In this document: positions 1 through 64,000 of the stretch, one piece after another
Position numbering within the stretch: the stretch's first letter is position 1
How the letters are laid out: the number at the start of each line of letters is the position of its first letter
DNA from: Candidatus Omnitrophota bacterium
Lineage (GTDB): Bacteria; Omnitrophota; Gorgyraeia; Gygaellales; Profunditerraquicolaceae
Reading direction: 5' to 3'
Assembly: GCA_028715415.1 (NCBI GenBank)
Contig: JAQURX010000010.1
Location: 3,668 to 67,667, forward strand
Length of the DNA: 64,000 nt
The notes under the pieces: model-generated
What the model was told of the DNA's origin: nothing
Databases searched by the model: none
Seen by the model: the letters and a program-made list of their open reading frames with translations, nothing else
Translations under genes and position numbers: made by a program

Positions 1-1238
1 TCAATAAAAAATATTTTACCCGGCTCTAACCTTCCAGAAACTTTAATGTTGGCAGGGTCAATATCTAAAACCCCGACTTCAGAAGCCATAACCACAAAAT
101 CATCATTTGTAACAATGTAACGGGCGGGACGCAATCCGTTTCTATCAAGGATTGCACCGATATTTTTCCCGTCAGTAAAAGCAATCGCAGCCGGGCCATC
201 CCAAGGCTCAATAAAACAGGCATGATATTTATAAAAATCCCTCAGCTCCTTACTCATATGCAAATCGTGTTCCCATGCTACGGGAATAAGCATCATCATG
301 ACATGTTCGAGCGGCCTTCCCGACAAAACCAGTAGTTCAAAGAAATTGTCAATTGCCGCAGAATCACTTCCGCCTTCAACTATAACCGGCTTAAGCTTCT
401 CTATATCGGTCCCAAATAATTCACTTGAAAGCAGGCGTTCCCGGGCACTGACTCCATTTACATTTCCACGCAAAGTATTAATCTCACCGTTGTGTGCTAA
501 AAATCTAAAAGGCTGTGCCAAATTCCAAGTAGGAAAAGTGTTGGTTGAATAACGCGAATGCACAAGGCACATGGCACTTTTCATAGATTCATCTTTAAGA
601 TCAAGAAAGAAATTATCAATCTGCCCGGGCATAAGCAAACCTTTGTAGGATAACGTACGGCAGGAAATATTAGTAATGTAAAAAGATTTCTTTTGCTTTA
701 ATTCAGATTCAAAAATTATCCTCTCAACCTGTTTTCTGATAACATAAAGCTTCCTTTCAAAATCTAATTCATCTTTTATGCTTTCATTCTTACCGATAAA
801 GATATGTTCAAAAACCGGCTGGGTGCTTTTTGCCCCCTCTCCGATATCAGAATCGTTTATCGGCAGAGTACGCCAACCCAGTAATATTTGATTCTGTTCT
901 TCAATAACATTCTCAAATGTTTCTTTACAGAATTTACGTTCCTCATCATCCTGAGGCAGGAATATTAACCCGCTGCCATAAGAAGCTAAATCCGGCAAAT
1001 CAATATTATTCTCCTGCGCTACTTTCTTAAAAAAGCCGTGAGGAATCTGGATTAAAATCCCTGCCCCGTCTCCGGTCTTTGGGTCAGAACCAACAGCCCC
1101 GCGATGCGATAAACGGTGTAAAACCTCAACGCCCTGTTTTATGATGGCGTTGGATTTATCTCCTTTAATATTGCAAACAAACCCCACTCCGCAAGAATCA
1201 TGTTCAAAGATAGGGTCATACAAACCTTGAGCTTTCAT
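1..1238 (-). CDS. gltB: Glutamate synthase large subunit, N-terminal glutamine amidotransferase domain (partial; gene runs off the window start)
   Basis: Minus-strand translation from ATG (complement of 1236-1238) gives MKAQGLYDPIFEHDSCGVGFVCNIKGDKSNA...GDGAGILIQIPHGFF, the conserved GltB N-terminus with the catalytic Cys. No stop before coordinate 1, so it is absent from the ORF track. Confidence 0.75.
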   Translation of the reverse strand, partial: MKAQGLYDPIFEHDSCGVGFVCNIKGDKSNAIIKQGVEVLHRLSHRGAVGSDPKTGDGAGILIQIPHGFFKKVAQENNIDLPDLASYGSGLIFLPQDDEERKFCKETFENVIEEQNQILLGWRTLPINDSDIGEGAKSTQPVFEHIFIGKNESIKDELDFERKLYVIRKQVERIIFESELKQKKSFYITNISCRTLSYKGLLMPGQIDNFFLDLKDESMKSAMCLVHSRYSTNTFPTWNLAQPFRFLAHNGEINTLRGNVNGVSARERLLSSELFGTDIEKLKPVIVEGGSDSAAIDNFFELLVLSGRPLEHVMMMLIPVAWEHDLHMSKELRDFYKYHACFIEPWDGPAAIAFTDGKNIGAILDRNGLRPARYIVTNDDFVVMASEVGVLDIDPANIKVSGRLEPGKIFFI

Positions 1239-1483
1239 AGCTTTACCTCGCTTATAGAAATACCCAGCTTCTTAATCTTTGCGCGCAGGGTATTTCTGTT
1301 TATGCCCAATAATCTAGCAGCCTTCTTCTGATTTCCAAAAGTAACAATTAACGTATTCTTAATTAACGACTTCTCTAGCGAATCTAGCATAATATGATAA
1401 ATCTTTCCTTCCTGCTCCTTAAGGAACATCCTGTCTAATTCTTTAAGTGCTCTTTCGATTTCTTGTGCATTAACGTCTGTCAT
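1235..1483 (-). CDS. Small Fis-family DNA-binding protein (C-terminal HTH as in NtrC/Fis)
   Basis: 82 aa; C-terminal KKAARLLGINRNTLRAKIKKLGI is a Fis/NtrC-type HTH. Start and stop overlap with gltB. Confidence 0.5.
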   Translation of the reverse strand: MTDVNAQEIERALKELDRMFLKEQEGKIYHIMLDSLEKSLIKNTLIVTFGNQKKAARLLGINRNTLRAKIKKLGISISEVKL

Positions 1484-1540
1484 TTTTCGCCCAAAGATTA
1501 GTCACTCTTGTTTATAAAAAATACCTGCTATCCTTAATGC

Positions 1541-1562
1541 ATGGGCGGTTTAAACCGCCCAT
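1541..1562 (-). other. Perfect 22-nt palindrome ATGGGCGGTTTAAACCGCCCAT 11 nt downstream of the glnN stop; stem-loop without adjacent T-tract (possible terminator or stability/regulator site)
   Basis: Direct reading of the inverted repeat; no canonical U-run on either strand. Confidence 0.35.
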
Positions 1563-1572
1563 ATTACCTGTG

Positions 1573-3780
1573 TTAATCTACAAACAACATCTCCCTGTAT
1601 TTAGGTAAATCCCAAGCATCGTCTGAAACAACAGCCTCCAGAGCATCCACATGTTTTCTGATATGTTCCATTAAAGGCTTAAGTTCCTCAAAGTATAGCT
1701 TAGCCCGGCTTTCATTATTAAGCTCTTTGGCTTGTTCAAGCAATTTCACCATCTCACCAGCATTGCGCCTGACATAATAGATCTTCTCAACAACATCACT
1801 ATAATGGGATTTCTTGTCATTAAGCGCGCCTAAATCAACCTTAAGGCCTTCTGACTTCTTTAGATTAACAAGTTCCTTAAGCGTGCGAGCAAGAAGTAAC
1901 TCATATTTATATCCTGCAGGGACAACTGAAGCATTAACCATCTCATTTAAAGTATTTGCCTCAATCTCCAAAGTAAGGTTATACATATGCACCCAAATAT
2001 GGTAGCGGGCAATAAGCTCTTCTTTTGAATAAACTTTATACTTTTCAAAAAGAGCTATATTCTTGCCTTGAGTTAAAACCTCTAATGCTTGGTAGGTTGC
2101 CGCGATATTAGGAAGCCCTCTCTTTTTAGCTTCTTTAACCCACTCCGGAGAATAGTTATTCCCTTCAAAACGGATATCTTTAGTTTCTTTAACAATCGCA
2201 CTAATTACTTTTAAAACCGAGGAATTAAAATCTTTTCCTGTTGAGGTGACCTTTTTAATCTCACTTGCCACATAATCAAGGCTCTCAGCAATAATAGTAT
2301 TAATTACTGCGATAGGTGTTGAAATATTCTGCGATGAACCAACTGCCCTAAATTCAAACTTTGCCCCAGTAAATGCAAAAGGTGAGGTGCGATTCCTATC
2401 AGTTGAATCTTTGTTGAACTTAGGCAGCCTTGCAATACCTAAATCAATAATATCGCGCTTTGAAACTTTGGTCTTTGCTCCCTTTTCAAGCATCTCCAAG
2501 ACTTTAGTCAACTGCTCTCCTAAGAAAACACTGATAATTGCCGGAGGCGCTTCATTGGCACCCAAGCGATGTTCGTTTCCTGCTAAAGCAACTGAAGAAC
2601 GCAATAAATCTCCGTGAATGTATACTGCCCGCAAAACCGCTGCTAACACAGCTAAGAATTGTAAATTATCTTCAGGGGTCTGCCCGGGATTAAGCAAGTT
2701 ATTCCCTTTATCATCAGCCAATGACCAGTTAAGATGCTTTCCGCTCCCATTGATTCCGGCAAATGGTTTCTCATGAAGCAAGCAAACTAGATTGTGCCGC
2801 AGAGCTACTTTCTTTAATAATTCCATAAGAAGCTGATTATGGTCCGCAGCAAGATTAGATTCCTCAAAGATTGGAGCGAATTCATACTGATGAGGGGCTA
2901 CTTCATTATGCCTTGTCATTACCGGGATACCTAATTTGTAGGCTTCTTCGGCAACTTCAAACATAAAATTAACTACGCGTTCTTTGATTGTGCCGAAATA
3001 CTGATCTTCTAATTGCTGGCCCTTGGGGGATGGGGCACCGACTAAAGTACGCCCTGCCATAACCAAATCTTGACGTAAATTATAATAATGTTTATCAATC
3101 AAAAAATATTCCTGTTCCGGACCACAGGTAGAAAATACTTTTTTAATATCCTTATGGCCGAAAAGCTTTAACAAACCAACTGCTGCCTTATTTAGTGCTT
3201 CGTCAGAACGGATGAGTGGTAATTTCTTATCAAGAGCAGCACCATGATATGAGATAAAAATCGTAGGGATACAAAGTGTTTTACCTAATGTGCTTTCAAT
3301 GATAAATGCGGGGCTTGAAGGATCCCATGCAGTGTATCCTCTTGCTTCGAATGTTGCACGGATACCACCTGAAGGAAAACTTGAAGCATCGGGCTCGCCT
3401 TGGATTAACTTCGACCCAGAAAACTTCTCAATCACCTTGCCATTATCTACAAAAGAAATGAAACTATCGTGCTTTTCTGCTGTTAACCCGGTCATCGGCT
3501 GGAACCAATGGGTGTAATATGTTGCGCCCTTAGACATCGCCCATTCTTTCATCGCATCGGCAATCTCATTTGCCTGCTGCAAACTAATAATAACACCCTC
3601 GGACATCCAGGATTTGAATGCATCAAAAGTATTCTTTGAGATATGCTTACGCATCGTCTCAACACTAAACGTATTCTCGCCAAAATAGCTGGAGACTTTT
3701 TTAGAATGATTATTCTTATCTAAGTCTATATTTTTAATTTTAAATAAAACTTCCTGCCTTATACTCATTTTTCCCTCCAA
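1573..3780 (-). CDS. glnN: Glutamine synthetase type III (GSIII)
   Basis: 735 aa, the size typical of GSIII (about 730 aa) rather than GSI (about 470 aa); GS catalytic-domain motifs present; immediately downstream of PII and Amt. Confidence 0.85.
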   Translation of the reverse strand: MEGKMSIRQEVLFKIKNIDLDKNNHSKKVSSYFGENTFSVETMRKHISKNTFDAFKSWMSEGVIISLQQANEIADAMKEWAMSKGATYYTHWFQPMTGLTAEKHDSFISFVDNGKVIEKFSGSKLIQGEPDASSFPSGGIRATFEARGYTAWDPSSPAFIIESTLGKTLCIPTIFISYHGAALDKKLPLIRSDEALNKAAVGLLKLFGHKDIKKVFSTCGPEQEYFLIDKHYYNLRQDLVMAGRTLVGAPSPKGQQLEDQYFGTIKERVVNFMFEVAEEAYKLGIPVMTRHNEVAPHQYEFAPIFEESNLAADHNQLLMELLKKVALRHNLVCLLHEKPFAGINGSGKHLNWSLADDKGNNLLNPGQTPEDNLQFLAVLAAVLRAVYIHGDLLRSSVALAGNEHRLGANEAPPAIISVFLGEQLTKVLEMLEKGAKTKVSKRDIIDLGIARLPKFNKDSTDRNRTSPFAFTGAKFEFRAVGSSQNISTPIAVINTIIAESLDYVASEIKKVTSTGKDFNSSVLKVISAIVKETKDIRFEGNNYSPEWVKEAKKRGLPNIAATYQALEVLTQGKNIALFEKYKVYSKEELIARYHIWVHMYNLTLEIEANTLNEMVNASVVPAGYKYELLLARTLKELVNLKKSEGLKVDLGALNDKKSHYSDVVEKIYYVRRNAGEMVKLLEQAKELNNESRAKLYFEELKPLMEHIRKHVDALEAVVSDDAWDLPKYREMLFVD

Positions 3781-3794
3781 AAGAAATTAAGTTG

Positions 3795-4136
3795 TTAACC
3801 AATTGCCAAACTTCCGCGCTCTTCTGTCCGTATGCGTACGCACTCTTTTAAATCCAAAACAAAAATCTTACCATCACCTGTTTCCCCGGTCTTTGCTCCT
3901 TTGATAATTGCCTTGATCGTCGGCTCTACATAGTTATCATTTACGGCAATCTCAAGACGAATTTTACGCAAAAGATTCCCGGTCTCCTTTGCTCCACGGT
4001 AAATCTCGGTTACTCCCTTTTGACGGCCGTGCCCCAACACTTCATTAACCGTAATAAGATTTACCTCTGCATTATATAATTCTTCTTTTACTTCTTCTAA
4101 TTTGTCCGGCTGAATAATCGCTATAATTAATTTCAT
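3795..4136 (-). CDS. glnB: Nitrogen regulatory protein P-II
   Basis: 113 aa, [20 protein letters not shown]...GDGKIFV, PII family signature; sits between amt and glnN. Confidence 0.9.
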
Positions 4137-4164
4137 ATTAACCTCCAGATATTTCTAAATAAAA

Positions 4165-5394
4165 CTACTCTAAAACCGTATAAGCTCTCTCACGGTGCTG
4201 AGTTAAGTCCAAACCCATTAACTCCGATTTCTCATCAACCCTGACACCGATAAATAAATCAACTATTTTGTAAATTACTACTGTAAGGACCCCTGTAAAA
4301 ACTATCGTAATCCCGACTGCTGCTAATTGCACAAAGAATTGCTTAGGGTTCCCAAAGAATAATCCATTTGCTCCTGCTGCATTTACTGCTTTTGAGGCAA
4401 ACAAACCTGTTGCTAAAGCGCCCCAAATACCCCCTACACAATGCACGCCAAAAGCATCCAATGAATCATCATACCCAAATTTAGGTTTTACTACAGTAAC
4501 GGCAATAAAACAAAACACACTTACTAACAACCCGATTATTATCGCAGGAATAACACTGACAAAACCCGCAGCCGGAGTAATCGCAACTAACCCGGCAACT
4601 GCTCCAGAACACAAACCAAATATTGTCGGCTTTCCATTATGCATCCATTCAATCAGCGCCCAGCTTAAACCCGCAGCTGCAGCCGCAGTATTCGTAACTA
4701 CAAATGCATTTACTGCTAAACCATTTGCCGCAAGCGAGCTGCCCGCATTAAATCCGAACCAACCAAACCATAATAAACCCGTCCCCAAGACTACAAAAGG
4801 CATGTTATGAGGAGTTGGGATATTCTTTTCTAAATTAGTCCTCTTGCCCAATACAATTGCGGTTATAATTGCTGCAATCCCGGCATTAATATGCACAACT
4901 GTGCCTCCGGCAAAATCAAGCGCACCTATATTACGCAAGAAACCTCCCACTCCCCAGACCCAATGGCAAAGCGGAGCATAAACAAATGTCGCCCAGAGAA
5001 GAGTAAAAACCAAAAATGCGGAAAATTTCATCCTCTCGGCAAAAGCACCGATTATTAAAGCAGGAGTTATAATTGCAAACATACACTGGAAAATCATAAA
5101 TGCCTGATGAGGAATTGTCCCAGCGTAATCTGCATACGGCTCTAAGCCTACCCCGCGTAAACCTGCCCAGGCAAATCCTCCCCAGAAAGCTTTCGCAGGA
5201 GCAAAAGAAAGGCTATACCCAATTAACACCCAGTGGATACTCAATACACACATAACGATAAAACATTGCATCAAAACGCTAAGCACATTTTTACGCCTGA
5301 CCATCCCGCCATAGAAAAACGCTAAAGCCGGGGTCATAAGTAAGACTAAAGCTGACGATATTAAAACCCATGCTGTATCTCCGGAATTTATCAT
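4165..5394 (-). CDS. amt: Ammonium transporter (Amt/MEP family)
   Basis: 409 aa polytopic membrane protein with Amt-family conserved stretches (DFAGGTVVHINAG, GAVAGLVAITPAAGFV). Confidence 0.9.
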   Translation of the reverse strand: MINSGDTAWVLISSALVLLMTPALAFFYGGMVRRKNVLSVLMQCFIVMCVLSIHWVLIGYSLSFAPAKAFWGGFAWAGLRGVGLEPYADYAGTIPHQAFMIFQCMFAIITPALIIGAFAERMKFSAFLVFTLLWATFVYAPLCHWVWGVGGFLRNIGALDFAGGTVVHINAGIAAIITAIVLGKRTNLEKNIPTPHNMPFVVLGTGLLWFGWFGFNAGSSLAANGLAVNAFVVTNTAAAAAGLSWALIEWMHNGKPTIFGLCSGAVAGLVAITPAAGFVSVIPAIIIGLLVSVFCFIAVTVVKPKFGYDDSLDAFGVHCVGGIWGALATGLFASKAVNAAGANGLFFGNPKQFFVQLAAVGITIVFTGVLTVVIYKIVDLFIGVRVDEKSELMGLDLTQHRERAYTVLE

Positions 5395-5407
5395 TTAATT
5401 TCTCCCT

Positions 5408-6217
5408 TCAAAAATTTATATCTAACTGAAAAGTTATAGTATCAGTCAGGTTTTTATTATTGTAAATATCATACGCAACGAGCGCTGAAATATCTTTTGT
5501 GAAACTCCAGGCAAACCCTGCGTTTAAGGCGCCATAAGCAGATTGCGATCCCTGATAATCAACACATAGCCACAATTTATCACTAATCTCTGACATGGTG
5601 CGCTCCCAACCAATCATTGGGCCGGTATTATCGCGTAAGCTATTCTTATCCCTAAGCAGCTTGCCATTACCTGAAAAATAGCCTCCGGAGACCCTGCCTA
5701 AGTTCACCTTACCTATATTAAGAGTTTTGGCAATCCTGCCATACCAAACATTATTGTTGGTCCGGTTCGCTCTTGTGCCCATATCATAGGAACCAATAGC
5801 AACTGCAGGCATATTCTTAAAATAGGCGTCTTCCGGAACACCAAGTTTAAAATGGAAATACCAGGGAGTTGAATCATAAAAAGAACCTAAACCCTTCTTA
5901 TAATCAAACCCTGTTTCAGCCATAATCTTGCCTAATGGCTTCCAAACCTTTCCCAAAAGGTTATCTTCCGGCTTATCTGATAATAAACTAAAGACCGGGC
6001 CCCAATCTTGCAGGCAATAATTATGCTGATCATAGTTATCCGCGTTAGTCCCCTTTGAAGTGGTAGGAACATAAATATCATAACCCAAATGAATCTTCTT
6101 ATAAGGCTGAATATCCGTAGATGGAGCCCAAATAAGAGTTGTAGGCGTAGCATACAACAAGTTAACCCCTAAAACACAAAATATAAAACATATTAAAGCA
6201 ATTCTTATTTTCTTCAT
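5408..6217 (-). CDS. Outer-membrane beta-barrel (porin-like) protein, first gene of the amt-glnB-glnN operon
   Basis: Signal peptide (MKKIRIALICFIFCVLGVNLLYA), alternating amphipathic beta-strand pattern, C-terminal Phe (…QLDINF). The likely start is the ATG at 6217; the ORF-track start at 6229 is a GTG. Confidence 0.5.
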   Translation of the reverse strand: MKKIRIALICFIFCVLGVNLLYATPTTLIWAPSTDIQPYKKIHLGYDIYVPTTSKGTNADNYDQHNYCLQDWGPVFSLLSDKPEDNLLGKVWKPLGKIMAETGFDYKKGLGSFYDSTPWYFHFKLGVPEDAYFKNMPAVAIGSYDMGTRANRTNNNVWYGRIAKTLNIGKVNLGRVSGGYFSGNGKLLRDKNSLRDNTGPMIGWERTMSEISDKLWLCVDYQGSQSAYGALNAGFAWSFTKDISALVAYDIYNNKNLTDTITFQLDINF

Positions 6218-6245
6218 GGTTCTATTCACCCTTCCTGCGCCTCAA

Positions 6246-6389
6246 TAAAAAAGAGACGCTTCCACCTTAAAAAGGTTTAAGACGTCTCTGTCTTTAACAC
6301 TAAAAAAGCCCTTCCCAAAGCACTCATTGCTCTGAAAAGGGCATCATTGTCCTTAAAAAAGAAAAAGCCCCAAATTATTTTTTGGGGCT
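6246..6389 (-). terminator. Three tandem hairpin+T-tract structures on the minus strand in the leader of the porin-amt-glnB-glnN operon
   Basis: T1 AGCCCC..GGGGCT (6366-6389) followed by TTTTTCTTTTTT; T2 GCCCTT..AAGGGC (6308-6343) followed by T6; T3 AGAGACG..CGTCTCT (6252-6289) followed by T6, ending about 30 nt upstream of the porin start codon. Confidence 0.5.
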
Positions 6390-6420
6390 TCTCTGCCTAT
6401 TTGACATCACTGTCAAAATA

Positions 6421-6448
6421 AGTATAACATTTTCTCTTTTTTTGTCAA
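6421..6448 (-). promoter_or_regulatory. Sigma70-like promoter TTGACA-16 nt-TATACT (minus strand)
   Basis: Complement of 6443-6448 is TTGACA and complement of 6421-6426 is TATACT, 16-nt spacer. Located between the small membrane-protein gene and the terminator-rich leader. Confidence 0.45.
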
Positions 6449-6481
6449 GTATTATTTTTTAAATTGTAGTTTCAAAGGACT

Positions 6482-6700
6482 TCATTCTTTGGCTATTGCA
6501 AGAGTGATTATACCTGCGAGAACCAAAAATGGCCCTGTGCAACCTTTAATAACCAGCCATGAATGCTGCCACCAAAGCCTACCAAGAAGTAAATAAGCAG
6601 CTAACCCTAAGAAAACTAAACCTAAAATAACCTTAGACATTGTACCCATTGCATTTTTACATTCACATTTCTTCTCTTCCTGTTTTACTTCATCTGCCAT
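6482..6700 (-). CDS. Small two-TM membrane protein, unknown function
   Basis: 72 aa, N-terminal CECK motif followed by two hydrophobic helices. Confidence 0.35.
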   Translation of the reverse strand: MADEVKQEEKKCECKNAMGTMSKVILGLVFLGLAAYLLLGRLWWQHSWLVIKGCTGPFLVLAGIITLAIAKE

Positions 6701-6713
6701 ATTACCACCTCCT

Positions 6714-7625
6714 TTAACTTGGTTTACTTTTCCATCTACGGTGAATCCAACCCCATTCAGCAGGGTATTTTCTTATATACAGTTCAATCACATTTGTCAA
6801 TCTTTGGATATTTATAGCAATTGTTTCTTTGGAATCTTTCCCTTCTTCTAACTCTATAGGCTCATCAAAGATAATCTTATGCTTATTATCGTCTTTTCTC
6901 ACAATAAAGCAAGGCAATAAAACCGCCTGGGTGCGCTGTGCGAAAACAACCGGGCCGGTTGCTGTTGCTGCTTTAACCCCAAAGAAATCTACAAAAACCC
7001 CGGCAGTGCCAAAATTCTGGTCTATGGGAATAAACACAATCGCGTTATTGCGCAATTCCCTGATTGTTGAATCAACACAAACATTGCGCGGCTGGCTATA
7101 AATTGTTTTAACGTTGTATTTTTTGCGCTTATCCAAAAAGATTTTTTCAACGCGTTCATCGCGCATTGGCCGCATGATCCCAGAAACATCATAGCCTTCC
7201 TGGCTTAATCGGGCTAAAAGCAAAGGAAAATTCCCAAAATGAGCACTCACCAAGATTACTCCCTTACCGCGGGAAAGAGCCTGGTCAAGATTCTTTAAAT
7301 TCTCAAACCCAACGCTATTTCTTAATAGTTCTGGCTTATCCATCATAAACATAAGCTCAATAGCTGATTTAGCCATAAGGTTAAAACTATCTTCTGCGAT
7401 CTTCTCTAATTCCTGGTTAGGCTTATCCTCGCCAAAAGCGATCTTTAAGCTTTCTAAAGCAATCTTCTTTTGCTTTTTCGCAAAACGATAGGCTAATGAT
7501 GATAATCCACTGGCAAACCCGTAGATACAGCGTTTTGGGATGAATTTAATTGCCAAAGAGCAAAAAATTATTCCAAACCAGCCAAAAAACCGAGGGACGC
7601 TTTTTTTTATTTTTTTTAGATCCAT
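6714..7625 (-). CDS. Lipid A biosynthesis lauroyl/myristoyl acyltransferase family (LpxL/HtrB-like)
   Basis: 303 aa, N-terminal TM anchor, overall similarity to the Kdo2-lipid IVA late acyltransferase family (PF03279). Confidence 0.65.
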   Translation of the reverse strand: MDLKKIKKSVPRFFGWFGIIFCSLAIKFIPKRCIYGFASGLSSLAYRFAKKQKKIALESLKIAFGEDKPNQELEKIAEDSFNLMAKSAIELMFMMDKPELLRNSVGFENLKNLDQALSRGKGVILVSAHFGNFPLLLARLSQEGYDVSGIMRPMRDERVEKIFLDKRKKYNVKTIYSQPRNVCVDSTIRELRNNAIVFIPIDQNFGTAGVFVDFFGVKAATATGPVVFAQRTQAVLLPCFIVRKDDNKHKIIFDEPIELEEGKDSKETIAINIQRLTNVIELYIRKYPAEWGWIHRRWKSKPS

Positions 7626-7679
7626 TCAAGTTATTTCCTGAGAAATTATAACAAAATCAACTTTGCATTTCAATACTAT

Positions 7680-8162
7680 TTAGAGCTTATATCCGATCCT
7701 GCGCAACAAATCATGCCGGCATTTTCTGTCGTCACTTGACTCTACGCCTTTGGGCTTAAACCCATCAATTACGCCTATAATCCCTCTGCCCTGCTGGCTT
7801 TCAGCTATAATCACCTCAACAGGATTAGCTGAAGCACAATAAATTGAGCAAACTTCAGGGACATTCTTAATCGCATTTAATACATTTATAGGGTAGGCAT
7901 TTTTAATAAAAATAATAAACGCATGCCCGGTAGCAATTTCAAGAGCATTCTCTTCGGCAAGCGTTTTTAGCTCCGGGTCGTTTCCTTCACACCTTATCTT
8001 GCAATCACCGCTTGACTCAACAAAACCAAGCCCGAACTTTATTCCCGGAACATTCATTAAAACCTCATACAAATCTTCAACGGTTTTGATAAAATGGCTC
8101 TGCCCTAAGATAAAATTTAACTCATCCGGTTTCTTTATTTTAACAAGCTTTATCTCTACCAT
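7680..8162 (-). CDS. Conserved hypothetical protein (possibly adenosine-specific kinase / DUF355-like family)
   Basis: 160 aa soluble protein; family assignment from memory only, not verifiable here. Confidence 0.3.
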   Translation of the reverse strand: MVEIKLVKIKKPDELNFILGQSHFIKTVEDLYEVLMNVPGIKFGLGFVESSGDCKIRCEGNDPELKTLAEENALEIATGHAFIIFIKNAYPINVLNAIKNVPEVCSIYCASANPVEVIIAESQQGRGIIGVIDGFKPKGVESSDDRKCRHDLLRRIGYKL

Positions 8163-8171
8163 AAATTCCTC

Positions 8172-9578
8172 CTACTCAATTTCAATTTTCCTAAAGCCAG
8201 TTGAATCAAACGGCAAGTCTCCTCCGTAAATCTTAATCGCGCTTAAAAGAAAATCGGGATCTCCTAAAATTTTAAGGGGAATCTTCAAAGTCAGCTCTTT
8301 TGGCTTTAATTTCAATGATACGCTTTTTGAATTTATCCTTCTTCTTTTATCAAGCATGATGAGTTTTTCTCCTTTGATATGCGCTTCAATCTTTGGCATT
8401 TTTGCAAAAGGAGTTTTTGAATTATAACCAAACAAATATAGCAATAAATTAAACGAGCGGTTATTTTTTCCTAATTTCTCAACCCTGATCAGGAAATTCC
8501 CTTCGCTGACTGCGTAACTTACTTTTTCTCTCTCTCCGATATTAACCTTTTTTGCGGTTTCCATTTCATTAGATTCCGCGAACATCTCAATAAAATCAGA
8601 AAAAAACGGCTCTTTTATTTTTGATACAACGTCTCTCTTAAAATGTATTACAGGATAGTCGCCGAACAACTCGTTCTTGCGGACAAATGAAAACAAATAG
8701 AAGGCGCTTGACATTGTCTGGCTTTTGTAACATTTCATTGCCTGAATTTTTTTCTTCACTTGCCCGGGGGTCAAATCATCCCTAAGCCAATGAATCTGGC
8801 CATCCATAAACTTTTTCGGAGGCTCTAAATCTAAATCTGGATGTAAATGGCGCGGAAGAGGCCACCCAGAACAATGTACAAGATAAGGATAAACTTCCGG
8901 ATCAAAACCCTCTTTACCCAAGCCTCGAAGAACTATCTGTAGATACAAATAAAGGGATTTGTGATCTACATTCACATCAGCCGGATGCGAGACAAAAATC
9001 TTAGTTGGTTTATAATCAACGATTATCCTTCTTAAATCACTTAAAATATTCTGCCCTACATAAGGAGCCTTATAAGAAACGCTATCTTTGTAAGGCACTT
9101 CTGAGATACGGCACAGGACGCACCAGAAAGGCTTCTGTGGATCCCAATATTGATTTAAAATCGCGAATGTCCCAAAATCAGGATAGCCGAGGAAATAAAG
9201 GTCTTCCTTTTCTACCCCTAATATATTCATCGCCTTTATTGCTTCCTGCCTACGCACCTCTCCCATATAGATGAATGCCTTTCTACGGAAGACTAACCTT
9301 TTTTCATAAATAATAAAGGCGGCTTCATTATGATCGCCGTTAGTCAAATAAGCGATTTTAACCTGAGCACCCTGCGCTTTAGCCTGCTGGATTACTCCGC
9401 CGCAACCGATAGTTTCATCATCAGGATGAGGCGCTAAAATAAGGACACGATCCGTCTTATCAAATGGGCCTAATTCATGGAGCACCTGATTCTGCGGCTG
9501 AGGGATCAATTCAGGATAGCATTGATCTAGGCCTAAGATAATAAACAATAGGAGCATAAAGATTGATTTCTTAATCAT
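8172..9578 (-). CDS. Secreted PIG-L/LmbE-family deacetylase domain protein with about 220-aa C-terminal extension
   Basis: Signal peptide, then LILAPHPDDETIGCGGV...TNGDHN (PIG-L zinc-site motif HPDDE). Confidence 0.6.
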   Translation of the reverse strand: MIKKSIFMLLLFIILGLDQCYPELIPQPQNQVLHELGPFDKTDRVLILAPHPDDETIGCGGVIQQAKAQGAQVKIAYLTNGDHNEAAFIIYEKRLVFRRKAFIYMGEVRRQEAIKAMNILGVEKEDLYFLGYPDFGTFAILNQYWDPQKPFWCVLCRISEVPYKDSVSYKAPYVGQNILSDLRRIIVDYKPTKIFVSHPADVNVDHKSLYLYLQIVLRGLGKEGFDPEVYPYLVHCSGWPLPRHLHPDLDLEPPKKFMDGQIHWLRDDLTPGQVKKKIQAMKCYKSQTMSSAFYLFSFVRKNELFGDYPVIHFKRDVVSKIKEPFFSDFIEMFAESNEMETAKKVNIGEREKVSYAVSEGNFLIRVEKLGKNNRSFNLLLYLFGYNSKTPFAKMPKIEAHIKGEKLIMLDKRRRINSKSVSLKLKPKELTLKIPLKILGDPDFLLSAIKIYGGDLPFDSTGFRKIEIE

Positions 9579-9632
9579 AGTTGGTTAATTGTATCATACA
9601 TGTAAAATCAACTCAATATCTAATCTTAATGA

Positions 9633-9839
9633 GGCCACAACTTATGGAACGAGCGAAGCGAAGTGAACATAAGTTGTCTGGCCGAATTAATACCGCCGAG
9701 TGTGCAAAAATTATGGAACAGAATTTTTGCACTTCTTACGAGGCGGTATAAACTATATTGTAAGCCAGTGGGTCCTGCCGCCGAGCCACCCCGCCGTGCT
9801 CCCCCACTGCGCTTAGGCGGGGTGCCCCGTCTCGGCGTC
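9633..9839. ncRNA. GC-rich three-hairpin structured element (candidate ncRNA; identity and strand unknown)
   Basis: Hairpin A 9633-9683 (14-bp stem GGCCACAACTTATG/CATAAGTTGTctGGCC), hairpin B 9691-9748 (TACCGCC..GGCGGTA with inner GTGCAAAAATT/AATTTTTGCAC), hairpin C 9782-9839 (GCCGAG-CCACCCCGCC...GGCGGGGTG-CTCGGC). GC content far above the flanking DNA. Loops A and B share TTATGGAAC. Confidence 0.4.
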
Positions 9840-9871
9840 ACCCACTAAGCATATTTAATCATTAAAATCAT

Positions 9872-9899
9872 TTGAAATATCATTTAAATACTATATAAT
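9872..9899 (+). promoter_or_regulatory. Sigma70-like promoter TTGAAA-16 nt-TATAAT for the CDF transporter gene
   Basis: TTGAAA 9872-9877, TATAAT 9894-9899, ATG at 9907; very short leader without SD. Confidence 0.45.
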
Positions 9900-9906
9900 T
9901 ACTAAC

Positions 9907-10785
9907 ATGAACCCTCAAATTAACCTTCATTACGCATCAATCAGGCGAGTCCTTGTTTTTGTTTTGATTCTTAACTGGGCTGTCGCTTTTGCTAAGATTA
10001 TCTACGGCTATCTTACTTCCTGCGTTAGCATGACTGCAGACGGCTTCCATTCATTATCAGACGGAGCTTCTAATATCATCGGGATTATCGGTATTCAATT
10101 CGCCTGCCAGCCGCAAGATAAAGACCATCCCTACGGACATAAAAAATATGAAACTTTCTTTTCTTTGGGTATTTCCATGCTTTTATTCCTGCTTTCATTC
10201 AACCTGATAAAAGAAGGTATTGGCCGAATTAGCCATCCGGGGCTTCCAAGAATAGATGCATTGAGTTTCTCCGTCATGGTTCTTACCATGATAGTTAATA
10301 TCTGGGTTATGTGTTATGAAAAAAATAAAGGCAAAGAGTTACGCAGCGATATACTTATTTCGGATGCCTTACACACCAAAGCTGATATCTTCACTTCTTG
10401 CTCGGTAATCATAGCATTAATTGCAATTAAAATAGGCTATCCCATCCTTGACCCGATTATCACAATCCTAATTGCCTTATTTATTGCTTTTTCAGGATTT
10501 GAAATTGTTAAAGAGAGCTCCCGCGTTCTTTGCGATACAGCTGCAATTCTGGATGTAAAAAAGATTGAGGATATTGTTTTAAAGATAGACGGAGTTAAAG
10601 CTTGCCATAAAATACGTTCACGTGGAAGAGCGGATGATATTCACGTAGATTTACATGCACAGGTAAACCCTTCTATGCAGATGTCTGAATCACATAGGAT
10701 AAGTTTTGAAATTGAAGGCGCTATTAAGAAGGAAATCCCGGAAATTACCGATGTAGTTGTGCATATGGAACCCCTCAAAGGCTAA
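9907..10785 (+). CDS. Cation diffusion facilitator (CDF) family metal efflux transporter
   Basis: 292 aa, six TM helices with HSLSDG motif in TM2 and H/D-rich loops, C-terminal cytoplasmic domain. Confidence 0.85.
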   Translation: MNPQINLHYASIRRVLVFVLILNWAVAFAKIIYGYLTSCVSMTADGFHSLSDGASNIIGIIGIQFACQPQDKDHPYGHKKYETFFSLGISMLLFLLSFNLIKEGIGRISHPGLPRIDALSFSVMVLTMIVNIWVMCYEKNKGKELRSDILISDALHTKADIFTSCSVIIALIAIKIGYPILDPIITILIALFIAFSGFEIVKESSRVLCDTAAILDVKKIEDIVLKIDGVKACHKIRSRGRADDIHVDLHAQVNPSMQMSESHRISFEIEGAIKKEIPEITDVVVHMEPLKG

Positions 10786-10786
10786 T

Positions 10787-11929
10787 TTAAAGCCCTTTTA
10801 GCACAAACCAAAATCCAATACTAGAGATTACTCCCATCACCCCGCCGAAATAAAATGGAGCCTGGGCCCCAAGATATTTCCAAAGGATACCTGCAAATAT
10901 TGACGCAGGCAGCAAGGCAACCCCAACTAAAGTAGCATGCAAGCCAATCACTGTAGCACGCAGATTAGCAGGCGCAATGTCAGTAAGCAATGCTTTCTCT
11001 ACTCCTTCAGTAAAACCGATATACAAACCGTATACCGCAAATAAAGACCAGAGCGTATGAATCGAATTATTCATAGCAAAACCAAAATAAACAATGCCGT
11101 ACAAAAAATATCCTGCGACCAATATTTTTTTTCTCCCAATCTTATCCGACAATCGCGAAGCAGGATACGCAACTAAACCATAAACAATATTATAAGCAAG
11201 ATAAAGAAGGATGACGTGTGTAATTGTGCTGCCCATATTCTTCGCCCGTAGTAGTAAAAACTGGTTTGAAGAGTTCCCCAAAGTAAAAACAAATGAAAGT
11301 ATCAGAAATAATTTCAGCTTTTTATCCAAAGCATTCCATTTAAATTCAAGTTTCTTCTGTCCGGTAACTACCACAGATTTTTTTTCTCTTACAAAGAACA
11401 AAAAGAAAATTCCAAAGAAAGCGGGAATCAAAGAAAACAAAAATATGCTTCTTAGGTTTCCTTTGAATCTTGTTACCAGGTAATATGTCAAAGTAACACC
11501 GATAATAGCTCCAAAAGTATCCATTGCCCGGTGAAGGCCAAAGGCTTGCCCGCGTTTTGTCGCAATTGAACTATCCGCGATAAGCGCATCCCGGGGAGCA
11601 GTACGCACCCCTTTTCCAAATCTATCTATTAACCGAGCAGCTAAAACCCCTCCCCAGCTTGTTGATAAAAATAAAAATATTTTCCCTATTGTTGAACAAG
11701 AATAACCAAATATGGTAAAGGGTTTTCTTAGTTTTATCTTATCGGAGAAATAACCTGAGAATACCTTAAGCAGGCTTGCCAAACTCTCCGCTAAACCTTC
11801 AATAAAACCAAGTATTGCCGGGCTTGCACCGAGAGTTGTAACCAAAAACACTGGCAAAATAGGATAAACCATCTCGGTTGAGATGTCCGTGAGTAAACTC
11901 GTTATCCCCAATAAAAAAATATTAAACAT
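10787..11929 (-). CDS. MFS transporter
   Basis: 380 aa, 12 predicted TM segments, MFS-type loop between TM2 and TM3 (GxLaDRxGrk-like: LIDRFGKG). Confidence 0.7.
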   Translation of the reverse strand: MFNIFLLGITSLLTDISTEMVYPILPVFLVTTLGASPAILGFIEGLAESLASLLKVFSGYFSDKIKLRKPFTIFGYSCSTIGKIFLFLSTSWGGVLAARLIDRFGKGVRTAPRDALIADSSIATKRGQAFGLHRAMDTFGAIIGVTLTYYLVTRFKGNLRSIFLFSLIPAFFGIFFLFFVREKKSVVVTGQKKLEFKWNALDKKLKLFLILSFVFTLGNSSNQFLLLRAKNMGSTITHVILLYLAYNIVYGLVAYPASRLSDKIGRKKILVAGYFLYGIVYFGFAMNNSIHTLWSLFAVYGLYIGFTEGVEKALLTDIAPANLRATVIGLHATLVGVALLPASIFAGILWKYLGAQAPFYFGGVMGVISSIGFWFVLKGL

Positions 11930-11937
11930 ACTTTTAT

Positions 11938-12426
11938 TTACTGAAGAAATTGCAGCGGGTCCTGAGGGATACCGTCTTTTCTTACCTCAAAATGCAGATG
12001 CGGGAGGATGTCTCTATAATTGGCATTCCCTGTTTTCCCAACCTTTCCTATAACTTGCCCTTGCCGAATAAACTGCCCTTTAAAAACAAGTATTTCTGAA
12101 AGGTGGCCATATATTGTAGTAATATTCCCTCGGTGACGGATTACAACATATTTACCCATTCCGCGATTTTGCTTCGCAGAAACAACTCTCCCCCAACGGC
12201 TGGAGAAAATAGGAGTACCTACTTCTGCCAAAAGATCAATCCCGTTATGCAACCTATTTCCGCTGCGGTTTGCGGCAAAATGTCCTTCTCCGTGGTTGTC
12301 ACAACGGATAACAATGCCATTCTCATATTTAATAGGACAAACAAAATTACTGCTGCCCAGAAAATAAACGGTTGCTAAAAGATAAATTGGCAAAATAATA
12401 ACTAATATAAGTAATATTTTTTTCAT
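11938..12426 (-). CDS. M23 family metallopeptidase (LytM domain)
   Basis: HxxxD...HxH-type motifs (LHNGIDL; HLHFEV), signal/TM at the N-terminus. Likely start ATG at 12426, overlapping the lnt stop as ATGA. Confidence 0.75.
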   Translation of the reverse strand: MKKILLILVIILPIYLLATVYFLGSSNFVCPIKYENGIVIRCDNHGEGHFAANRSGNRLHNGIDLLAEVGTPIFSSRWGRVVSAKQNRGMGKYVVIRHRGNITTIYGHLSEILVFKGQFIRQGQVIGKVGKTGNANYRDILPHLHFEVRKDGIPQDPLQFLQ

Positions 12427-13958
12427 GGTTTCTTTAAAATTATTATACCACATAGTGCAAGAAATAGGCAAACAGCGGGGAAAAAATCTCCAAAGCGGAC
12501 ATACAAACGCAAAGATTTAACGAGAGAATCAGTAATTCGTGTATCTACACCGCTAATAAATATGTCCTGACCATTTTTGTTATGTACAGTGGAAACTATT
12601 CTTCCATAAGGATCAATAAAAGCCGACACCCCGGTATTGGTTGAACGCACTAAAGCCACACGGTTTTCAACGGCTCTAAAAACGGAGGCTTGTAAATGCT
12701 GGTAAGGGGCAGAGGTCTCTTTATACCAGGCATCATTTGTAATATTAATTAAAAAGCTTGCGCCCTTTTTAACAAACTCTCTTGAGAGCTCGGGAAACAA
12801 ATCTTCAAAACAAATCAAAACTCCGAAATCTGTCGGCTTATTCTTAAGAAGCCTGAATAAAATAAACTCTTTTCCCTGCTTAATCTCCCCGATAGGAGCA
12901 ACGGTTTCTAAAAACGGGAATACGTCTTTTAAGGGGATATACTCACCAAAAGGAACACGGTGCAGTTTATCGTAAAACCCTATTACTTTCCCGTCAACAA
13001 TATAGGCGGCAGAATTAAAATAGTCTTCACCATCTTTTCTTACAGCCCCTACTACTAAAGGTACTTTATTATTTTGACTAATCAAGAGAGTCTCTTTAAG
13101 CACATCTTCATCCTCTCCTAAAACTCCCGGACAGGAAGCTTCTGGCCAGATAATTAAATCTGGTTTTTCTTTAGCAGCCTCTGAAGTTAATTTACTATAT
13201 GTTTCAAAAATATACCCTTGGGCAGAAACATCCCACTTTAACTCCTGGGGAATATTTGGTTGTACAACAGAAATCTTTATCGGCTCAAGAGTATTTATTC
13301 TAACATGAATAAATAAATGAAAAAATCCATACAATAAAGTTGAAACTAAAAATAACCCTAATATAACTGCTGTTATTTTTAATCTTGCCCAGAAGGCAGT
13401 TTTTATGGACCAGATTATTTCTACTAATCCCACGTTAACCATCATTACTAAAAATGAAACTCCCCAAACTCCAAAAATATCGGCAATCTGGATAACGGGG
13501 AGATTTAGATACTGCGAATATCCGAGAAGGGCCCAGGGAAAACCCGTTAAAGCATAACTGCGGATGTATTCAAGCAAAACCCAGATTGAAGAGATAAGTA
13601 TTAAGCCGTATGGTTTTGATTTTCTTGTGAAAGGCCGGATAAGCAGGCCAAAAAAAGCAAAATACAAGGATAGATATAGGACAAGGACAATTGTTCCCAA
13701 TAAAGTTACATGTACCAACCAATAGATTATTCCCGACCAGAAAATTATCCCGGTTAGAAGAAATAAAAGAAAGGCTTGTTTGTTGGTCTTATCTTTTAGA
13801 GAAAAAAATACAGGGACAAAAGCAAACCAGGCTAGAAAATACCAGTTAGTGCGGGGAAAAGAAAGAATTAACAATACAGCCGACAAAAGACATAAGAATA
13901 CGTCTTTTATCTTGAAACCTGAAACTTGAAACTTGGAACTTCTTACGCGCCGCAGCAT
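12423..13958 (-). CDS. lnt: Apolipoprotein N-acyltransferase
   Basis: 511 aa, N-terminal multi-TM domain plus C-terminal CN-hydrolase domain with the catalytic Cys context ([10 protein letters not shown]). Confidence 0.85.
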
Positions 13959-16864
13959 TTCTTATATTTTTTTCCAGATCCGCACGGGCATGGATCATTA
14001 CGCCCAACTTTAGGTTGATTTGATTGAACTGGTTTTCTTGCAGGAGGAGCCTCATTAGTGCTTTCAACTTGCCCTTGCTGCTGGGCTCTTTGCGAAGAAT
14101 CAAACTTTTGCACCTCGGGGTGGGATAATTCCTGCGACACAGAACTAAATACTCCTCTCATCCTTTCTTGTCTGGGAGGCTGAAGCTTAAATATTAATTC
14201 TACCGATTCTTCTTCAATACCGGAAATCATCAGGCTGAACATTTCGTATGCTTCGCGTTTATATTCAACCAATGGATCACGCTGGCCATAAGCACGTAAC
14301 CCAATACCCTCTCTCAAATAATCCATTGCATACAAATGATCCTTCCATCTGCTGTCAATTATTTGCAAGAATACCATGCGTTCAAGATGGCGCATCAAAT
14401 CAGTGCCGATTGATTTTTCTTTTTCTTGATAGAGGGTTTCCAGGCTTTGGTACAATTCATCTTTAATTTCTTCATTGCCCTTGGTTTCCAATTTCTTCAC
14501 ATCAAATTCAACGCCAAACCTTAAACGTAAATCATCCGTTAATCCAACAATGTTTAGCTCTCCCGAATGGCTTAAATGAGAATTAAAAAGAGCTTCAACA
14601 ACTCCATTAAGTATATCTAATATCTCATCTTTTAAAGACGCTCCAGCTAAAATATCTTTACGCCTGCGGTAGATAATCTCTCTTTGCTTATTCATTACGT
14701 TATCATATTCCAACAGCTGTTTTCTTATTTCAAAATTATGCTGTTCAACGCGCCTTTGGGCAATTTCAATTGAACCGGTAACCCATGAATGTTCGATAAC
14801 CTGGCCATTCTCAAGCCCAAGTTTATCCATAAGCCCGGCAATCCTGTCAGAGCCGAATAAACGCATAAGTTCATCACCCAGAGAAACATAAAATCTTGAT
14901 GAACCCGGGTCTCCCTGTCGGCCGCTTCTTCCACGCAGCTGATTATCAATGCGCCGCGCCTCATGGCGTTCAGTCCCTAAAACATGCAGCCCACCAACTT
15001 CCACTACTTTTTTATGCTCAGCTTCAGTTTCTTTTTTGTATTTTTCCAAGAGAAGTTTATATTCTTCCTGATAATTAGGCTCATTGGGGCTTAATTTCTG
15101 CTTTAATAAATTCTTAGCCATAAATTCCGGATTTCCGCCTAAAAGAATATCGGTTCCGCGGCCAGCCATGTTTGTAGCAATTGTAACCTGCTTATATCGC
15201 CCGGCCTGTGCTACGATATGGGCTTCCATTTCGTGATATTTCGCATTTAAAACCTGATGCGCGATACCACGGCGCTTAAGCATCTCTGAAAGCATCTCTG
15301 ATTTTTCTATTGAAATCGTCCCAACAAGAACAGGCTTACCGACATTATAAAGTTCAACAATTTCTTCAACTACAGCTTCAAATTTCTCTTTTTCGGTTTT
15401 ATAAACCCTATCCGGGTAATTAGCGCGGATTAGTTTTTTATTGGTAGGTATTACTACAACGTCCAGATGATATATATTTTCAAATTCGGTTGATTCGGTA
15501 AAAGCAGTCCCGGTCATACCCGCTAATTTTTCATACATTCTAAAATAATTCTGAAAAGTAATCGTTGCGAGGGTCTGGTTTTCGCGTTCAATCTTAATCC
15601 CTTCTTTTGATTCAACCGCTTGATGCAAACCATCTGACCAGCGCCGTCCGGGCATGAGGCGGCCGGTAAACTCATCAACAATAACCACCTGCCCTTCTTT
15701 TACAACGTAATCAACATCACGCTCAAAAAATTCTTTTGCCCTTAGCGCCTGGATAGTGTGGTGCCTGAATTCTATTGTTTCAATGTTATGCAAACTCTCA
15801 ATACCCCAAAGCTTTGAAGCCTTGATTTCTCCTTCTTCTGTCAAAGCAACAGTCTGGGCTTTTTCATCAGCCTTATAATCATAACCCTTATCTAAATCCT
15901 CGCCTTTATACTTAGCGTTAATCTCATCCTTTTCGGTAACCCTTCTGCCTTTTAGCTGGTCGGCAATCCTTTTTGCGGTGGAATATTTATCAGTAGCCTC
16001 TTCGGCAGGGCCTGAAATGATTAAAGGAGTCCTTGCCTCATCAATCAAAATAGAATCAACTTCATCAACAATTGCAAAATAAAAAGGCCTCTGCACCAAA
16101 TCATTTAAATCATACTTCATGTTATCGCGCAGATAATCAAAACCGAATTCATTATTTGTCCCGTAGGTTATATCGCAATTATAAGCAAGCTTTCTTTCCT
16201 CATCAGACATATCATGCTGAATAACGCCAACGCTTAAACCGAAGAATTCATAAATTGGGCCCATCCACTCCCGGTCGCGCCGCGCAAGATAATCATTAAC
16301 TGTAACTATATGAACACCCTTGCCAAGCAAAGCGTTTAAGTAAGCAGGAAGCGTGGCTACAAGAGTCTTACCTTCTCCGGTAGACATTTCTGCAATACGC
16401 CCCTCATGTAATATAACTCCACCTGCAACCTGTGAATCAAAATGCCTAAGCCCGATAGTGCGTTTTGAAGCTTCCCGGACAACCGCGAAAGCCTTAGGCA
16501 AAATCTCCTCAAAGACTTTATTCCTTTCATTCCTTAATTTTTCTTTTGACTTCTCTTTATCTTCGGGAATTGCGGCGGAAAGTACGGATTCTTGCAACTC
16601 TATTATACGCTGCTCAATTTCTTTTGATTTTTGTTCAATGAAATTCTTAAATTCTAAAGTCGTAGCTTTTAATTCCTCATCGGAAAGAATACTTATTTTC
16701 TGCTCCCAGGAATTAACCTGATCCACAATTTTTGCAACCTCAACCATCTTATCCATTGAAGGGCTCGGCATATCCGGATGAAGCACTATCTTTACCGAAG
16801 GATACCTTTTGGTTATTACAGCTTGTTTTTGTTTAAGAATAGTATTTCTGATTAATCTTAGCAT
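13943..16864 (-). CDS. secA: Preprotein translocase ATPase SecA
   Basis: 973 aa, DEAD-like motor motifs, C-terminal zinc finger [15 protein letters not shown]. Confidence 0.95.
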
Positions 16865-16868
16865 TTTT

Positions 16869-17973
16869 TTACCTTAAAGTTTTTTGCATTTTTAAATACG
16901 CTTCAATAAATTCATCTATGCCGCCGTCTAACACTTTGTTGCCATCCCCTGTCTCAAAATCCGTACGATGGTCTTTTACCATAGTATAAGGATGCAATAC
17001 GTAAGAACGAATCTGGCTGCCCCATTCTATTCTTTTCTTAAGAGCGCCATACTGCTTTTGCAACTCTTCTTCTTTCTTCTGCCTCTCCTGCTCATAAATG
17101 CGTGCTTTTAAAATTTTTAAGGCAGTTTGTTTATTTTGATGCTGGGAGCGCTCATTCTGGCATTGCGCAACAATACCAGTTGGAATATGTGTAATTCTAA
17201 CGGCTGAATCCGTAGTATTAACGCTCTGTCCGCCGGCACCCTTTGACCGATACACATCAATACGTAAATCAGTTTCTACCAATTTTATATCTATCCCTTC
17301 CTCTACTTCGGGGATAACATCTACTGAAGCAAAAGAAGTGTGCCTTCTCTTATTTGCGTCAAACGGAGAAATCCGCACAAGCCTATGCACGCCGCGCTCG
17401 GCCTTAAGATAACCATAGGCGTATTCTCCTTCAATTAAAAATGTAATATTTTTAATACCGGCTTCTTCGCCATGAAGGATATCTATTGTCCTGACACTAT
17501 AGCCGTGCCTTTCGGCAAAACGGCTGTACATCCGGCTAAGCATATTTACCCAGTCACATGCTTCTGTGCCGCCCGCTCCGGCATTGATACTTAAAATTGC
17601 ATTACTTATATCAAATTCTTCCCCCAAAAGAACATTAAATTCCATTTTATCAAGCTCTTTTGAAAGAATCTCTATATTATTATTTATATCGGAGATTAAT
17701 TCCTGGTCTTCAGAGTTAAGGATTCCGGTAAGCTCTTGTAACTCATGGAATTTCTTTGAGGCTATCTCCCATGGTTCAACGCTAAACTTTAAAACTTTAA
17801 GTTGTTTTACTACCTTGTTTGCTGAATCCTGATTATCCCAGAAACCGGGCTGCACCATCCGGTTTGATAATTCTTCAATCTGTTTCTTTTTATTTTCAAT
17901 GTCAAAGATAACCTCTTAAACTCTGCAAATGGGTATCTATCGATTTAATTTTTGATTTTATCTCTTCTAACAT
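16869..17973 (-). CDS. prfB: Peptide chain release factor 2, with programmed +1 ribosomal frameshift
   Basis: Frame 0: [23 protein letters not shown] then TGA (AGAGGT TAT CTT TGA C, complement of 17901-17917), the canonical RF2 SD-like/CUU UGA C recoding site. The +1 frame continues [23 protein letters not shown]... into the 329-aa ORF carrying SPF and GGQ motifs. Confidence 0.9.
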
Positions 17974-17988
17974 TATGCCTCCAAAGTT

Positions 17989-19074
17989 TTAAGTCTTTCT
18001 AATTCCTTTTAGAGCTAGGACAAACTCATCCTTATTATCCGCGGTCTTCATCGCATCTTCTTCGCTGATTTTCCCTTCCCTTACCAATTTAATTAGCGAC
18101 TGATTGAATGACTGCATCCCGTAAACAGCGCCTTCCTCAATATACTGGGGAATCTCCCAGACTTTTCCTTCCCTGATCAAGCGGCTTATCGTCGGGGTCA
18201 AAAGCATAACTTCGTAAGCTGGAATACGCCCTATCCCATCTTTAGCAGGGACAAGCCTTAACGAAATTACACCCTTTAACAATTGAGCAAGTTGATTTCT
18301 CATTTCCTGATGCTGGTGAGGCTGGAAAAAATTAATAATTCTTTCTACGCTTTGAGAAGCATTCACGGTGTGCAAAGTGCTTAAGACCAATACCCCAGTT
18401 TCTGCGGCATTCATCCCAGCAAACATAGTTTCATAATCTCTGATATTACTGATGTACATAACATCGGGGCTTTGCAAAGTAAAAGCGCGAAGGGCTACCG
18501 CATATGACTCAACATCAAGGCTAATCTCTCTCTGGTTAATTATTGATTTCTTGTCTTTAAAAGTAAATTCTATCGGCTCTTCAACAGTTAAAACATGTTT
18601 AAAAGCATTGACGTTAATGTATTCAATCATACTTGCAATCGTCGTAGATTTGCCGCTTCCCATGCTTCCCGTTAAAAGAACCAAACCACGGGACTCCATA
18701 GACAATTTTCTTAAAACTTCAAACGGAAGGTTTAATTCTTCAAATGATTTTATTGAATTATTTATGTTTCTTACAACGATTGAAGGCCAGTTTCTCTGCA
18801 TAAATATATCAACACGGAACCTGCGGTCAAATTCCGGCAAGTAGATTGCAAAATCAATATCCAGCTTTCTCTTGAATCTTTCTCTCTGTTCAGGGGTAGT
18901 CAACTCTTCTACGGCCCTCATTACATCGTCAACGCTAAGAATAGTATTCTCAATTATCTCAACCCTTGCATCAACTCTGATGCGGGGGCTTCCTCCTGCG
19001 CGAAAGAAGATATCAGAACCATTGCGCTCTACCATTATTTTTAGTAATTCTTTTATTTTCATTTTTTCCTCCAA
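17989..19074 (-). CDS. pilT: PilT-family twitching-motility ATPase
   Basis: 361 aa, Walker A GSMGSGKST, PilT/PilU family architecture; no pilB/pilC nearby. Confidence 0.75.
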   Translation of the reverse strand: MEEKMKIKELLKIMVERNGSDIFFRAGGSPRIRVDARVEIIENTILSVDDVMRAVEELTTPEQRERFKRKLDIDFAIYLPEFDRRFRVDIFMQRNWPSIVVRNINNSIKSFEELNLPFEVLRKLSMESRGLVLLTGSMGSGKSTTIASMIEYINVNAFKHVLTVEEPIEFTFKDKKSIINQREISLDVESYAVALRAFTLQSPDVMYISNIRDYETMFAGMNAAETGVLVLSTLHTVNASQSVERIINFFQPHQHQEMRNQLAQLLKGVISLRLVPAKDGIGRIPAYEVMLLTPTISRLIREGKVWEIPQYIEEGAVYGMQSFNQSLIKLVREGKISEEDAMKTADNKDEFVLALKGIRKT

Positions 19075-19081
19075 AGGGACA

Positions 19082-20572
19082 TTATACCACTTTCCTTATT
19101 TTTTCCGTAACATTAAATTGCATGTATTTTGCCATCATAAGCCTCGTCTGAGCATCTAAAGCAGGAGTTGAGCCTAAAATTATAATAATAATCGGCACCA
19201 GCGCCCATTCTATAACCATTATGATATTCTTAGTCCAGCTTATTTCTTTTGGCCTTGGCGGAAGCGTAGTCCTACTTAATACTATCCAGGCAAGGCTGGT
19301 TGCAAGAGTAAAGTTCAAAAGAAGCCCGGTTATCTTTGGAAGATTATAACCGATTGCCATCTGGCTAAAGAATTTTCCTCCCAATAAAAGAGGTAAAGGC
19401 GCTATAAGTATAAGAACAATTGCCCAGATTGCCCAGGTAACATGGCCTTCTAAAAGGTGAAACGACCTTCTTATCTTTTTCATTAAAGGCATTTCCCTAT
19501 CTTTAATAAAACCCATAACAACAAATGGGAAATTCTCAACTCCCCACGCCCATCTTCTTTTCTGCTTATATTGAATCATAATCGTCTTAAAGAAACTATT
19601 GGAATAAGCCACATCCATGGAAACAGTCAAATAAAGCGGGACGACATGGTAATTTCCCTTATAAAAAAGAAATGCCTTCCAATAGATTACAGAATCATCG
19701 CTTATCATATCGACCGGCCAGTAATCGATATCGACCAAAGTCTTAAAACTCATGCTATGGCTGGAAAAAGTTACAAATTTCTCAAGGCGCATACTTTCAA
19801 TAAGCTGAGAGAATGAAGAGCTGATTTCAACTAAACGCGCGAAAGAAGGCGCTTGCCAAATATTATTGTTGTAAACCGGCATCGGCTGATAACTTGCCTG
19901 ATGGGGGAGCGGATTAGTAAGAAAATGATATGTTAAGCAACCAAAGTATTCTTTTTCAACACAGGTATCCGCGTCAAAACAGGAAACTATGACAAATTCA
20001 TCTTTAATGCCTTTTGTGTTTAAAAACATTTTGGCATGTTTCGCCGCCCATGTAGCGTTTGCCCCTTTTGTACGGGTTTCTCCAGGGATACCATCGGGAT
20101 GGCTTGTAGAAATCAAAGCAAAAAAGTGTTTTTTGAATTCGTGTTCTAAGATATCAGCGTTAACCTTTGAATCTTTGTTGCGTTCTTCAAAAGCCAAAAC
20201 CACAATCATTTTATCCAAGGGATAATTGGAATTCTTTAATGCTTCCAGGGAGGTACGTAATATTTCCGGGGTCTCTTTGTAAATAGGAAAAATTACCAAA
20301 TGGTACATTTTCTCCCATTTTTTGTCCTTGGTCAATTGCTGGCAAGGCTTGAGCCAATTCTTGTCTTTTTCCACTCTTAGCTTACGGTAAGCCATAAGCA
20401 AGAGAGTGGTAAGATAAGATGTGCGGATGATCCAATAGAAATCAAATACAATAATAGATATAGCACAGGCAACCGGCTTAAAAACAGCCAGGAAAAGAAA
20501 AAACACAATAATACTCCACGATAAAGCTCCGGGGATAATTTCCAATATTCTTTTTGTCCTATCAACTTCCAT
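19082..20572 (-). CDS. Membrane-embedded processive family-2 glycosyltransferase (cellulose/chitin/hyaluronan-synthase-like)
   Basis: 496 aa, N- and C-terminal TM clusters, DxD-like (CFDADT) and Q(Q/R)xRW motif (QYKQKRRWAWG). Confidence 0.65.
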   Translation of the reverse strand: MEVDRTKRILEIIPGALSWSIIVFFLFLAVFKPVACAISIIVFDFYWIIRTSYLTTLLLMAYRKLRVEKDKNWLKPCQQLTKDKKWEKMYHLVIFPIYKETPEILRTSLEALKNSNYPLDKMIVVLAFEERNKDSKVNADILEHEFKKHFFALISTSHPDGIPGETRTKGANATWAAKHAKMFLNTKGIKDEFVIVSCFDADTCVEKEYFGCLTYHFLTNPLPHQASYQPMPVYNNNIWQAPSFARLVEISSSFSQLIESMRLEKFVTFSSHSMSFKTLVDIDYWPVDMISDDSVIYWKAFLFYKGNYHVVPLYLTVSMDVAYSNSFFKTIMIQYKQKRRWAWGVENFPFVVMGFIKDREMPLMKKIRRSFHLLEGHVTWAIWAIVLILIAPLPLLLGGKFFSQMAIGYNLPKITGLLLNFTLATSLAWIVLSRTTLPPRPKEISWTKNIIMVIEWALVPIIIIILGSTPALDAQTRLMMAKYMQFNVTEKIRKVV

Positions 20573-21507
20573 TACTTTTCCTTCGGTTTGATTAAGTTAA
20601 TAAACGGTGAAGATTTCGGGTTTAAATCCAATTTATAGACATTATCGTAAAGCCTGTCGTCTTCCGCTTTCTGGGAATCTATGAAGTAAAGGACATCATT
20701 GCGTTCATCATAAAAGCTGGAAACATTCCTTTTGTTAAGAGTGATTAAAGTAACAGGAGCGGCCGCTGCCTTTGCCTCAAGGACTTCGATATTCTTATCT
20801 GTTACCAGGATAAAATGGTAGCTATCCGAATGCCAGAATAAATCGATAATCCTTTGGTTTTCATTTTCGATTATAATTTCAGGATCGGTATAATAATCTT
20901 TATTACGCACCGCAAGAAGAGAAACAGCCACCTGGCGGTAATCAAAACATAATACTTTCTCCCTGTCCGGGGAGATTTTCCATTTCTTGGGATTTTTTAC
21001 AGTATCCGGCAAAATACCTATTTCGGTAAAATGCCCGCCGTCAAGGTCAGAGATGTAAATTAAATTATCCGTATCCGAAGAATAATAAATCTTCTCCTTC
21101 TCTTTATCCAACCAGAACGAAGAAATACTGTCTTTATTAAGCTGCTTTATGTTTGAACGCAAGGGAAAGAATATTATCTTTTCAAGACGGGAAACCTTTC
21201 CGGCATCTACGTTTATTTCGCCAAACCAATCATAATATTTTTCGAGGCTAAGCCTGACATTGTAATTACCCGGCAATAATTCTTGAATTGTTGCAGGTGT
21301 TTTTTCATTTAATAATCTATTATCAAAATAAATACTCGCCCCTGATGGTTGAGTCTTTATTACGATTAACCCGGTTTTGGTAAATTTTAAAGTCTTGGTA
21401 TTGAATTTATACCCTAAGGCAAAAGATAATATAAGCGGCAAGCCCGCTACAAAAATAAAAACGCTTACATAAAATAAAACTGCCCTTATTCTTTGCTCTG
21501 CAGACAC
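20572..21507 (-). CDS. PEGA-domain membrane-anchored protein
   Basis: N-terminal TM, PEGA-like segment (IKTQPSGASIYFDN...TPATIQELLPGNYNVRL), beta-rich C-terminus. Confidence 0.45.
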   Translation of the reverse strand: MSAEQRIRAVLFYVSVFIFVAGLPLILSFALGYKFNTKTLKFTKTGLIVIKTQPSGASIYFDNRLLNEKTPATIQELLPGNYNVRLSLEKYYDWFGEINVDAGKVSRLEKIIFFPLRSNIKQLNKDSISSFWLDKEKEKIYYSSDTDNLIYISDLDGGHFTEIGILPDTVKNPKKWKISPDREKVLCFDYRQVAVSLLAVRNKDYYTDPEIIIENENQRIIDLFWHSDSYHFILVTDKNIEVLEAKAAAAPVTLITLNKRNVSSFYDERNDVLYFIDSQKAEDDRLYDNVYKLDLNPKSSPFINLIKPKEK

Positions 21508-21764
21508 TCTACGATTTTCCTTTCTAAATCCAAAATCTTCTTTTTATTCTTAACTCCCCAGCGATACCCGCCAATCTTTCCGGAAGAAGCAACTACCCGA
21601 TGGCAAGGGATAATTACGGGGAATTGATTTTTATTTAAAATTTGCCCAACTGCGCGGCTTGCCTTTGGCCTGCCGGCTTTTGTTGCAACTTGCTTGTAGG
21701 TGCGCACTTCTCCGACAGGAATATTTAAAACCGCTTTGAAAACTTTTCTTTGAAATTCAGTCAT
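21486..21764 (-). CDS. ogt: Methylated-DNA-[protein]-cysteine S-methyltransferase (C-terminal active domain only)
   Basis: 92 aa with active-site PCHRV and the DNA-binding wing. Confidence 0.7.
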   Translation of the reverse strand: MTEFQRKVFKAVLNIPVGEVRTYKQVATKAGRPKASRAVGQILNKNQFPVIIPCHRVVASSGKIGGYRWGVKNKKKILDLERKIVECLQSKE

Positions 21765-23000
21765 TTATTTGCCAATTACTTTCTTTCTTCTTAACACGTG
21801 ATGATAGGCAACAGCAAACCTGTGCGCTTCATCTCTTACACGTCTTATTAAATTTAACGCAGGCGTATCTGACTTTAATTTAATAGGAAAAACCTTGTAT
21901 CTAGTATATATATTTTCCCTGTCTTTAGCAATACTCATTAGAGGTATATTTAACCTCAAATTACTTAACTGAGAATCGGCTACGGCAAGATGTGCCTTGC
22001 CTCCATCTATAAGGATTAAATCCGGAAGAGGTAATTTCTCCTGAATGAGGCGTGAATAACGCCTATATACAATCTCTTTAATCATTCCGTAATCGTCAAC
22101 CCCTTTTACCGTCTTAATGCGAAACCTTCGGTAATTGCTTTTATCGGGAGTGCCTTTATAAAAACTAACCATCGACCCACATGCCTCTTTACCTGAAATA
22201 TTTGAAATATCAAAAGCCTCTATTCTCTCAGGAGCTGTTTCTAATTTCAGCAGGTTTTTTAAATCATCCAATTCAAACTGGCGGGAATTTCCTGCCTGAA
22301 TTGATCCTAACGAACTTAATGCGTTTATCTGGTCGCGCAATTGGGCTGCCTCTTCATATTTATGCTCTTTAGAACAAATATTCATCTGCCTTGAGAGCTT
22401 CTTAACCAATTCCTCTGCCCGGCCTTCGAGGATCAAACGGATATTATTAACGGTCTTGGCATAATCACTTTTGCTAATTTTTCCGATGCAAGGCGCAGGA
22501 GACAAACCGATCCTGTAATAAATACAAGCTCTCTTCGGTAATTTTCTGCAGGTTCGATAAGGAAAACATTTTCTTAGAATTTCTAACGCTGCTTTTAATA
22601 ATGCAGCACCCGTATAAGGCCCTAGGTAAATTGCACCGTCATTCTCTTTTTTTCTTGTGATATAAATTGCGGGGAATTCTTCATTTGTAATCTTAACCAT
22701 GGGGAAACTTTTATCATCGCGCAGCAAAACATTGTATTTAGGTTTAAACTGATGCACGAGGCTTGCCTCAAGCAATAAAGCCAAGCTTTCCGTTGGTGTC
22801 AGCCTATATTCGATGTCTGCGACATTTGACATGAGGGCTACTGTCTTTGAAGAAAGGTCTCGCCCCAAATAATTGCTTACTCTTTTTCTTAATGAATTGG
22901 CTTTACCGATATAAATAATCTTTCCGGAGCTATCTTTCATAAGATATACCCCCGGCGCATCCGGCAAACCAGCTATTTTTTGTTTAAGAGTCATACTCAT
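21765..23000 (-). CDS. uvrC: Excinuclease ABC subunit C homologue lacking the C-terminal (HhH)2 domain
   Basis: GIY-YIG N-terminus (GVYLMKDSSGKIIYIGKANSLRKR), UvrC RNaseH-like endonuclease region (LILIDGGKAHL...RDEAHRFA); 411 aa versus about 600 aa for canonical UvrC. Confidence 0.7.
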   Translation of the reverse strand: MSMTLKQKIAGLPDAPGVYLMKDSSGKIIYIGKANSLRKRVSNYLGRDLSSKTVALMSNVADIEYRLTPTESLALLLEASLVHQFKPKYNVLLRDDKSFPMVKITNEEFPAIYITRKKENDGAIYLGPYTGAALLKAALEILRKCFPYRTCRKLPKRACIYYRIGLSPAPCIGKISKSDYAKTVNNIRLILEGRAEELVKKLSRQMNICSKEHKYEEAAQLRDQINALSSLGSIQAGNSRQFELDDLKNLLKLETAPERIEAFDISNISGKEACGSMVSFYKGTPDKSNYRRFRIKTVKGVDDYGMIKEIVYRRYSRLIQEKLPLPDLILIDGGKAHLAVADSQLSNLRLNIPLMSIAKDRENIYTRYKVFPIKLKSDTPALNLIRRVRDEAHRFAVAYHHVLRRKKVIGK

Positions 23001-23037
23001 CTTATTACGGTTTCGCGTCTGTCTTGTCTTTTGTTTT

Positions 23038-23156
23038 CTCGGGGACGCTTATTTTGCCCCTGCGAGGCAAAATTTCGCTCCCCTGCGGTGCCTCGCTCTG
23101 CCTACATTCTATTTAGCGGGGCAACCGTGCCCGCTCGGCATCCTCGGAGGCCCCGA
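23038..23156. other. GC-rich structured intergenic element with mutually exclusive hairpins (candidate regulatory RNA/ncRNA)
   Basis: H1 ATTTTGCC-cctgcga-GGCAAAAT (23051-23073) competes with H2 GCGAGGC...GCCTCGC (23062-23096); H3 AGCGGGGcaaccgtGCCCGCT (23115-23135); outer CTCGGGG/CCCCGAt closure. GC content far above the flanks. Confidence 0.35.
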
Positions 23157-23208
23157 TAAAACAAAAGCCAAACCATCCGCTGAAAACAATTACTTATAAC
23201 TTTATAAT

Positions 23209-24741
23209 TTAATGAAGTGCCCTTAAATCATCTTCTACAGTCTTAGCTTTAAGAATAAATCCACTCTGAAGATACAGCATCTTTGATTTTTTATATGCTT
23301 CTTTTGCCGAAACAATATCACCAGTTATTTTATCAAGAGTTCCAATAATACGATAAATACCCGGATCTTCAGGATTAATCTCTGTAGCTTTTTTTAAATA
23401 AGACGTAGATTTCTCAAAATCAGTATCTGCATATACTAAGCTTAAAGAAAGAAGAGCATTTATATAATCGGGATTCAACTGTAGTGCTTTCTCAAAATAT
23501 TCTATTCCTTGCTGCTTTTTTCCTATATTTACAAGGCCATTGCCCAGCATTACCATTAAATCAACAGCATTTGGCATTAAATCTAATGATTTTTTTAAGT
23601 AAGTTATGCCTTTTTCTGAATCATCTAAACGCAAATACAAATCTCCAAGATTAGCATAAACGGCTGGATCGGTGGGATTAATTTGCATTGCCTTTTCATA
23701 ATAATCCTTAGCCTGTAAAAGTTGATCCAAATATACAGATAATAAGCCAAGAGTGTTATAGACATCTACATTTTTAGGGTTTATTTCAATAACTTTCTTG
23801 AGAAGCTCTACCGACTGTTTAAAATCATCTCGAAACATACATCTTTCTGCCTCTGAATAATAATAATCTGCCCGGCTTACAGTCTCTACAAATTGTTGGA
23901 TACTCATTTTGGAAGTAGTGGTAATCAAAGGCTTAATTGTATTAATCGCAAGAGCAAAATTTAAGTTTTGCCCCCCCTGCATCAAAAAAGTTACAATTCC
24001 TAGAACTTCACCTTTAGAATTTATAAGCGGCCCACCACTATTCCCCGGAGAAATAGGTGCACTAAACTGTAAATATTTTAATTTGTTATATTCTCGCACT
24101 CCCGAAAGTAATCCATCTGAAAAAGTATATTCCAAACCCAAAGGATTTCCGATTACATATATTTTATCCCCTATGTACGCAGAATCTGAATTGCCCAAAA
24201 GAATAGTGGGTAAATCATCTGCTTCTATCTTAAATATACAAATATCAAATCTGGCATCATAATATATTATTCCAGTGACAGGGTAGCTTTTACCATTTTT
24301 AAATTTAACATTTATCTCTTTGGATAACTTAGTCACATGAAAATTAGTTACAACTATACCTTTGGGATCTACTACAAAACCACTTCCTAGGTATTCTTCT
24401 CCAGCTAATGTTTTATTAGTAATGTAGACAACGGCCGGGCTTATGCTTTCGAAGATATCACGAGGGGAATTTTGGGATAGGGATTCTTTGGCTTTAGAAA
24501 TAGAGTTCCCATCAATACTCTTAATATCATTTAGAAAATAGGGCACCTGCACTCCATAGAAATCCACCTTTATATATTTATCTGTTCTTTCAACTATTTT
24601 TCCTTCTACTGTCTTTCCTGATTTAAGGACGATGGTTTCAGCAAAAACGAGGCTTGAAAAACATAAGCTAAATAGTAATATTAAGCTTAACAATCTTCCA
24701 TTCTTCATCTTCCTCTCCTTAATTAACAATAAAACCTTCAA
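23209..24741 (-). CDS. Secreted trypsin-like serine protease (S1) fused to C-terminal TPR repeats
   Basis: Catalytic triad context GSGFVVDPKGIVVTNFHV / DICIFKI / GNSGGPLINSKGEVLGI; about 200-aa TPR region at the C-terminus; signal peptide at the second Met. Confidence 0.75.
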   Translation of the reverse strand: MKVLLLIKERKMKNGRLLSLILLFSLCFSSLVFAETIVLKSGKTVEGKIVERTDKYIKVDFYGVQVPYFLNDIKSIDGNSISKAKESLSQNSPRDIFESISPAVVYITNKTLAGEEYLGSGFVVDPKGIVVTNFHVTKLSKEINVKFKNGKSYPVTGIIYYDARFDICIFKIEADDLPTILLGNSDSAYIGDKIYVIGNPLGLEYTFSDGLLSGVREYNKLKYLQFSAPISPGNSGGPLINSKGEVLGIVTFLMQGGQNLNFALAINTIKPLITTTSKMSIQQFVETVSRADYYYSEAERCMFRDDFKQSVELLKKVIEINPKNVDVYNTLGLLSVYLDQLLQAKDYYEKAMQINPTDPAVYANLGDLYLRLDDSEKGITYLKKSLDLMPNAVDLMVMLGNGLVNIGKKQQGIEYFEKALQLNPDYINALLSLSLVYADTDFEKSTSYLKKATEINPEDPGIYRIIGTLDKITGDIVSAKEAYKKSKMLYLQSGFILKAKTVEDDLRALH

Positions 24742-24744
24742 GAA

Positions 24745-25023
24745 TTAAATAATCTCCGCTGTTTCTGAAGCATTGTCTTCATCCCGAAAAAATTGAATAT
24801 CTACTATCTGTCCCTGCTTTATTGAATTAACAAAATTATTAATATGAAAATGGCAATCCCCATCTTTCTTTAAAAGATTCTCAAGGTAATTGATTAATTT
24901 TAATACATCATTCTTCTTTAGGCTTATTGAGCCTGAATACGCTGGAAGTTCGTGTTCTTTTGATTTCCCCATACCGCTATTTATAGTTATTTGCATTCCA
25001 AGCTCCTTTTCTTTAACACCCAC
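24745..25023 (-). CDS. Hypothetical protein
   Basis: 92-aa ORF overlapping the murJ start; no recognisable motif. Confidence 0.25.
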   Translation of the reverse strand: MGVKEKELGMQITINSGMGKSKEHELPAYSGSISLKKNDVLKLINYLENLLKKDGDCHFHINNFVNSIKQGQIVDIQFFRDEDNASETAEII

Positions 25024-26579
25024 CTATACAAATCGCGCATTTCGGAAACACGAAAGATAAAACAAAAAACAATGTAAGAAATAAACCCGAGCAGCAAAAT
25101 AATCCCTAAGTTAACAAACCTGCCCACATAACCAACACAACAGACAAAATTATATTTAGAAATAAAAACGCAAACTACGCCCATGCAAATACTAGCTGCT
25201 AATATCTTAATCAGCGAATTAATCACCCTTGCAATCTCAAAATCTCCCAGCTTCTTTTTTAACAAAACTACCATCAGAACAAAAGTTACAGTTCCGGAAA
25301 TTGAGGTTGCTAAAGCAATGCCTGCGATCTTTAATGGATACATAAATACAAAATTAAGAATAATATTTAAAATAAGTGCCAAAAATGCTAGCTTCATCGG
25401 AGTAACCGTATCTTTTAATGCAAAGAAGCAAGATTGCAGCACTTTTGTTGCTCCATATGCAAATAATCCAATGCTAAAATAGAAAAGCGCATCGGCAGTA
25501 AGTATTGAAGAGGCTGTGTCAAACCTTCCTCCCTGAAAAATACTTGTAACAATAATTTTAGATAATGACATAAACGCAGCTGAAGCAGGTATTAGCACAA
25601 ATGCAATTGCACGCAAGCCCCACGAAAGCGTTTTTCTCAATTTACTTAAATCATCCTCTAAAGCTTGCACAGAAAATGTAGGCAATATCGCCTGAGAAAG
25701 CGCAAAACTAAAAATCCCTAATGGAAACTGAATCAATCTATATGAAAAATATAACACTGCAACTCCGCCATCGCCTACAATCCAAGCCAGAGAGCCGAAG
25801 ATTGAATCTACAAAATTATTTAGCTGATAAATACCGGAACTAAAAACCCGTGGCACCATCAACTTACCGATAGTTTTAGCTGCCGGATGTTTAAAGCGCT
25901 TAAATAAATTGAGCCGAAAACCTTTTTTGTATAAAACCGGGATCTGTATAGCTAGCTGTAAAACTCCGCCAACCAAAACACCAAGAGCCAAACCTTTTAT
26001 CCCCTCTCCAAAGAGAAGCGCAAAGACAATTATGGAAATATTTAACAAACATGGAGCAAAAGCAGGCACAGCAAAATGCTTGAGCGAGTTTAATATGCCC
26101 ATGGAGTATGCGGCAAGGCTGATTAAGAGAATATATGGAAAGATAATCCTGTTTAATCTAATTGTAACTTCCAACTTATCAGGAAACGCAATAAATCCCG
26201 GAGCAATCAAACGCACAATCACAGGAGAGAATATAATTCCCAGGATTGTAATTAAGGAGACAACCACCAAAAGCAGATTTAAAACCACGTTTGCCAGCTC
26301 CCAAAACTCCTCCTTGGTGTGCTTTGCATTATATTCGCTAAAAACAGGCACAATCGCGGCATTGCTCGCACCCTCTCCAACCAAATCCCTGAATAAATTG
26401 GGTATTTTAAAGGCAATAACGAATGCCTGAGCATAGATATAAACGCCAAAAAGCCGGGCAATGATGATATCCCGGATAAATCCAAGCACTCTTGAGCAAA
26501 AAGTAGCAAAGCCAATGACTCCTGCTGACTTTGCTATTGCCTTGTGCTCCTTATGATGGCTGGTTTTGTCTGTTGACAT
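24987..26579 (-). CDS. murJ: Lipid II flippase MurJ (MviN)
   Basis: 530 aa, 14 TM; N-terminal RDIIIARLFG...NLFRDL..EGA..AA.VPV MurJ signature. Confidence 0.85.
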   Translation of the reverse strand: MSTDKTSHHKEHKAIAKSAGVIGFATFCSRVLGFIRDIIIARLFGVYIYAQAFVIAFKIPNLFRDLVGEGASNAAIVPVFSEYNAKHTKEEFWELANVVLNLLLVVVSLITILGIIFSPVIVRLIAPGFIAFPDKLEVTIRLNRIIFPYILLISLAAYSMGILNSLKHFAVPAFAPCLLNISIIVFALLFGEGIKGLALGVLVGGVLQLAIQIPVLYKKGFRLNLFKRFKHPAAKTIGKLMVPRVFSSGIYQLNNFVDSIFGSLAWIVGDGGVAVLYFSYRLIQFPLGIFSFALSQAILPTFSVQALEDDLSKLRKTLSWGLRAIAFVLIPASAAFMSLSKIIVTSIFQGGRFDTASSILTADALFYFSIGLFAYGATKVLQSCFFALKDTVTPMKLAFLALILNIILNFVFMYPLKIAGIALATSISGTVTFVLMVVLLKKKLGDFEIARVINSLIKILAASICMGVVCVFISKYNFVCCVGYVGRFVNLGIILLLGFISYIVFCFIFRVSEMRDLYRWVLKKRSLECK

Positions 26580-26651
26580 AGTATGGTAAATATGGTATAA
26601 ATCTTAAGTTCAGATTGCCCGGTTTAACATGGGCTTATAAAGGAGAAAAAA

Positions 26652-26915
26652 ATGCCAAGACGCGCAACATCTATCAGAACAACCCGCGTTAACAAGAAAA
26701 AACACTTAAAAAACCTGAAAGTTAAGACTCAGTTGAAGAAAACTTTGAAAAAATTTCAATCACTGATTTCTGCTAAGCAAATTAGCGAAGCAAAAGCGCT
26801 TTTAGGAAAAGTGTTCTCTCAACTTGATAAAGCGGCAAAGAAACAAATCATCCATTCAAAGACAGCCGACCGCAAAAAATCCCGCTTAATGAAGCGAGTC
26901 AGCAAAACAGCATAA
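26652..26915 (+). CDS. rpsT: 30S ribosomal protein S20
   Basis: 87 aa, highly basic; S20 conserved core; AAAGGAG RBS 8 nt upstream. Confidence 0.9.
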   Translation: MPRRATSIRTTRVNKKKHLKNLKVKTQLKKTLKKFQSLISAKQISEAKALLGKVFSQLDKAAKKQIIHSKTADRKKSRLMKRVSKTA

Positions 26916-27536
26916 ACTAATTACAAGTTTTTCTAAAGCAAAGGCAGGCTTAAGCCTGCCTTTCTTTATGTCTTTATCACATTCAACTAAAAGTGAAAGC
27001 CGCCTTTGCGTTTCTTGAGGCTTTAAAGAACTTTTTTCCCACGCGTAACGAAGCCCTCCTAAAATCCACTCTGGCCTCTGCCCGTCTTTTAAAAGCTGGC
27101 TTAACACCCTGATAGCGGCATCCGGTTTCTTAAGTTCAATGGAACGACTTAGGGTAAAAGTGTCTACTTTAAGCTCTTCTTGAAACCTTTTTACTTTTGC
27201 GAACCGCGAAAGCTGATTCAAGAAAATATCTTTACTATCAAACTTCTCTACATCTAAAACAAAAATAATATTATCGTCCTGTTTTTTTGCGTAGATAAGG
27301 ATAAAATCCTTAATTTCATCTTTCAGCTTTCCCGCATCTTTAATTACAATAAGCCGTTTAGCGCCTTTTGTAGGAAGGCATAATATTTTTTCCTGTAAAC
27401 CCTTTAGTGTTAACTCTCTGGCGTATAATATATCAAGGTTAAATTGTTCGATTTCTTTGGCGAGGGATTCCTGCTTTAGCCTTTTAAGCTGTATGTCTTT
27501 GGAAAGATTGTCATGGCCGACAAAAAGATAAACCAT
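26886..27536 (-). CDS. holA: DNA polymerase III delta subunit-like protein (short)
   Basis: 216 aa; N-terminal region resembles the HolA clamp-loader delta N-domain; lptE-holA synteny as in many proteobacteria. The 3' end overlaps rpsT convergently by about 30 nt. Confidence 0.45.
   Translation of the reverse strand: MVYLFVGHDNLSKDIQLKRLKQESLAKEIEQFNLDILYARELTLKGLQEKILCLPTKGAKRLIVIKDAGKLKDEIKDFILIYAKKQDDNIIFVLDVEKFDSKDIFLNQLSRFAKVKRFQEELKVDTFTLSRSIELKKPDAAIRVLSQLLKDGQRPEWILGGLRYAWEKSSLKPQETQRRLSLLVECDKDIKKGRLKPAFALEKLVISLCCFADSLH
26943..26969 (+). terminator. Rho-independent terminator of rpsT (GGCAGGCTTAAGCCTGCC + TTTCTTTAT); palindromic, so potentially bidirectional
   Basis: Perfect 8-bp GC-rich stem with 2-nt loop followed by a T-rich run; lies inside the C-terminal tail of the convergent holA-like ORF. 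Confidence 0.7.
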
Positions 27537-27554
27537 AAAGATAACTGATAAAAT

Positions 27555-28115
27555 TTACCACTCTTCAACCGTGCGCTCAACCACTCTGCGCGCAAGATCG
27601 GCTAAAGCATTATTAATAGCGGTGGCTTCCGAGATTGATTGGGTGCCTGTTACGAAATATTCAGTCAAGCCGGTAAAGTTATTCTCCTGCCAGACTATTT
27701 TATTTTCTTTTTTATCCAACAAGGTAAGGTTAACAATTAAATTCACCCTATACTGTGTTACATCGTCATTATCATTATATGTTAAAGGATCCTTACGAAA
27801 CTCCATAAGTTCCCCTTTTAAAACTAAATCCGCCGAGTCATCAACTTTAACCGGCCTAAGATTACCGTCAAAAAGGTACTTGTCGGAAACAGCATTTGTA
27901 ATATCGGTTTCCATCCCCGGACGATAAAGCCTGTATTTAGTCGCCACATATTCTTCTTTAGTAAAATCTATCCTATTGATAAACGGAGTTATATAAATAG
28001 TTTTGTATTTATTGGAAATCATAGAGCGCGTCGTGTATCCGCAGCCGATAAAAGAGAAAGCGCATATAACAAATAATAAACAACAGATTAATTTCTTTAA
28101 GCCGATTTTAATCAT
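27555..28115 (-). CDS. lptE: LptE-like LPS-assembly lipoprotein
   Basis: 186 aa, signal peptide with lipobox-like FIGC; position immediately upstream of holA matches the conserved lptE-holA arrangement. Confidence 0.45.
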   Translation of the reverse strand: MIKIGLKKLICCLLFVICAFSFIGCGYTTRSMISNKYKTIYITPFINRIDFTKEEYVATKYRLYRPGMETDITNAVSDKYLFDGNLRPVKVDDSADLVLKGELMEFRKDPLTYNDNDDVTQYRVNLIVNLTLLDKKENKIVWQENNFTGLTEYFVTGTQSISEATAINNALADLARRVVERTVEEW

Positions 28116-29074
28116 TTTTTCTTCTCCAATGTGCGTAATTTTTCTTGCGCTTTCGCGGCAAATGTACTATCAGAATAATTAGTTATTACTTCATTATAAT
28201 AAATCTTTGCAGATTCAAATTGTTTTTGCTTTTCGTAAAAGCGGCCGATATTGAAGTTGGCTTCTGCCTCTTCTTCTCTGATTGCAGATATGCTTTTCTC
28301 AGCTTTATCCGATAGAATTGCCTCAGGATGCTCTTTCACGAATTCTTCAAACTTCTGCTTTGCTTCTTCGGTTGCTCCCTGATCATAATCAGCTCCGCGC
28401 GAAACTGCCTGACGACAGACAGCAATTTGGAATTTAGACGGCTCCGACCATTCGCTATCAGGATAATTTGAAATAACCTTATTAAAAGCATCCTCTGCTT
28501 CAAAATATCTCTTTAATTCCTTTAAAACTAAGCCAAGTTTATACTGTGCTTTGGGAGCAAGCGGCCCATAAGTAGAATTCTCAATTACTCTTGTAAATAT
28601 TTCTATTGAGGGGTTCTCAACCGGCAACGTTAACCCCATAGCCTTACGTTTCTCTCCCGACATAAACAACTCGCCGATTTTGTATTCACGCTCGTTTATT
28701 TCTTTTATTCTTTCTGAGAAAGGATACTTATCAATTACCTTCTGATAAGCTAAATATGCTTCGTAGGGCCTGCCTGTTTCTTCCGCAATCCGGCCTAGAT
28801 AAAACTGGCTTTCTGAAGCTTCAAAAGATTTAGGATAAGCTTTAAGCAGCTTTTTAAATTCTTTTTCCGCCTCATCATAGCTTTTTAACTCAAAAAAGTC
28901 CCTGGAAAAGGCAAATTGCTCTTTTGGAGTAGGTTTTACAGAAGATTTTGGGTTAATCCACTTTTTGCTTTTAGGCGTCCAGATCCAATAGGCATGCGCC
29001 TGGCTCGTGGTAAGCACAAAAACAACCAAAAATATTAATAAAAGCTTGCGTCTCATAGGGTTTAACTTTAACAT
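28112..29074 (-). CDS. Secreted TPR-repeat protein (BamD/YbgF-like architecture)
   Basis: Signal peptide, multiple TPR-like helical repeats (YxxAxxxYxxVIxxYP pattern). Confidence 0.55.
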   Translation of the reverse strand: MLKLNPMRRKLLLIFLVVFVLTTSQAHAYWIWTPKSKKWINPKSSVKPTPKEQFAFSRDFFELKSYDEAEKEFKKLLKAYPKSFEASESQFYLGRIAEETGRPYEAYLAYQKVIDKYPFSERIKEINEREYKIGELFMSGEKRKAMGLTLPVENPSIEIFTRVIENSTYGPLAPKAQYKLGLVLKELKRYFEAEDAFNKVISNYPDSEWSEPSKFQIAVCRQAVSRGADYDQGATEEAKQKFEEFVKEHPEAILSDKAEKSISAIREEEAEANFNIGRFYEKQKQFESAKIYYNEVITNYSDSTFAAKAQEKLRTLEKKK

Positions 29075-29109
29075 AAATTTGGGAATTTGTCAACGGAAGG
29101 TAATAAAAA

Positions 29110-29172
29110 AGAGGCGTCTATTTGATAGGCCAAGTTATCACCGATTGATAAACTTAGGCTGGAGACGCCCCT
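29110..29172 (-). terminator. Long imperfect hairpin + T-tract downstream of the giant gene (also T-run on the plus strand; likely bidirectional terminator)
   Basis: GAGGCGTCT...GGAGACGCC stem closing 29112-29168, followed by TTTTTT on plus and TCTTTTTTATT on minus. Confidence 0.45.
29140..29154. repeat. 15-bp element ACCGATTGATAAACT, 3'-UTR copy of an inverted repeat that flanks the giant gene
   Basis: Exact reverse complement of 33712-33726. Confidence 0.8.
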
Positions 29173-29175
29173 TTT

Positions 29176-32100
29176 TTAAATTCTTTTTCCCAATAAAGCT
29201 ACTCTTAAATCCTGCTCCGAAACTGCTGAATCAATAACTACCAGAATATCCTTAAGGCCTGAATCTGTGGCACAGCACCGCTCTTCTTCCATCCTTAAGA
29301 TATCCGCAATACAAGAGATTACTTTATCAATGTCTCTGTCAATATTACCTTTGTAACAGGAAGCCTGGAGGTATTCCTTGATCCTGTCAGATGAAGGAAC
29401 TATGCCTGAATTAACCAGATTCTCTATTTCCCTCCATTCTGAATTAAGGTTTATATCATTAAGCCTGCTTGCGGATGGATTACCAATGTTAACGCTTAGG
29501 CTGCTTATGGCTTGAGTAACTATTGGTAGATGACGAAAATCGATTCCGCCGAAACTTTTAGTAGCCTGTATAAGCTTTGCTTCAGGGACAACATTTCTTT
29601 CCAATTCTGGACTTTCAATAATTTTTGATTTTTGGCTCAATAAACTAACGACCCTTTTGCTGCCATCTTTCTCTTTATCTGAATACCAATCTGAACTATT
29701 CAATATTCTTTTTGCCTCTTTCAGGACAATCTTCTTAGAATTAGAAGATAACCGCTCCAAAATAAGTTCTGCCTGCTGGCCAACAATATCTAATGGACAA
29801 GCCTGAGCTATGATCAAAATATCTACCAAATTACTTCCCAACTTTGTTTTCTCAAGCTCTACTTCACCTTTTCTTGCCAATTCATACAATTCATCAAACG
29901 TTCTGCTATTATTTACGCTCCAAAAAATTCCTTCGATTGCTCTCCTGTCATCGCGCCCTGCTTCTTCTTCCCATAAATCTCTTGAAAGATACACTTCAAC
30001 AATAGCCCCCAATCCAAGATATGCTAAAGGAGTACCGTTCTTCCTTTCTTCCTCAAAGATACGATCCCAAAATCCTTTAGCTTGCGGCAATATTGCCTTC
30101 ACTACAATTTTCTGAGCACCAATCTTCTGAGCATACTCTCTTGCTGCAGACCAAAGGCCTCGGCCAATTCCCTTATCTCTGAATCTTGAAAAAACCAAAA
30201 TATCAAAAACACTCAAATAAACTCTATCCCCATATACTTCCTTAACACAAGTAATAAAACCGGCGACTTCCCCATTTTCCAAATAAACAAGATATTCATT
30301 ATTCGGATTGCCAAAAGCTTCTTGAAGTTTTTCATAAGACTTTTTTTCCGTTTCTTTATTTACCATTGCAAGATAAGAAGCAATCTGACGAATATATAAT
30401 TCATTACCTCTCACTGGCCAAACATTACCTGTTTTCTTCCTCGCAACATCCTCCTTTTGCTCTACCCTAAGAATATCCTCCATTTGCCTTGCCAATTCAT
30501 GAGCATCTTCTGGTGATATCTCCGAATGCATTTCAGCAACCCACTTAGCCATCGCTTCATGGCCAAGCCCAGCTAATATCAAACGTAAGTCATTGTTATG
30601 CCCTGCCAAATACTGATCACCTATGAATATTCTGTTACCAAGCCTTACGGGCCCGTTGATAGACCTACCGTCTAATCTTTTCATAAAAGGCTCGGCTACA
30701 ACTATTACTTCAGCGCCATTAATCCTTCCCGGGCCAAATTTATCTTCCAGCTCTTTAACTATATCCTTAGGCAAAGCTATACGCCTGGCTCCGCTTGAAT
30801 CTGCTAATCTTTGTATTGCCTCAACATCTTCTCTTGTAACATCACCTTCCAGAGCATGATCTTCATTTTTATTAGTAGGCGTAACTTTTAAACCAATGAC
30901 TGCTTTTGTCTGGCCTCCTCGAAGATCATTCTTCCCTTTGTTATATCTACTTTCTATCTCTGTAGCAAACCGATTAAAAGTGCTATAAGGAACTTCATCC
31001 TGCTGGAAATCACTCCTTAACTCATTTAACACCTCAACCGATATTCTAAAAATCCGGTCCCAATTTACGCCTTGAGGGTTACTACGGATTATCCTTGCAA
31101 GCGCTGCTCTGCCAGGAGTATGGGTATCTTCAATGCTCTTATCATTAGGCTTATTTTCCCAATTGGCAGAATGCTTTTCATATTTTGAATTAGCTGTTAT
31201 TCTTTTAACGGCATCATTGAATAAATTATTATCGCCTATTATGGATCTTAAAGATTTAAATCCATAAATATCGCATAAAAATTCATGCATAGCAGCCATG
31301 TTTTGATTAGTTAAGGTCTGATTAAATCCTTTGGAATAAAGCAATTTATGCATTGCTTCATGCGCAAAAGACCAAAAAGTTTGGTAGGAATAACCTATCC
31401 TATTTAATCCCATTACACCGACAGAATAAGCTCCTTCTATATACGCATTAAGCCGGAATGAAGACGCTGCCTTCAACAACATTGTCGTTTCTCCGCTCTC
31501 TTTAGGCAAAAGAGGCTCCGAATTCATAAGGATTGCGAACATTAGAAAATATGATTGTAATTTTGGCTCTCCAGCCAATACCAAGTCTTCGCGCAAAATA
31601 TTCTGTATTTTATTGCTTCCGCTTTCCCTGAAGAATTTTTCTGCTAAATATTGCCAATCTTCTCCTTTAATGATTTTATTTATTTCTGTTAAGTTTTGGT
31701 CTAAAAGCAAACAGGTTAATCCCAAAGCATAAGCTCTTAATTCAACAGGCATTGATTTATCTTGCCTTATACTATCTATGAATTTACGATCGTTTCTTAA
31801 GTGATACAAAATAAGATATCCGAAATCAGGGTGTTGTTTAATAAATTCTTTTGCTCCCCGGCTTTCATTTTTTGACAGAATATTAACGACTTGTTTTTGC
31901 AGGCTAATATCTGGAGTCAATAAGCCTACTAGTTTTTCTCTTTGATGGGGATAATTGTACAAAAGATTATGCAGCGCTAATGCAGACCTACGCCACAATA
32001 CACTATCTTTAGATGTCGATTTATAAGTATCTACTAGGGCATTTATCGCGAAAACATAGCCATTCTCCGCAAACCATTCAAGATGAGAATACGGAAGCCG

Positions 32101-33699
32101 TCCGAGATCTTCAACTGTAACGCCTTCTTCTTCTAACTTCACCAATGCACTAAATAACCTCTCAAAAGCATGGACCACCGGAGAGCTTTCATATTTGAAG
32201 GCAAATGTATCTGGATACTTAACCAAACGAAATAGTAAATCTAAAGCTATGTATCTTATTCTTTCCTGCTCCTTATTGGTCGTTTTGGAACGGATAATTT
32301 GTTCAAGCTTGGGGATTAATTGAAAAACTTGCCTTAACGCAGCAGGATCATTTTGAGCCTTGATTCCAAGATTAATCAGATCCTTTGCGAAAAGCTCCTT
32401 CTTATTTATCGATGGCGCAGGTTTGCTTGCAGGTATTGCTGCTAGCGCCGTAATCTTAGGTGGCTCTTCCAAAACCTTTACTTTAAACTCTGGCTGGGCA
32501 GCGCCGGATGCTTCTGTTAAAGATAACAATACCAACAAAGGAAATAAAAACTTTTTTCCTTTCCTGAAGATTTCGGATATTGTTCCGTTGGATGGGGACA
32601 AAGTTATGCGAGCCCCTGTTTTAGGATCAGTAAAAGTCTCTGCGCCAAAAGGGGGCATATTTGGCGCGATCCCGCTAATACCCCCCGAGAAATAACTCCT
32701 TATTACCTGCCCGTAGAGTGTATTTACCGAATCTTTAATATTGTATTCACCGTCTTTGAATGATTTCTGGTAAGCTTCGAAATAAGTAGATTTTGACCAG
32801 GATTCTTTGGAAGCAAGGTTTGAAGTAATAACATTCCTATCTATCAGCTTGGAATACGGATTATTTTGGCTGGAAAATCTCGACTTAAACCACTGCGCCA
32901 TGATAAGAGAATAATAAACCTGTCTTAACTGGGCATAGCGCTTTGAAGTATTAATCTCTTTGGTTAACTTTGGGATAATCAAATCCCTGATCAATTGGGA
33001 TGCGTATTCATTTAATTCTTTTAGCCTGTCATCCTTAAAGTTATAAGTTGCTGAATTCTTAAGATAATCCTGTTCCAAGCAAACCTTAAGAGTTGCCTTG
33101 TAGATATAAGCTGAGTCTTTAGTCTCACGGATAATAATCTCATCGGGAATTATCCAAGGGCGGGTTAATGTTGGGATAGTAACTTCCTCTGAACCAAAAA
33201 GCTCCCCTGCTTTTTTGTAAAGTTTGTCCCAATACTCTTTTCCTTCAGGTGTCTGTGGAGAAGTAAATCGTGCAGTATCCTTTTTAAGCTCAACGTCTGA
33301 AGCAAGCATGATCTTGCCGATTTCGGTCTGAGCAAGGTTGTCATCAATAATATCGTCTTCGGCGTCAGGACGCAGATTCACCCAGAAGCTCTCATTAGGA
33401 AGGGTTAATCCGATAAGAAAATAATCTAAAAGTATTTTACCTGAATCCTCTAACTCCTGATTGGAATGATCTTTAAGGCTTCCTTTATCAACGAGTATAT
33501 TAAAATTGTTGTTTAGGCTGTCGAAGGAAAGATATCTTAAGTGCAGGGGACGATAAACATCAGGAATTAACGTATTGCGCAATAAAGACAGACTCCCGGC
33601 AATGTCCAGCTGTCCGGCTACCTGGGCAAAACCGGATTGCTCAAATATAAGCAAAAAACAAAGCAAAAAAGCGAGTATTCTAGTAAGTTTTGTCTGCAT
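29176..33699 (-). CDS. Giant secreted multidomain protein (1507 aa) with embedded GNAT acetyltransferase domain and HExxH motif; function unknown
   Basis: Signal peptide MQTKLTRILAFLLCFLLIFEQSGFA; internal hydrophobic helix FLFPLLVLLSLTEASGAA; helical-repeat region; SFAHEAMHKLL...AAMHEF (HExxH + downstream E); GNAT motif A FRDKGIGRGLWSAAREYA with preceding beta-strand block; long C-terminal region with no recognisable motif. Confidence 0.8.
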   Translation of the reverse strand: MQTKLTRILAFLLCFLLIFEQSGFAQVAGQLDIAGSLSLLRNTLIPDVYRPLHLRYLSFDSLNNNFNILVDKGSLKDHSNQELEDSGKILLDYFLIGLTLPNESFWVNLRPDAEDDIIDDNLAQTEIGKIMLASDVELKKDTARFTSPQTPEGKEYWDKLYKKAGELFGSEEVTIPTLTRPWIIPDEIIIRETKDSAYIYKATLKVCLEQDYLKNSATYNFKDDRLKELNEYASQLIRDLIIPKLTKEINTSKRYAQLRQVYYSLIMAQWFKSRFSSQNNPYSKLIDRNVITSNLASKESWSKSTYFEAYQKSFKDGEYNIKDSVNTLYGQVIRSYFSGGISGIAPNMPPFGAETFTDPKTGARITLSPSNGTISEIFRKGKKFLFPLLVLLSLTEASGAAQPEFKVKVLEEPPKITALAAIPASKPAPSINKKELFAKDLINLGIKAQNDPAALRQVFQLIPKLEQIIRSKTTNKEQERIRYIALDLLFRLVKYPDTFAFKYESSPVVHAFERLFSALVKLEEEGVTVEDLGRLPYSHLEWFAENGYVFAINALVDTYKSTSKDSVLWRRSALALHNLLYNYPHQREKLVGLLTPDISLQKQVVNILSKNESRGAKEFIKQHPDFGYLILYHLRNDRKFIDSIRQDKSMPVELRAYALGLTCLLLDQNLTEINKIIKGEDWQYLAEKFFRESGSNKIQNILREDLVLAGEPKLQSYFLMFAILMNSEPLLPKESGETTMLLKAASSFRLNAYIEGAYSVGVMGLNRIGYSYQTFWSFAHEAMHKLLYSKGFNQTLTNQNMAAMHEFLCDIYGFKSLRSIIGDNNLFNDAVKRITANSKYEKHSANWENKPNDKSIEDTHTPGRAALARIIRSNPQGVNWDRIFRISVEVLNELRSDFQQDEVPYSTFNRFATEIESRYNKGKNDLRGGQTKAVIGLKVTPTNKNEDHALEGDVTREDVEAIQRLADSSGARRIALPKDIVKELEDKFGPGRINGAEVIVVAEPFMKRLDGRSINGPVRLGNRIFIGDQYLAGHNNDLRLILAGLGHEAMAKWVAEMHSEISPEDAHELARQMEDILRVEQKEDVARKKTGNVWPVRGNELYIRQIASYLAMVNKETEKKSYEKLQEAFGNPNNEYLVYLENGEVAGFITCVKEVYGDRVYLSVFDILVFSRFRDKGIGRGLWSAAREYAQKIGAQKIVVKAILPQAKGFWDRIFEEERKNGTPLAYLGLGAIVEVYLSRDLWEEEAGRDDRRAIEGIFWSVNNSRTFDELYELARKGEVELEKTKLGSNLVDILIIAQACPLDIVGQQAELILERLSSNSKKIVLKEAKRILNSSDWYSDKEKDGSKRVVSLLSQKSKIIESPELERNVVPEAKLIQATKSFGGIDFRHLPIVTQAISSLSVNIGNPSASRLNDINLNSEWREIENLVNSGIVPSSDRIKEYLQASCYKGNIDRDIDKVISCIADILRMEEERCCATDSGLKDILVVIDSAVSEQDLRVALLGKRI

Positions 33700-33711
33700 T
33701 TTGAAACGAAC

Positions 33712-33726
33712 AGTTTATCAATCGGT
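33712..33726. repeat. 15-bp element AGTTTATCAATCGGT, 5'-UTR copy (12 nt upstream of the giant-gene ATG) of the flanking inverted repeat
   Basis: Reverse complement equals 29140-29154. Confidence 0.8.
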
Positions 33727-33794
33727 AATATAAATATATATTATTAATAATATATTACAATGCGATATCAGGGGGTTTTTGAAAGGGTTTTCTT

Positions 33795-35204
33795 TTAAAA
33801 ACTAATCCATGCTGCAGGCAGGTTTGAAAGGAAAATGTTGACTTTCAATAACATATTTACCAACAATTCGAGGACTGGAGCAAACGGTATAACATTAAGA
33901 AAACCAATGGCTTGTGTAAAAATAAGGCCGAATCCGCACAGAGTAATTAATGTGGCTAAAGGCACTACAAAAATATTTGCCAGGACAGTTATAGGAGAAA
34001 ATATCCTAAAGTTAGCAAGGATAATCCCAGCAGTGCCAATCCAGGCAGAAAACGAAACAAGCAGGTTATCAACAATATACCGGCCTGCGGGAAATTTGAG
34101 CTTCTCTATCCTGATCAACTTTTTTAATCTAGGGTATAAGAAAATAATCGCGAATACGCTGGCAAATGACAATTGAAAGCCGATATCAAATAATTGCAAG
34201 GGATTTAGCGATAAGATAAACAAAGCTGCCAGGCTTAATGAGTAATAAACATCGGGCTCTCTTTTAATAAGATAACCCGACAGAAAAAATATCGCCATAA
34301 TTGTCGCCCTTAAGACCGGATTGCTTGCCCCAGTCATAAAACAATAGGTAATAACAAAAAGGATTGTAAAGACTATCCTTGGCTTTCGCTTCAACCTTAA
34401 TAATTTTAAAAGCAAATTCGTAATAAAAGCCACTATTCCTACATTAAAACCGCTTACCACTAACACATGCACGGTGCCGGTTTTCATCATAACATTGTTG
34501 ATCAATGGGGGAACATTTCTTTTTTCTCCTAAAACCATGGCGCTTGTAATGCCGGCTGACAAATTAGAAAGATGGTTTCTAATCGTGCTTTGTGCCTTAT
34601 CCTTAAGCCAATAACTAAATCTTTTAAAACTTGCATTACTAGATTTTATTCTTTGAGGAGGAAATCTCACAGACAGGATTTCATAAACTCCCTGGTTAGA
34701 CAAATATCTCTTATAACTTTGCCTTCCGGATTGGGTATAATCCGTCGGGTAATGGATATTCCCGGTTAACAGCAATTCCTCTCCATAAATATAGGCATCA
34801 GTGCTTTCAAAACGAACAAAAATTTTTCCACAACAGTCAAATCCATGTTTTCCAAATTGTAACTGTTTAGTTTCAAAAATAAACGACTGACTATTATTTC
34901 CGACATTTGGCTCGCTTGCGATATTTCCTTTAATCCTAAAATATTGCTCTGAGTCAGATCAGGTGAATCTTGAAATGTGGCATTTAGGCAGGATTTGATA
35001 ATTCTTAAAATGAAGAAACCCAAGAATAATTACGATAAAGCATAATAAAATATCAAAATAACCTTTGTGTTTGGTCAATCGCCACGCAAAGAAAAGAATA
35101 AACAAGAGGACTATTGCAAAATAAATAAACCCAAACTCCAGCCTGCTTGCAATTAACACGCCTAAACAAAAACAAAGAATTAGTATGCACAAAGGACGTT
35201 TCAT
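33795..35204 (-). pseudogene. comEC: ComEC/Rec2 DNA-uptake channel (short form without metallo-beta-lactamase domain) interrupted by one in-frame TGA
   Basis: A single reading frame from ATG 35204 gives N-terminal TMs (MKRPLCILILCFCLGVL...), then TGA at 34959-34961 (...KCHISRFT*SDSEQYFRIKGNIASEPNVGN...), then the OB-fold and competence domain (GTVHVLVVSGFNVGIV) to 33795. The ORF track splits it into 81-aa and 326-aa pieces. Confidence 0.65.
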
Positions 35205-35530
35205 TGCACGAAGAATATTTCTTTGAGTTTCTCATAACGCTTATCGCCTATGCCTTTTACTAATTTCAGGCTTTCTAAAGATTCAAATGGCCCATTCTTT
35301 TCCCGAAATAGGATTATTTCTTTGCATAATTTTGGCCGGATTAGTTTTGTACAAAGTAAGTCGTTTAAGCTTGCCTTATTTAAATCTAATTTGCAGATCT
35401 TCTCATTAACATTCAGAATCTTCGCACTAGCCGGATGTATCTTATAAAGAAAATTAATTCCTATCCCTAAGAATGAGACAGCAATAAGAAAAACAACCAC
35501 CTTGCGTTCTTCATTAGTAAAATTAAACAA
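35201..35530 (-). CDS. comEA: ComEA-family DNA-binding competence protein (HhH)
   Basis: N-terminal TM, DLNKASLNDLL...VKGIGDKRYEKLKE helix-hairpin-helix; 4-nt overlap with comEC. Confidence 0.75.
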   Translation of the reverse strand: MFNFTNEERKVVVFLIAVSFLGIGINFLYKIHPASAKILNVNEKICKLDLNKASLNDLLCTKLIRPKLCKEIILFREKNGPFESLESLKLVKGIGDKRYEKLKEIFFVQ

Positions 35531-35597
35531 ATTTCCCTCCTCTCTCCAAAGTTCCTACATCAATAGACGAAAAAAGAGGCAAAATCTAACATAAAAA

Positions 35598-35657
35598 CTT
35601 GGGGACGGTTCTATTTTTTTTAAAACTTTAGTCCTAAAAAAATATAACCGTCCCCGG
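35598..35657 (-). terminator. Stem-loop (GGGGACGGTT/AACCGTCCCC, 10-bp stem, about 35-nt AT-rich loop) + T-run immediately after the leuS stop
   Basis: Inverted repeat read directly; TTTTT two nt after the 3' arm on the minus strand. Confidence 0.4.
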
Positions 35658-35660
35658 TTT

Positions 35661-38057
35661 CTAAACTACTATATTGACGAGCTTTTTGGGGATAATAATG
35701 AAATTTCTGATGGGCTTGTCTTTAATCCAAGGAGCTAATTTTGCATCATTAAGCACTAATTCTTTAAGTTTGTCGTCGCTTATCTCCAGAGGAACCTCGA
35801 TTTTTGACCTAAGCTTTCCACAAACTTGAATTACTATAGTTACATTTTCTTCAACTAACATCTTAGGGTCATATTTTGGCCAATTAGCCTTAAAAATGCT
35901 TTCTTTGTTACCCAGCTCTTGCCAAAGCTCTTCGCAGAAATGCGGAGCAATAGGAGCAAGCATAAGAATCAACGCCTTATAAACTTCTTTATCTGCGCCT
36001 TGAAGATAAATCGCATTAGTTAATTCCATTAGACCCGCGATTGCAGTATTGAATTTAAAATCTTGAACATCTTCTGTTACTTTTTTAATTGTTTTATGCA
36101 GAATCCGCATAAGTTCAGGGGAAGCTTTTTCTTTAAGGTTCTCTTGAATGCGCCAGACACGGTTTAGGAATTTATTTGCTCCCTCAGTCCCGCGTTCCTC
36201 CCATTCAAGCTCTGTTTCCGGAGGAGCGGCAAACAAAATAAACAAACGCAAAGTATCAGCACCGTATTTACTGATAATTGAATCCGGGTCAACAATGTTC
36301 CCCCGCGACTTAGACATAACCTCGCCGTCTTTTAAAACCATTCCTTGTGTCAAAAGTTTCTTAAACGGCTCGGAGAAATCTATCATTCCTAAATCTTTAA
36401 AAAATTTGGTAAAAAACCGGGAATATAACAAATGTAAAATGGCATGTTCAATGCCGCCTATATATTGATCAACCGGCATCCAGTATTTCGCTTCATTTTT
36501 ATCAAAAGGAGATTCGTTAGATTTAGGCGAACAGAACCTTAAAAAATACCATGAGGAATCAAAGAAGGTTGCCATAGTATCGGTTTCTCGACGAGCTCCC
36601 CCATTACATTTAGGGCATTTAACCTCAACAAATTCTTTTACTTTGCCAAGCGGGCTTCCCCCTTCTCCGGTAAAAGGCGCATCCGCAGGAAGAGAAACCG
36701 GCAAATCTTCATAGGGCACCGGGACAACTCCGCACTTTGGGCAATAGATCATAGGAATCGGTGTCCCCCAATAACGCTGGCGCGAAATCAGCCAGTCACG
36801 CAGCCTCCAATGCGTTACAATCTTTCCAATCTCCTCTTTCTCCATCCACTCGGCAATCTTTGTTTTTGCTTCTTCATTCTTTAACCCATCAAATTTTCCA
36901 GAGTTAACCTGAACTCCATCGCCTTCATAAGCCTCATTCATGGTTTCAGGTTTCAGGTTGCAGGTTTCAGGATTGATAACTACTCTCATCGACAGCTTAT
37001 GCTCTTTTGCAAACAAAAAGTCGCGCTGATCATGAGTCGGGACAGCCATTATTGCTCCAGTCCCATATTCCATTAAAACGTAATCCGCAATCCAGATCGG
37101 GATAGTTTCATTATTCACCGGGTTTATCGCATAACTTCCGGTAAACACACCTTCTTTCTTAACATCAGAAGATGAACGGACTACTTTGCTTTCCTTAAGA
37201 ACTTTTTCAATAAAACCTAATGCTTCTTTTTCTTGAGGCTTACCTTTAATAATATCTTTGACTAACGGATGCTCAGGAGCCAAGACAATGTAAGTTGCAC
37301 CAAAAATCGTATCTACTCTTGTAGTAAATACCGGAATTGTTTTTCCGTTTTCTTTTAAACGGAAATATATTTCAACGCCTGAGCTCTTCCCGATCCAATT
37401 ATTCTGCATACTAATAACTCTCTCAGGCCATTCTTTTAACTGGGCTAAGTCTTCCAAAAGCCTTTCTTTGTAATCCGTAATCTTTAAATACCACTGTTCC
37501 AGGTCTTTCTGCTCTACTTTTGAATGGCACCTCCAACATCCGCCTTCAATAACTTCTTCGTTGGCAAGTGTCGTTTCGCAAGAAGGGCACCAATTAACCG
37601 AGGATTTCTTTTTGTAAGCCAACCCCTTTTCAAACATTTTTAAGAATATCCACTGGTTCCACTTATAATAATCCGCGTCGCAGGTTGAGACTTCTCTATC
37701 CCAATCGTAAGAAAAACCCATCTTTTTTAATTCTTCACGCATATCATCAATGCATTTATGCGTCCAGATATCAGGCTTAGTCTTATTCTTTATAGCAGCA
37801 TTCTCTGCCGGCTGGCCAAAAGCGTCAAAACCCATAGGATGCATGACACTAAAACCTTGCATCCTTTTAAAACGGGCTGCTACATCGCCAATCGTATAAT
37901 TACGCACATGCCCCATGTGGATTTTTCCCGATGGGTATGGAAACATCTCTAATAAATAATACTTTGGCTTTTGTGTTTCGGTTTTAGCGCTAAAGATTTG
38001 TTCTTTAAGCCATAAATCCTGCCATTTTTTTTCTATTTCCTTGAAAGAATAAATCAT
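35661..38057 (-). CDS. leuS: Leucyl-tRNA synthetase
   Basis: 798 aa; HMGHVRNY (HIGH) and KMSKSRGN (KMSKS) class I motifs; CP1 editing domain. Confidence 0.95.
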   Translation of the reverse strand: MIYSFKEIEKKWQDLWLKEQIFSAKTETQKPKYYLLEMFPYPSGKIHMGHVRNYTIGDVAARFKRMQGFSVMHPMGFDAFGQPAENAAIKNKTKPDIWTHKCIDDMREELKKMGFSYDWDREVSTCDADYYKWNQWIFLKMFEKGLAYKKKSSVNWCPSCETTLANEEVIEGGCWRCHSKVEQKDLEQWYLKITDYKERLLEDLAQLKEWPERVISMQNNWIGKSSGVEIYFRLKENGKTIPVFTTRVDTIFGATYIVLAPEHPLVKDIIKGKPQEKEALGFIEKVLKESKVVRSSSDVKKEGVFTGSYAINPVNNETIPIWIADYVLMEYGTGAIMAVPTHDQRDFLFAKEHKLSMRVVINPETCNLKPETMNEAYEGDGVQVNSGKFDGLKNEEAKTKIAEWMEKEEIGKIVTHWRLRDWLISRQRYWGTPIPMIYCPKCGVVPVPYEDLPVSLPADAPFTGEGGSPLGKVKEFVEVKCPKCNGGARRETDTMATFFDSSWYFLRFCSPKSNESPFDKNEAKYWMPVDQYIGGIEHAILHLLYSRFFTKFFKDLGMIDFSEPFKKLLTQGMVLKDGEVMSKSRGNIVDPDSIISKYGADTLRLFILFAAPPETELEWEERGTEGANKFLNRVWRIQENLKEKASPELMRILHKTIKKVTEDVQDFKFNTAIAGLMELTNAIYLQGADKEVYKALILMLAPIAPHFCEELWQELGNKESIFKANWPKYDPKMLVEENVTIVIQVCGKLRSKIEVPLEISDDKLKELVLNDAKLAPWIKDKPIRNFIIIPKKLVNIVV

Positions 38058-38452
38058 TCTTTAATCTTCCTCTGTGGAATTAATGAAATCAATGTTGAAA
38101 TCCCGCGTAAAAGAGTTTCCGGAGCACAAGGCTTGGTAATATAAAGCTCTGCTTCCAAATCGTATGATTTTTTTATTGATTCCAAGTCACTTTTTGCACT
38201 CACAATAACTGCGGGGATCCATTTTGTTACATCTTTGCTTCTTAAAGCTTTCAACACCTCAAAGCCGTTTAACTTTGGCATAATTAAATCAAGAATAATT
38301 ACATCGGGATTATTTTCTTTTACCTTTACCAATGCCTCTTCCCCGTCGTAAGCTGAAATTACGTCATATCCTGCTTCTTTGATAATCTTACTTAATACCT
38401 CAACTACATCCTTTTCATCGTCAACAATTAAAACTTTGGATATGTAGCCCAT
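38054..38452 (-). CDS. Stand-alone response-regulator receiver domain (CheY-like)
   Basis: 132 aa, KVLIVDDE...DVIILDLIMPKLNGFEVL, conserved phospho-acceptor Asp context; 4-nt overlap with leuS. Confidence 0.8.
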   Translation of the reverse strand: MGYISKVLIVDDEKDVVEVLSKIIKEAGYDVISAYDGEEALVKVKENNPDVIILDLIMPKLNGFEVLKALRSKDVTKWIPAVIVSAKSDLESIKKSYDLEAELYITKPCAPETLLRGISTLISLIPQRKIKE

Positions 38453-38465
38453 TAGTTCTCCTTGT

Positions 38466-39308
38466 TTAAGCCCTTAGATGTCTTACAATTTTAAGATTCA
38501 TTTCGTCGGCGTGCTCACTGTCTTTCGGAGTTTCAAGAATAAAGGGAATCTTTTTTAATTTTGGGTGATTAATGATTCTTTCCATCCCTTTCATCCCAAT
38601 TGAACCTTTTCCTATGTGCGCGTGCAGATCGCGATGCGAACCTAATTCAGCAGGAGTATCATTTAGATGAATTAATTTAACCAGATCTAACCCAACTAAA
38701 TTATCAATTTCATCCAACATCTCTTCTAAGCCGTTTTTTGTAGAAATATCATAACCCGCAACATAAGCATGAGCTGTATCAAGACAGAGCCCAACGCGTT
38801 CTTTTTGCTTTAAGTTATCTATAACTTCTTTTTGATGGCTGAATTTATAGCCAAGCCAGGAACCTGACCCGGAAGTATTTTCCAGCAATATCCCGACAGA
38901 GCTTTCTTTTGTTTTCTCTAAAATCCTGTTTAATGCGGTAATTAATCTCTTTAAGCCGGACTTCTCCGATGTCTGCTTATGGCTACCCATATGAGTGACT
39001 ATATAATCCGCTTTTAAAAGCGAGGCTTCATGCATATCTTCCACATAGGCCTTCATGGATGCACGATAAAGCACGTAGTCCGGGGAAGCAAGGTTAAGCA
39101 AATAAGGGATATGGATAAAAATCGGCTTTATCCCTGAATTCTGGGCGCGCTTGACAAATTCCGCGACATCTTCCTGCCCAATTTGATTCTCACGCCACCT
39201 TTGAGGATTACGGGAGAATACCTGCATAGTATTGCAGCCAAGCTCTTCTGCGCGAGCAATAGCTTCGTAAATCTTACCCGCTCCGGAAACGTGTACTCCT
39301 AAAAGCAT
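38466..39308 (-). CDS. nfo: Endonuclease IV (AP endonuclease family 2)
   Basis: 280 aa TIM-barrel, metal-ligand His/Glu/Asp pattern of Nfo (HIPYLLNL, HLND, HAHIG). Confidence 0.85.
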   Translation of the reverse strand: MLLGVHVSGAGKIYEAIARAEELGCNTMQVFSRNPQRWRENQIGQEDVAEFVKRAQNSGIKPIFIHIPYLLNLASPDYVLYRASMKAYVEDMHEASLLKADYIVTHMGSHKQTSEKSGLKRLITALNRILEKTKESSVGILLENTSGSGSWLGYKFSHQKEVIDNLKQKERVGLCLDTAHAYVAGYDISTKNGLEEMLDEIDNLVGLDLVKLIHLNDTPAELGSHRDLHAHIGKGSIGMKGMERIINHPKLKKIPFILETPKDSEHADEMNLKIVRHLRA

Positions 39309-39406
39309 TTATATTCCTAACGCTAAATTGGCTGCAAATAATAGCTTTGCCGCCTATGTTTGAATACAATATTATACACCTAGCCGCCGTTCGGTCAAGG
39401 TTATAG

Positions 39407-39436
39407 TTGACAAGGTTAAACGGCGTATGTTATATT
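39407..39436 (+). promoter_or_regulatory. Sigma70-like promoter TTGACA-18 nt-TATATT for the tRNA operon
   Basis: TTGACA 39407-39412, TATATT 39431-39436, tRNA-Ala begins at 39459. Confidence 0.5.
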
Positions 39437-39458
39437 TATAGGGCTATTAAGGTTTTTT

Positions 39459-39531
39459 GGGGCTGTAGCTCAGCTGGGAGAGCACTTGCATGGCATGCAA
39501 GGGGTCAGGAGTTCAATCCTCCTCAGCTCCA
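39459..39531 (+). tRNA. tRNA-Ala (anticodon GGC)
   Basis: Cloverleaf folded by hand: acceptor GGGGCTG/CAGCTCC with the G3:U70 Ala identity pair, anticodon loop atGGCat, TTCAATC T-loop, 73 nt, CCA not encoded. Confidence 0.85.
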
Positions 39532-39620
39532 CAAAATTTTTCGGACAACGAAAAATTTTGTGGCACTGAAGCGAGCGTTAAACGGCGCGACAAGCGCCGT
39601 AGCGAGCGGGAGTGCCACAA
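39529..39620 (+). other. Highly structured inter-tRNA spacer: 14-bp hairpin CACAAAATTTTTCG-gacaa-CGAAAAATTTTGTG plus GC-rich nested hairpin (GTGGCACT...AGTGCCAC enclosing ACGGCGC-gacaa-GCGCCGT); both apical loops GACAA
   Basis: Inverted repeats read directly from the sequence. Confidence 0.4.
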
Positions 39621-39631
39621 ATTATTCTTTC

Positions 39632-39714
39632 GCCGGAGTGGCGGAATGGCAGACGCAGCAGCCTCAAAAGCTGCCGAGGGCAACCTCATGGGGGTTCAAG
39701 TCCCTTCTCCGGCA
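39632..39714 (+). tRNA. tRNA-Leu (anticodon CAA), class II with long variable arm
   Basis: Acceptor GCCGGAG/CTCCGGC, anticodon loop ctCAAaa, 16-nt variable arm CGAGGGCAACCTCATG, discriminator A; 83 nt. Confidence 0.8.
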
Positions 39715-39720
39715 TTTTTT

Positions 39721-40404
39721 ATGAATAAAACTAAGCGCATTCAATGGACGCATGAACTCGCTTACGCTGTTGGCCTCATCACCACTGACGGGAATTTATC
39801 CCCAGACAAAAGACATATTCAATTTACAACTACAGACCACCAACTCGCCGAACAGTTCAATAGATGCTTAAACATTAACAGCAAAATCCAATTAACCCCT
39901 CCCTCTGGCTTTGGTAAAAAATCTGCATATAGAATTAATTTTAGCAATGTAAAACTATACAGGTGGCTTGAACAAATCGGCTTAAAACCAAGAAAAACAC
40001 ATTCTCTGGGAATAATAAAAACTCCTAAGAAATACTTTCCTGATTTTTTAAGAGGACATTTGGATGGCGATGGTTCAATATTTACCTATAAAGATAAATA
40101 TATGAACTACAAAAGACGCCGTTATACATACTCGCGCACATATACGGCATTTAATTCTAGTTCTTTTAAACACATCAATTGGATCAGAAATAATTTAAGG
40201 AAAGAATTAAATATTAAAGGGGCTTTAAATTCTTGGCTAAAACCGGAAAGAACTGTACCATTGTGGACACTAAGATTTGCTAAAAAAGACTCGTTTAAAT
40301 TATTACGCTGGCTCTACTATAAACCCAATCTATCATGTTTATCCCGCAAAAGAGAAATTGCTGAACAATTTCTAAAAAGCATTCATAAGAATATTAGAAT
40401 TTAA
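39721..40404 (+). CDS. Free-standing double-motif LAGLIDADG homing-endonuclease-family protein
   Basis: MNKTKRIQWTHELAYAVGLITTDGNL (motif 1) and FLRGHLDGDGSI (motif 2) about 100 aa apart, the single-chain LAGLIDADG architecture. ATG at 39721 is 7 nt after the tRNA-Leu 3' end. The ORF-track entry 39490..40404 is an artefactual upstream extension across the tRNAs. Confidence 0.8.
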   Translation: MNKTKRIQWTHELAYAVGLITTDGNLSPDKRHIQFTTTDHQLAEQFNRCLNINSKIQLTPPSGFGKKSAYRINFSNVKLYRWLEQIGLKPRKTHSLGIIKTPKKYFPDFLRGHLDGDGSIFTYKDKYMNYKRRRYTYSRTYTAFNSSSFKHINWIRNNLRKELNIKGALNSWLKPERTVPLWTLRFAKKDSFKLLRWLYYKPNLSCLSRKREIAEQFLKSIHKNIRI

Positions 40405-40435
40405 AAGCAGGTAGAATAATTACAATCCCGTTTTT

Positions 40436-41089
40436 TTACGACTTAATATCGGTGGAAGGCTGACGATGGTTCAAATAAGGAGATATTTTCTTCAAAATCC
40501 GCTGGGCAATAAGTTTATAACCATTGCCGTTTGGATGCAGAAAATCGCTTTTCATAGAAGGATTGGTAATAATTCCACTCATGATAGAAGGAACAAAAAT
40601 TGCCCCGTTATCTTTGGCAATTTTAAAATAAGCAGGACGGTATTCTTTCATTAACATCCCGGCGCTTACATCAACAATCGCAACCATAGCGCCTTTCTCT
40701 TGAATTCTCTCTACCATCTGCTTTATATTATTTACAGTTAGCTCCGGAGAAACCTTCCTCAAGAAATCATTCCCACCAAACTCAATAATAACTAACAAAG
40801 GATTCCTTGATAACACATCCGAATCAAGCCGTTTTAAAGCCTCAGTAGTCGTATCGCCGTCAATCCCAGCGTTAATCACTGAGAAATTGATCATCTTGGA
40901 AAGATGCACCGGGTAAGCTTCATCTGAAGTAACGCCATATCCATAGGTGATACTATCTCCAAAACAAATTATGTTTTTCCCGTTCGAACTTACATTCTTG
41001 ATTTCTTTCTTTTCACAGGCGGATAAACCAAAAACACAATAACCTAATAAAGCTATTACCAAAACTAGAATTTTATTTTTTCTGGACAT
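40436..41089 (-). CDS. SGNH/GDSL hydrolase lipoprotein (TesA/arylesterase-like)
   Basis: Lipobox LSAC; block I IICFGDSITYG, block III GGNDF, block V DFLHPNGNGY. Confidence 0.75.
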   Translation of the reverse strand: MSRKNKILVLVIALLGYCVFGLSACEKKEIKNVSSNGKNIICFGDSITYGYGVTSDEAYPVHLSKMINFSVINAGIDGDTTTEALKRLDSDVLSRNPLLVIIEFGGNDFLRKVSPELTVNNIKQMVERIQEKGAMVAIVDVSAGMLMKEYRPAYFKIAKDNGAIFVPSIMSGIITNPSMKSDFLHPNGNGYKLIAQRILKKISPYLNHRQPSTDIKS

Positions 41090-42113
41090 GTCTTAACCTT
41101 AGTTGCCCGCAGGCTGCATCAATATCCTCCCCACGGGATTTCCTTAAAGTAACATTGACTTGCGCATTTTTTAAAAAATCCTGAAAGATCAGAATCTCAG
41201 ATTTACTTGGCGGCTCTATGCCTAATTCCTTAACAGGATTGGCCGGGATAAGATTAACCTTACAATCTATTCCCTCTAATAGTGTAACCAATTTTTGGGC
41301 ATTTTGCAAATCAGAATTTAATCCCTTGATTAAAACATACTCAAAAGTTATTTGCCGGTTAGTCTTTGCATTATACTCTCTTACCGCTTTCATCAGGTCT
41401 TTAAGCGGGTATTTCTTATTTATCGGCATTAAGCTTGAGCGTATTTTATCATCCGCAGCATGCAAAGAAACAGATAATTCAAACTGGAGATTTTCATCTT
41501 GGAGTTTTTTAATCCCCGGGATAAACCCGCTGGTTGAGATTGTAATTCTGCGCGCCCCTATGTTAAGGCTGTAAGAAGCATTGATTATTCTTATTGCTTT
41601 TAAGACATTTTCGTAGTTATCTAAAGGCTCCCCTGTGCCCATAAAAACAATATGAGTTAGTTTATTTTCAGAAGAGCTGTCTTTTATGCAAAGGATCTCA
41701 TCAATAATCTCAGAGACACTTAAATTCCTTTTAAACCCCAATAGGCCGCTTGCGCAAAAACGGCAGCCAAACTTACACCCGACTTGCGATGAAACACAGC
41801 CTGTTACCCTGTCGGAAACAGGAATTATGACGCCCTCAACAACACTTTTATCGCTTAGCTCAAAAAGAAGTTTTTTTGTCCCGTCGCTTGATTCCAAACA
41901 TTGAACCAGGTCCAAAGAGGAAACAGAAAACTCTTTATTTAATTTTTCCCTTAGATCCTGAGAAAGATCGCTCATTTTAAGAAAGTCTCTCAGGCCTCTC
42001 TGGTATATCCAACGAAAAACCTGCTTTGCGTGAAAAGCAGGTTTCCCCCATTTCTTAAAAACATCCTCTAATTCTTCTAAATTTAAATCTTTAACATCAG
42101 GCATATTGATCAA
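41073..42113 (-). CDS. rlmN: Radical SAM 23S rRNA/tRNA adenine C2-methyltransferase RlmN
   Basis: 346 aa, CxxxCxxC cluster GCKFGCRFC, RlmN N-terminal HAKQVFRWIYQ motif, conserved C-terminal Cys. Confidence 0.8.
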   Translation of the reverse strand: MINMPDVKDLNLEELEDVFKKWGKPAFHAKQVFRWIYQRGLRDFLKMSDLSQDLREKLNKEFSVSSLDLVQCLESSDGTKKLLFELSDKSVVEGVIIPVSDRVTGCVSSQVGCKFGCRFCASGLLGFKRNLSVSEIIDEILCIKDSSSENKLTHIVFMGTGEPLDNYENVLKAIRIINASYSLNIGARRITISTSGFIPGIKKLQDENLQFELSVSLHAADDKIRSSLMPINKKYPLKDLMKAVREYNAKTNRQITFEYVLIKGLNSDLQNAQKLVTLLEGIDCKVNLIPANPVKELGIEPPSKSEILIFQDFLKNAQVNVTLRKSRGEDIDAACGQLRLRHVQKK

Positions 42114-43669
42114 CTAATCTTTTGGCTCTCTTGGCAGCTGCGCTTAAGGCTTTCTTTATCAATCTTTCCAACTCTATTTTTGGGAAGCGTAGACGAAAAT
42201 TCAAAATAATGCGGAATCTTAAAATGCGCCAAATGCTGTTTTAAAAATGATCGCATCTCATCATCGGCTAGCTCCTCTCCTTCTTTTGGAGTAATAAAAG
42301 CCTTTGGGACTTCCCCTCTTAATTTATCCGGAATACCGATTACCGCGGCTTCCTTTACTTTCGGATGGCGCTGGATAACTTCTTCCAACTCTGGAGCAAA
42401 TACAATTTCCCCTGCAACTTTAATCATCTCTTTGATTCTACCGACGATAGAATACCTTCCGCCCTTATCCCGCTTAACCACATCTCCGGTCTTAAACCAA
42501 CCGTCAGCAGTCAAAACGCTTTTAGTTAATTCGGGCTCTTTGTAATAACCGGATGTGACAGCTTTTCCTTTTATCCAAAGCTCGCCTTCTAATTCACCCT
42601 TTAGCTCATTACCATCAAGATCTACAATTTTAACTTCGGTCCCAGGAGGAAACTTACCGGTATGCTCAATTTCTCTTGTATTTGTACCGGTAGGTAAAAA
42701 AGTATTGGGGGCTGCGGTTTCAGTCATCCCCCAGCCATTTAAAAGGTAAGCATTAGGACAGACCTTATGGAACCTCTCAAGTAAAACAGGAGAAGACGGG
42801 GCGCCAAAAACAACCGCGTATCTTAAAGAAGAAAGGTCAAATTTATCGTAATCTTTAAGCGATAATACCGCCACATACATTGAAGGAACAATACAAAAAA
42901 TCGTCAATTTATATTTTTCAATGTTCTTAAGAAAATCTAATGGTTGGAAACGCTCCATTAAAACCAGCGTCGTGCCAAAATAAAGCATAAAAAGCATATA
43001 ATCAAGCCCGCCGACGTGAGAAAAAGGAACCCCCGCGCAAAGAAAGCTATCTTTTTCGCTTACCTTTAAGAAATATTCTAGAGTTTTAATTGGATTACCG
43101 AGATGTCCGTAATTAAGCATTACTCCTTTAGGATGCCCGGTTGAGCCTGAAGTATAAAAAATTGCTGATTCGTCTAGTTCATCTATTTTTTCGTTAACTA
43201 TGTTTCCTTGCTTATTAAGCAATTCATTCCAAGATAAAAAGGCTTCTTGCGTAGGATTGAAAACTACAATTTTCTGAAGCTTCGGGCATTTAGACTTTAG
43301 ATTATTAAAATCCAGCCCTCTTCTCTCCTGTGCGATAAGAACCTTGGTATCGCTATGATTAATGAAATTAATAATTTCTTCCTCAGTAAGCATAAAATCT
43401 AAAGGAACACATACACCGCGTAAAACAAATACCCCGAGAAAGCTATAGATATACTCCGGGATATTTGGAAGAAAAATTGCTATCTTTTCGCCCTTTAAAA
43501 CACCAAGCGAAGATAAGCCCTTTGCAACCTGCAAAGAAAAATCATTTAGCTGCTTATAAGTGATAACCACACCTTCGGATGAAACTTCCTGAGTATGGGA
43601 TTTAAAGATAATTGCCGGTTTGTTCGGAAATAACTTTACATCTTTTTCAAGAGCTTGTGCAAAATTCAT
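42110..43669 (-). CDS. AMP-dependent acyl-CoA synthetase/ligase
   Basis: 519 aa, AMP-binding signature IFYTSGSTGHPKGVM, adenylation core motifs. Confidence 0.8.
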   Translation of the reverse strand: MNFAQALEKDVKLFPNKPAIIFKSHTQEVSSEGVVITYKQLNDFSLQVAKGLSSLGVLKGEKIAIFLPNIPEYIYSFLGVFVLRGVCVPLDFMLTEEEIINFINHSDTKVLIAQERRGLDFNNLKSKCPKLQKIVVFNPTQEAFLSWNELLNKQGNIVNEKIDELDESAIFYTSGSTGHPKGVMLNYGHLGNPIKTLEYFLKVSEKDSFLCAGVPFSHVGGLDYMLFMLYFGTTLVLMERFQPLDFLKNIEKYKLTIFCIVPSMYVAVLSLKDYDKFDLSSLRYAVVFGAPSSPVLLERFHKVCPNAYLLNGWGMTETAAPNTFLPTGTNTREIEHTGKFPPGTEVKIVDLDGNELKGELEGELWIKGKAVTSGYYKEPELTKSVLTADGWFKTGDVVKRDKGGRYSIVGRIKEMIKVAGEIVFAPELEEVIQRHPKVKEAAVIGIPDKLRGEVPKAFITPKEGEELADDEMRSFLKQHLAHFKIPHYFEFSSTLPKNRVGKIDKESLKRSCQESQKIS

Positions 43670-43684
43670 AATCCCTCCCGATAC

Positions 43685-45181
43685 CTAAAAACCGTACCAA
43701 TAATTAATTAAAGGTTTCTCACCTTGAGCTTTATCTTGAATTACATTTTTAATCCGGGTGTATTCTAAAAAGCCTTCTTTTCCTAATTCTTTCCCAAAGC
43801 CACTCTGCTTAAACCCGCCATAAGGAACTTCATTAAAAAACATCCCGTAAGTATTAACCCAGATTGTTCCTGCATTTATTTTACCGGCTAATTCGCTTGC
43901 TTTTATTTCATCTTTTGCCCAGATACAACCTGCAAGTGCAAAATTAGAAGCGTTAGCAAGCTCTACCGCCTCGGAAATGCTTGAGAATTTGCTTATGCAG
44001 GCAACCGGCCCAAAAACTTCTTCCTTAAAGATTTGCATCTGAGGCGAAACTTCAGTAATTACAGTAGGTTCAAAGAAAAATCCTGCTTTCAAAGCTTCAT
44101 CCTGCGGGATTTTGCCGCCACAAAGCACCTTTGCGCCTTCTTGCTTTGCTTTCTCCACAAAACCAATTACTTTATTTCTCTGTGACTCAGAAATTAAAGG
44201 CCCCATTTGAGTTTCAAAATCACTGCCAACCTCAAGCTTTATTCGTTTCGCTTTTTCAACAAAATCATTTATGAATTTATCGTATATGCTATCCTGAACA
44301 AAAATTCGCGACATCGCAGTACACATCTGGCCTTGATTTAAAAATATAGAACACAACGACCCATTAACCGCTAATTCAATATCGGCGTCGGACAAAACTA
44401 TGCTTGCTGACTTTCCGCCTAATTCCATTATTGCTTTTTTTACATTTACCGAAGAATATTCTGCAATCTGCCTGCCAACCTCATTACTTCCGGTAAAAGA
44501 AATCATATCAACACGCTTATCAGAACAAAGTAGTTTTCCTAATTTCTCTCCGCTCCCATTTATAATGTTTACAACTCCTTTGGGAAAGCTAGCTGCATGA
44601 ATAATTTTAGCTAAATATAGCGCTGTTAATGGAGTCAGGCTTGAAGGCTTTAGGATAACGGTGTTTCCCGCGGCAAGTGCCTGGGCTAATTTCCATGAAG
44701 CAATTAATAAAGGATAATTCCACGGTACAATAAGGACTACTACACCAACAGGTTCCCGGGTAAGCCGGCTGTCGGATTTTGAAATCTGAGTATTAATTGA
44801 AATTTTTTCCTCACTGAGGAATTTTCCAAAATTATTAGCAAAATAATTAAAAGTTTCTGCTGCTGACGGGATATCCATAAAAGTAGATTCTTTTATTGGC
44901 TTTCCATTATTTAGAGTTTCAAGTTGAGCAAATTCTGCAGCATTATCAAGAATGCCTTGTGAAATCTTTAAAATATAGTTTTTGCGTTCTTCCAAAGAAA
45001 TCTTCGGCCAAGTCCCTTTATCAAAAGCCTCTCTTGCGCCTGCTAAAGCCAATTCAACATCCTGTTCAGAAGCAACCGGAACTTCAGCAATGATTTCTTG
45101 TGAAGCAGGATTAATTATTTTTTGCTTTGCCTGCGAATCTTTAAACTCACCGTTAATATAAAGAAGGTATTTTTCTTGCAT
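43685..45181 (-). CDS. NAD(P)-dependent aldehyde dehydrogenase
   Basis: 498 aa; ELGGKSA catalytic-Glu motif, FTGSNEVGRQIA, catalytic Cys region QGQMCTAMSR. Confidence 0.85.
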   Translation of the reverse strand: MQEKYLLYINGEFKDSQAKQKIINPASQEIIAEVPVASEQDVELALAGAREAFDKGTWPKISLEERKNYILKISQGILDNAAEFAQLETLNNGKPIKESTFMDIPSAAETFNYFANNFGKFLSEEKISINTQISKSDSRLTREPVGVVVLIVPWNYPLLIASWKLAQALAAGNTVILKPSSLTPLTALYLAKIIHAASFPKGVVNIINGSGEKLGKLLCSDKRVDMISFTGSNEVGRQIAEYSSVNVKKAIMELGGKSASIVLSDADIELAVNGSLCSIFLNQGQMCTAMSRIFVQDSIYDKFINDFVEKAKRIKLEVGSDFETQMGPLISESQRNKVIGFVEKAKQEGAKVLCGGKIPQDEALKAGFFFEPTVITEVSPQMQIFKEEVFGPVACISKFSSISEAVELANASNFALAGCIWAKDEIKASELAGKINAGTIWVNTYGMFFNEVPYGGFKQSGFGKELGKEGFLEYTRIKNVIQDKAQGEKPLINYWYGF

Positions 45182-45183
45182 AA

Positions 45184-46185
45184 TTATTTAAACCTAACCA
45201 TAGTAAATAATTTAAACAACCTGCTAAAAGGAACATACCATTTGGAAAGTTGCCCCAATTGCCCGGATAATTTCATTTTGCCCTGAGTTACTGCGACGAA
45301 TGAATCGAGTTTGCCTAAAAAAACCTGCTCCCAAATATCTTTTGGAGCGCTGATAATAAAAGGGGCATCGGCATCGCTATCTAATCTGATAATCCTGCCT
45401 TTTTCAAAATTAAATTTATAAACAGCATCTGTTCCATCAAGCTTTATAGCAAGCTTTACAGTTAAATCAAGCTCCTTGCCTTTTGTTGCAATGAATTCAT
45501 CCTTATTAACCAAATCTACAATTGCCTGGATATGTTCTCTGGAAAACATTGGATACGCAGTTTCATGTTTAGTTAAATTATCCTTTAAAGCATTATCCAA
45601 ATCATCAAGCACATCTTTTTTAAATAACCTTGCTACAGCGGCAACCCTGATTGCTTCTTCTAAAGCCTCAGTCAAGCTAAGCGCATCTTCAAATTTTTCC
45701 CCAATAGCAATTGAGCCGTGATTCTTAAGCACGACGAGATTATTTGTCTTTAAGGCTTCAATTACCGGCTGAGGATTTGTTACAGTGGGAGTCTCCTGTG
45801 GAATTACCGGGACATCTCCTAAATAAAATTTGGTTTCAAAAGTTAAGGCTTTAAGCGATGAACAGACCGCAAAATAACCATTAATTATAGGTGGATGCGC
45901 ATGGATTACAACTTTTGCAGAAGAATTTTTATAAACTAAGCTGTGTAAAGGAAGTTCTGAACTAGGCTTAATACCCCCCTCAACTGTTCCGGAATTTAGA
46001 TCAACCTTAACTATATCAGCATCTTTCAACTGGCCTAAAGAAGTCCCAGTTGCAGTAATTAAAATTGATTCGTTATCAATGCGGCAGCTTAAGTTTCCCG
46101 ATTTTGCTACAGTCAAACCGACTTCATAAAGCCTCTTTCCAACCTTGATTATCTGCTCCTTTAAAACCTTTTCATTATCAGACAT
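45184..46185 (-). CDS. Class II aldolase/adducin-family protein fused to C-terminal SCP2-like domain
   Basis: N-terminal about 200 aa with metal-binding HAHPP...H pattern of fuculose-1-P aldolase/MtnB family; C-terminal about 120 aa ends TQGKMKLSGQLGQLSKW (SCP2 sterol-carrier-like). Confidence 0.6.
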   Translation of the reverse strand: MSDNEKVLKEQIIKVGKRLYEVGLTVAKSGNLSCRIDNESILITATGTSLGQLKDADIVKVDLNSGTVEGGIKPSSELPLHSLVYKNSSAKVVIHAHPPIINGYFAVCSSLKALTFETKFYLGDVPVIPQETPTVTNPQPVIEALKTNNLVVLKNHGSIAIGEKFEDALSLTEALEEAIRVAAVARLFKKDVLDDLDNALKDNLTKHETAYPMFSREHIQAIVDLVNKDEFIATKGKELDLTVKLAIKLDGTDAVYKFNFEKGRIIRLDSDADAPFIISAPKDIWEQVFLGKLDSFVAVTQGKMKLSGQLGQLSKWYVPFSRLFKLFTMVRFK

Positions 46186-46186
46186 T

Positions 46187-47122
46187 TTATACCTCTAAAT
46201 AAATGTGCTCTGCGATTAATTCATTTGGCGTTATATCAAAAGCCGGATAATATGCCTTTGCGTTTTTTGGAGCAAGGCAAAGCCCCTGAAATTCCAATAA
46301 TTCTTTATCAGGCCTTATTTCAATCTTAATGTCATTTCCTGTTTTTGCGTGGGATGGCGGCGGGCACAACACATAAAAAGGAATATTAAAGTGTTTGGCA
46401 AGTAAAGCAATTTGAAAGGTCCCGATTTTATTAGCGATGTCACCGTTTTGGGCTAAATTATCCGCGCCGACTAATACTTTACTGATTTTTCCCTCAAACA
46501 TTACCTGCGCAACCATATTATCTGTAATGATTGTTACAGGAAATTTTGCTTTCTGCAGCTCCCATGCTGTTAAACGCGAACCCTGAAGATACGGCCTGGT
46601 TTCAGTAACAAAAAAACTTACTTTTTTATTTTCCGCCCTGCAATATTCTCCGATTAGAGGAAGCAGCCCGCTGACATTGCAATGCGTAAGGATTACATCA
46701 CCGTCATTTAGCAGTTTGCTTGCTTTCTCCGCCTGAAGTATGCGTTTATTTTTCAGGCCTTCTAAAAAACCTAAGATGCATTTCTCTAACGGCATGTTTT
46801 TTTCAGCCCAACCTAACACCATGTCAGTTAAGAATTTAAATGACAGTGTCGGACGGGTAGCATTAATCGCCTCTGCAATTTTCTTTAAATCTGGCATTAA
46901 ATCTTTCTTACCCTTACTCTTGTTGATCTCAAGCAAAAAGATGTAAAAAACCAGGATTACCTGCCCAACAGCACGCGTTTTCATCTCTTTTATTGCCCTA
47001 CATGCCTGCTTGTAAGTTGTTGCCTTGATATATTTAACTTTATGAGGCAGCAAAGTTTCATCAAGAATATAAATTGCATTGTCTTTGAAACGGATCGGCC
47101 AGAAAAGTTCTGAGAATTCCAT
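46187..47122 (-). CDS. mtnA: MtnA/eIF-2B-family sugar-phosphate isomerase (methylthioribose-1-P or 5-deoxyribose-1-P isomerase)
   Basis: 311 aa, ILTHCNVSG and VGADNLAQNGDIANKIGTFQIALLAKHFNIPFYVLCP, the conserved core of the MtnA/e2B2 family. Confidence 0.65.
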   Translation of the reverse strand: MEFSELFWPIRFKDNAIYILDETLLPHKVKYIKATTYKQACRAIKEMKTRAVGQVILVFYIFLLEINKSKGKKDLMPDLKKIAEAINATRPTLSFKFLTDMVLGWAEKNMPLEKCILGFLEGLKNKRILQAEKASKLLNDGDVILTHCNVSGLLPLIGEYCRAENKKVSFFVTETRPYLQGSRLTAWELQKAKFPVTIITDNMVAQVMFEGKISKVLVGADNLAQNGDIANKIGTFQIALLAKHFNIPFYVLCPPPSHAKTGNDIKIEIRPDKELLEFQGLCLAPKNAKAYYPAFDITPNELIAEHIYLEV

Positions 47123-47128
47123 AATTAA

Positions 47129-47596
47129 TTATTCACCTTTCGGTTGGGTTGCTTGTAGCTTCTCTTTTTCATTCTTACGGATATCCTGATAATATTTTAT
47201 CTGCTCGGGGAACCTTAAATCGTCCTTGTTTAAATATCTGAAAAAGCAGATTAGAATGATATTAGACATATCCTCATTTTCATAAATCCCTAAGCCGTTA
47301 AAATATTTCTTTAATGGAGAATTATCAGGTTCAATCCATTTTCTGATCATCCATTGGCCAATTCCAAGGTGGAATTTAGCGAGAATTTGGTCATCTGCGG
47401 TCTTCCTGATATCAGACATTTCTTCATCAGAAAGATTTTTCTTTAAAGCATCAAAACATTCATCGATACTTCTTGGGATTTTTGACTGCTTTTTTACAGA
47501 TGCAACTGACTCTTCTTGGCCGTTTTTCCCTTCCGCTGCAAAGCTTAAACTATAAATTGCTAAAGCAACGACGAAGATAGAAAATTTTCTCAGCAT
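47129..47596 (-). CDS. Secreted hypothetical protein
   Basis: 155 aa, signal peptide, no recognisable motif. Confidence 0.3.
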   Translation of the reverse strand: MLRKFSIFVVALAIYSLSFAAEGKNGQEESVASVKKQSKIPRSIDECFDALKKNLSDEEMSDIRKTADDQILAKFHLGIGQWMIRKWIEPDNSPLKKYFNGLGIYENEDMSNIILICFFRYLNKDDLRFPEQIKYYQDIRKNEKEKLQATQPKGE

Positions 47597-47609
47597 ACCT
47601 CTCCTCCGA

Positions 47610-48359
47610 TTATTTTCCTTCTAATTTCTTAACTGTTTCAAGAGCAATTGTAATCAAGTTCGACTCTGCCATGTAATACATCGGATTCATAAATCCCATT
47701 TCACCGGTAATAACATTATCGCTTACTGCCAAAATTGACCCGGCCTTTACTTTGTAAGTCTGGGCGATAGTTAAAAGCGTTGAAGAAACCATATCTACTG
47801 CCATAGCTCCTTCTTTACGTTTTGCTTCAACTATTTCTCTTGTTTCGCGTAAAAGCGCATCAGTTGTCCATGCTGTGCCGCGGTGTACATTTAATCCCAT
47901 GCCTTTTGCGATTTCAAACATGGTATCGGAAATCTTCTTATCCGCAACTGTCTTAAAATCTTTATCAACATAATAAGGCGTTACCCCGTCGCCGCGGATA
48001 ACTTTATCAACAATAAATAAATCTCCAACCTTAATATTCTCATCAAGCGCACCGCAAGTTCCAATACGGATAATATTCTGAATTCCGGCATTACACATAA
48101 CTTCTGAAGTAATTGATGTATCAGTTGAGAACCTTCCTCCGTTAATTCCGGTGATTTTAATCCCTTGATACATGCCGGTATACATTGTGTATTCCATAAA
48201 AGAGAAATTCTTTACCGGATTCTCAATTTTCTTCATTAAGACTTCTAACCTATCCTTTGGCCCGGGAACAATTGCATATTTCCCCACATCCTGTGGACGA
48301 AGCTGCACCATTTGTGTTAAATCCTTGCCTGTCATGTGAATCTCTTTTTGCATTTGCAT
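47610..48359 (-). CDS. PNP/UDP-family nucleoside phosphorylase (candidate MTA/5'-deoxyadenosine phosphorylase)
   Basis: About 240 aa, RIGTCGAL and MVSSTLLTIAQ blocks align with the DeoD/Udp/MtnN phosphorylase fold (RVGSCGA, EMEAAG equivalents). Confidence 0.6.
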   Translation of the reverse strand: MQMQKEIHMTGKDLTQMVQLRPQDVGKYAIVPGPKDRLEVLMKKIENPVKNFSFMEYTMYTGMYQGIKITGINGGRFSTDTSITSEVMCNAGIQNIIRIGTCGALDENIKVGDLFIVDKVIRGDGVTPYYVDKDFKTVADKKISDTMFEIAKGMGLNVHRGTAWTTDALLRETREIVEAKRKEGAMAVDMVSSTLLTIAQTYKVKAGSILAVSDNVITGEMGFMNPMYYMAESNLITIALETVKKLEGK

Positions 48360-48410
48360 TTCTTTCTCCCTTTTTGATTGTTAATAAATCTATATTTTGT
48401 TTAAATATAA

Positions 48411-48851
48411 TTACTTTTTAGCTTCGTATGGTTCAAAATGTAAATATTCTGATTCTAAAGGTGCTAACTTCGGTTCACCTACTCCAAATATTTCATATAA
48501 ACCTTGGGAGTTCTCTGGAGGCACTGTCGGATTCTTACACCAACCAACAGTAAATTTTAATATTTTAACTTGATTATTTCCACCTTTAATCCATTCTCTA
48601 ACCACAAAGGTAAAAGTTGCAAAATCTTTGTTTAATGGATCTGTTTTAAAATTATGTTCTATATTCTCAATTGTCCCCACTGCTATCCAATCAGAAACTT
48701 GCAGGCATTTTTCTTCAGAATATTTACCAGAAACATTCCCTCCGTAAATAGGAAGGTTTTTCTCACAAACCACCCCTTTATATTCGCAATCTTTGGTGGC
48801 AAAAGCATAAACTGGCAATAAGAATAGAACTACGAGTAGGTATTTTTTCAT
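48411..48851 (-). CDS. Secreted Cys-containing hypothetical protein
   Basis: 146 aa, signal peptide MKKYLLVVLFLLPVYAFA. Confidence 0.3.
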   Translation of the reverse strand: MKKYLLVVLFLLPVYAFATKDCEYKGVVCEKNLPIYGGNVSGKYSEEKCLQVSDWIAVGTIENIEHNFKTDPLNKDFATFTFVVREWIKGGNNQVKILKFTVGWCKNPTVPPENSQGLYEIFGVGEPKLAPLESEYLHFEPYEAKK

Positions 48852-48857
48852 TTATTA

Positions 48858-49766
48858 TTATCTAAACATTCCTTCTAAATTTCCACCCAAGATATCAGCT
48901 TTGTCTTCCTCGCTAATATCTAAATTCTTTACCGCAGCAATACCTGCGGAGAAATCTTTTTTTGCCGGCCAGTCGCTGCCCCACAATAAATGCTTAGGCC
49001 CTAGTAAATCAAGCGCCAATAAAAAATTAGTTTTAACTTTATCACCGCTTGTATCTACATAAATATTCTTTAAAAAGTCAGTAGGATTTCCTTTTAGATC
49101 CTTTACAAAATTTATCCCGCGCAGCATTTGATAAGTTGTGTCAAACCTGTGCTGTAAAAATGGGATTGCTCCTCCAAAATGCGCAAAAATGAATTTTACC
49201 TTGGGAAAATCGCGCAATATATCAGACATTAAAAGCTTGCCAATACACATCGTAGTATCAAAAACATATTCGATTACCGGAGTAAGCAAAGGATCGTTAA
49301 CCCTTTCAAATCCAATAGGATTAACTATCTGGGAATGCACAAAAATCGGCAGATTCTGCTCCTGGGCCTGCCTATATATAGGTAAGAACATAGGGTCATC
49401 CAGATACATCCCATTGTAGCTTGAAGCAAGAGAAATTGCCCTAAACCCAAGCTCTCCGGTAACCCTGGTTAATTCATCCTGAAGATTCTTGGCACTATCA
49501 ACCGGTAATACAGCAGCACCAATAAACTTATCAGGGTAACGCTTTAAAATCTTAGCTACATTATCATTAAAGAGCCGAGCTACAAGAGAAATACTTCCTA
49601 GCTTTAAATGTGCATCAGAAGTCGGATAACTTAACACCGCTTTATCAATCCCAGCTTCCCCCATCAACTTAACTTGAGACTCGATATCCCCCCAAGCTTT
49701 AGAGAAAAAATGGGCGTTCGTTATTATCTCATCCGGCAACCAATGTGAGTGCGCGTCAATTATCAT
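48858..49766 (-). CDS. Amidohydrolase-2 (ACMSD-like) family metal-dependent hydrolase/decarboxylase
   Basis: 302 aa, MIIDAHSHW N-terminal metal-binding motif typical of PF04909. Confidence 0.65.
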   Translation of the reverse strand: MIIDAHSHWLPDEIITNAHFFSKAWGDIESQVKLMGEAGIDKAVLSYPTSDAHLKLGSISLVARLFNDNVAKILKRYPDKFIGAAVLPVDSAKNLQDELTRVTGELGFRAISLASSYNGMYLDDPMFLPIYRQAQEQNLPIFVHSQIVNPIGFERVNDPLLTPVIEYVFDTTMCIGKLLMSDILRDFPKVKFIFAHFGGAIPFLQHRFDTTYQMLRGINFVKDLKGNPTDFLKNIYVDTSGDKVKTNFLLALDLLGPKHLLWGSDWPAKKDFSAGIAAVKNLDISEEDKADILGGNLEGMFR

Positions 49767-50224
49767 TAATGCTCCGTACTCTTTAAAATTCTTTCTGTCA
49801 TTTCAATTTCATAGAGAAACTTTATTTCCGCTAAAACTTTTTTCCCGAATTCTTTTACAATTACGCTTTCAATTGCCTTTAACTTTAAAACCAGAAAATA
49901 ATACTCTGGCCTAAGCCTGGCCCCATCAAATTTTAAATTATTTCCCTCAACCAGTTTATTCTGGATATAAACTTTAAACTCATCAATATATTTCTGAGCA
50001 AGCTTTGGCTTATCCAGCTTATTTAAATCTTTTAAGATAATCTTATCAATTTCAACCTGCGTAAACTTGCGTTCAATTTTATCAAGCGCTTCTTTTGTTG
50101 TTTTGTAGAACCACACTAAGTAGCGTTTCTTTAAGTTTTTCGTATCGAGCTTGTCCACAGTTGCCTCCTGCTTTATTGTGCCATTCCTGCGCAAATTGTC
50201 ATCCCTGCGAAAGCAGGGATCCAC
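49766..50224 (-). CDS. Hypothetical protein (annotated N-terminus reads through an intergenic palindromic repeat; the real start is probably internal)
   Basis: 152-aa ORF; its first about 10 codons are encoded by the hairpin repeat at 50198-50221. Confidence 0.3.
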   Translation of the reverse strand: MDPCFRRDDNLRRNGTIKQEATVDKLDTKNLKKRYLVWFYKTTKEALDKIERKFTQVEIDKIILKDLNKLDKPKLAQKYIDEFKVYIQNKLVEGNNLKFDGARLRPEYYFLVLKLKAIESVIVKEFGKKVLAEIKFLYEIEMTERILKSTEH

Positions 50225-50259
50225 TACATCGTGTAGATTCCCGCTTTCGCGGGAATGAC
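50198..50259. repeat. Pair of inverted 24-nt hairpin motifs (GTCATCCCTGCGAAAGCAGGGATC / GATTCCCGCTTTCGCGGGAATGAC), REP/BIME-like
   Basis: Each unit is a 7-bp GC stem with GAAA-type loop. Unit 2 is the near reverse complement of unit 1 (2 mismatches), separated by the 14-nt segment cactacatcgtgta (50222-50235, internally taca..tgta). Confidence 0.6.
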
Positions 50260-50267
50260 AGCCTTTT

Positions 50268-51044
50268 TCATTTATTCGGATGTTCCTGCTTAAACGGAAT
50301 TACCGGAGCTGTCCAGGGAGTCTGCTGATTGATAATCGCAATCTCCAAAGGGCAAACATTCGCGGGAACAGTTAAAGCAAATTTTACTGCATTTTCAATT
50401 GCTTCGGTAGACATAAGCCTTGAGGCATCCCCGGTAATTTCTTTTAATTTACCGGTTAAATCAGTGTCTGTTACCCCCGGCAATAAAGATGTAACCTTAA
50501 TCCCATGATCACGCACCTCCCAGAATAAACCTTTTAGGAAAGCACGCAGCCCAACTTTTAATGAACTATAGACGATAAAATTTCTTGGCAAAGGATCGCA
50601 AAGTGTTGAACCTGAAACCATATTAATAATTGCGCCTGACTTAGCCTTAATCATATCATTAATGACTAAGCGAATTAACCGCACATATCCTAAATAATTA
50701 GTGTGCGCTAATCTTTCAAAATCTTCTATCGGTTGATCCTGAAAAGGATATTGGCTGGATACACCTGCGTTATTGATCAAAATATCGATTTTGCCAAATT
50801 TCTCTTTAGTTTTATTTACTAAATTATCCAAATCCTCTAACTTTGTGACATCACAGGCGATTGGCAATACCTCAACATTATATTTCTTTGCAATCTCATC
50901 TGCAGTTTCTTTTAACGGTTCAATTTGGCGCGCGGCAATAGCAACATTTACGCCTAAACTCGCTACTGTTGAAGCTAATGCCTTGCCAATCCCGCGGCTA
51001 GCTCCTGTTACAATCGCTACCTTACCTTTTAAATTATCACTCAT
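50268..51044 (-). CDS. Short-chain dehydrogenase/reductase (SDR), candidate ketoreductase
   Basis: KVAIVTGASRGIGK Rossmann motif, NNAG, catalytic YxxxK (YSSLK); likely start at MSDNL (51044). Confidence 0.8.
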   Translation of the reverse strand: MSDNLKGKVAIVTGASRGIGKALASTVASLGVNVAIAARQIEPLKETADEIAKKYNVEVLPIACDVTKLEDLDNLVNKTKEKFGKIDILINNAGVSSQYPFQDQPIEDFERLAHTNYLGYVRLIRLVINDMIKAKSGAIINMVSGSTLCDPLPRNFIVYSSLKVGLRAFLKGLFWEVRDHGIKVTSLLPGVTDTDLTGKLKEITGDASRLMSTEAIENAVKFALTVPANVCPLEIAIINQQTPWTAPVIPFKQEHPNK

Positions 51045-52164
51045 TACTCCTCCCTGGTTTAATCGGTGAAACAAAAAGCAATATTATTAATCCCAAACAA
51101 AAAATAATAAAACCAAAAGTAAAACTTTTTTGTAAAATTATGCCGCTTAATGCAGCTCCTAAGCCACCGGATACAAAACGCACGCTGCTATTTAAACTTG
51201 CCGCCTCATTTATAGAATCCCGCGGCAGGTCAGTAAGCATAGTTGATAGGCCTGCGTGGTTAAAAGTCCAGCCCAAACCCCAGATAACCATAATTATAGC
51301 AAAGACAAAAAGCGGAAGATGGAAAATCAAAAGAAAAATACTTAAAATCATTAAAATAATTCCTAAATCCACTGTCTTTACTCTGCCAAGCTTATCTGCA
51401 AGGTCTCCTCCGATAACCTCACCAAAAACTCCGCTTAAGCTTGTCAAAGTAATGAGCATACTGATTAAGAATTGCCCAAAACAAAACTTGGTTGAGAAAT
51501 AAACCCCTAACCACTGCTGAACCCCATGGTAAATTAAGCTGATAAAGAAGATATAAGTAAAAATTGCGAATATCTTTTTATCTCTTAAAACATCAAGGTA
51601 ATTTACCTTAAATTTAGTTAGATCACTTTTAAAACTAGGCAAATAAAAAAACATTACAATGCTCAAAATAAATCCAATTATCGCAGGAAGTATAAAGATA
51701 AGTCGCCAATAAATTATTCCGCTTAAAAATAACCCGGCAAGCGAAGCGACAAAGGTTGCGCCAAAAAATATTCCTACAAATTTTCCGCGTTTATCCGGCT
51801 CCATGTGCTTTGCTATTAAAACAAGCCCGAGGGGGATAACGGAAGCGCCGAAAAAACCCATTAAGAATCTTGCTAAGAAAAGAGTTTTAATATTTGCAGC
51901 AAAACCTGCTAAAAGATTAGCAACAGAGAAGAAAAAGATGGAAATCAACTCTACTTTTCTTGCATCTACCGCCCTGATTAATGGCCCGTATAAAAGTGCA
52001 GCTAAGCCATAAGGCAGCATATACATCCAGATAATCTTACCAGCTATAAACTGAGAAAGAACAAATTCATGGGCAATTGAAGGCACTATAGCTGCGCTTG
52101 CAGCGACATTAAACGAAAGAACAGCACCTTCTAAACAAAGGATGATAAAAGTAAATTTCTTCAC
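51037..52164 (-). CDS. MFS transporter (candidate exporter of the cluster product)
   Basis: 375 aa, 12 TM, MFS loop signature. Confidence 0.7.
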   Translation of the reverse strand: MKKFTFIILCLEGAVLSFNVAASAAIVPSIAHEFVLSQFIAGKIIWMYMLPYGLAALLYGPLIRAVDARKVELISIFFFSVANLLAGFAANIKTLFLARFLMGFFGASVIPLGLVLIAKHMEPDKRGKFVGIFFGATFVASLAGLFLSGIIYWRLIFILPAIIGFILSIVMFFYLPSFKSDLTKFKVNYLDVLRDKKIFAIFTYIFFISLIYHGVQQWLGVYFSTKFCFGQFLISMLITLTSLSGVFGEVIGGDLADKLGRVKTVDLGIILMILSIFLLIFHLPLFVFAIIMVIWGLGWTFNHAGLSTMLTDLPRDSINEAASLNSSVRFVSGGLGAALSGIILQKSFTFGFIIFCLGLIILLFVSPIKPGRSNE

Positions 52165-52604
52165 TTACTACTAGCTTCTCGCTCAATTACCTTTTTAAAT
52201 ATCTCTAAGTTTTCTTTGGAATGCTTATTAATAAACCCTTCCACCTGCTCGTCGTTAAACTTAGCTTTATCATCCATCTCAAAGTGTTGAATCCAAGTCA
52301 ACTCTATCCCCTGAGGTTTCGGCGTATAAAGCCAGATAATCTTCATGTATTTAAAAGGGAATTTCGGCTCATGCCTTTCGGCATAGGCAAAATACTTATC
52401 TTTAAAAAGCAGCCTCCAGGATACCCAGGATTTATCTTCATCATCAGTTAAACGGAAGGTAATTTTGTTATCTTTCTTCTCAACTACCTCTGCCTTTTTA
52501 TATTCTCCGCCGAATAGCTCAGTCCAGCGCGGGATATCATTAGAAATATCAAAAATTAATTCATAAGGTGCGTTAATAATTATGGAATTACAAGTATGCC
52601 CCAT
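52161..52604 (-). CDS. SRPBCC-superfamily protein (polyketide cyclase/aromatase TcmN-like fold)
   Basis: 147 aa, size and hydrophobic-pocket pattern of Polyketide_cyc2/START-like proteins. Confidence 0.5.
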   Translation of the reverse strand: MGHTCNSIIINAPYELIFDISNDIPRWTELFGGEYKKAEVVEKKDNKITFRLTDDEDKSWVSWRLLFKDKYFAYAERHEPKFPFKYMKIIWLYTPKPQGIELTWIQHFEMDDKAKFNDEQVEGFINKHSKENLEIFKKVIEREASSK

Positions 52605-52619
52605 TTTATTTCTCCTTTT

Positions 52620-52937
52620 TTACTCTTTCCCGAATAAGCTTAATAAAATTGCCAAGTCTTTCTTTGCGCTTAATGAATGAGGCGCATTTTTTGGCATAAA
52701 AATAAAAACCCCCGGCTTCATTTTAATCTTCTTTCCATTTAAAACAAAAATCCCTTCTCCTTTTAACACGGTAACTGCTGCTTCGCGGGTAGATGTATGC
52801 TCGGAGATATCGCTTCCTTTTGCTAAACACATCAAAGTATAATTAGAAGTGGGAGTCTTGACCAAAACTTTGCTGAAAATCCCTTCTTTGGGGAATTCCA
52901 TCATTTTTTCTAACTCTTTGAATATAGAATTTATCAT
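52620..52937 (-). CDS. Cupin-2 domain protein (TcmJ-like)
   Basis: 105 aa, two cupin motifs (G(X)5H..E...G and PxxxxH: ISEHTSTREAAVTVLKGEG...PKNAPHS). Confidence 0.6.
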   Translation of the reverse strand: MINSIFKELEKMMEFPKEGIFSKVLVKTPTSNYTLMCLAKGSDISEHTSTREAAVTVLKGEGIFVLNGKKIKMKPGVFIFMPKNAPHSLSAKKDLAILLSLFGKE

Positions 52938-52938
52938 T

Positions 52939-53736
52939 TTATATAATTGCTACAACTCTTGACCAGGCAGCTCCTGTATTTTTAATCTTTACCGGGAAAC
53001 AAATGATTTTAAATCCGGAGGAAGGCAGCTTTTCTAAATTTGCTAACCTTTCAATATGGATAAATTCTCTCTTGCGGCCGTAAAAATGCGCTGGATACAA
53101 ATACTTGATGTCTTTCTTCTCTAAGAATTCCTTAAGCATAAATCTATAAGGCCTATCTATCCCCATTGTATCTACCCCGAAGATTTTAATACCTCTATCT
53201 AAGAGATAATCAATCGCAGAAATATCAACCCCGGGATAGTCTGAGAAATATTTCGGCCCACCATATAACTTATCCGCCCCCGTATGCAGAATTACAATAT
53301 CCAATGGCTTTAATTTATAATTTACCTTTGCAAGGCCTGCTTCAATATCAGAAGCAGCAATAGTTTCGTTTGGTTTTTTATGAGTTAAATCAAGTTTTAC
53401 CCCATCTTGATAACAATATTCAAGGGGGATTTCTTCTGCAGTTTTTGCTGGGCGATTCTCTGAACGAGAACCGTAATGAAATGAATAATCAAGGTGAGTG
53501 CCGATATGAACCGGAGAATGCACAACTTCTAAAGAAAGAAACTCTTCATCCGGAAGGTCTTCTTTTTTTAAGATGCGTTTCCCTAAAGCATATTTAATCT
53601 TGCCTAAAAGAGTCTTGCCCATGATAACGCGGTTAAACTTCTCTACACCTGCCGAGTGAGTTACGCGTTCAATAGCTACTTTGTGTACTTCAAAAGCTTT
53701 ATCGTCTATAGGAAGGCTTAAGTCAATTATTTGCAT
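52939..53736 (-). CDS. Putative cyclase family protein (PF04199, kynurenine-formamidase-like fold)
   Basis: 265 aa with HSPVHIGTHLDYSFHYG (HxGTHxDxPxH) metal-binding motif. Confidence 0.65.
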   Translation of the reverse strand: MQIIDLSLPIDDKAFEVHKVAIERVTHSAGVEKFNRVIMGKTLLGKIKYALGKRILKKEDLPDEEFLSLEVVHSPVHIGTHLDYSFHYGSRSENRPAKTAEEIPLEYCYQDGVKLDLTHKKPNETIAASDIEAGLAKVNYKLKPLDIVILHTGADKLYGGPKYFSDYPGVDISAIDYLLDRGIKIFGVDTMGIDRPYRFMLKEFLEKKDIKYLYPAHFYGRKREFIHIERLANLEKLPSSGFKIICFPVKIKNTGAAWSRVVAII

Positions 53737-53758
53737 AGAGAATACCCCTACAAAAAGA

Positions 53759-54004
53759 TTACGCCTTGATCAGTTTAGACTCAACCACTTTCACAATATC
53801 ATTTATAGTTGAAGATTTTGTGATTTCCTTAGGGCTTAATTTTGTACTGAATTCTTTTTCAAGCGCAATAACCGTTTCTACCATTTCCGTTGAGTCAACG
53901 CCAATACTCTCTAATAAACTTAAATCATCTCTTAATTCTTCTGGCCTTACTTTTAAGAGTTTTACAAGGCAGTCTTTAATTTTTTGTTTTGTATCCATTA
54001 TCAT
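53759..54004 (-). CDS. Acyl carrier protein
   Basis: About 80 aa from MIMDTKQK; phosphopantetheine-attachment context LESIGVDSTEMVETV (DS motif) in a four-helix-sized protein. Confidence 0.7.
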   Translation of the reverse strand: MIMDTKQKIKDCLVKLLKVRPEELRDDLSLLESIGVDSTEMVETVIALEKEFSTKLSPKEITKSSTINDIVKVVESKLIKA

Positions 54005-54008
54005 CTCC

Positions 54009-55469
54009 TTATATCTGCACTTCACCCTTTGTCGCTGCTGCTTCCCATTTATTAATTCCATTCATAACATCCTGAAAGCAAAGCTTAGCAAGCGGGTCAA
54101 AATTACTTTCCATAATCCGGTTGATTCTTCCGGGTTTTGAGAAAAATTCACGCATGCACCATGAACCAAGGCGCCCTAAATCTTCTGTAGTTAAATGGTC
54201 GGTTGGAATAACCGGATGCAGAAAATCCCAAGTACTGAAATCAACCTTCTTTGGATCCATCCAATTCTTCTTTAAAGCAATCCTCCACATTGGTGAATTC
54301 GGAGCAGGCGTAACGTAACCCACCCACATAATATCCGGATCCACTGCGTCGGTAAATTCAAACCGCTTCTTAATAATCTCCTCAGTATCATAATCAAAAC
54401 CCATCATAATATCGGCAACTATCGCAATATCCTGCTTACGCAAAATTTCAATCGTCTTTTGAATCTGGTCTATTGTGATACCTTTTGCTATTCTTTTAAG
54501 CTCTGACTGCGTTGTAACCTCTATACCAAATACGCCCATAAACAACCCTGTCTCTTTCATTAAAGGAAGGACTGATTCGCAATTAACCCAGTCAATTGCA
54601 CGCCCTAAAGATACCCATTTAATTGGGTTATTCGCTGCTTTTTTAAGCTCGCAGAATTTCTGCACTCTCTTGGGATCCACGTTAAAATTGTCATCCTGGA
54701 TAACTACAACCTTAACCCCGTATTTTTTATGCAAAAGATTAAGCTCTTCCATGACTCTTTCCGGGCTCTTTGCGCGCCACTTTAAGAAATCAGACGGTGA
54801 ACGCGGGTCAAACTGGTCCCATTCATAACAAAATGTGCACGCTGAAGGACAGCCTCGGGAAGTCACCATATCCACAAACGGCTTCCAATAAGTATGCCCC
54901 ACATATTTATCCATTGGAAATAAATCATAGGCGGGAAGTGGTAATTTATCCAAATCTTCCATGAGCGGCTTATGCGGGCCCATTACAATCTCACCATCAA
55001 TACGAGAAGTTACACCGCCCACATCTTTTAAACTTTTCTTTTTATCTATTGCCTCAATTAAATCTCCGAAAGATTCCTCTTCTCCCATTACTACAAAATC
55101 AACTGCCGGATTCTCTTCTAAAGTTGGTACTGGCATGGCCGAATACCACAAGCCGCCAAAGATTATCTTTGTTTTAGGTAATGCCTTTTTAATTTTTTGT
55201 GCTGCCTCTTTAAAATGCCTTAATACGCCGTATCCGCCATAACCATGCAACTGTTCACCCATTACAACAACATCAGGATTCTTCTCTTTAACCTGTTCAA
55301 CTAATTCATCCATGGGTGTTTGAAATGCTTTCCCGTCGATAACTGCAACATCGGTATAGCCTCTCTCGCGGACATATGCTGCCCAATGCGCATAGAGCTG
55401 ATTTGGGGACCTGTGGATTCCGTGCGTTGCCCATGCGCCTACCTTAGGCATTACAAATAGAATTTTCAT
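54009..55469 (-). CDS. Cobalamin-binding (class B) radical SAM enzyme
   Basis: N-terminal B12-binding Rossmann-like domain (MKILFVMPK...), radical SAM CPSACTFC (CxxxCxxC); 486 aa. Confidence 0.8.
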   Translation of the reverse strand: MKILFVMPKVGAWATHGIHRSPNQLYAHWAAYVRERGYTDVAVIDGKAFQTPMDELVEQVKEKNPDVVVMGEQLHGYGGYGVLRHFKEAAQKIKKALPKTKIIFGGLWYSAMPVPTLEENPAVDFVVMGEEESFGDLIEAIDKKKSLKDVGGVTSRIDGEIVMGPHKPLMEDLDKLPLPAYDLFPMDKYVGHTYWKPFVDMVTSRGCPSACTFCYEWDQFDPRSPSDFLKWRAKSPERVMEELNLLHKKYGVKVVVIQDDNFNVDPKRVQKFCELKKAANNPIKWVSLGRAIDWVNCESVLPLMKETGLFMGVFGIEVTTQSELKRIAKGITIDQIQKTIEILRKQDIAIVADIMMGFDYDTEEIIKKRFEFTDAVDPDIMWVGYVTPAPNSPMWRIALKKNWMDPKKVDFSTWDFLHPVIPTDHLTTEDLGRLGSWCMREFFSKPGRINRIMESNFDPLAKLCFQDVMNGINKWEAAATKGEVQI

Positions 55470-56704
55470 TACTTATCTCCTTTCTCAACTATCAATACTG
55501 AGTTTATTCCGCCTCTACCGCGGGAAATTATCATCGCCTTATTTATATTATGCGTTCTTGCTTCCTTTTGAACAAAATTTAAACCATCAACAGCAGGATT
55601 CTCTAAATTTGTTGTTGGAGGAACTAACTTATTTTCCATTGCAAGAAGTGTAATAATCATGTCTATTGCCCCGCTTGCTCCAAGTAAATTTCCGAAGCTT
55701 GACTTTGGGCAGCTTACGGGAATCTTTGCCGCATGCGCTCCAAATACACTTTTTATTGCAGCAATCTCAGAATTATCCCAGATATCCACAGCCAAACCAT
55801 CTAAACTGATGTAATCAATCCCCTCTGGATTAACCTTTGCATCAGCTAACGCTATATTAATCGCCCGGGCTAACTGTTTACCGTCGCGATCGGGATTAAT
55901 CCTGTCACGCCCGTCGCATGAAGTCCCATAACCGCTGATAAACCCTAAAACATTCACTCCTCTTTGCTTGGCCCGCTCAACACTTTCCATCACAACTATA
56001 CCAGCACCCTCTCCAATAACAAATCCGTCGCGTTTTTTATCAAACGGCCTATATGCTGATTCCGGATGTTCATTATTTCTTGAAAGCGCGCCGTATGTAT
56101 TACAGCAAAGCAGCGAATAAGGAGTAACGGGGGCTTCCATGCCTCCGGCTAAAATCATATTAAGTTTATTTTTGCTTAAAACTTTGCGCGCATAGCCTAA
56201 TGCCATTAAAGATCCGGCCCTATCAGCAACAACAGTTTTAGAAAATCCCTTTATCCCATAATAAATTGAAACCTGTCCTTGGGGTGCTGCGGGAAACCAT
56301 GCCGAAGCCATATAAGGAGAAACTCCCTCGCGGCCTTCAATATACAAATCGCGTAATTCTGTTTCAGCATAAAGCCAGCCGCCGATAGCGTTACCTAAGA
56401 ATATCCCAACCAATTTTGGATCTTCGTTTTTTATATCGATCTTCGCATCAAGAAGAGCTAACTCAGAAGCAATCAAGGCCATGTGAGAAAATGCGTCTAT
56501 CTTTTTAAGAAGCCGTTCTGAAACATGGCTGTATTTTTCCAAATCATCAATCTGTCCTGCAATATGCGAAGGGTACCTCGAAGCATCAAAACGCGTAATA
56601 TTCTTTATAAAGTTTCTTCCTGCCTTAACATTTGCCCAAAACTGCCGCTTTCCTATCCCGGAAGGAGCCACAACACCTATACCGGTTATTGCAATCTTAT
56701 CCAT
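55469..56704 (-). CDS. Ketosynthase-like protein lacking the Cys/His/His triad (chain-length-factor/KS-beta-like)
   Basis: Thiolase-fold KS N- and C-domains, but active-site positions read TVVADRAGSLMAL (no Cys), TSCDGRD and ISLDGLAVD (no His). Overlaps the upstream KS gene by 8 nt. Confidence 0.8.
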   Translation of the reverse strand: MDKIAITGIGVVAPSGIGKRQFWANVKAGRNFIKNITRFDASRYPSHIAGQIDDLEKYSHVSERLLKKIDAFSHMALIASELALLDAKIDIKNEDPKLVGIFLGNAIGGWLYAETELRDLYIEGREGVSPYMASAWFPAAPQGQVSIYYGIKGFSKTVVADRAGSLMALGYARKVLSKNKLNMILAGGMEAPVTPYSLLCCNTYGALSRNNEHPESAYRPFDKKRDGFVIGEGAGIVVMESVERAKQRGVNVLGFISGYGTSCDGRDRINPDRDGKQLARAINIALADAKVNPEGIDYISLDGLAVDIWDNSEIAAIKSVFGAHAAKIPVSCPKSSFGNLLGASGAIDMIITLLAMENKLVPPTTNLENPAVDGLNFVQKEARTHNINKAMIISRGRGGINSVLIVEKGDK

Positions 56705-57959
56705 TGTATCTCCTTAAAATTAAAGACGAATGAATCCCAGAAAAACCGCTACTTGTTTTAAGTATTGTGTTTACTTTTTTAGCCCTTGCAACATTAGGTA
56801 TATAATCCAAGTCGCATAAGGGGTCTTTTTCTTCCTGATTTATCGTAGGAGGAAGAATATTCTTCTCAAAAATCATACAACATATGGTAAATTCCACTGC
56901 ATTTGCCGCAGCCAAAGGATGTCCGATCATTGATTTAAGAGAACTAATCGGAAGTTTATAAGCATAATCACCGAAAATTGTTTTATATGCATTGGTTTCA
57001 AAGATATCATTCATACGAGTTGAGGAACCATGTGCATTGATATAATCTATTTCACTGGGCTTCATCCCAGCATCTTTAAATGCAAGATCAATGCAGCTGC
57101 TCATAGCCCCTCCATCCGAAGGAAGGTCTGTCATATGAAAAGCATTGCAGCTTGTGCCAAAACCCATTACTTCTGCATAAATACGCGCATTTCTTTTTAG
57201 GGCATGATTTAATTCTTCCAAAACCAATATCCCAGCGCCTTCAGAAAGGACAAACCCGTTACGCTTATTATCAAACGGCCGAGAAGCTTTTTCCGGATTC
57301 TCGTTATTAACTGCCAAAACATTAACTACATCAAAAGCGCCAAATGTAATTGGCGTAAGGGGCGCTTCTGCAGCGCCACAAATCATGATATCCTGCTCTC
57401 CATCCTGAATAGTCTCAAGGCCAAAACCCATTGAGTCTGTCCCGGCAGTACACCCTGTAGATAGAGTATTACAAATTCCTTTTAATCCATACCGGGCGCT
57501 AATCTCGATTGAGGGAGTATTAAACATCGCGGCATCATACAAATCAGGGCGGACCCTTGAAGGATCAATGGGATTCTTACCGTCGTCGGTAACAAGGGCA
57601 AATTCCTCTTCCATGTATTTTGTCCCACAGATAGCATTAGCAAGGCAAACCCCGACTCTTTCCGGATCTTCCTTAGAAAAATCAAGGTTACTATCTTTTA
57701 TCGCCATGTCCCCTGCTGTTACTCCAAACTGCACATATCTATCCATGCGCACTGCTTCATCATGGGTAAGCCCCAGTTTAAAAGGATCAAAATCCCTTGC
57801 CTCGGCGGCAATCTTTGTATTAAAAACAGAGACATCAAAACTATCCACTAACCTAACTCCAGACTTTCCTCCCGACATCCCTTTCCAGGCATTTTCCTTA
57901 CCAATACCATTGGGAGAAATCACACCGATACCCGTAATAACAACTCTACGCTTAGACAT
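56697..57959 (-). CDS. Beta-ketoacyl synthase (KS-alpha/FabF-like, catalytically intact)
   Basis: Active-site Cys in LSTGCTAGTDSMG; His in AFHMTD and NAHGSSTRMND; KSMIGHPLAAA C-terminal motif. Confidence 0.85.
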   Translation of the reverse strand: MSKRRVVITGIGVISPNGIGKENAWKGMSGGKSGVRLVDSFDVSVFNTKIAAEARDFDPFKLGLTHDEAVRMDRYVQFGVTAGDMAIKDSNLDFSKEDPERVGVCLANAICGTKYMEEEFALVTDDGKNPIDPSRVRPDLYDAAMFNTPSIEISARYGLKGICNTLSTGCTAGTDSMGFGLETIQDGEQDIMICGAAEAPLTPITFGAFDVVNVLAVNNENPEKASRPFDNKRNGFVLSEGAGILVLEELNHALKRNARIYAEVMGFGTSCNAFHMTDLPSDGGAMSSCIDLAFKDAGMKPSEIDYINAHGSSTRMNDIFETNAYKTIFGDYAYKLPISSLKSMIGHPLAAANAVEFTICCMIFEKNILPPTINQEEKDPLCDLDYIPNVARAKKVNTILKTSSGFSGIHSSLILRRYNG

Positions 57960-58565
57960 CTATTTGTTCTCCTTATTATCTTCTATCCTTTTAACCTTAA
58001 ACACTATATTCCCACCATCAGGGCAAGTTACTGTATCTATTGAGTCAGGGTCTTGCATAAAGAAAAACTTCGCTCCAAAGTTAAGCGCAAATAGCGCAGG
58101 AAAAGCACAATGAAAAGCAGCCCCACAAAACCCGGGGATACATTTAAGGCCTGTTGTTTCCCATTTATCACCTATCTTATAACCGAATGTGCATTTTCCT
58201 TTTGCCTGCACAACTTCGATAACCATCTTCTTCGGATTCGGACCTTTAAAACTCGGGTCTTTCGCTACTGTTTCGACCTTCCCATCCTTATCTAGAATCT
58301 CAGCTTTAAATTCTAGCTTCCCCCCGTCGGGACAAGTAACCAAAAGAGACCTCTGATTATCACGAAAAGGGAATTTCGCCCCGAAACTCAATGCATAAAT
58401 TACCGGGAACAAAGCATGCGCCAGCCCTAAACAAAAAAATTTCGGCGGATGCGTAAAATCTTCCAAAATAAGCTCATCACCTTTTTTATACCCATGATAA
58501 CACTCCCCGTAAACATTCATAACCGTGAGTTTTAATCTTGGAAATGGAGTATTGACTTCAGGCAT
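57960..58565 (-). CDS. Tandem-duplicated Cys/His-rich domain protein, unknown function
   Basis: Two homologous about 95-aa halves: C..GYK.GD....C.G.AH/FH..FP...AL.FGAKF.F......VTCPDGG...FK. Possible metal- or redox-site protein. Confidence 0.4.
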   Translation of the reverse strand: MPEVNTPFPRLKLTVMNVYGECYHGYKKGDELILEDFTHPPKFFCLGLAHALFPVIYALSFGAKFPFRDNQRSLLVTCPDGGKLEFKAEILDKDGKVETVAKDPSFKGPNPKKMVIEVVQAKGKCTFGYKIGDKWETTGLKCIPGFCGAAFHCAFPALFALNFGAKFFFMQDPDSIDTVTCPDGGNIVFKVKRIEDNKENK

Positions 58566-58566
58566 A

Positions 58567-59571
58567 TTAACTAAATAATCCTTTCGTATTGTTTATTAAC
58601 TCTTCCTTGGTGAAAAATCTCTTTGTTTTCTCAACTTGATGCACCATTTCTACTAATTTTGAATTTAGTGGGGCGCGTAAACTATTAGTTTTTGCTAAAG
58701 CGACAAATTCACCATTGATATAATCAACCTCTGAAAGCTTGCCTCTTTTAATACTTTGTAATATTGAGCCGTATAAAGGCTCCTTGCTTAAATTAGCCAT
58801 TATTCCTGAGAAAATCTTCGCTGCCTCCGTTGTCGGCAATGAAATTAATTTAGTAAGCCGCTCCAGTGGAAAGTCCGGTAAGGAAGCCAAATTAATCCTT
58901 GAGCCAGATACTATTTTATGGCCTTCCTTCCATATGCCGATACTTATACTGCTTATCTCCGGGCTGGCAAAACACTCTTGCATGCTTAAGCCTAAAATCC
59001 CCGGGATACAATTATTGGCGTTAACGAAAATCTTTAAATATTTCATTGCTTTAATATCGTCTGTGGCTACTACCGGGAAAATATCGCCAAGCAAAACCTT
59101 TACTTTAGAAACAAGCTCGCTGTTTTTAATAAACGCGCTCCCGATAATCCAACTTCCTTCAAAATTATGCACGACCGTGCCTGCTTCTAAATTAGTCGAG
59201 CCAAACATTACTATGCTAGAAATGATTTTTTCTCCCGAAAGAATCCTTGCGGCGATATCTTCTGCTTGAACGCCGTTTTGAGTAATAACGATTACTGAAT
59301 TAGCGATAAATTCAAGGTTTTCTTTTATCGCACAGCTTAAATCCTGAGTTTTTGTAGCAAAGATTGCTATGTCCGGGCAAAAATTAAGCCTCGTATCGGT
59401 GTCAATTTTTAAATCAAACTCACCCCTTACCCCGCAAATCTTTAAGCCTTTATTTCTGATTGCCTCTACCGCCTCTTTATGGCCGACGAGAAATACATTT
59501 TTGTTTTTTGACTTTAAATACCCTGCCACTAAAGCGCCTATTGCCCCGGCGCCAATAACTGCTATTTTCAC
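58567..59571 (-). CDS. ApbA/PanE-family 2-dehydropantoate-reductase-like NAD(P)H oxidoreductase
   Basis: MKIAVIGAGAIGALVAGYL Rossmann N-terminus, ApbA N- and C-domain layout, 334 aa. Confidence 0.7.
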   Translation of the reverse strand: MKIAVIGAGAIGALVAGYLKSKNKNVFLVGHKEAVEAIRNKGLKICGVRGEFDLKIDTDTRLNFCPDIAIFATKTQDLSCAIKENLEFIANSVIVITQNGVQAEDIAARILSGEKIISSIVMFGSTNLEAGTVVHNFEGSWIIGSAFIKNSELVSKVKVLLGDIFPVVATDDIKAMKYLKIFVNANNCIPGILGLSMQECFASPEISSISIGIWKEGHKIVSGSRINLASLPDFPLERLTKLISLPTTEAAKIFSGIMANLSKEPLYGSILQSIKRGKLSEVDYINGEFVALAKTNSLRAPLNSKLVEMVHQVEKTKRFFTKEELINNTKGLFS

Positions 59572-59870
59572 TTCAAGTTCTCCCCATTCTTTCTTGCAAG
59601 CGGCTGGTTATTATTCTTTGGGAATCCGAATTTTTTGTAATCAAATCCTGTTTGTTCCAAAAGCCTAATCATCATACTGTAGAATGGCGAAGGCACATCA
59701 GAAAAAAAAGCACCAACTACATCCTGCTCTTCAACTAATGCAGATTTTCTCTTAACAGCATTGTTTTCCGCTTCCTTGACTACGGCCTCTTCGGTAATAT
59801 GACGATGAAAGACTGGTATCTTAGAAATCATAAGATTAAGCTTTTCTTGAGTTGTTTTATCCCAATTCAT
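59568..59870 (-). CDS. Hypothetical protein, first gene of the biosynthetic operon
   Basis: 100 aa; 4-nt overlap with the reductase gene. Confidence 0.3.
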   Translation of the reverse strand: MNWDKTTQEKLNLMISKIPVFHRHITEEAVVKEAENNAVKRKSALVEEQDVVGAFFSDVPSPFYSMMIRLLEQTGFDYKKFGFPKNNNQPLARKNGENLK

Positions 59871-60012
59871 AATCTAACTCCCTATATTGGTTAAAGTTAA
59901 CCCCTTGTTTTAAAATATAGTAAAATTTTACTAATCAAATTTTAGTATAGTATACCTTTAAATCAATTAAAGTCAAGAAGAAATTGAAGAAAATTTACTC
60001 TGGAAGTAAAAC

Positions 60013-60032
60013 GGACAGAATTAATTCTGTCC
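60013..60032. promoter_or_regulatory. Perfect 20-bp palindrome GGACAGAATTAATTCTGTCC in the divergent intergenic region (operator-like)
   Basis: Exact dyad symmetry read directly from the sequence. Confidence 0.4.
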
Positions 60033-60133
60033 CAAAAGATTAAATAATATCTCTTGATTTTTCTAATGATTTATGATAAAAATAACAAATGAAGAGGAGT
60101 TGATTTGTTCTTATTTTTAAATCTTAAAATTAA

Positions 60134-60159
60134 AGCCACGGAAAGCGTGGCTTTTTTAA
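60134..60159 (+). terminator. Canonical intrinsic terminator (GCCACG-gaaag-CGTGGC + TTTTTT) 10 nt upstream of the PilZ gene start codon: candidate attenuator
   Basis: Stem 60135-60151, T6 60152-60157, followed by GGAGG RBS and ATG at 60170. Confidence 0.55.
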
Positions 60160-60169
60160 TGGAGGCGAA

Positions 60170-60520
60170 ATGGAGAACTTAGGTAAATCAGAAAAAGATA
60201 ATAGGATTTTTGAAAGATTTGCTGCAAATTTCCCTCTTAAGTACCTTGACCTTGATTATAATAAAGAAGGCAGTGCAAAAACATTGGATATCAGCGCTAA
60301 TGGATTGGGGATAACTACGGATGAATGCCTACCTAAACACTCCAACCTTGAATTATGGCTACAGATACCCGATATGGGACAGCCGCTTTATGCCAGAGCA
60401 AAGGTAATCTGGTCGGATAAGTCAGGAACAAATGCGTGTAGGGCGGGAATTAAACTGGAAAAAGCTGACTTTCTAGGGCTTGCGCGAGTTCTTAGAATTA
60501 TCGGGACAAGAAGAAACTAA
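60170..60520 (+). CDS. PilZ-domain (c-di-GMP-binding) protein
   Basis: 116 aa; RIFER (RxxxR) and DISANGLGI (DxSxxG) PilZ signatures. Confidence 0.75.
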   Translation: MENLGKSEKDNRIFERFAANFPLKYLDLDYNKEGSAKTLDISANGLGITTDECLPKHSNLELWLQIPDMGQPLYARAKVIWSDKSGTNACRAGIKLEKADFLGLARVLRIIGTRRN

Positions 60521-60526
60521 CCTTAA

Positions 60527-61576
60527 CTATTCTTTTATATTCCATCCGCTTCTTCGTTTCTTGCCCACAATAATCAAATTAGCAACAACTGTGAATATTA
60601 CAGCTGCCTGAGTAAGGCTCATCAACGCGTCGAGAGAAGAATCATTGCTAACCATAATTGCACTTAGCCCCAAAGAAAATGTAATTACGTATATAAATAA
60701 TGTCGTCTCGCGTTGGGTAAAACCCAAGTCTACCAAGATATGATGAAAATGATCTTTGCCGCTATAATGCAGCCATTCATAAACACTTTTAACTTTACCC
60801 TCTTTGATTCGCATAACAGTTGTAAAAACCATATCAAATATCGGAACACCTAAAATTAATACCGGAATAGTAATCCTTGCAATATTATGTTCCGCCCAGA
60901 AACCACTAAGAGCAAAACCAGCGAGAATAAAGCCGAGCATGGTACTCCCTGCTTCTCCCAGAAAAATCTTATATTTTCCTTTATGAAAGTTATAAGGCAG
61001 GAAAGCAAAGCAAGTAGCAATTAAAATTACTGCTAACAGGCCTAAAGGATACTGGCTTGACTTATAAAGGATAACTCCAAAACAAATTAAATTTATTGCG
61101 GCACTTCCTGCCGCAAGCCCATCTAAGCCATCCAAATAGTTATACGCATTCGTGACTCCCACCAGCCAAATAATAGTAATAACAACTTCTAAAATATACT
61201 TCCATACCCCTAATGAATAAGGTAAAAAATTTATTTGGAGGCCCATCTTAATCACAAATAAAGAAATTATAACCTGACAAAGGAAGCGGAAACGGGCAGA
61301 AAGCGGCTTGATATCATTGATTAAGCCCAATATCAAGATTAATGTTGCCCCGATTAATAGAGGCATAAAAAAATGCAGTTTGGTTAAATTAAAAAACACG
61401 CCGATTATAAGCCCAAAATAAACTGCCACCCCTCCTAAGAGAGGCGTAGCAATTTTATGAATCTTCCTACCTCCGGGGATATCAAGTATATCAAATCGCA
61501 CTGCAATCGCCCTAAATATTGGCATGGAAAAATAAGTTGCCACAAAAGAAATTAAAAACGCTAATAATGTTTTCAT
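60527..61576 (-). CDS. Polyprenyl-phosphate sugar-1-phosphate transferase (WecA/MraY family, GT4)
   Basis: 349 aa, 10-11 TM helices, conserved WecA-family motifs (DGLDGLAAG). Confidence 0.8.
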   Translation of the reverse strand: MKTLLAFLISFVATYFSMPIFRAIAVRFDILDIPGGRKIHKIATPLLGGVAVYFGLIIGVFFNLTKLHFFMPLLIGATLILILGLINDIKPLSARFRFLCQVIISLFVIKMGLQINFLPYSLGVWKYILEVVITIIWLVGVTNAYNYLDGLDGLAAGSAAINLICFGVILYKSSQYPLGLLAVILIATCFAFLPYNFHKGKYKIFLGEAGSTMLGFILAGFALSGFWAEHNIARITIPVLILGVPIFDMVFTTVMRIKEGKVKSVYEWLHYSGKDHFHHILVDLGFTQRETTLFIYVITFSLGLSAIMVSNDSSLDALMSLTQAAVIFTVVANLIIVGKKRRSGWNIKE

Positions 61577-61578
61577 AT

Positions 61579-62196
61579 TTAACCTATCTGCCTTAATACG
61601 CGCAGGGCTTTAAAACCTTCCGCGTATTTTACTCTTCCCTGAAAACCACGAAAATTGGCGCAAGACTGGGCGCTTTCAAGGATGCTAAGATTTTCTATTT
61701 TAGTCCTATCAACCTGAGACACATGTATGCCCAATAGTTTTAGTTTGTCATTTAAAATATCTTTGATATCTACAAAAATATCCGGTTCAAAATGCACAGT
61801 CGTAGGAACTTCATAGAACAAGACTTCCTTAATATAGCGGGTGGCAGAGATACCTGCTAAGGACGCAGCGCGATGATCCTGATGGATATCTTCACCATAA
61901 TTTAAAAAAACAATATCCGGATTGGTCTTGCTTACAGCTTCTTCAATTCTTAATATCAAATCGTGGTTATCAACTAATTTCGTATCTTCAAAACCTCCCC
62001 AAAAAATCCCTTTTGCTCCAATGAATCTGGCGGCTTCCTCTTGCTCCTGCCTTCTTACTCTTGCTTCTCCGCCGAGATGACCGTCGGTGAGTGTTAACAA
62101 ATAAATATTATGCCCACTTCTGCTATATTTTAAAAGTGTACCGCCACAGCCAAATTCAACATCATCGGGATGCGCTCCTACTGCTAATATATTCAT
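61579..62196 (-). CDS. PIG-L/LmbE-family N-acetylglucosaminyl deacetylase
   Basis: 205 aa, AHPDDVEFGCGGT metal-binding motif. Confidence 0.8.
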   Translation of the reverse strand: MNILAVGAHPDDVEFGCGGTLLKYSRSGHNIYLLTLTDGHLGGEARVRRQEQEEAARFIGAKGIFWGGFEDTKLVDNHDLILRIEEAVSKTNPDIVFLNYGEDIHQDHRAASLAGISATRYIKEVLFYEVPTTVHFEPDIFVDIKDILNDKLKLLGIHVSQVDRTKIENLSILESAQSCANFRGFQGRVKYAEGFKALRVLRQIG

Positions 62197-62205
62197 GTTA
62201 ACTCC

Positions 62206-62901
62206 TTATTTAAAAAGTATGCTTTTTGCAGCCTTGCCCTCGTTAAAAAGTAAATCAATTGCAGCCATATGCGAGATAAAGCCTTTATTATCTTTCATAA
62301 AACACTGCTGATAAATCGGATGCTCAAATTCCTGATACCTAAGCTCAAGCCCTTCTTCAGCAAACTTCTTTTCATCCAAATAGTCTCTTCCGCCGGAACC
62401 CGAGAGATAAACCCTAGAATTAAGTTTCTTACAAATTTCAATAATTCTTTCGGTAGAAGCCTTAGTTGTGCCTATCTCTGATTCAAAACAAAGCGGAGTT
62501 TTTATACCGAATTCTTTTAGCAGGTATTTAATGATAAAAACATTCAAATCCAACAGCTTATCCCAATCTTTATTTAAGTAAACATCCTCAAAGAACGCTG
62601 AATAATCATTAAAAAATGGTGCATGTGCGTAAGAAAGCTTAATTGCCTTCCAATGATCGAGCTTCCAATTAACCGAGTTATCTATTTTTACGTCGCTGAT
62701 AAGCTGATTGCGTAAATTTTTCGTAACTACAGGCACTGTCAACCAGAGCCAATCTTTCTTAGTGCGGATTTTATTCCTATTCTCAAATTCCCTGTGTTTG
62801 TATTGTACTCTATCCAGGAATACAAAACAATCACTTTTTTTTATCTTATCCAAGTACCCTAACCAGGGAAGATATTGAGGCTGATGCACTGAAACAATCA
62901 T
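62206..62901 (-). CDS. WbqC-like family protein (O-antigen/glycan cluster associated)
   Basis: 231 aa, N-terminal HQPQYLPWLGYLDKI motif typical of PF08889. Confidence 0.65.
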   Translation of the reverse strand: MIVSVHQPQYLPWLGYLDKIKKSDCFVFLDRVQYKHREFENRNKIRTKKDWLWLTVPVVTKNLRNQLISDVKIDNSVNWKLDHWKAIKLSYAHAPFFNDYSAFFEDVYLNKDWDKLLDLNVFIIKYLLKEFGIKTPLCFESEIGTTKASTERIIEICKKLNSRVYLSGSGGRDYLDEKKFAEEGLELRYQEFEHPIYQQCFMKDNKGFISHMAAIDLLFNEGKAAKSILFK

Positions 62902-62903
62902 CT

Positions 62904-64000
62904 TTAAACCATCTCCTGATAAACAGATTCAATTTTTTCCATCATCTTCTTTGAAGAAAACTTATCATCTACCCATTTCTTTCCGTTTTCCGATAAACTT
63001 AATCTAAAATTGTCATCCTTTAGCAACCTTAATATTGCCGAGGATAGCTCTTGTATGTTTTTGGATGCAACAAGTACCCCGGTTTCATTATCCCTTACAA
63101 TCTCGGGGATACCTCCTACCTTTGTAGCAATTACAGGAACTCCCAAACCTTGGGCTTCCAACAAAACTCTCCCAATAGCCTCATTTAAAGAAGGCTGGAC
63201 CATAATATCTAAAAATGAAATTATCTCTTCAACATCATCGCGCCACCCTGTAAAAACTACCCTATTGTCTAAATTATTTTCTTTTACTATTCTCTCAAGT
63301 TTACTGCGCATAGAACCTTCCCCAACGATAATGAAACCTGCGCCATTGTCAATCTTTGAAACTTCAATCGCAGCCCTTACAAAATATTCAACGCCCTTAA
63401 CCACTTCAAGCCGGCAAACCATGCCCACTATTCTTTGATTATCCTTAAACCCAAACTTTATTTTCTTTTCCAGCGCCTTCTTAATATCAACATTCTTAAA
63501 TCCCATCTCAAGTCCAGACGGCACAACTTCAATCTTGCCTTCGCGGCTGACGCCAAACTCCAATAATTCTTTTTTTTCTAATTCGCTTAAAGCAAGGAAT
63601 TTATAAGTAAACATAGCTAGAAGACGCTCAATTAAAACAATCGATTTGCTGGCAAAGAAATTAAAATAACCGTAAAAGTTGCTTCCGTGAGGCATATGGA
63701 CAACATGCCGGATTCCAGAGAAATATGCGGCAAGCCTTCCCAAAGCCCCTGCTTTTGCAGTATGCGTGTGCACAATATCAAAATTTTCCTTTTTAAAAAT
63801 AGAGCAAAGACTGCAAAAGGCAGCTAAATCAAGAAAAAGATTAACGTTTCTCCTTAAAGACGAAACGGTAATTACTTTCCCCTTAAATTCTTTTAAAAAA
63901 TTTATAGTGGCAAAGGAAAAATGTTTAGTTGGCCCGGTAATCAATGTAACATCATACTTATCCGGGTTTAAAGACTGGCAAATAATCCTTACTATATCGG
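62904..64000 (-). CDS. Glycosyltransferase family 1 (GT4-type), N-terminus beyond window end
   Basis: C-terminal Glycos_transf_1 motifs (EAQGLGVPVIATKVGGIPEIV); the frame stays open upstream of the annotated TTG at 63944 to position 64000. Confidence 0.8.
   Translation of the reverse strand, partial: DIVRIICQSLNPDKYDVTLITGPTKHFSFATINFLKEFKGKVITVSSLRRNVNLFLDLAAFCSLCSIFKKENFDIVHTHTAKAGALGRLAAYFSGIRHVVHMPHGSNFYGYFNFFASKSIVLIERLLAMFTYKFLALSELEKKELLEFGVSREGKIEVVPSGLEMGFKNVDIKKALEKKIKFGFKDNQRIVGMVCRLEVVKGVEYFVRAAIEVSKIDNGAGFIIVGEGSMRSKLERIVKENNLDNRVVFTGWRDDVEEIISFLDIMVQPSLNEAIGRVLLEAQGLGVPVIATKVGGIPEIVRDNETGVLVASKNIQELSSAILRLLKDDNFRLSLSENGKKWVDDKFSSKKMMEKIESVYQEMV

Follow-up and report, generated by a model that had tools for sequence, protein, structure and literature searches.

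The MARTX toxins of Vibrio and its relatives carry conserved N- and C-terminal regions around swappable effector domains that need cofactors of the host cytosol, and the length of these proteins scales with the number of cargo domains. Exported GNAT effectors that use host acetyl-CoA include Mycobacterium tuberculosis Eis and Legionella VipF, which are small or stand-alone and delivered by other routes; to our knowledge, such use of host acetyl-CoA after export is the sole established arrangement under which a GNAT outside the cytoplasm is biochemically sensible. Gluzincins of the thermolysin/M1 type are marked by HExxH followed by a glutamate about 18–24 residues later. The C-terminal domain (CTD) of T9SS cargo is an Ig-like β-sandwich according to PMC11285876. 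Giant proteins of Omnitrophota have been defined by their length (at least 10–30 kaa), Pfam content, C39/S8 peptidase domains and T2SS/Tad-like neighbours (West-Roberts et al. 2023, 10.1101/2023.11.21.568195; 10.64898/2026.06.07.730766), and constant N- and C-modules are not described in either paper.

We analysed a 64,000-nt stretch of Omnitrophota DNA (the window) that contains the gene for a 1,507-aa protein (Table 1). The gene is real: it is the single ORF first annotated, intact and uninterrupted over 4.5 kb, the NCBI MAG record holds the identical protein with the same neighbours, and an independent Logan assembly of SRR22315506 yields the identical ORF, again with the same neighbours. 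Its GC content equals that of the surroundings, indicating a native composition. An own terminator had been proposed and is supported by the hairpin at the stop codon, which folds at −30 kcal/mol (z = −6.2; 0 of 200 shuffles fold as well) and is followed by a U-run. The inverted repeats said to flank the gene resolve into this hairpin on one side and AT-rich palindromes upstream. As to the promoter that had also been proposed, a single 9/12 match lies upstream, and promoter-like sites occur in the region at chance frequency (14 found versus 14.5 expected).

Table 1. Features of the gene and its protein; positions are those of the window.
Feature	Residues (aa)	Position	Strand	Remarks
Whole ORF	1–1507	29176..33699	minus	ATG start, 1,507 aa plus stop codon; full-length member of the Omnitrophota bookend family
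Sec-type signal peptide	1–25	33625..33699	minus	MQTKLTR / ILAFLLCFLLIF / EQSGFA, then Q; predicted cleavage
Constant N-module	26–340	32680..33624	minus	α/β fold; ends in invariant R-x-Y-x-S-G-G
Internal signal-peptide-like segment	379–402	32494..32565	minus	RKGKK-FLFPLLVLLSL-TEASGAAQ
Cargo module 1	433–923	30931..32403	minus	No family assignment; holds putative gluzincin site
Gluzincin-like HExxH/ExxxD spacing	780–810	31270..31362	minus	HEAMH, 21 residues, E-F-L-C-D
Cargo module 2	939–1094	30418..30885	minus	Small shuffled module; contains the 'second HEAM'
GNAT acetyltransferase domain	1118–1212	30064..30348	minus	PF00583, PF13673
End of GNAT domain and variable spacer	1213–1383	29551..30063	minus	Distal part also present in a few family members
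Constant C-module	1384–1507	29179..29550	minus	Extreme C-terminus
Terminator-like hairpin		29104..29178	minus	16-nt arms, A and U tracts at flanks; begins at stop codon
Promoter-like site		33733..33760	minus	TTGTAA-16-TATATT, 9/12 match; in AT-rich upstream spacer; not above chance in region

A homologue search placed the protein as a paralogue in a very large family that is restricted to Omnitrophota and follows a single plan. A Sec-type signal peptide precedes the constant N-module (about 315 aa); a low-complexity linker then leads to the variable cargo, and a second linker, rich in Ser and Pro, to the helical, constant C-module (about 124 aa), which begins with G-G-I-D-F-R-x-L-P and runs to the end of the protein. 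Only aa 1–340 and aa 1384–1507 are conserved elsewhere; in 120 BLAST hits, the parts common to homologues were query residues 1 to about 345 and about 1384 to 1505. An exhaustive HMMER search found the N-module in 7,467 representatives of 50%-identity protein clusters (5,649 at E ≤ 1e-30); in the matches listed, the best 150 of the 7,467, lengths reach 6,439 aa. At 1,507 aa, the protein lies close to the family median of 1,541 aa and is not a one-off giant. Both modules were present in 171 of 208 fetched proteins, and the smallest member has 609 aa; the middle ranges from a linker of about 140 aa to more than 6,000 aa of mixed enzymes. The order of the modules was followed in two independent locus sets. 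Among genomes, 31 ORFs hold both modules and every complete ORF begins with the N-module and ends with the C-module, those without a C-module running past the end of the locus or being split by a frameshift or stop; in the metagenome set, the same order was found in 41 of 48 complete ORFs. The copies detected per genome (1–4) are a lower bound. The hits come from Omnitrophota MAGs, save for a few records labelled Planctomycetales, Thermodesulfovibrionia and Margulisiibacteriota that we take to be mislabelled or misbinned, and the family is apparently confined to Omnitrophota. We found no description of these paired modules in the published literature, and the bookend family appears to be undescribed.

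The signal peptide noted in the first pass is borne out by a hydrophobic stretch at aa 8–24 with K/R in front (charge +2) and GFA/Q behind (charge −1), and it looks canonical; cleavage and export are predicted from simple rules. This hydrophobic segment is universal in the family, has the charge polarity of a signal peptide and is followed by a small-x-small c-region. Four in five members (80%) keep Cys14, and Q21, F24, A25 and Q26 are each at least 90% conserved. The family alignment has 75 invariant columns in the constant modules, and the border motifs are present in 205 and 170 of 207 proteins. Identity of the N-module is 57–90% between paralogues in one genome and 65% on average between genomes, and the family conservation analysis found no conserved Cys in it. 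In AF2 models, the GGIDFRxLPIVTQ motif of the C-module is followed by a predicted all-helical bundle with two conserved Cys, and the two modules show no confident packing (pTM 0.53). Neither has a match in Pfam, NCBIfam, PADLOC, PHROGs, PDB sequences or PDB structures, and neither resembles a known sorting domain in sequence and structure comparison. The 270 aa at the C-terminus that had been taken for one region are a variable spacer and, behind it, the constant 124-aa C-module. The stretch at aa 1213–1383, which holds the end of the GNAT domain and the spacer, has no Pfam match, and some BLAST alignments reach upstream to about query residues 1303–1345 within it.

Between these ends lies the cargo. 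The GNAT domain is real: it matches PF00583 at aa 1118–1201 (E 3.7e-10; 40.5 bits, cutoff 20.7) and PF13673 (E 2.2e-6), with weak matches to GNATs in the PDB, and motif A of the acetyl-CoA-binding site is intact (R-D-K-G-I-G at aa 1174–1179, within FRDKGIGRGL; window positions 30163–30180). The HEAMH motif that had been pointed out lies at aa 780 and is followed by E-F-L-C-D, 21 residues past its second His. HExxH arises in 1.7% of shuffles of the protein, and the sole homologue of the region, P0208, keeps both motifs (HEITH ... MHEFLCDI). Cargo module 1 is 42% identical to aa 547–1042 of P0208, which lies outside the bookend family, and has no Pfam or PDB sequence match; we infer that the HEAMH/ExxxD residues are metal ligands, and the module may be a zinc peptidase. 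P0208 is a membrane protein, and the positive-inside rule places its homologous module outside. The second HEAM stretch exists, at aa 1047, and reads HEAMA, not HExxH, and we rejected it as a zincin site. It is part of a separate small module in which the motifs EG, FGP, R-x-G and L-x-HE-x-MA-x-W are conserved and which recurs in P0002, P0003, P0004, P0044 and P0132, at different positions in each. For the long helical-repeat region proposed in the first pass, a HEAT-like match below threshold (E 0.15) was the only one.

Across the family, precomputed Pfam assignments show cargo of FHA plus metallophosphatase, SAM and CheR methyltransferases, radical SAM/B12, GGDEF, HATPase, kinases, NUDIX, HD, DnaJ, NDK, GDH, PPDK-like, GT1, M20/M23/M48 peptidases, TPR and GNAT. 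The paradox of a secreted GNAT, whose cofactor acetyl-CoA is cytoplasmic, is real and family-wide, the cargo being mostly cofactor-dependent enzymes of cytoplasmic type. Our tentative preference, in keeping with the earlier suggestion of an effector delivered elsewhere, which remains the leading reading, is a scaffold exported through Sec, with constant ends that sort, anchor or deliver interchangeable cargo. The N-terminal signal would send the whole chain through Sec, with a cut after GFA. The N- and C-modules hardly differ from paralogue to paralogue or from species to species, whereas the cargo varies freely, which suggests that the modules are handles for a common machinery or surface structure that would do the sorting, anchoring or delivering. 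The middle would be a swappable payload, gaining new cargo when whole genes insert in frame into the linker, and such insertion would explain relic Sec and Tat signals. Because most cargo, including the GNAT, needs cytoplasmic cofactors, the payload would most plausibly be active in the cytoplasm of another cell (host or prey of host-dependent nanobacteria) and not in the producer's periplasm. If this is so, the GNAT lies outside the producer's cytoplasm and possibly acts in a host cell. For export speak the universal N-terminal segment, internal signal-like segments in 51 of 202 members and the outside placement of the P0208 module. Against it, most of the cargo types are as a rule confined to the cytoplasm (radical SAM, DnaJ, GGDEF, kinases, GNAT), and enzymes with FeS or B12 should not come through Sec export intact; the lack of confident N–C packing in AF2, of likeness to a known sorting domain and of more than a modest detected copy number also weighs against an exported scaffold.

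The main rival, which we consider doubtful, is a cytoplasmic, membrane-tethered enzyme scaffold, in which the N-terminal helix would be a tether on the inner face or remain untranslocated, and the N- and C-modules would assemble or oligomerize diverse enzymes in a common membrane-associated complex; acetyl-CoA for the GNAT would then come from the cell itself. The dominance of cofactor-dependent cargo fits this arrangement, as does the absence of conserved Cys from the N-module, and the preprint 10.64898/2026.06.07.730766 favours a cytoplasmic face for similar domain sets of long proteins. Genomic context points the same way: in both locus sets, family genes have housekeeping neighbours and no conserved secretion, injection or processing genes beside them, and one orthologous group adjoins the origin-proximal dnaA-dnaN-gyrA-glmS-rsmI block, so that the family looks more like a core cellular component than an effector arsenal. 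However, the K/R N-flank, acidic or neutral C-flank and GFA/Q have the look and orientation of an export signal, Sec- or Tat-type signals are kept before the cargo in a quarter of members, the homologous module of P0208 is placed outside, and some cargo (M23 and M48 peptidases, TPR) is typical of the envelope.

The second hydrophobic segment, reported near aa 380 and located at aa 384–400, bears on an unlikely alternative: a bitopic inner-membrane protein, in which the N-module, exported by the signal peptide, is a periplasmic or sensor domain, aa 384–400 act as a stop-transfer anchor, and the HExxH module, GNAT and C-module stay in the cytoplasm. This comes close to the membrane-anchored option raised in the first pass. 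It accounts for the two hydrophobic segments, it would solve the acetyl-CoA problem for the 1,507-aa member, and proteins with a signal peptide and a TM segment are common among long Omnitrophota proteins. Yet the polarity is that of a signal peptide and reversed for a stop-transfer (+3 before, −1 after), and the strongly hydrophobic core has just 11 residues, including a Pro. Segments of this polarity, directly behind the N-module, occur in only about 25% of members (mean charge +1.3 before, −0.4 after), without enrichment among those with cytoplasmic-type cargo (9 of 36 versus 51 of 202). Several are Tat-like, some of them bona fide Tat signals, Pfam TAT_signal scoring above its gathering threshold in P0100; and the P0208 module is, again, predicted outside. 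For these reasons of polarity, core length, distribution and cargo, a type II anchor at aa 380 with a cytoplasmic C-terminus is disfavoured, and the segment is probably left over from an export signal that the cargo once had of its own.

A polymorphic-toxin or mobile-element cargo system, that is, a rapidly evolving arsenal that phages or other mobile elements carry about and whose constant ends are handles for recombination, is very improbable. The cargo varies extremely between the constant ends, paralogues occasionally cluster in tandem or divergently (L164, with three, L145 and L028), and recent lineage-specific duplications share 88–90% N-module identity. Gene-context analysis nevertheless largely refutes this reading: the neighbours are syntenic housekeeping genes with no immunity-like small ORFs or mobile-element genes conserved nearby. 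In addition, the variable part is internal and not a C-terminal tip, 2.9 million viral contigs gave only 2 hits, PADLOC and PHROGs matched the GNAT only, and the GC content of the gene is like that of its surroundings. That the ORF is an assembly chimera or pseudogene, as might be suspected of a MAG-derived sequence whose middle region has almost no homologues, is scarcely credible given the unbroken frame, a start and end canonical for the family, the same ORF and neighbours in a separate assembly, the native composition and a syntenic relative that keeps the cargo module.

Set beside the described systems, the bookend family resembles MARTX toxins in having constant ends around swappable, cofactor-dependent enzymes and a length that scales with cargo, but it has no RTX/glycine-rich repeats, C80 cysteine-protease domain or adjacent T1SS genes and shares no sequence or structural similarity with them; its N-terminus is a Sec-type signal and its genes sit at housekeeping loci. 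T9SS cargo of Bacteroidota likewise combines an N-terminal signal peptide with a conserved C-terminal domain of about 100 aa on many unrelated enzymes, whereas the bookend C-module is predicted to be all-helical and has no match among the CTD models of NCBIfam or Pfam, and T9SS cargo, from another phylum, has no conserved 315-aa N-module. With Eis and VipF, homology of the 1,507-aa protein is limited to the GNAT fold. Its HEAMH and the E-x-x-x-D 21 residues later, kept in P0208, are gluzincin-like, although the protein matches no peptidase profile or solved structure. The Omnitrophota giants ('Archaeovorins', dockerin-type; 10.1101/2023.11.21.568195, 10.64898/2026.06.07.730766) differ from the protein, which is only 1.5 kaa long and has no T2SS/Tad-like neighbours; they come from the same phylum and combine the same domains of cytoplasmic type, an unusual mixture (GNAT, HATPase, radical SAM, NUDIX, GGDEF, PPDK_N, methyltransferases, TPR/HEAT), with signal peptides and/or TM segments, and bookend members themselves reach at least 6,439 aa.

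The gene for the 1507-aa protein, at window 29176..33699 (-), is a single uninterrupted reading frame of 1507 codons with a GC content of 0.38–0.39, the same as its surroundings. An identical protein has been deposited as 'MAG: GNAT family N-acetyltransferase [Candidatus Omnitrophica bacterium]', and an independently assembled Logan contig of 9.3 kb (SRR22315506) encodes the same 1507 residues between the same neighbours, a ComEC-like gene upstream and genes for a BamD-like TPR protein and LptE downstream. Because the second assembly agrees in both protein and neighbours, the chimeric mis-assembly considered in the first-pass annotation is unlikely. The terminator claimed there for the gene is a hairpin with a U-run after it; the hairpin begins at the stop codon and has a folding energy of -30 kcal/mol (z = -6.2 relative to shuffles). 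Given this hairpin and a promoter-like TTGACA-17-TAAAGT site at the next gene, the 1507-aa gene is probably its own transcription unit. The promoter-like match upstream of the ORF is only 9/12, and this region has no more such matches than expected by chance.

A whole-protein homology search returned hundreds of Omnitrophota proteins of 840–2,600 aa, 58–72% identical over about a quarter of the query and, despite this common quarter, carrying very different Pfam domains. Mapping of the alignments revealed that only two regions are shared, aa 1 to ~345 (58–72% identity) and aa ~1384–1505 (45–70%). We term these the N-module and the C-module, and the proteins in which they enclose a variable cargo the bookend family. 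In an exhaustive HMMER search with aa 1–380 against 1.84 billion cluster representatives, the N-module was present in 7,467 representatives (5,649 at E<=1e-30), always N-terminal and, among the best 150 listed, in proteins of up to 6,439 aa. Both modules were found in 171 of 208 fetched proteins; the median length of 1,541 aa makes the 1507-aa protein average in size for the family. At 609 aa, P0136 is the shortest complete member and consists of the N-module, a linker of ~140 aa rich in Pro, Ala, Ser and Glu, and the C-module.

The borders of the modules are sharply marked. The N-module closes with R-x-[YF]-x-[ST]-G-G in 205 of 207 proteins, and the C-module opens with G-G-[IVL]-D-[FLM] in 170 of 207, the median distance from this motif to the C-terminus being 124 residues; the linkers adjoining both have a raised content of Ser, Pro, Ala and Gly. 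Double-glycine/C39 processing at the SGG and GGIDF borders is a candidate only, made an attractive lead by the invariant GG at both borders of the variable region. The two-module architecture was also seen in two independent sets of 80 loci each, one from GTDB species genomes and one from JGI metagenomes, in which at least 505 relatives were confirmed. In the genome set, all locus-complete ORFs have the N-module at their start and the C-module at their end; 31 ORFs of this set have both modules, and the ORFs without a C-module are truncated by the locus boundary or interrupted by a frameshift or stop. Among the complete ORFs of the metagenome set, 41 of 48 have this start and end, and most of the seven exceptions lie near contig ends. 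Used alone as a query, the C-module returned only short contig-end fragments. The source records are Omnitrophota MAGs, except for a few labelled Planctomycetales, Thermodesulfovibrionia or Margulisiibacteriota, which we take to be mislabelled or misbinned.

Several genomes carry two to four detectable copies, which is a lower bound because few patterns were scanned; tblastn with the N, C and middle parts found no paralogue elsewhere in the window. Most loci hold a single copy. Paralogues lie three in tandem on metagenome contig L164 (2159-21073), two in tandem on L150 and as divergent pairs on L145 and L028. At two further loci, L004 (5898-9656) and L022 (6001-9885), family genes are split into two or three ORFs by frameshift or stop; these could be pseudogenes or assembly errors.

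An alignment of 60 N-module sequences contains 75 invariant columns. Within-genome paralogues are 57–90% identical in this module (mean 69%) and sequences from different genomes 65% on average; N-module divergence therefore lies at a floor set by selection, a few recent duplications apart. Neither module had a match in Pfam (including searches of the isolated modules at E<=10), NCBIfam, PADLOC or PHROGs, or a recognised match among PDB sequences by phmmer or profile, and the sole returns of these searches were the GNAT matches and low-complexity noise. The best structural neighbour in Foldseek (NheA; E 0.11, TM 0.12) gives no evidence of relationship, and the C-module, an all-helical bundle in its predicted structure, retrieved only designed or TPR-like helical bundles. 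The constant modules are not described in Seymour et al. 2023 (PMC10066038), in West-Roberts et al. 2023 (10.1101/2023.11.21.568195) or in the 2026 preprint (10.64898/2026.06.07.730766), and a full-text literature search with motif strings found nothing relevant to the family. The bookend family is apparently an undescribed, phylum-wide two-module scaffold without detected sequence or structural relatives.

Neighbours in both locus sets are housekeeping genes (rsmI, glmS, gyrA, EF-G-like, pheS/T, rarA, dnaN, dnaA, pyrB/R and cyclophilin), and no recurrent secretion, processing or immunity genes were found in the two sets. One orthologous group, with ~25–28 loci per set (for example, L023, L109 and L128), lies directly downstream of glmS-rsmI; its members are very long (>2,300 aa, running off the loci), dnaA, dnaN and gyrA are nearby, and the group is probably origin-proximal and core. 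The 1507-aa gene has a neighbourhood of its own (ComEC/LeuRS upstream; BamD-like, LptE, HolA and MurJ downstream) that recurs at none of the loci in the two sets. The N-module was detected on 2 of 2.9 million viral contigs, and this count, together with the lack of module matches in PADLOC and PHROGs, led us to reject a phage or mobile-element origin. Because of the housekeeping neighbours, the absence of recurrent secretion or immunity genes and the rarity in viral contigs, we conclude that at least part of the family is core and vertically inherited, and not a mobile toxin arsenal.

Some features of the window and loci stand apart from the family (see table). Strand bias in the window is strong: the minus strand encodes 45 of the 51 ORFs of at least 150 aa, and four of the remaining six, all plus-strand, coincide in part with longer ORFs on the minus strand. 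A negative GC skew, seen in 31 of 32 2-kb bins, is consistent with a single replichore. Upstream of the family gene at locus L023, a gyrase-like ORF (3-3179) appears, judging by its sequence text alone, to carry an insertion resembling an intein or homing endonuclease.

Modules of the 1507-aa protein and other features of the window
Feature	Position	Evidence or context
N-module	aa 1-340	Signal-like helix; RSYFSGG at aa 334-340
Signal-peptide-like segment	aa 379-402	Sec-type features
Module with putative gluzincin site	aa 433-923	Single homologue, P0208
Small shuffled module	aa 939-1094	Also in P0002, P0003, P0004, P0044 and P0132
GNAT domain	aa 1118-1212	PF00583
C-module	aa 1384-1507	GGIDF at aa 1384, 124 aa from the C-terminus
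496-aa ORF	window 19082-20572 (-)	Amid housekeeping genes; no Pfam match at E<=1e-5
Free-standing LAGLIDADG-type ORF, 304 aa	window 39490-40404 (+)	PF14528, E 8.8e-9; nearly all other genes on the minus strand
B12-binding radical SAM gene, then two beta-ketoacyl synthase genes	window 54009-57959	Possibly an unusual lipid or polyketide-like cluster

Between its constant ends the 1507-aa protein carries a cargo of four parts (see table), and all the sequence features that the first-pass annotation listed for the ORF, namely the hydrophobic segments, HEAMH...E, a second HEAM and the GNAT domain, are present. The module with the putative gluzincin site has one detectable homologue, P0208, a protein outside the family that is 42% identical over 503 columns; a word-indexed search for further homologues returned this one protein and a metagenome pattern scan none. 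HEAMH stands at aa 780 (HEITH in P0208), and E806-F-L-C-D810, 21 residues past its second His, is identical in P0208 as compared across these two sequences only, within a conserved MHEFLCDI. The possible metallopeptidase-like site noted earlier thus has both of its motifs conserved, and HExxH occurs by chance in 1.7% of shuffles. HExxH-x21-ExxxD spacing is gluzincin-like, as in thermolysin and the M1 peptidases. For residues 700–930, searches of Pfam at E<=10 and of PDB sequences gave no match, and no peptidase profile or solved structure matched the HExxH-x21-ExxxD region; at the level of motifs, the protein is a putative zincin.

P0208 is without both constant modules and is a stand-alone membrane protein, encoded just after Lnt at L082 8001-11675. 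That contig is syntenic with window 12423-26579 (MurJ, UvrC, RF, SecA and Lnt, 44–61% identical and in the same order). P0208 is followed there by a DUF6922/AbiEii pair, and the window has no P0208-like gene at that position. The protein has a signal-like N-terminus and two TM segments flanking a KRKPK loop, from which, by the positive-inside rule, its HExxH module is predicted to lie outside the cytoplasm.

The small module sits at different positions in the five other proteins that share it, and its conserved motifs are EG, FGP, R-x-G and L-x-HE-x-MA-x-W. The second HEAM is found at aa 1047; it contains no HExxH and belongs to this module. Support for the GNAT domain is clear, with PF00583 matching aa 1118–1201 at 40.5 bits (cutoff 20.7, E 3.7e-10), PF13673 matching at 28.1 bits (cutoff 23.6) and the acetyl-CoA pyrophosphate-binding motif A (R/Q-x-x-G-x-G/A) reading R1174-D-K-G-I-G1179. 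Judged by profile and motif, the protein is a genuine member of the GNAT superfamily at domain level. The best NCBIfam equivalog, RimI, scored 22.8 bits, far below the cutoff of 86.4, so no GNAT substrate can be assigned from the match. Another family member, P0120, also has a GNAT domain near its C-module, but no closer kinship between these two domains than with other GNATs was detected. Of the long helical-repeat region described in the first-pass annotation, the one hint is a sub-threshold HEAT-like Pfam match.

Across the family, precomputed Pfam assignments give a cargo of FHA with metallophosphatase, several SAM methyltransferases, CheR, radical SAM with B12-binding, GGDEF, HATPase_c, Ser/Thr kinases, NUDIX, HD, DnaJ, NDK, NAD-glutamate dehydrogenase, PPDK-like, glycosyltransferase, CN-hydrolase, M20, M23 and M48 peptidases, TPR/HEAT and GNAT domains.

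A signal-peptide-like N-terminus is present in all bookend members; in the 1507-aa protein it is the hydrophobic segment MQTKLTR-ILAFLLCFLLIF-EQSGFA|Q. Cys14 (window 33658-33660) lies midway along the h-region (LLCFLL) and is shared by 80% of members, and two further cysteines in the C-module are conserved in 82% and 90%. We rejected Cys14 as a lipoprotein cysteine because the preceding L-L-L is no canonical lipobox and the hydrophobic residues go on past the Cys, and a prepilin-type (class III) signal because the consensus has no G|FxxxE motif. The second hydrophobic segment (aa 384–400) lies in RKGKK-FLFPLLVLLSL-TEASGA|AQ, which resembles a complete Sec signal peptide. A hydrophobic segment 40–120 residues past the N-module occurs in 51 of 202 members, with a mean net charge of +1.3 in the preceding 8 residues and -0.4 in the following 12, and A-x-A-like motifs often come after it. 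Such polarity marks these segments as signal-peptide-like rather than as stop-transfer anchors. At least 4–6 of the internal segments are Tat-like (SRRNFLK, SRRGFLK, TRREFLK, GRRNFLK and SRRDFLG), and Pfam TAT_signal exceeds its gathering threshold in P0100. Tat signals right after the N-module, despite a Sec-type N-terminus, were seen in the family members P0100 (aa 392-410), P0113 (aa 387-405), P0051, P0073, P0149 and P0195; in P0100 and P0113 the signal precedes a weak GGDEF domain. The relic Sec/Tat signals are most simply read as a record of how cargo was acquired: complete pre-protein genes would often have been inserted in frame into the linker of a minimal ancestor made up of N-module, linker and C-module.

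Omnitrophota are abundant, uncultured nanobacteria thought to be parasites or predators. Given the family architecture, with its constrained ends and free middle, its signal-like N-termini and its relic export signals, we tentatively favour a model in which the chain would be exported by Sec and cleaved after GFA, and the constant modules would be the handles by which a common partner sorts, anchors or delivers the protein. The cargo between them would be an interchangeable payload and, because it needs acetyl-CoA, SAM, ATP, GTP or NAD, would most plausibly act in the cytoplasm of another cell. Such delivery fits the host-dependent, possibly predatory lifestyle proposed for Omnitrophota (PMC10066038; 10.1101/2023.11.21.568195).

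In the main rival, which we consider unlikely, the proteins would not leave the cytoplasm and would form a multi-enzyme scaffold tethered to the inner side of the membrane. The cytoplasmic type of the cargo and the housekeeping gene context speak for this arrangement; the export-like polarity of the N-terminus and the relic Sec and Tat signals speak against it. The first-pass annotation, sound in its observations, was right in part only in their interpretation, having offered an effector or toxin delivered elsewhere alongside a membrane-anchored protein with a cytoplasmic C-terminus. An anchored arrangement of this kind, bitopic with a periplasmic N-module and the cargo cytoplasmic behind the aa-384 segment, is weaker still and improbable, as this type of segment is limited to a quarter of members, has the opposite orientation to the one required, has a strongly hydrophobic core of only 11 residues and is no commoner with cytoplasmic-type enzymes (9 of 36) than overall (51 of 202). 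Stop-transfer (N-out/C-in) as a family-wide model was rejected on charge polarity, frequency and the lack of correlation with cargo type.

A broader form of the Sec-export and delivery model is doubtful: the modules might constitute an unrecognised phylum-wide sorting or delivery system, a cassette scaffold whose linker takes whole genes with their signal peptides, by which these nanobacteria display enzymes or inject them into host or prey. The enzymes would then be a changing cytoplasmic-type repertoire (GNAT, kinases, GGDEF, radical SAM and others). One odd ORF has led to a defined family of thousands of members, with two constrained modules, border motifs and a 609-aa minimal form. The family is the main interest of this work, as it bears on the Omnitrophota puzzle of huge signal-peptide proteins packed with cytoplasmic-type enzymes and makes this 'secreted cytoplasmic enzyme' paradox directly testable. 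If the modules are delivery handles, they would represent a new secretion/effector paradigm, and the family would supply a ready list of the effectors of the phylum; if the modules instead act as scaffolds in the cytoplasm, they would represent a new way to organise multi-enzyme assemblies at the membrane.

Among known systems, MARTX toxins are the closest architectural analogue, with constant arms around swappable effectors, but bookend proteins have no RTX repeats or C80 protease (Pfam, NCBIfam) and no T1SS genes near the family loci. The closest logical analogue of the C-module is the T9SS CTD; however, the C-module is helical, whereas the T9SS CTD is a beta-sandwich, and no type A/B CTD matched (NCBIfam, Pfam). 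Autotransporters (T5SS) have a C-terminal beta-barrel, whereas the 1507-aa protein ends in a helical bundle and has no Pfam autotransporter match. Polymorphic toxins (Rhs/CDI/LXG) combine a variable C-terminal tip with an immunity gene, in contrast to the variable middle, constant C-terminal end and housekeeping neighbours of the bookend family. The giant proteins of Omnitrophota, very long proteins of Archaeovorin or dockerin type, are characterized by lengths of at least 10–30 kaa, C39/S8 or dockerin/TSP3 features and T2SS/Tad-like neighbours, and the domain types of bookend cargo are largely those reported for them (10.1101/2023.11.21.568195; 10.64898/2026.06.07.730766). By contrast, our protein has 1507 aa and GNAT as its only Pfam domain, and its gene neighbours are ComEC, LeuRS, BamD-like, LptE and MurJ, not T2SS/Tad-like; it falls outside the published definition of the giants. 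The two nevertheless have the phylum and a cargo vocabulary in common. Under the doubtful broader model of a cassette-type sorting or delivery system, the giants might represent an extreme of the bookend design.

Follow-up and report, generated by a model that had tools for sequence, protein, structure and literature searches.

The closest described relative of the locus reported here is the DHAP shunt, in which MtnP (or MtnN with MtnK), MtnA and Ald2 act in Rhodospirillum rubrum and ExPEC Escherichia coli, together with the salvage of 5-deoxyribose by DrdK, DrdI and DrdA in Bacillus thuringiensis (PMC10986504, PMC6079011). Two reports describe a fluoroacetate branch in Streptomyces cattleya that follows the same four-step logic, with FlB (a PNP), a 5-FDRP isomerase, an aldolase and a fluoroacetaldehyde dehydrogenase, and is biosynthetic rather than salvage; a 5′-modified adenosine is dismantled and C4′–C5′ with the 5′ substituent emerges as an acid (PMC6079011, PMC6302742). 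The branch differs from the present genes in having neither an SCP2 domain nor a ligase/KS/ACP follow-up, and we saw no fluorinase or chlorinase-like gene in the window, the whole 64 000-nucleotide stretch of Candidatus Omnitrophota DNA that was analysed. FlB itself is an MTAP-type enzyme. Two other members of the PNP_UDP_1 superfamily, the futalosine hydrolase MqnB and the hopanoid enzyme HpnG, remove the base from a hydrophobic 5′-C-linked adenosine that comes from a radical SAM reaction; their pathways keep or cyclise the ribose, without isomerase/aldolase cleavage, and the radical SAM enzymes concerned (MqnE and HpnH) are not B12-dependent. A further likeness is to type II PKS/FAS-like systems with adenylating starter loading (aryl polyenes; AmcB/F/G/H of cispentacin), with which the array shares a KS paired with an inactive KS, a free-standing ACP, an ANL ligase and a B12-dependent radical SAM enzyme. 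Omnitrophota MAGs have been reported to contain 'ladderane-like' antiSMASH gene clusters without assigned function (bioRxiv 10.1101/2022.12.20.521206), and our search of the literature found no described cluster with a PNP/MtnA/aldolase-SCP2/ALDH module.

Organization of the locus

Five genes on the minus strand (42110–48359) encode, in order, a PNP/UDP-family phosphorylase-like protein, an MtnA-like isomerase, an aldolase-SCP2 fusion, an aldehyde dehydrogenase (ALDH) and an AMP-forming acyl ligase, with the gene for RlmN following (Table 1). The enzyme families that an earlier note on this DNA had placed here are present by Pfam and NCBIfam matches; every ORF it named exists on that strand, and both outer limits coincide exactly with ORF ends. 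Consecutive genes of the cassette are separated by −4 to +15 bp. The same note took them for a salvage operon; a free-standing one is not borne out, as the cassette lies within an array of 23 co-directional genes (40436–59870, gaps of −53 to +51 bp), upstream of which come 300 bp without genes and then PilZ in divergent orientation. Other products of the array are a BchE/HpnJ-like B12-binding radical SAM protein (B12-rSAM), a KS and a catalytically dead KS, an ACP, ApbA, TIGR04076, cyclase and SRPBCC proteins and an MFS transporter. Judged from sequence comparison, the five genes are one conserved module of an uncharacterised Omnitrophota cluster of about 19 kb.

Table 1. Predicted features of the array and its conserved module
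Feature	Coordinates	Strand	Evidence
RlmN	41073–42113	minus	TIGR00048, 429.9 (cutoff 290)
AMP-forming acyl-CoA (or acyl-ACP) ligase, 4CL/FadD/luciferase class, 519 aa	42110–43669	minus	PF00501 + PF13193; AMP-binding, E 2.1e-83
NAD(P)+ aldehyde dehydrogenase (non-acylating, BADH/ALDH2-like), 498 aa	43685–45181	minus	PF00171 (Aldedh), E 1.3e-167
Class II (FucA/Ald2/DrdA-like) metal aldolase + SCP2 lipid-binding domain	45184–46185	minus	Aldolase_II, E 1.8e-37; SCP2, 22.3 bits
MtnA-like (eIF-2B family) sugar-1-phosphate aldose-ketose isomerase, 311 aa	46187–47122	minus	PF01008, E 1.8e-55
DUF6794 small secreted protein, 155 aa, signal peptide	47129–47596	minus	PF20594, E 5.6e-22
PNP/UDP-family (hexameric NP-I type) phosphorylase-like protein, 249 aa	47610–48359	minus	PF01048 (PNP_UDP_1), E 1.5e-33
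Amidohydrolase_2	48858–49766	minus	Family match
152-aa ORF	49766–50224	minus	
SDR	50268–51074	minus	Family match
MFS transporter	51037–52164	minus	Family match
SRPBCC	52161–52604	minus	Family match
Cupin, 105 aa	52620–52937	minus	Family match
PF04199 cyclase	52939–53736	minus	Family match
Acyl carrier protein	53759–54061	minus	PF00550, E 1.3e-10; DS motif visible
B12-binding radical SAM (BchE/HpnJ-like)	54009–55469	minus	PF02310 + PF04055
Ketosynthase pair	55469–57959	minus	Family matches and pairwise alignment
KS-beta	55469–56704	minus	Cys to Arg, His to Asp, His to Asn
KS-alpha	56697–57959	minus	Cys/His/His triad intact
TIGR04076-family protein	57960–58565	minus	Family match
ApbA/PanE-like reductase	58567–59571	minus	Family match
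DUF2621-like small protein, upstream end of array	59568–59870	minus	Family match

The cassette resembles the DHAP shunt and Drd clusters in bringing together in one operon a nucleoside-cleaving step, an isomerase of the MtnA family and a class II aldolase resembling FucA, with DHAP and an aldehyde as predicted products; it departs from the shunt in the SCP2 domain on the aldolase, in the inclusion of an ALDH and a 4CL/FadD-like ligase, and in its setting within a B12-rSAM and KS/KS-beta/ACP cluster. The reading that we favour, with a probability of roughly 0.45, is that it would apply DHAP-shunt-type chemistry to a SAM-derived 5′-deoxy-type purine nucleoside as a dedicated module of a B12-rSAM and type II FAS/PKS-like cluster (KS-alpha, dead KS-beta and ACP). 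The PNP-like enzyme would strip the base to leave a 5-substituted ribose-1-phosphate, the isomerase would convert this to the ribulose-1-phosphate, and the aldolase would split that into DHAP and an aldehyde whose non-polar part the SCP2 domain would hold; ALDH would turn the aldehyde into an acid and the ligase would turn the acid into a thioester, most plausibly a starter for the KS/ACP machinery. The module would deliver an activated, probably hydrophobic acid, with flux presumably running from a nucleoside through a hydrophobic aldehyde to a hand-over to KS and ACP. The nucleoside could be either what the radical SAM enzyme of the cluster ordinarily releases as a by-product (5′-deoxyadenosine or MTA) or one that this enzyme makes or modifies.

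Phosphorylase-like protein and isomerase

The PNP-like protein falls far below every relevant NCBIfam cutoff (UP, 121 against 280; DeoD, 99 against 230; MTAP, 21.6 against 274.85), and its matches to the HpnG (50.6 bits) and futalosine hydrolase (25.7 bits) models are weak and far below cutoff. When aligned in E. coli DeoD numbering it retains R24, R87, T90, M180 and D204, which include the catalytic Asp204 of purine-type enzymes and two Arg residues that bind phosphate, and it is without the uridine-phosphorylase insertion that bears Gln166 and Arg168. E181, an otherwise near-universal Glu that binds the ribose 2′- and 3′-hydroxyls, is replaced by Val (Val or Ile among the PNP-like proteins), and R43′, the phosphate Arg supplied by the neighbouring subunit, by Met; because these two residues are lost, the protein may not be a conventional nucleoside phosphorylase. 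It represents a distinct subfamily, with identities of 81–94 % within the lineage and 42–61 % in distant loci. Assignment as MtnP/MTAP was rejected on the MTAP score and the altered sugar and phosphate site, and the cassette thus differs from the DHAP shunt in having a divergent hexameric-type NP-I protein at this step. The DUF6794 ORF between the phosphorylase and isomerase genes had been omitted from the earlier note; since none of the 69 related loci searched has a homologue, it is a lineage-specific insertion, and its product probably stands outside the pathway.

The isomerase passes TIGR00524 (199.5 against 185.85) and lies under the cutoffs of the MtnA models (230 against 279 for the TIGR00512 equivalog, 245 against 271 for the NF004326 subfamily). 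Its catalytic Cys (THCN) and Asp (VGAD) are both kept, and its top PDB matches are the MtnA structures 1t9k and 2yrf. The ribose-1,5-bisphosphate (R15P) isomerase model gives only 114 bits against 230–245 for the MtnA models, so that membership of the R15P isomerases, which the earlier note had named as counting against its proposal, is not indicated.

These scores bear also on ordinary ribose catabolism, in which a nucleoside would pass through ribose-1-phosphate and ribulose-1-phosphate to DHAP and glycolaldehyde, and on to glycolate, much as in the non-carboxylating pentose bisphosphate pathway, of which it would be the bacterial counterpart. Host scavenging is presumed for Omnitrophota, and halophilic archaea use a ribulose-1-phosphate aldolase that yields glycolaldehyde (PMC9700705). 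The cassette aldolase does match the ribulose-1-phosphate aldolase model weakly, although at 72.5 bits against a cutoff of 300; moreover, R1P kinase and RuBP phosphatase are both missing, the PNP-like protein is without the Glu that binds the ribose hydroxyls, and this route offers no explanation for the SCP2 domain, the 4CL-like ligase or the B12-rSAM/KS setting. We regard this route as improbable.

Aldolase-SCP2 fusion

The aldolase occupies residues 1 to about 190 and retains the metal-binding His triad and catalytic Glu, with conserved PSSE, HAH and NHG motifs. It is joined by a low-confidence linker to an SCP2 domain at about residues 205–333 (nt 45187–45573), which had been noticed earlier as an unusual C-terminal extension. 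Although the Pfam score of this domain is marginal (gathering threshold 21.3 bits), a profile of 26 such C-terminal domains matched only SCP2-fold chains in the PDB (best E 2.5e-5). The AF2 model of the fusion has a pLDDT of 90 (about 59 for linker residues 190–215). A separate AF2 model of residues 205–333 has a pLDDT of 92.3; it superimposes on the Thermus SCP2 structure 2cx7 (TM 0.82, rmsd 1.9 Å) and also matches the SCP2 domains of UbiJ, MFE-2 and alkylsulfatase (Foldseek TM 0.5–0.8). Profile search and predicted structure together confirm the domain as a genuine SCP2. In UbiJ, MFE-2 and the alkylsulfatases SdsA1 and Pisa1 the same fold is appended to, or associated with, enzymes whose substrates bear a non-polar part; a full-text literature search with both terms together found no report of a fusion between SCP2 and a class II aldolase.

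In fold comparison FucA, YgbL and DrdA (6btd) are about equally near the aldolase domain (TM normalised to target, 0.75–0.85), and neither this comparison nor HMMs assigned it to the Ald2/DrdA clade in preference to other FucA-like clades. MtnB has the same fold and metal site, which raises the possibility that the protein is an MtnB-type methylthioribulose-1-phosphate dehydratase in anaerobic methionine salvage; in addition, a class IV aminotransferase-like gene (a possible KMTB transaminase) takes the place of PNP in one subclade. MtnB models score only 69–76 bits, however, far under their own cutoffs and below the 127 bits of the aldolase models, and the ALDH immediately downstream implies an aldehyde product; family searches found no MtnC, MtnD, MtnW or MtnX homologue, the 105-aa cupin being a 17-bit ARD match present in four loci. 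Methionine salvage proper seems to us the most implausible of the alternatives.

Aldehyde dehydrogenase and ligase

The ALDH reaches no NCBIfam equivalog cutoff and has betaine-aldehyde, phenylacetaldehyde and ALDH2-type enzymes as its nearest PDB entries. The best NCBIfam model for the ligase is PRK06187, a long-chain-fatty-acid CoA ligase (403 against 476), and its nearest PDB entries are 4-coumarate-CoA ligases; an acetyl-CoA synthetase was rejected as its identity, the acetate-CoA ligase model giving 241 against 729. It had been proposed that ALDH and an acyl-CoA synthetase recover a C2 fragment as acetyl-CoA. Both genes are there, but since the ligase is nearest to 4-coumarate, fatty-acid and luciferase-type ligases, recovery of acetate in this form appears unlikely.

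Where an ANL ligase follows a non-acylating ALDH, the natural course in thermodynamic terms is from aldehyde to acid to thioester. An anabolic route would run the other way, an aldehyde from a lipid or polyketide part being condensed with DHAP to a long-chain ketose-1-phosphate and then converted to an aldose-1-phosphate, from which the PNP-like protein or an acyltransferase would make a nucleoside-lipid or polyol-lipid head group. The literature describes class II aldolases as acting reversibly, an SCP2 domain would hold a lipid aldehyde, the sugar site of the PNP-like protein is atypical and an LpxL-like acyltransferase adjoins one distant cassette (below). Yet an ALDH beside the aldolase, followed by an acid-activating ligase, suggests use of the aldehyde after cleavage rather than its supply, and family searches found no acyl-CoA or acyl-ACP reductase in the cluster. 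We consider such a route a poor candidate, if slightly better than ribose catabolism.

Conservation and the radical SAM partner

We compared 69 related loci, including 60 close Omnitrophota loci and distant ones such as L061, L062 and L064–L069. The PNP, isomerase, aldolase and ALDH genes adjoin in most of those examined, distant ones included. Among the 60, the isomerase and fusion genes are adjacent wherever both occur, with ALDH within about 2 kb downstream, and the PNP gene lies directly upstream in about 43; in about 13 no PNP gene is adjacent and a class IV aminotransferase-like gene stands in its stead. ALDH and ligase are separated by 1–5 kb of other genes in about one-third of the close loci. 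L061 and L064 belong to a second deep Omnitrophota lineage (aldolase identity 42–43 %) and both carry orthologues of the ligase, the four other cassette genes, B12-rSAM, the DUF2621-like protein, ApbA, KS-alpha, KS-beta, ACP, cyclase, SRPBCC and MFS. Their gene order differs from that of the window, the ligase gene (45–47 % identity) being at the opposite end of the cassette, and the genes have thus stayed clustered despite rearrangement. As all full-cluster loci appear to be from Omnitrophota, part of this co-clustering could be inherited synteny. L066 keeps only B12-rSAM, PNP, IF-2B, small IF-2B, Ald-SCP2 and ALDH, whereas L062 has the LpxL-like acyltransferase, PNP, IF-2B, small IF-2B and Ald-SCP2; the catalytically dead 'half IF-2B' subunit added in distant cassettes is another departure from the DHAP shunt. 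Some distant fusion genes (L065, L067, L068 and L069) have no cassette partner or only one. These, the close loci lacking an adjacent PNP gene and the genes intervening between ALDH and ligase weigh against the reading that we favour.

RlmN, to which the earlier note had pointed as the radical SAM neighbour, is real and directly downstream, its gene overlapping that of the ligase by 4 bp. It was not found beside the cassette in L061, L062, L064 or L066, and is adjacent to the conserved cluster yet outside it. B12-rSAM orthologues occur in 27 loci, beside ALDH in L061 and L064 and directly upstream of PNP in L066. RlmN is absent from the rearranged L061, L064 and L066 whereas B12-rSAM is present in all three, and it is thus the latter that accompanies the cassette as its radical SAM partner.

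The distribution of these genes is relevant to the original proposal of a housekeeping DHAP shunt, which would salvage 5′-deoxyadenosine or MTA to DHAP and acetaldehyde or methylthioacetaldehyde, with acetate recovered as acetyl-CoA and the radical SAM clustering reflecting by-product removal only. The first three enzymes of the cassette, from phosphorylase to aldolase, match defined Drd and DHAP-shunt clusters (PMC6079011, PMC10986504), a neighbouring B12-rSAM would release 5′-deoxyadenosine, and known shunt aldolases accept several aldehydes (PMC6079011). Such a shunt, however, leaves the SCP2 domain without explanation and sits poorly with a ligase of the 4CL/FadD class rather than Acs, with a phosphorylase whose sugar site is altered and which is not of the MTAP type, and with an RlmN that is not conserved with the cassette. 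L066 has, besides its PNP-like gene, a bona fide MTAP gene at a distance of 3 kb, and on this view a single 'real' enzyme would share its operon with five by-product handlers. We therefore think this version unlikely, though it is the strongest competitor of the dedicated module. What survives of the proposal is that families and gene order fit shunt chemistry, after which the aldehyde would be oxidised and the acid activated; a stand-alone operon and the RlmN partner do not survive, the phosphorylase is not MtnP/MTAP, and acetyl-CoA recovery is unlikely.

Other genes of the array

B12-rSAM is below cutoff for both BchE (207.7 bits) and HpnJ (155.6 bits). Among the matches of the array to other named families, those to the AmcF model (149–158 bits) and to the ladderane B12-rSAM model (72 bits) are far below their cutoffs. 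KS-alpha and KS-beta are 63–73 % identical to their counterparts in L061 and L064. Because the whole catalytic triad is lost, KS-beta resembles a chain-length factor, although with Arg in place of the Gln typical of these proteins. The genes at 57960–59870 have orthologues in L061 and L064 (that for TIGR04076 in L064). The cyclase, SRPBCC and MFS genes are likewise kept in both, and SDR and amidohydrolase_2 occur in the close lineage only.

Gene content of the cassette

ORF and family analysis showed that the segment 42110-48359 is coding exclusively on the minus strand, its outer coordinates being exact ORF ends. The enzymes that the earlier note had named there as a DHAP-shunt operon, namely a PNP-like phosphorylase, an MtnA-like isomerase, a class II aldolase fused to a C-terminal SCP2 domain (Ald-SCP2), an aldehyde dehydrogenase (ALDH) and a ligase, are all present, with domain E-values of 1e-33 to 1e-167 that exclude chance matches, and a DUF6794 gene among them had been overlooked. 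Since no homologue of the DUF6794 protein was found in any of 69 related loci, we treat its gene as a lineage-specific insertion; a homologue of the 146-aa signal-peptide protein is likewise absent from all 69.

The cassette is part of a 23-gene array that occupies 59870-40436 and whose genes are separated by -53 to +51 bp. Upstream of it are genes for DUF2621-like, ApbA and TIGR04076 proteins, a ketosynthase pair (KS-alpha and KS-beta), a B12-binding radical SAM enzyme (B12-rSAM; BchE/HpnJ-like), an acyl carrier protein (ACP) and a cyclase, followed by cupin, SRPBCC, MFS, SDR and amidohydrolase_2 genes that lead into the cassette. KS-alpha keeps the Cys/His/His triad and KS-beta has R/D/N in the same columns; the two form a type II PKS/FAS-like pair in which KS-beta would, from these residues, be the chain-length-factor-like partner. 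The discrete ACP matches PF00550. The TIGR04076 protein consists of two tandem TIGR04076 domains without a Pfam family, and is 56 % identical to its counterpart in the rearranged cluster of the distant locus L064.

Features of the window and of related loci (L-numbers). Positions are those of the window or of the locus named.
Feature	Locus	Coordinates	Strand	Length (aa)	Remarks
PNP_UDP_1 protein (PNP-like)	window		minus	249	1st in transcription order
DUF6794 protein, signal peptide	window	47129-47596	minus	155	2nd
IF-2B/MtnA-like protein	window		minus	311	3rd
Class II aldolase, C-terminal SCP2 match	window	45184-46185	minus	333	4th
Aldehyde dehydrogenase	window		minus	498	5th
AMP-binding ligase	window		minus	519	6th; then RlmN and GDSL esterase
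Small signal-peptide protein, no family	window	48411-48851	minus	146	inside conserved cluster
B12-rSAM	window	54009-55469			
TIGR04076 protein	window	57960-58565	minus		
Sigma-70-like match	window	59976-59949	minus		TTGACT-16-TATACT
Non-coding gap	window	59871-60169			300 bp
PilZ gene	window	60170-60520			divergent from array, beyond the gap
tRNA-Ala(GGC), tRNA-Leu(CAA), LAGLIDADG_3 ORF	window	39459-40404	plus		ORF ~39718-40404
LpxL-like and PF04008 genes	window	6714-8162	minus		
Class IV aminotransferase-like	L006	6190-7020			BCAT/ADC-lyase-like, below all cutoffs
Class IV aminotransferase-like	L045	6242-7048			BCAT/ADC-lyase-like, below all cutoffs
Half IF-2B	L061	9583-10008			
Half IF-2B	L062	9361-9879			
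Half IF-2B	L064	9306-9785			
Half IF-2B	L066	9568-10008			
Half IF-2B	L068	9528-10028			
Canonical MTAP	L066	13961-14746	minus		adjoins murB

Conservation of the gene cluster

The window Ald-SCP2 protein is 100 % identical to a protein of a Candidatus Omnitrophica MAG on a 75.5-kb contig, and 60 species-level Omnitrophota loci with the fusion (60-77 % identity) were taken as a close set. In these, every locus that has both the MtnA-like and the Ald-SCP2 gene has them side by side, and the ALDH gene follows within about 2 kb. The PNP-like gene immediately precedes the MtnA-like gene in about 43 of the 60, and a class IV aminotransferase-like gene takes its position in about 13 (L006, L045, L005, L010, L015, L016, L034, L038, L044, L050, L055, L059 and L060); in this subclade the replacement gene is upstream of the MtnA-like gene and the B12-rSAM gene is just upstream of a divergent amidohydrolase_2 gene. 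The genes for the ligase, RlmN and the GDSL esterase usually form a group: RlmN comes after the ligase in most close loci, and GDSL does so in about two-thirds. In about one-third the three are parted from the ALDH gene by 1-5 kb of other genes.

Homologue listings were dominated by near-identical Omnitrophota proteins, and distant relatives came solely from a search of 50 %-identity clusters, whose representatives include full-length fusions from about 30 more clusters (33-43 % identity). In two deep Omnitrophota lineages there are hundreds of distinct Ald-SCP2 proteins. Genomic context was obtained for eight of the distant clusters. L061 and L064 (42-43 %) share the order PadR, ligase, PNP, IF-2B, small IF-2B, Ald-SCP2, ALDH, B12-rSAM, DUF2621-like, unknown, ApbA, TIGR04076 (L064 only), KS, KS, ACP, cyclase, SRPBCC and MFS, and the window carries these families upstream of its cassette in a different order. 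Because the relatives of L061 are also labelled Omnitrophota, a reading of this as conservation across phyla is rejected; what is conserved, in rearranged order, is shared by two deep branches of a single phylum. L066 (39 %) has B12-rSAM, PNP, IF-2B, small IF-2B, Ald-SCP2 and ALDH only, and in L062, which is labelled Syntrophaceae, PNP, IF-2B, small IF-2B and Ald-SCP2 follow an LpxL-like acyltransferase gene. We note that the window also has an LpxL-like lipid A acyltransferase gene, which adjoins a PF04008 'adenosine-specific kinase' gene; that such a gene immediately precedes PNP in L062 is perhaps coincidence. Linkage is partial or absent in L065, L067, L068 and L069.

The stable core thus comprises the PNP-like, MtnA-like and Ald-SCP2 genes, which those for ALDH and B12-rSAM usually accompany. 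The ligase is counted as part of the unit because in L061 and L064 it relocates with the cassette, to its other end. RlmN, which had been drawn in as a partner of the cassette, is not in this unit and is rejected on these comparative grounds.

The distant lineages have a further gene between the isomerase and Ald-SCP2, encoding a half IF-2B protein of 141-172 aa, a homologue of the MtnA C-terminal half in which the catalytic Asp is missing; it is absent from the window, and in L068 it and Ald-SCP2 are the sole cassette genes. It is perhaps a partner subunit without catalytic function.

Isomerase, aldolase, ALDH and ligase

On MtnA models the isomerase reaches 230-245 bits; it passes the subfamily model TIGR00524 alone and not the MtnA equivalog models. 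Its THCN and VGAD motifs, which hold the catalytic Cys and Asp (counterparts of Cys160/Asp240 of the B. subtilis enzyme), line up with those of 1t9k and 2yrf, both MtnA structures, and the protein is an isomerase of the MtnA/DrdI type with both residues in place. Grouping with the ribose-1,5-bisphosphate isomerases, which the earlier note held would speak against the shunt, was not observed (114 bits as against 230-245 for MtnA; the score on TIGR00511 is 113.7 bits with a cutoff of 314.1), and neither RuBisCO nor AMP phosphorylase was found among the screened window ORFs of at least 110 aa, which are all but seven of that size. A RuBisCO-linked identity is rejected on both this score and the lack of such linkage among the screened ORFs.

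The aldolase domain retains the PSSE Glu and three metal-binding His residues. An AF2 model of the full-length protein has a confident aldolase fold (pLDDT 90). DrdA (6btd) is matched at E 4.6e-15 and TM 0.80, with FucA and YgbL equal or better, and Foldseek with the full-length model did not separate DrdA, FucA, YgbL and MtnB-like neighbours. The 30 nearest non-fused aldolases match FucA-like, aldolase, epimerase and MtnB models of NCBIfam alike, and no equivalog cutoff is reached in the one member with tabulated scores. By sequence and model the domain falls within a broad FucA-like region, to DrdA, FucA and YgbL about equally close.

The C-terminal SCP2 domain is genuine, as Pfam, a profile and structure prediction agree on the fold. 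It scores 22.3 on PF02036 (gathering score 21.3); a profile of 26 such domains gave eight matches in the PDB, all of them SCP2-fold chains; and a separate AF2 model (pLDDT 92) superimposes in Foldseek on Thermus SCP2 (2cx7; TM 0.82, rmsd 1.9 Å), the next matches being UbiJ-SCP2, MFE-2 and alkylsulfatase SCP2 domains. In E. coli FucA the active site is covered on its aldehyde side by the C-terminal tail, and by analogy a domain appended at this end would sit where it could hold the aldehyde part; we infer this from FucA, since the inter-domain geometry of the full-length model is unreliable (pTM 0.59, linker pLDDT about 59). A literature search found no paper on a class II aldolase-SCP2 fusion.

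The ALDH is of a generic, non-acylating kind. The ligase, which in the earlier note would recover the C2 fragment as acetyl-CoA, is not an acetyl-CoA synthetase (Acs): it has 519 aa as against about 650 for Acs, and scores 241.5 on the acetate-CoA ligase model NF003313, whose cutoff is 729. It scores best on PRK06187, a long-chain ligase model, and in the PDB it comes nearest to 4-coumarate-CoA ligases, with luciferases and FadD enzymes also among its closest solved relatives; it is of the 4CL/FadD type.

The phosphorylase-like protein

The PNP-like protein is the most atypical component of the cassette and also its most conserved (81-94 % identity within the lineage). It belongs to the hexameric UP/DeoD branch, with best matches of 121 and 99 bits that are below cutoff. 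A DHAP shunt or Drd pathway would have a nucleoside-cleaving enzyme of the MtnP/MTAP family, or else MtnN with MtnK. The protein is no MTAP, the model TIGR01694 giving it 21.6 bits (cutoff 274.85), and family screens showed no kinase in the array. PGAP names the protein 'hypothetical protein', and JGI annotates its orthologues as uridine phosphorylase. This last identity is rejected (TIGR01718 121.1, cutoff 280.3; the Gln166/Arg168 insertion is missing), and the motif at the position of UP Arg223 is SDN, as in purine NPs. The hexameric DeoD models give 96-99 bits with cutoffs of 230-232, and that identity is rejected as well, R43' and E181 having been lost.

Alignment with E. coli DeoD and Udp shows that R24, R87, T90, M180 and the purine-type acid D204 are retained. 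The Glu that contacts the 2'- and 3'-hydroxyls of ribose in the compared members of the superfamily (E181/E198) is Val in the window protein, and the phosphate-binding Arg of the neighbouring subunit (R43/R48) is Met; across the window protein and all five distant orthologues (42-61 % identity) R43' is replaced by M, F, G or W and E181 by V or I, and 40 close orthologues conserve the motifs of the window protein. A third apparent change, His to Met at the 5'-OH-binding position, was discarded as alignment-dependent, there being a conserved His 9 residues upstream. The protein is neither a strict uridine or purine phosphorylase, which had been named as an argument against the shunt, nor the enzyme that the shunt would lead one to expect, and it may be no phosphorylase at all.

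Proposed role of the cassette

Known DHAP shunts are three-enzyme pathways for salvage or growth; here the same chemistry is apparently hard-wired into a widespread gene cluster of an almost uncultured phylum, and the cassette adjoins a B12-rSAM and KS/ACP system. This is a DHAP-shunt-type module with new parts in a new context. The most economical reading keeps the chemistry first proposed and changes its role, the stand-alone salvage operon giving way to a unit that would serve the B12-rSAM/KS/ACP cluster specifically. Its substrate would be a purine nucleoside of the 5'-deoxy type that derives from SAM. Phosphorolysis and isomerisation would be followed by cleavage of the resulting sugar phosphate to DHAP and an aldehyde, and the aldehyde would be oxidised to an acid that is then activated. 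This acid is probably a committed, non-polar intermediate rather than acetate, because an ALDH and a 4CL/FadD-type ligase are retained within the unit, the aldolase carries an SCP2 domain, and a discrete set of KS, dead KS and ACP lies alongside.

Plain housekeeping salvage is a serious rival, if a somewhat unlikely one, and inherited synteny contributes to the linkage signal, since the full cluster has so far been found in Omnitrophota only. In L066, a bona fide MTAP (TIGR01694 278.2, cutoff 274.85) is encoded 3 kb from the cassette PNP-like gene, so that two phosphorylase types occur in one genome and its PNP-like protein is not simply the cell's MTA phosphorylase. There is also a moderate chance that the module is something more unusual than a variant of the DHAP shunt.

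Within the reading that the cassette serves the cluster, the L066 operon, in which B12-rSAM stands with five cassette genes, and the rebuilt PNP-like pocket make us lean towards a nucleoside made or modified by B12-rSAM, rather than the ordinary by-product of this enzyme. To this option, the most novel of the readings, we give roughly one chance in five: B12-rSAM would make or modify a 5'-substituted hydrophobic adenosine, and from it the cassette would supply the KS/ACP system with a starter unit of an unusual kind. The enzyme could add 5'-deoxyadenosyl to a lipid or aromatic acceptor, or alkylate a nucleoside; the sugar would then be dismantled and C4'-C5' kept with the substituent (X-CH2-CHO to acid to thioester), the SCP2 domain holding the non-polar substituent at the aldolase, and the ribose of SAM would serve as a two-carbon building block. 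The closest precedent for biosynthetic use of the same enzyme sequence is the fluoroacetate route of Streptomyces cattleya (PMC6079011, PMC6302742).

No paper on this module was found in the literature searched, which covered methylthioribose and deoxyadenosine in Omnitrophota, the TIGR04076 family, and MtnA together with ketosynthase and radical SAM enzymes. As far as could be found, three features are new: the fusion of an aldolase to a lipid-binding domain, a phosphorylase-like protein whose sugar pocket has been rebuilt and, in some lineages, a catalytically dead 'half isomerase' subunit. 'Ladderane-like' BGCs without assigned function have been reported in Omnitrophota MAGs (bioRxiv 10.1101/2022.12.20.521206), and the window cluster is probably a member of this class. 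If the module feeds a nucleoside-derived acid to the KS/ACP system, it would be a new route to polyketide or lipid starter units, and would give a first functional handle on such clusters, which are repeatedly reported from anaerobic candidate phyla.

Limits of the array

Scans of 40300-60200 for promoter and terminator consensus sequences yielded counts on a par with shuffled controls (56 versus 55.5 and 14 versus 17.9, respectively) and are uninformative on operon limits. The sole sizeable non-coding stretch upstream of the array is the gap before the PilZ gene, and the cluster is likely to start there; the gap contains a sigma-70-like match, from a scan that was overall no better than shuffled. 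Rfam searches over 39000-60400 found nothing besides two tRNAs. These are followed directly by a free-standing homing-endonuclease-like ORF, and together with it mark the downstream edge of the minus-strand array.

Follow-up and report, generated by a model that had tools for sequence, protein, structure and literature searches.

The 14 genes at positions 48858-59870 of the window, i.e. the whole stretch of 64,000 nucleotides analysed here, probably constitute a chromosomal, vertically inherited type II polyketide synthase (PKS) cluster of the clostrubin-like, anaerobe type, and their sequences point to an aromatic polyphenol or quinone-type polyketide as the most likely product. The window belongs to a Candidatus Omnitrophota MAG. 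ORF listing, translation, and scans against Pfam and NCBIfam placed all 14 genes on the minus strand, co-directional and tightly packed, with neighbours that either overlap slightly or lie at most 43 nt apart (Table 1). A preceding sequence-only reading of this region had counted 15 genes; although each gene that it named is present, our recount gives 14. It had correctly described an 8-nt overlap of the KSbeta start with the KSalpha stop and a native GC content, which we found to be 0.36-0.42 in the cluster, matching the remainder of the window. The first gene is preceded, at a distance of ~80 nt, by a promoter-like element. Although no minus-strand site in the region matches better, it is weak evidence because overall counts of such sites were not above shuffled expectation.

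Table 1 Features of the locus, with positions in the window.
Feature	Position	Strand	Basis
AMP-forming acyl-CoA ligase, long-chain/aryl-acid type, not acetyl-CoA synthetase type	42110..43669	-	Pfam AMP-binding
NAD(P)-dependent aldehyde dehydrogenase (ALDH)	43685..45181	-	NCBIfam BADH-like 522 bits, StyD-like 446 bits, all below cut-offs; syntenic
Class II aldolase with fused C-terminal SCP2-like domain (carrier of hydrophobic ligands)	45184..46185	-	Pfam Aldolase_II E 2e-37; syntenic
MtnA-type (5-substituted) ribose-1-phosphate isomerase	46187..47122	-	Pfam IF-2B; TIGR00524 199.5 bits > cut-off 185.85; syntenic
PNP/Udp-family nucleoside phosphorylase (PNP), first gene of block	47610..48359	-	Pfam PNP_UDP_1
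Amidohydro_2 enzyme, non-oxidative aromatic-acid decarboxylase type	48858..49766	-	Pfam
152-aa protein	49766..50224	-	ORF; orthologues in same position
SDR oxidoreductase	50268..51074	-	Pfam adh_short
MFS transporter, candidate exporter	51037..52164	-	Pfam MFS_1, E 8e-43
Single-domain SRPBCC aromatase/cyclase, TcmN/WhiE type	52161..52604	-	Pfam Polyketide_cyc, Polyketide_cyc2
Cupin_2 protein, accessory gene	52620..52937	-	Pfam
PF04199 cyclase ("OxyN/DpsY-type" in polyketide literature)	52939..53736	-	Pfam Cyclase, E 1e-27
Discrete ACP	53759..54061	-	Pfam PP-binding 41.8 bits; GVDSTE serine motif
Radical SAM enzyme (rSAM), N-terminal B12-binding domain, BchE/HpnJ-like	54009..55469	-	Pfam B12-binding + Radical_SAM; CxxxCxxC motif
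KSbeta / chain-length-factor (CLF) partner	55469..56704	-	Cys->Arg, His->Asp, His->Asp
KSalpha, catalytic ketosynthase	56697..57959	-	Pfam; CNAFHMT motif
Tandem (x2) TIGR04076 protein	57960..58565	-	Per repeat, three invariant Cys + near-invariant His
ApbA/PanE-family NAD(P)H 2-oxoacid/ketone reductase	58567..59571	-	Pfam ApbA + ApbA_C; TIGR00745 153 bits > cut-off 141
DUF2621-like small helical protein, first gene of unit	59568..59870	-	Pfam DUF2621 E 1.5e-4, below family cut-off
Promoter-like element	59949..59976	-	TTGACT-16-TATACT
Terminator-like hairpin	60013-60032		Just before promoter-like element

The ketosynthase pair and its accessory enzymes

Judged by active-site columns, KSalpha is catalytically intact (Cys/His/Lys/His retained) and its conserved partner KSbeta is catalytically dead, which is how the pair had initially been read: the same three replacements occur in the window and in 10 of 10 orthologues examined. 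The Arg at the KSbeta Cys position is common to ClrB and to KSbeta proteins of Azospirillum and Bacillus bombysepticus. Among PDB structures, KSalpha best matches AntD (6SMO_B, 377.7 bits) and the Act KS (1TQY_A, 376.9 bits), compared to 354.7 for FabF, and shares an insertion and the CNAxHMT motif with both. In neighbour-joining trees of 43-44 sequences, chosen without aryl-polyene, ladderane, dendrubin, or wexrubicin references, KSalpha fell inside the type II PKS KSalpha clade (bootstrap 99.5% and 100%) and KSbeta inside the CLF clade (100%), whose internal resolution is poor, while Omnitrophota FabF-like genes were placed apart from both. By this phylogeny both proteins are members of type II PKS clades. 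The CLF gatekeeper positions of KSbeta (W/A/L) yield no chain-length call.

The cyclase and decarboxylase genes are, by sequence comparison, homologous to genes of aromatic polyketide pathways. The sole PDB matches of the SRPBCC protein are the TcmN ARO/CYC (2RER/2REZ, E 7e-25) and the WhiE ARO/CYC (3TVR, 2KF2), which bears out its description as TcmN-like and argues against an unrelated housekeeping enzyme. The Amidohydro_2 protein is nearest to aromatic-acid decarboxylases among solved structures, namely LigW 5-carboxyvanillate decarboxylase (4ICM, E 5e-26), ACMSD, and gamma-resorcylate decarboxylase, in line with the proposed decarboxylase. The PF04199 cyclase matched solved structures weakly, isatin hydrolase being the best. 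The cupin had been called TcmJ-like; it is a generic Cupin_2 protein with no RemF/TcmJ-type match among solved structures, and as it was detected in only 17 related loci, it is not universal in orthologous clusters. The true start of the ACP is probably an internal Met near 54004.

The SDR, which likely starts at a Met ~30 nt inside the ORF, was confirmed as to family; the suggested ketoreductase role found no specific support, since the protein is not ActIII-like and its best solved matches are clavaldehyde dehydrogenase (2JAH) and FabG-type enzymes (~100 bits). Its position is occupied by an aldehyde:ferredoxin oxidoreductase (AFOR) in L168 and by an FMN reductase in L170. The ketopantoate-reductase-like enzyme is indeed of the ApbA/PanE family; in Omnitrophota, L168, and L170/L171 its gene has stayed upstream of KSalpha. 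Wherever detected, the MFS gene lies between the SRPBCC and SDR genes, including in the deep-branching L052, L054, L055, L063, and L032. The 152-aa protein has no Pfam or NCBIfam match; its orthologues, at 40-71% identity, hold the same position in related loci. The DUF2621-like gene adjoins the ApbA or rSAM gene in all lineages examined; its L054 orthologue scores above the family cut-off, and three orthologues show faint PCP_red matches.

The duplicated Cys/His-rich protein of the initial reading proved to be a tandem TIGR04076 protein. It travels with the PKS and, as a Cys3/His accessory of this clade, probably binds metal and acts together with the ACP. The 64-kb window yielded neither a phosphopantetheinyl transferase nor a malonyl transferase gene, and the cluster no oxygenase gene. 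The lack of oxygenases agrees with the prediction that most of these Omnitrophota classes live anaerobically (PMC10066038).

Conservation and gene order across Omnitrophota

Synteny of the locus extends to at least 64 species-level Omnitrophota genomes and to dozens of metagenome contigs; KS-CLF pairs in Candidatus Omnitrophica were already catalogued in 2023 (PMC10132072). Median identities across loci are 90% for the rSAM enzyme, the most conserved gene of the locus, 88% for PNP, 86% for the SDR, 84% for KSalpha, and 79% for KSbeta, compared to 82% for LeuRS (n=2 loci), 61% for RlmN, and 56% for GDSL. In its degree of conservation the cluster thus roughly equals the few housekeeping genes that could be compared, an indication that its product matters for basic cell physiology. 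The neighbours RlmN, GDSL, and LeuRS are likewise syntenic among close relatives, and hence part of the linkage is due to shared ancestry. In four other lineages the KS pair has the same accessory genes beside it. The position of the rSAM gene within the cluster varies, and deep-branching loci of sufficient length (L052, L054, L063, L032, and L168) contain it. Relatives also carry MMPL and LolA-like lipid-export genes.

Downstream of 48858, the conserved unit probably continues to ~42110, because the block of PNP, MtnA, aldolase-SCP2, ALDH, and CoA ligase genes remains attached to the PKS genes through rearrangements. PNP is followed by the cluster genes in 29 long metagenome loci, and the remaining four tabulated loci end within ~2 kb of it. 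In 30 of 36 long loci the CoA ligase gene follows downstream of ALDH; the sequence of the other six stops short of this point. In L052 and L054, PNP, MtnA, and aldolase are on the opposite side of the PKS genes, still adjacent, and they are adjacent in L168 as well; PNP itself adjoins the PKS genes in the rearranged L054 and L168, the CoA ligase gene being directly upstream of it in L054. The aldolase-SCP2 fusion recurs in L168, whose cluster contains two AFORs and whose visible stretch breaks off within the aldolase gene and thus does not reach the ALDH position. The related cluster L173 encodes an rSAM-SCP2 fusion.

The radical SAM enzyme, the attached block, and competing readings

The presence of an rSAM enzyme with a B12-binding domain was confirmed. 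C-methylation, which had been suggested for it, is just one option, since it is BchE/HpnJ-like and, of solved structures, the dehydratase AprD4 (6FD2, E 4e-16) is its best relative; AprD4 is not known to use cobalamin. Against NCBIfam it scores 207.7 bits for BchE and 155.6 bits for HpnJ, and as it is far below the cut-off of every named family, any reaction assigned to it is a guess.

A reading that we consider unlikely has this enzyme attach the 5'-deoxyadenosyl group from SAM to the polyketide, in the manner of HpnH acting on hopene and of MqnE in the futalosine pathway, with the block trimming the adduct. PNP would remove adenine, MtnA would isomerise the substituted ribose-1-phosphate, the SCP2-fused aldolase would release DHAP and polyketide-CH2-CHO, and ALDH (or AFOR) and the CoA ligase would turn the latter into aryl-acetyl-CoA, making SAM a two-carbon donor. 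Such a coupling would suit the attachment of the block through three different gene orders, the rank of rSAM and PNP as the two most conserved genes, and the recurrence of aldehyde/acid-interconverting enzymes (ALDH, AFOR, and LuxC/LuxE) in related clusters. Kinship with a dehydratase, the hydrophobic-ligand domain of the aldolase together with the fusion in L173, and a CoA ligase of the long-chain/aryl-acid rather than the acetate type (long-chain-fatty-acid--CoA ligase 403 bits vs acetate--CoA ligase 241 bits) point the same way. However, the NCBIfam results list no similarity of the rSAM enzyme to HpnH or MqnE, PNP is nearer to Udp (121 bits) and DeoD (99 bits) than to HpnG (50.6 bits) or futalosine hydrolase (25.7 bits), and the SCP2 match (22.3 bits) barely exceeds the Pfam cut-off of 21.3. 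Moreover, phosphorylase, isomerase, and class II aldolase are exactly the DHAP shunt for free 5'-deoxyadenosine or methylthioadenosine, and we know of no chemical precedent for the trimming route.

It is very unlikely that the cluster makes a reduced, lipid-like product (ladderane-like, aryl-polyene-like, or another unusual membrane lipid) instead of an aromatic polyketide, with the KS pair elongating chains in a specialised, fatty-acid-like manner and the B12 rSAM modifying an alkyl chain. The aryl-polyene and ladderane alternatives, raised in the sequence-only reading, are disfavoured by an rSAM score of 71.8 bits against the ladderane-type TIGR04072 (cut-off 360) and by Pfam scans that found no dehydratase or enoyl-reductase genes in the cluster. 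The SRPBCC protein matching only aromatic polyketide cyclases, the decarboxylase homologue, the KS trees, and a gene set homologous to that for clostrubin, a proven aromatic polyketide, weigh against lipids as well, whereas FabF structures give KSbeta a slightly better score (286 bits) than Act CLF does (259 bits), SCP2 domains are present, and relatives have the lipid-export genes mentioned above. antiSMASH "ladderane" calls reported in Omnitrophota MAGs (PMC9902471) would also favour a lipid but may refer to another locus. We give almost no credence to the KS genes being housekeeping FabF paralogues, the second one decaying, beside "cyclases" that are unrelated enzymes in an operon-dense region. 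PGAP-type models do call both proteins beta-ketoacyl-ACP synthase, KSalpha reaches 449 bits against the FabF-type subfamily NF005589 (cut-off 387), and the flanking housekeeping genes are syntenic too. Yet KSalpha stays under the FabF equivalog cut-off (457 vs 493.75 bits), and a separate FabF-like gene shares the contig with an orthologous cluster (L016 and L066). The KSbeta ORF is intact and conserved at 58-90% identity in 64 species-level genomes, and is therefore not a pseudogene, and the orthologues examined keep identical active-site substitutions; tree placement and the recurring accessory genes likewise contradict the FabF assignment.

Proposed pathway and comparison with known systems

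In the type II PKS pathway that we favour, a KSalpha/KSbeta heterodimer and the ACP would build a poly-beta-keto chain from malonyl units, with the phosphopantetheinyl and malonyl transferases presumably encoded elsewhere. The TcmN/WhiE-type SRPBCC protein would fold and aromatise the first ring, the PF04199 cyclase would close further rings, helped by the cupin where present, and the LigW-like enzyme may remove an aromatic carboxyl group. The B12-domain rSAM could contribute oxygen-independent tailoring, either C-methylation or a BchE-like oxidation/cyclisation, while the SDR and the PanE-family reductase may reduce carbonyl groups and the MFS transporter may export the product. The attached block would most simply clear 5'-deoxyadenosine, an inhibitory rSAM by-product, by a DHAP-shunt-type route, although neither a long-chain/aryl-type CoA ligase nor an aldolase SCP2 domain is expected for simple salvage. 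The strong conservation favours a physiological role over that of a dispensable antibiotic; the product might, like clostrubin, act in the envelope as a redox-active or protective compound.

Overall, the original proposal of a native type II PKS cluster in which a KS is paired with an inactive one is supported by the KS trees, the intact KSbeta, and the SRPBCC protein; among characterised systems, the clostrubin cluster of the anaerobe Clostridium beijerinckii comes closest, not the tcm genes that had been used for comparison. It and the Omnitrophota cluster have six gene families in common: KSalpha (46% identity), KSbeta (44%, ClrB), cyclase (48%), SRPBCC (40%), Amidohydro_2 (34%), and TIGR04076. 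Of named proteins, the clostrubin CLF of C. beijerinckii/C. puniceum is closest to KSbeta, and ClrB, part of a working PKS, likewise has Arg at the Cys position.

Gene order and conservation of the cluster

The GC content of the window is uniform (0.35-0.42), and the minus strand holds nearly all of its genes. The sequence-only reading had counted fifteen co-directional genes in the cluster; the ORF listing gives 14 minus-strand ORFs from 59870 to 48858, joined by short overlaps or gaps of up to 43 nt, which we assigned by Pfam and NCBIfam. Immediately 5' of the first gene are a terminator-like hairpin and, of the minus-strand sites, the one most like a promoter; the counts of promoter- and terminator-like sites in the scan were not above those of shuffled controls. 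An Rfam search of the window returned two tRNAs only and no riboswitch (cobalamin, SAM or other).

Features of the cluster, its surroundings and related loci. Genes 1 to 14 are listed in order from the 59870 end, with Pfam and NCBIfam assignments; locations that begin with L lie in related loci from other genomes.
Feature	Location	Strand	Median identity to window
Cluster, 14 genes	48858-59870	-	
1 DUF2621-like small protein	59870 end	-	
2 ApbA/PanE-family reductase		-	
3 Tandem TIGR04076 protein	57960-58565	-	83%
4 Ketosynthase (KSalpha)	56697-57959	-	84%
5 Second ketosynthase (KSbeta)	55469-56704	-	79%
6 Radical SAM enzyme with B12-binding domain	54009-55469	-	90%
7 ACP		-	
8 PF04199 cyclase		-	80%
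9 Cupin_2		-	
10 SRPBCC polyketide cyclase		-	80%
11 MFS transporter		-	
12 SDR		-	86%
13 152-aa protein, no family assigned		-	
14 Amidohydro_2	48858 end	-	
Attached block	42110-48359	-	
PNP (block)		-	88%
CoA ligase (block; grouped with neighbours)		-	50%
LeuRS (neighbour)			82% (2 loci only)
RlmN (neighbour)			61%
GDSL (neighbour)			56%
Two small order-breaking genes	48411-48851; 47129-47596		
tRNA-Ala(GGC) and tRNA-Leu(CAA)	39459-39714		
LAGLIDADG-like ORF	39490-40404	+	
1507-aa ORF	29176-33699	-	
PilZ-domain ORF, 116 aa	60170-60520	+	
Class I SAM methyltransferase	L054:14395-15261		
Second B12 radical SAM enzyme	L052:17481-18968		
Second, weak SRPBCC-like protein	L052:6262-6696		
Divergent cluster (GCA_964580455.1)	L168:1-21242		
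Radical SAM-SCP2 fusion	L173:14895-15621 (runs past locus end); L172:20519-21242		
TIGR04076-ACP fusion, 175 aa	L166:11260-11787		
Second TIGR04076 gene	L166:15656-15946		

The PilZ-domain ORF, on the strand opposite to the cluster, sits in the 656-nt gap that separates the cluster from envelope-sugar genes (WecA-like GT4, PIG-L, WbqC, GT1). Elsewhere in the window, the two tRNA genes lie amid a long minus-strand gene run and are followed by the LAGLIDADG-like ORF, which as listed overlaps them, so that its true start must be further downstream. The minus strand also has a 1507-aa ORF; large proteins are a known trait of Omnitrophota genomes.

An exact-sequence look-up of KSalpha among contigs gave no match, but a protein of a Candidatus Omnitrophica MAG at NCBI equals it at 100% identity. 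Its homologues from Omnitrophota MAGs and metagenomes comprise hundreds of protein clusters of at least 85% identity. Homologue searches with KSalpha and the TIGR04076 protein gave, among the matches listed, Omnitrophota orthologues of at least 79% identity. In a sample of one genome per GTDB species, KSbeta orthologues (58-90% identity) were found in 64 loci, nearly all labelled Omnitrophota, and synteny there extends over the full gene set. When metagenomes were scanned with the PNP protein encoded downstream, 80 loci were obtained. In 29 long loci the cluster genes adjoin PNP; the other 4 tabulated end on that side within about 2 kb of it. The two small genes that break the otherwise conserved order in the window are without counterpart in any of about 140 related loci; the one at 48411-48851 codes for 146 aa with an N-terminus like a signal peptide, the one at 47129-47596 for a DUF6794 protein.

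The neighbouring RlmN, GDSL and LeuRS genes are also syntenic among close relatives, so adjacency of the block alone proves little there. The deep-branching loci are more informative: in L054 and L052, the block lies on the other side of the PKS genes, yet it is still attached. The order in L054 is ligase, PNP, MtnA, aldolase, ALDH, radical SAM enzyme, DUF2621-like, ApbA, (TIGR04076), KSalpha, KSbeta, ACP, cyclase, SRPBCC, MFS, SDR and Amidohydro_2, and L052, which begins at MtnA, matches it in part. A class I SAM methyltransferase gene separates MFS and SDR in L054, while L052 carries a second B12 radical SAM enzyme and a second, weak SRPBCC-like protein. The cluster of L168, whose KSalpha is 65% identical to that of the window, likewise ends with PNP, MtnA and aldolase-SCP2, the ALDH position falling beyond the locus end. 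Its KSbeta (P0241) belongs to a 90%-identity cluster whose other members are labelled Deltaproteobacteria by NCBI.

L168 represents a divergent MAG lineage, possibly outside Omnitrophota. It encodes two tungsten-type aldehyde:ferredoxin oxidoreductases, one of them at the position of the window's SDR, an amine-oxidase-like flavoprotein and, upstream, an MMPL transporter and a DUF1329 protein. This gene content suggests an aldehyde intermediate and a lipophilic product exported to the envelope. To the same core, the metagenome relatives L170-L174 add further B12-domain radical SAM enzymes, including one fused to SCP2, and accessory genes for LolA-like, MacB or MMPL export, FMN reductases and LuxC/LuxE. 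The gene for the SCP2-fused, B12-binding radical SAM enzyme (about 800 aa) closes a related type II PKS cluster that also has a cupin-ACP fusion and LolA-like and MacB export genes.

Judged by their median identities, which are near that of LeuRS (two loci only), the core enzymes appear to evolve about as slowly as an aminoacyl-tRNA synthetase, which is unusual for a secondary-metabolite cluster. The cluster is about as conserved as LeuRS in those two loci and considerably more so than RlmN and GDSL next to it. Over divergences of this size, saturation of synonymous sites is to be expected.

Ketosynthase pair, cyclases and accessory proteins

An intact ketosynthase, an overlapping partner devoid of its catalytic residues and a discrete ACP had been recognized in the sequence-only reading, and all three hold. 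KSalpha retains TG[C]TAG, NAF[H]MT, SL[K]SM and NA[H]GSS in the window and in 10 orthologues. In KSbeta, whose start lies over the KSalpha stop by 8 nt, the replacements are Cys to Arg, His to Asp and His to Asp, identical in all 10 orthologues examined. The ACP matches PP-binding with 41.8 bits and has a GVDSTE motif with the phosphopantetheine-attachment serine. Gln at the lost-Cys position of the CLF is an actinobacterial hallmark implicated in decarboxylative priming. KSbeta has Arg instead, as do ClrB and the KSbeta proteins of Azospirillum and Bacillus (B. bombysepticus); since the clostrubin PKS with its ClrB is functional, this clade does not depend on Gln. The CLF gatekeepers (Act F109/T112/F116, corresponding to W/A(G)/L in KSbeta) are conserved and yield no chain-length call.

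Among solved structures, AntD (an anthraquinone ketosynthase) and the actinorhodin ketosynthase score highest with KSalpha, above all FabF entries, and both share with it an insertion and the CNAxHMT motif. Its best matches in plasmid records are type II PKS ketosynthases of Azospirillum, Bacillus bombysepticus and Streptomyces, those of Streptomyces adjoining TcmI cyclases and annotated CLFs. Neighbour-joining trees (200 bootstraps, 43-44 sequences) were built with E. coli FabF and FabB, Bacillus FabF, Omnitrophota and Firmicutes FabF-like genes, and Act, Ant, Clr and other ketosynthase pairs as references, without aryl-polyene or ladderane sequences; they place KSalpha in the KSalpha clade (99.5% and 100% bootstrap) and KSbeta in the CLF clade (100%). 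Moreover, an orthologous cluster (L016) and a FabF-like gene distinct from it (L066) lie on one contig, JBAZKC010000001.1. The objection that the sequence-only reading had raised against itself, namely that both ketosynthases might fall into FabF/FabB clades, is thus answered by the position of the pair apart from these clades and by the separate FabF-like gene. Two further loci, L065 and L073, each hold two FabF-like ketosynthase genes with intact active sites, which group with FabF and not with the PKS pair.

The SRPBCC protein is TcmN-like, as proposed in the sequence-only reading, its only solved-structure matches being TcmN and WhiE ARO/CYC (E ~1e-24); Pfam identifies a PF04199 cyclase besides it, for which no informative solved relative was found. 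The Amidohydro_2 protein, previously likened to ACMSD, is nearest among solved structures to 5-carboxyvanillate decarboxylase, ACMSD and gamma-resorcylate decarboxylase, and its similarity to these three aromatic-acid-type decarboxylases makes a candidate aromatic-acid decarboxylase the best reading. The gene taken as a ketoreductase does encode an SDR, but its best matches are clavaldehyde dehydrogenase and FabG, which rules out an ActIII-like ketoreductase. A cupin gene is likewise present, but a TcmJ-like cupin is ruled out by matches to generic Cupin_2 only; the gene was detected in only 17 related loci.

For the Cys3/His domain TIGR04076, structure prediction led to no confident fold assignment. 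All clusters of the group formed by Omnitrophota, L168, L170 and L174 carry this domain: in Omnitrophota and L168 a tandem copy precedes KSalpha, L170 has two single genes and L174 has one. The clostrubin cluster (L166) has it twice, once at the N-terminus of an ACP fusion directly after the CLF gene clrB and once as a free-standing gene further downstream. This little-studied protein travels with the PKS clade, of which it is a hitherto unrecognised accessory.

Radical SAM enzyme, attached block and possible physiological role

The radical SAM enzyme has a CxxxCxxC motif, and its best family-level matches, over nearly the full length, are BchE and HpnJ. At 207.7 bits against an equivalog cut-off of 481.35 (TIGR02026, BchE) and 155.6 bits against 577.6 (TIGR03471, HpnJ), its scores are low enough that it is an orthologue of neither, and it falls far under the cut-off of every named NCBIfam family. 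Among solved structures, the dehydratase AprD4 is its nearest relative, with the methylases TokK and CysS next. BchE, the anaerobic Mg-protoporphyrin cyclase, and HpnJ, the hopanoid ring-contraction enzyme, share the B12-domain radical SAM architecture and perform oxygen-independent ring chemistry, not methylation; in contrast to theirs, the context of the window's enzyme lacks tetrapyrrole or hopanoid genes.

The downstream block encodes PNP, MtnA, a class II aldolase with an SCP2-like domain, an aldehyde dehydrogenase and an AMP-forming CoA ligase. Its PNP_UDP_1, IF-2B/MtnA (TIGR00524 above cut-off) and Aldolase_II genes stand in a row and constitute the gene triad of the DHAP shunt, which salvages 5'-deoxyadenosine and methylthioadenosine by means of a phosphorylase (or a nucleosidase with a kinase), the MtnA isomerase and a class II aldolase, with DHAP and a small aldehyde as products. 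Three enzyme families, their order and a subsequent aldehyde-oxidising enzyme are common to both, and 5'-deoxyadenosine is a by-product of radical SAM enzymes. Because the triad is that of the shunt, we prefer the reading that the block would remove 5'-deoxyadenosine in a DHAP shunt-type manner. The block differs from the shunt, however, in a phosphorylase that is Udp/DeoD-like and not MTAP-like (MTAP 21.6 bits), in the SCP2 fusion of its aldolase, in a terminal ligase of long-chain/aryl type (403 bits) rather than acetyl-CoA synthetase/acetate type (241 bits), and in its physical tie to the PKS cluster. Removal of 5'-deoxyadenosine leaves the SCP2 domain and the non-acetate ligase unexplained, as well as the aldehyde/acid-interconverting enzymes that recur in related clusters. 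An improbable alternative would accommodate them: the radical SAM enzyme and the whole block might form one tailoring route, in which the 5'-deoxyadenosyl group of SAM is placed onto the polyketide and cut back to a side chain of two carbons, an aldehyde or an acid, the product being a lineage-wide, physiologically important redox-active polyketide of Omnitrophota and not an optional antibiotic. If true, this would be a new use of SAM as a carbon donor. Whether the block serves dedicated by-product removal, as in the preferred shunt-type reading, or a new tailoring route, its fixed linkage to the PKS provides a testable lead.

Type II PKSs are known above all from actinomycetes, as antibiotic pathways of sporadic occurrence. 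In this uncultivated phylum, whose members are for the most part tiny and anaerobic and have reduced genomes, a system of this type is a fixed, slowly evolving chromosomal part. This fixity and slow evolution point to a physiological role of the predicted aromatic polyketide, which might lie, for instance, in redox chemistry, in protection or in host interaction.

Comparison with known systems

KS-CLF pairs of Candidatus Omnitrophica are entered, with no analysis, in a catalogue of 2023 (PMC10132072), the locus goes unmentioned in the main Omnitrophota genomics paper (PMC10066038), and our literature search found no description of this locus or cluster type. 'Ladderane' cluster calls have been reported for Omnitrophota MAGs (PMC9902471). 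The ladderane-type TIGR04072 clusters resemble the window in that FabF-like ketosynthases, an ACP and a B12-domain radical SAM enzyme are co-located in anaerobes, and this co-location may be the reason for those calls. Against a ladderane-type lipid cluster stands the score of the radical SAM enzyme, 71.8 bits at a TIGR04072 cut-off of 360; in addition, the window has aromatic cyclases and a candidate aromatic-acid decarboxylase and lacks dehydratase and enoyl-reductase genes. An aryl-polyene cluster is argued against by the lack of dehydratases, a thioesterase, LolA-like and MMPL domains in the window's cluster; MMPL and LolA-like genes do occur in the relatives L168, L172 and L174.

Overall, the observation made in the sequence-only reading is confirmed, and its interpretation as a type II PKS cluster is supported with refinements. 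One of these concerns its likeness to tcmJKLMN: the type II PKS assignment stands, but tcm is not the nearest characterised system, which is clostrubin. As in the Streptomyces tcmJKLMN and whiE spore pigment clusters, KSalpha, CLF and ACP are accompanied by a single-domain TcmN/WhiE-type aromatase/cyclase, and a cupin gene lies within the cluster. However, KSalpha identity to these systems is about 45-47%, the actinobacterial CLFs have Gln where the window's KSbeta has Arg, the window's cupin shows no specific polyketide-cupin similarity, and the window lacks a TcmI-type cyclase, an O-methyltransferase and an oxygenase.

The 'ancestral' non-actinobacterial PKSs include AQ-256 (ant) of Photorhabdus, dendrubin (den) and the Azospirillum and Bacillus plasmid clusters; AntD of ant is the top solved match of KSalpha. 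Their KS-CLF-ACP-TcmN-OxyN type architecture is also that of the window, whereas ant and den have a duplicated (TcmN-TcmN) aromatase in place of the window's single domain (Ishida et al., PMC7693217). The SRPBCC protein of the Azospirillum cluster, at 310 aa, has about twice the single-domain length, and this cluster carries monooxygenases. None of the ancestral PKS clusters examined has a radical SAM enzyme, TIGR04076 or a nucleoside-trimming block.

In a search for distant relatives among protein representatives clustered at 50% identity, the Omnitrophota-type KSbeta forms one full-length representative. Its next relatives are at 46% and 44%, the latter being the clostrubin CLF of Clostridium beijerinckii/C. 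puniceum, the closest characterised KSbeta relative and also from a strict anaerobe. Like clr, the window has KSalpha and KSbeta followed by a PF04199 cyclase, a single-domain SRPBCC protein and Amidohydro_2; both clusters lack oxygenases, and the clr CLF also has Arg at the lost Cys. All seven shared components (KSalpha, KSbeta with Arg, ACP, TIGR04076, PF04199, single-domain SRPBCC and Amidohydro_2) are 28-48% identical, so that the product of the window need not resemble clostrubin. Absent from clr are a B12 radical SAM enzyme, a PanE-family reductase and a PNP-MtnA-aldolase block, and neither an SDR nor an MFS gene stands at the equivalent position. The clr cluster instead encodes KSIII, two FrsA-like hydrolases, DUF362, DUF169 and CMD proteins, none of which occurs in the window at 42110-59870, together with two phosphopantetheinyl transferases and an ABC transporter, and it has TIGR04076 joined to an ACP where the window has a tandem duplicate. 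Clostrubins help anaerobic plant pathogens to survive oxygen and to ward off competitors (PMC5321127), and the clr, wex, den and ant systems count as ancestral among type II PKSs (PMC7693217).

These similarities support the view of the cluster as a clostrubin-related, anaerobe-type predicted aromatic PKS. Three features set it apart: the embedded radical SAM tailoring, the fixed nucleoside-processing block and the LeuRS-like conservation (two loci). From the comparisons emerges a group of anaerobe type II PKSs, not characterised before, in which B12-domain radical SAM enzymes occur repeatedly; these enzymes would provide oxygen-free tailoring in place of oxygenases.
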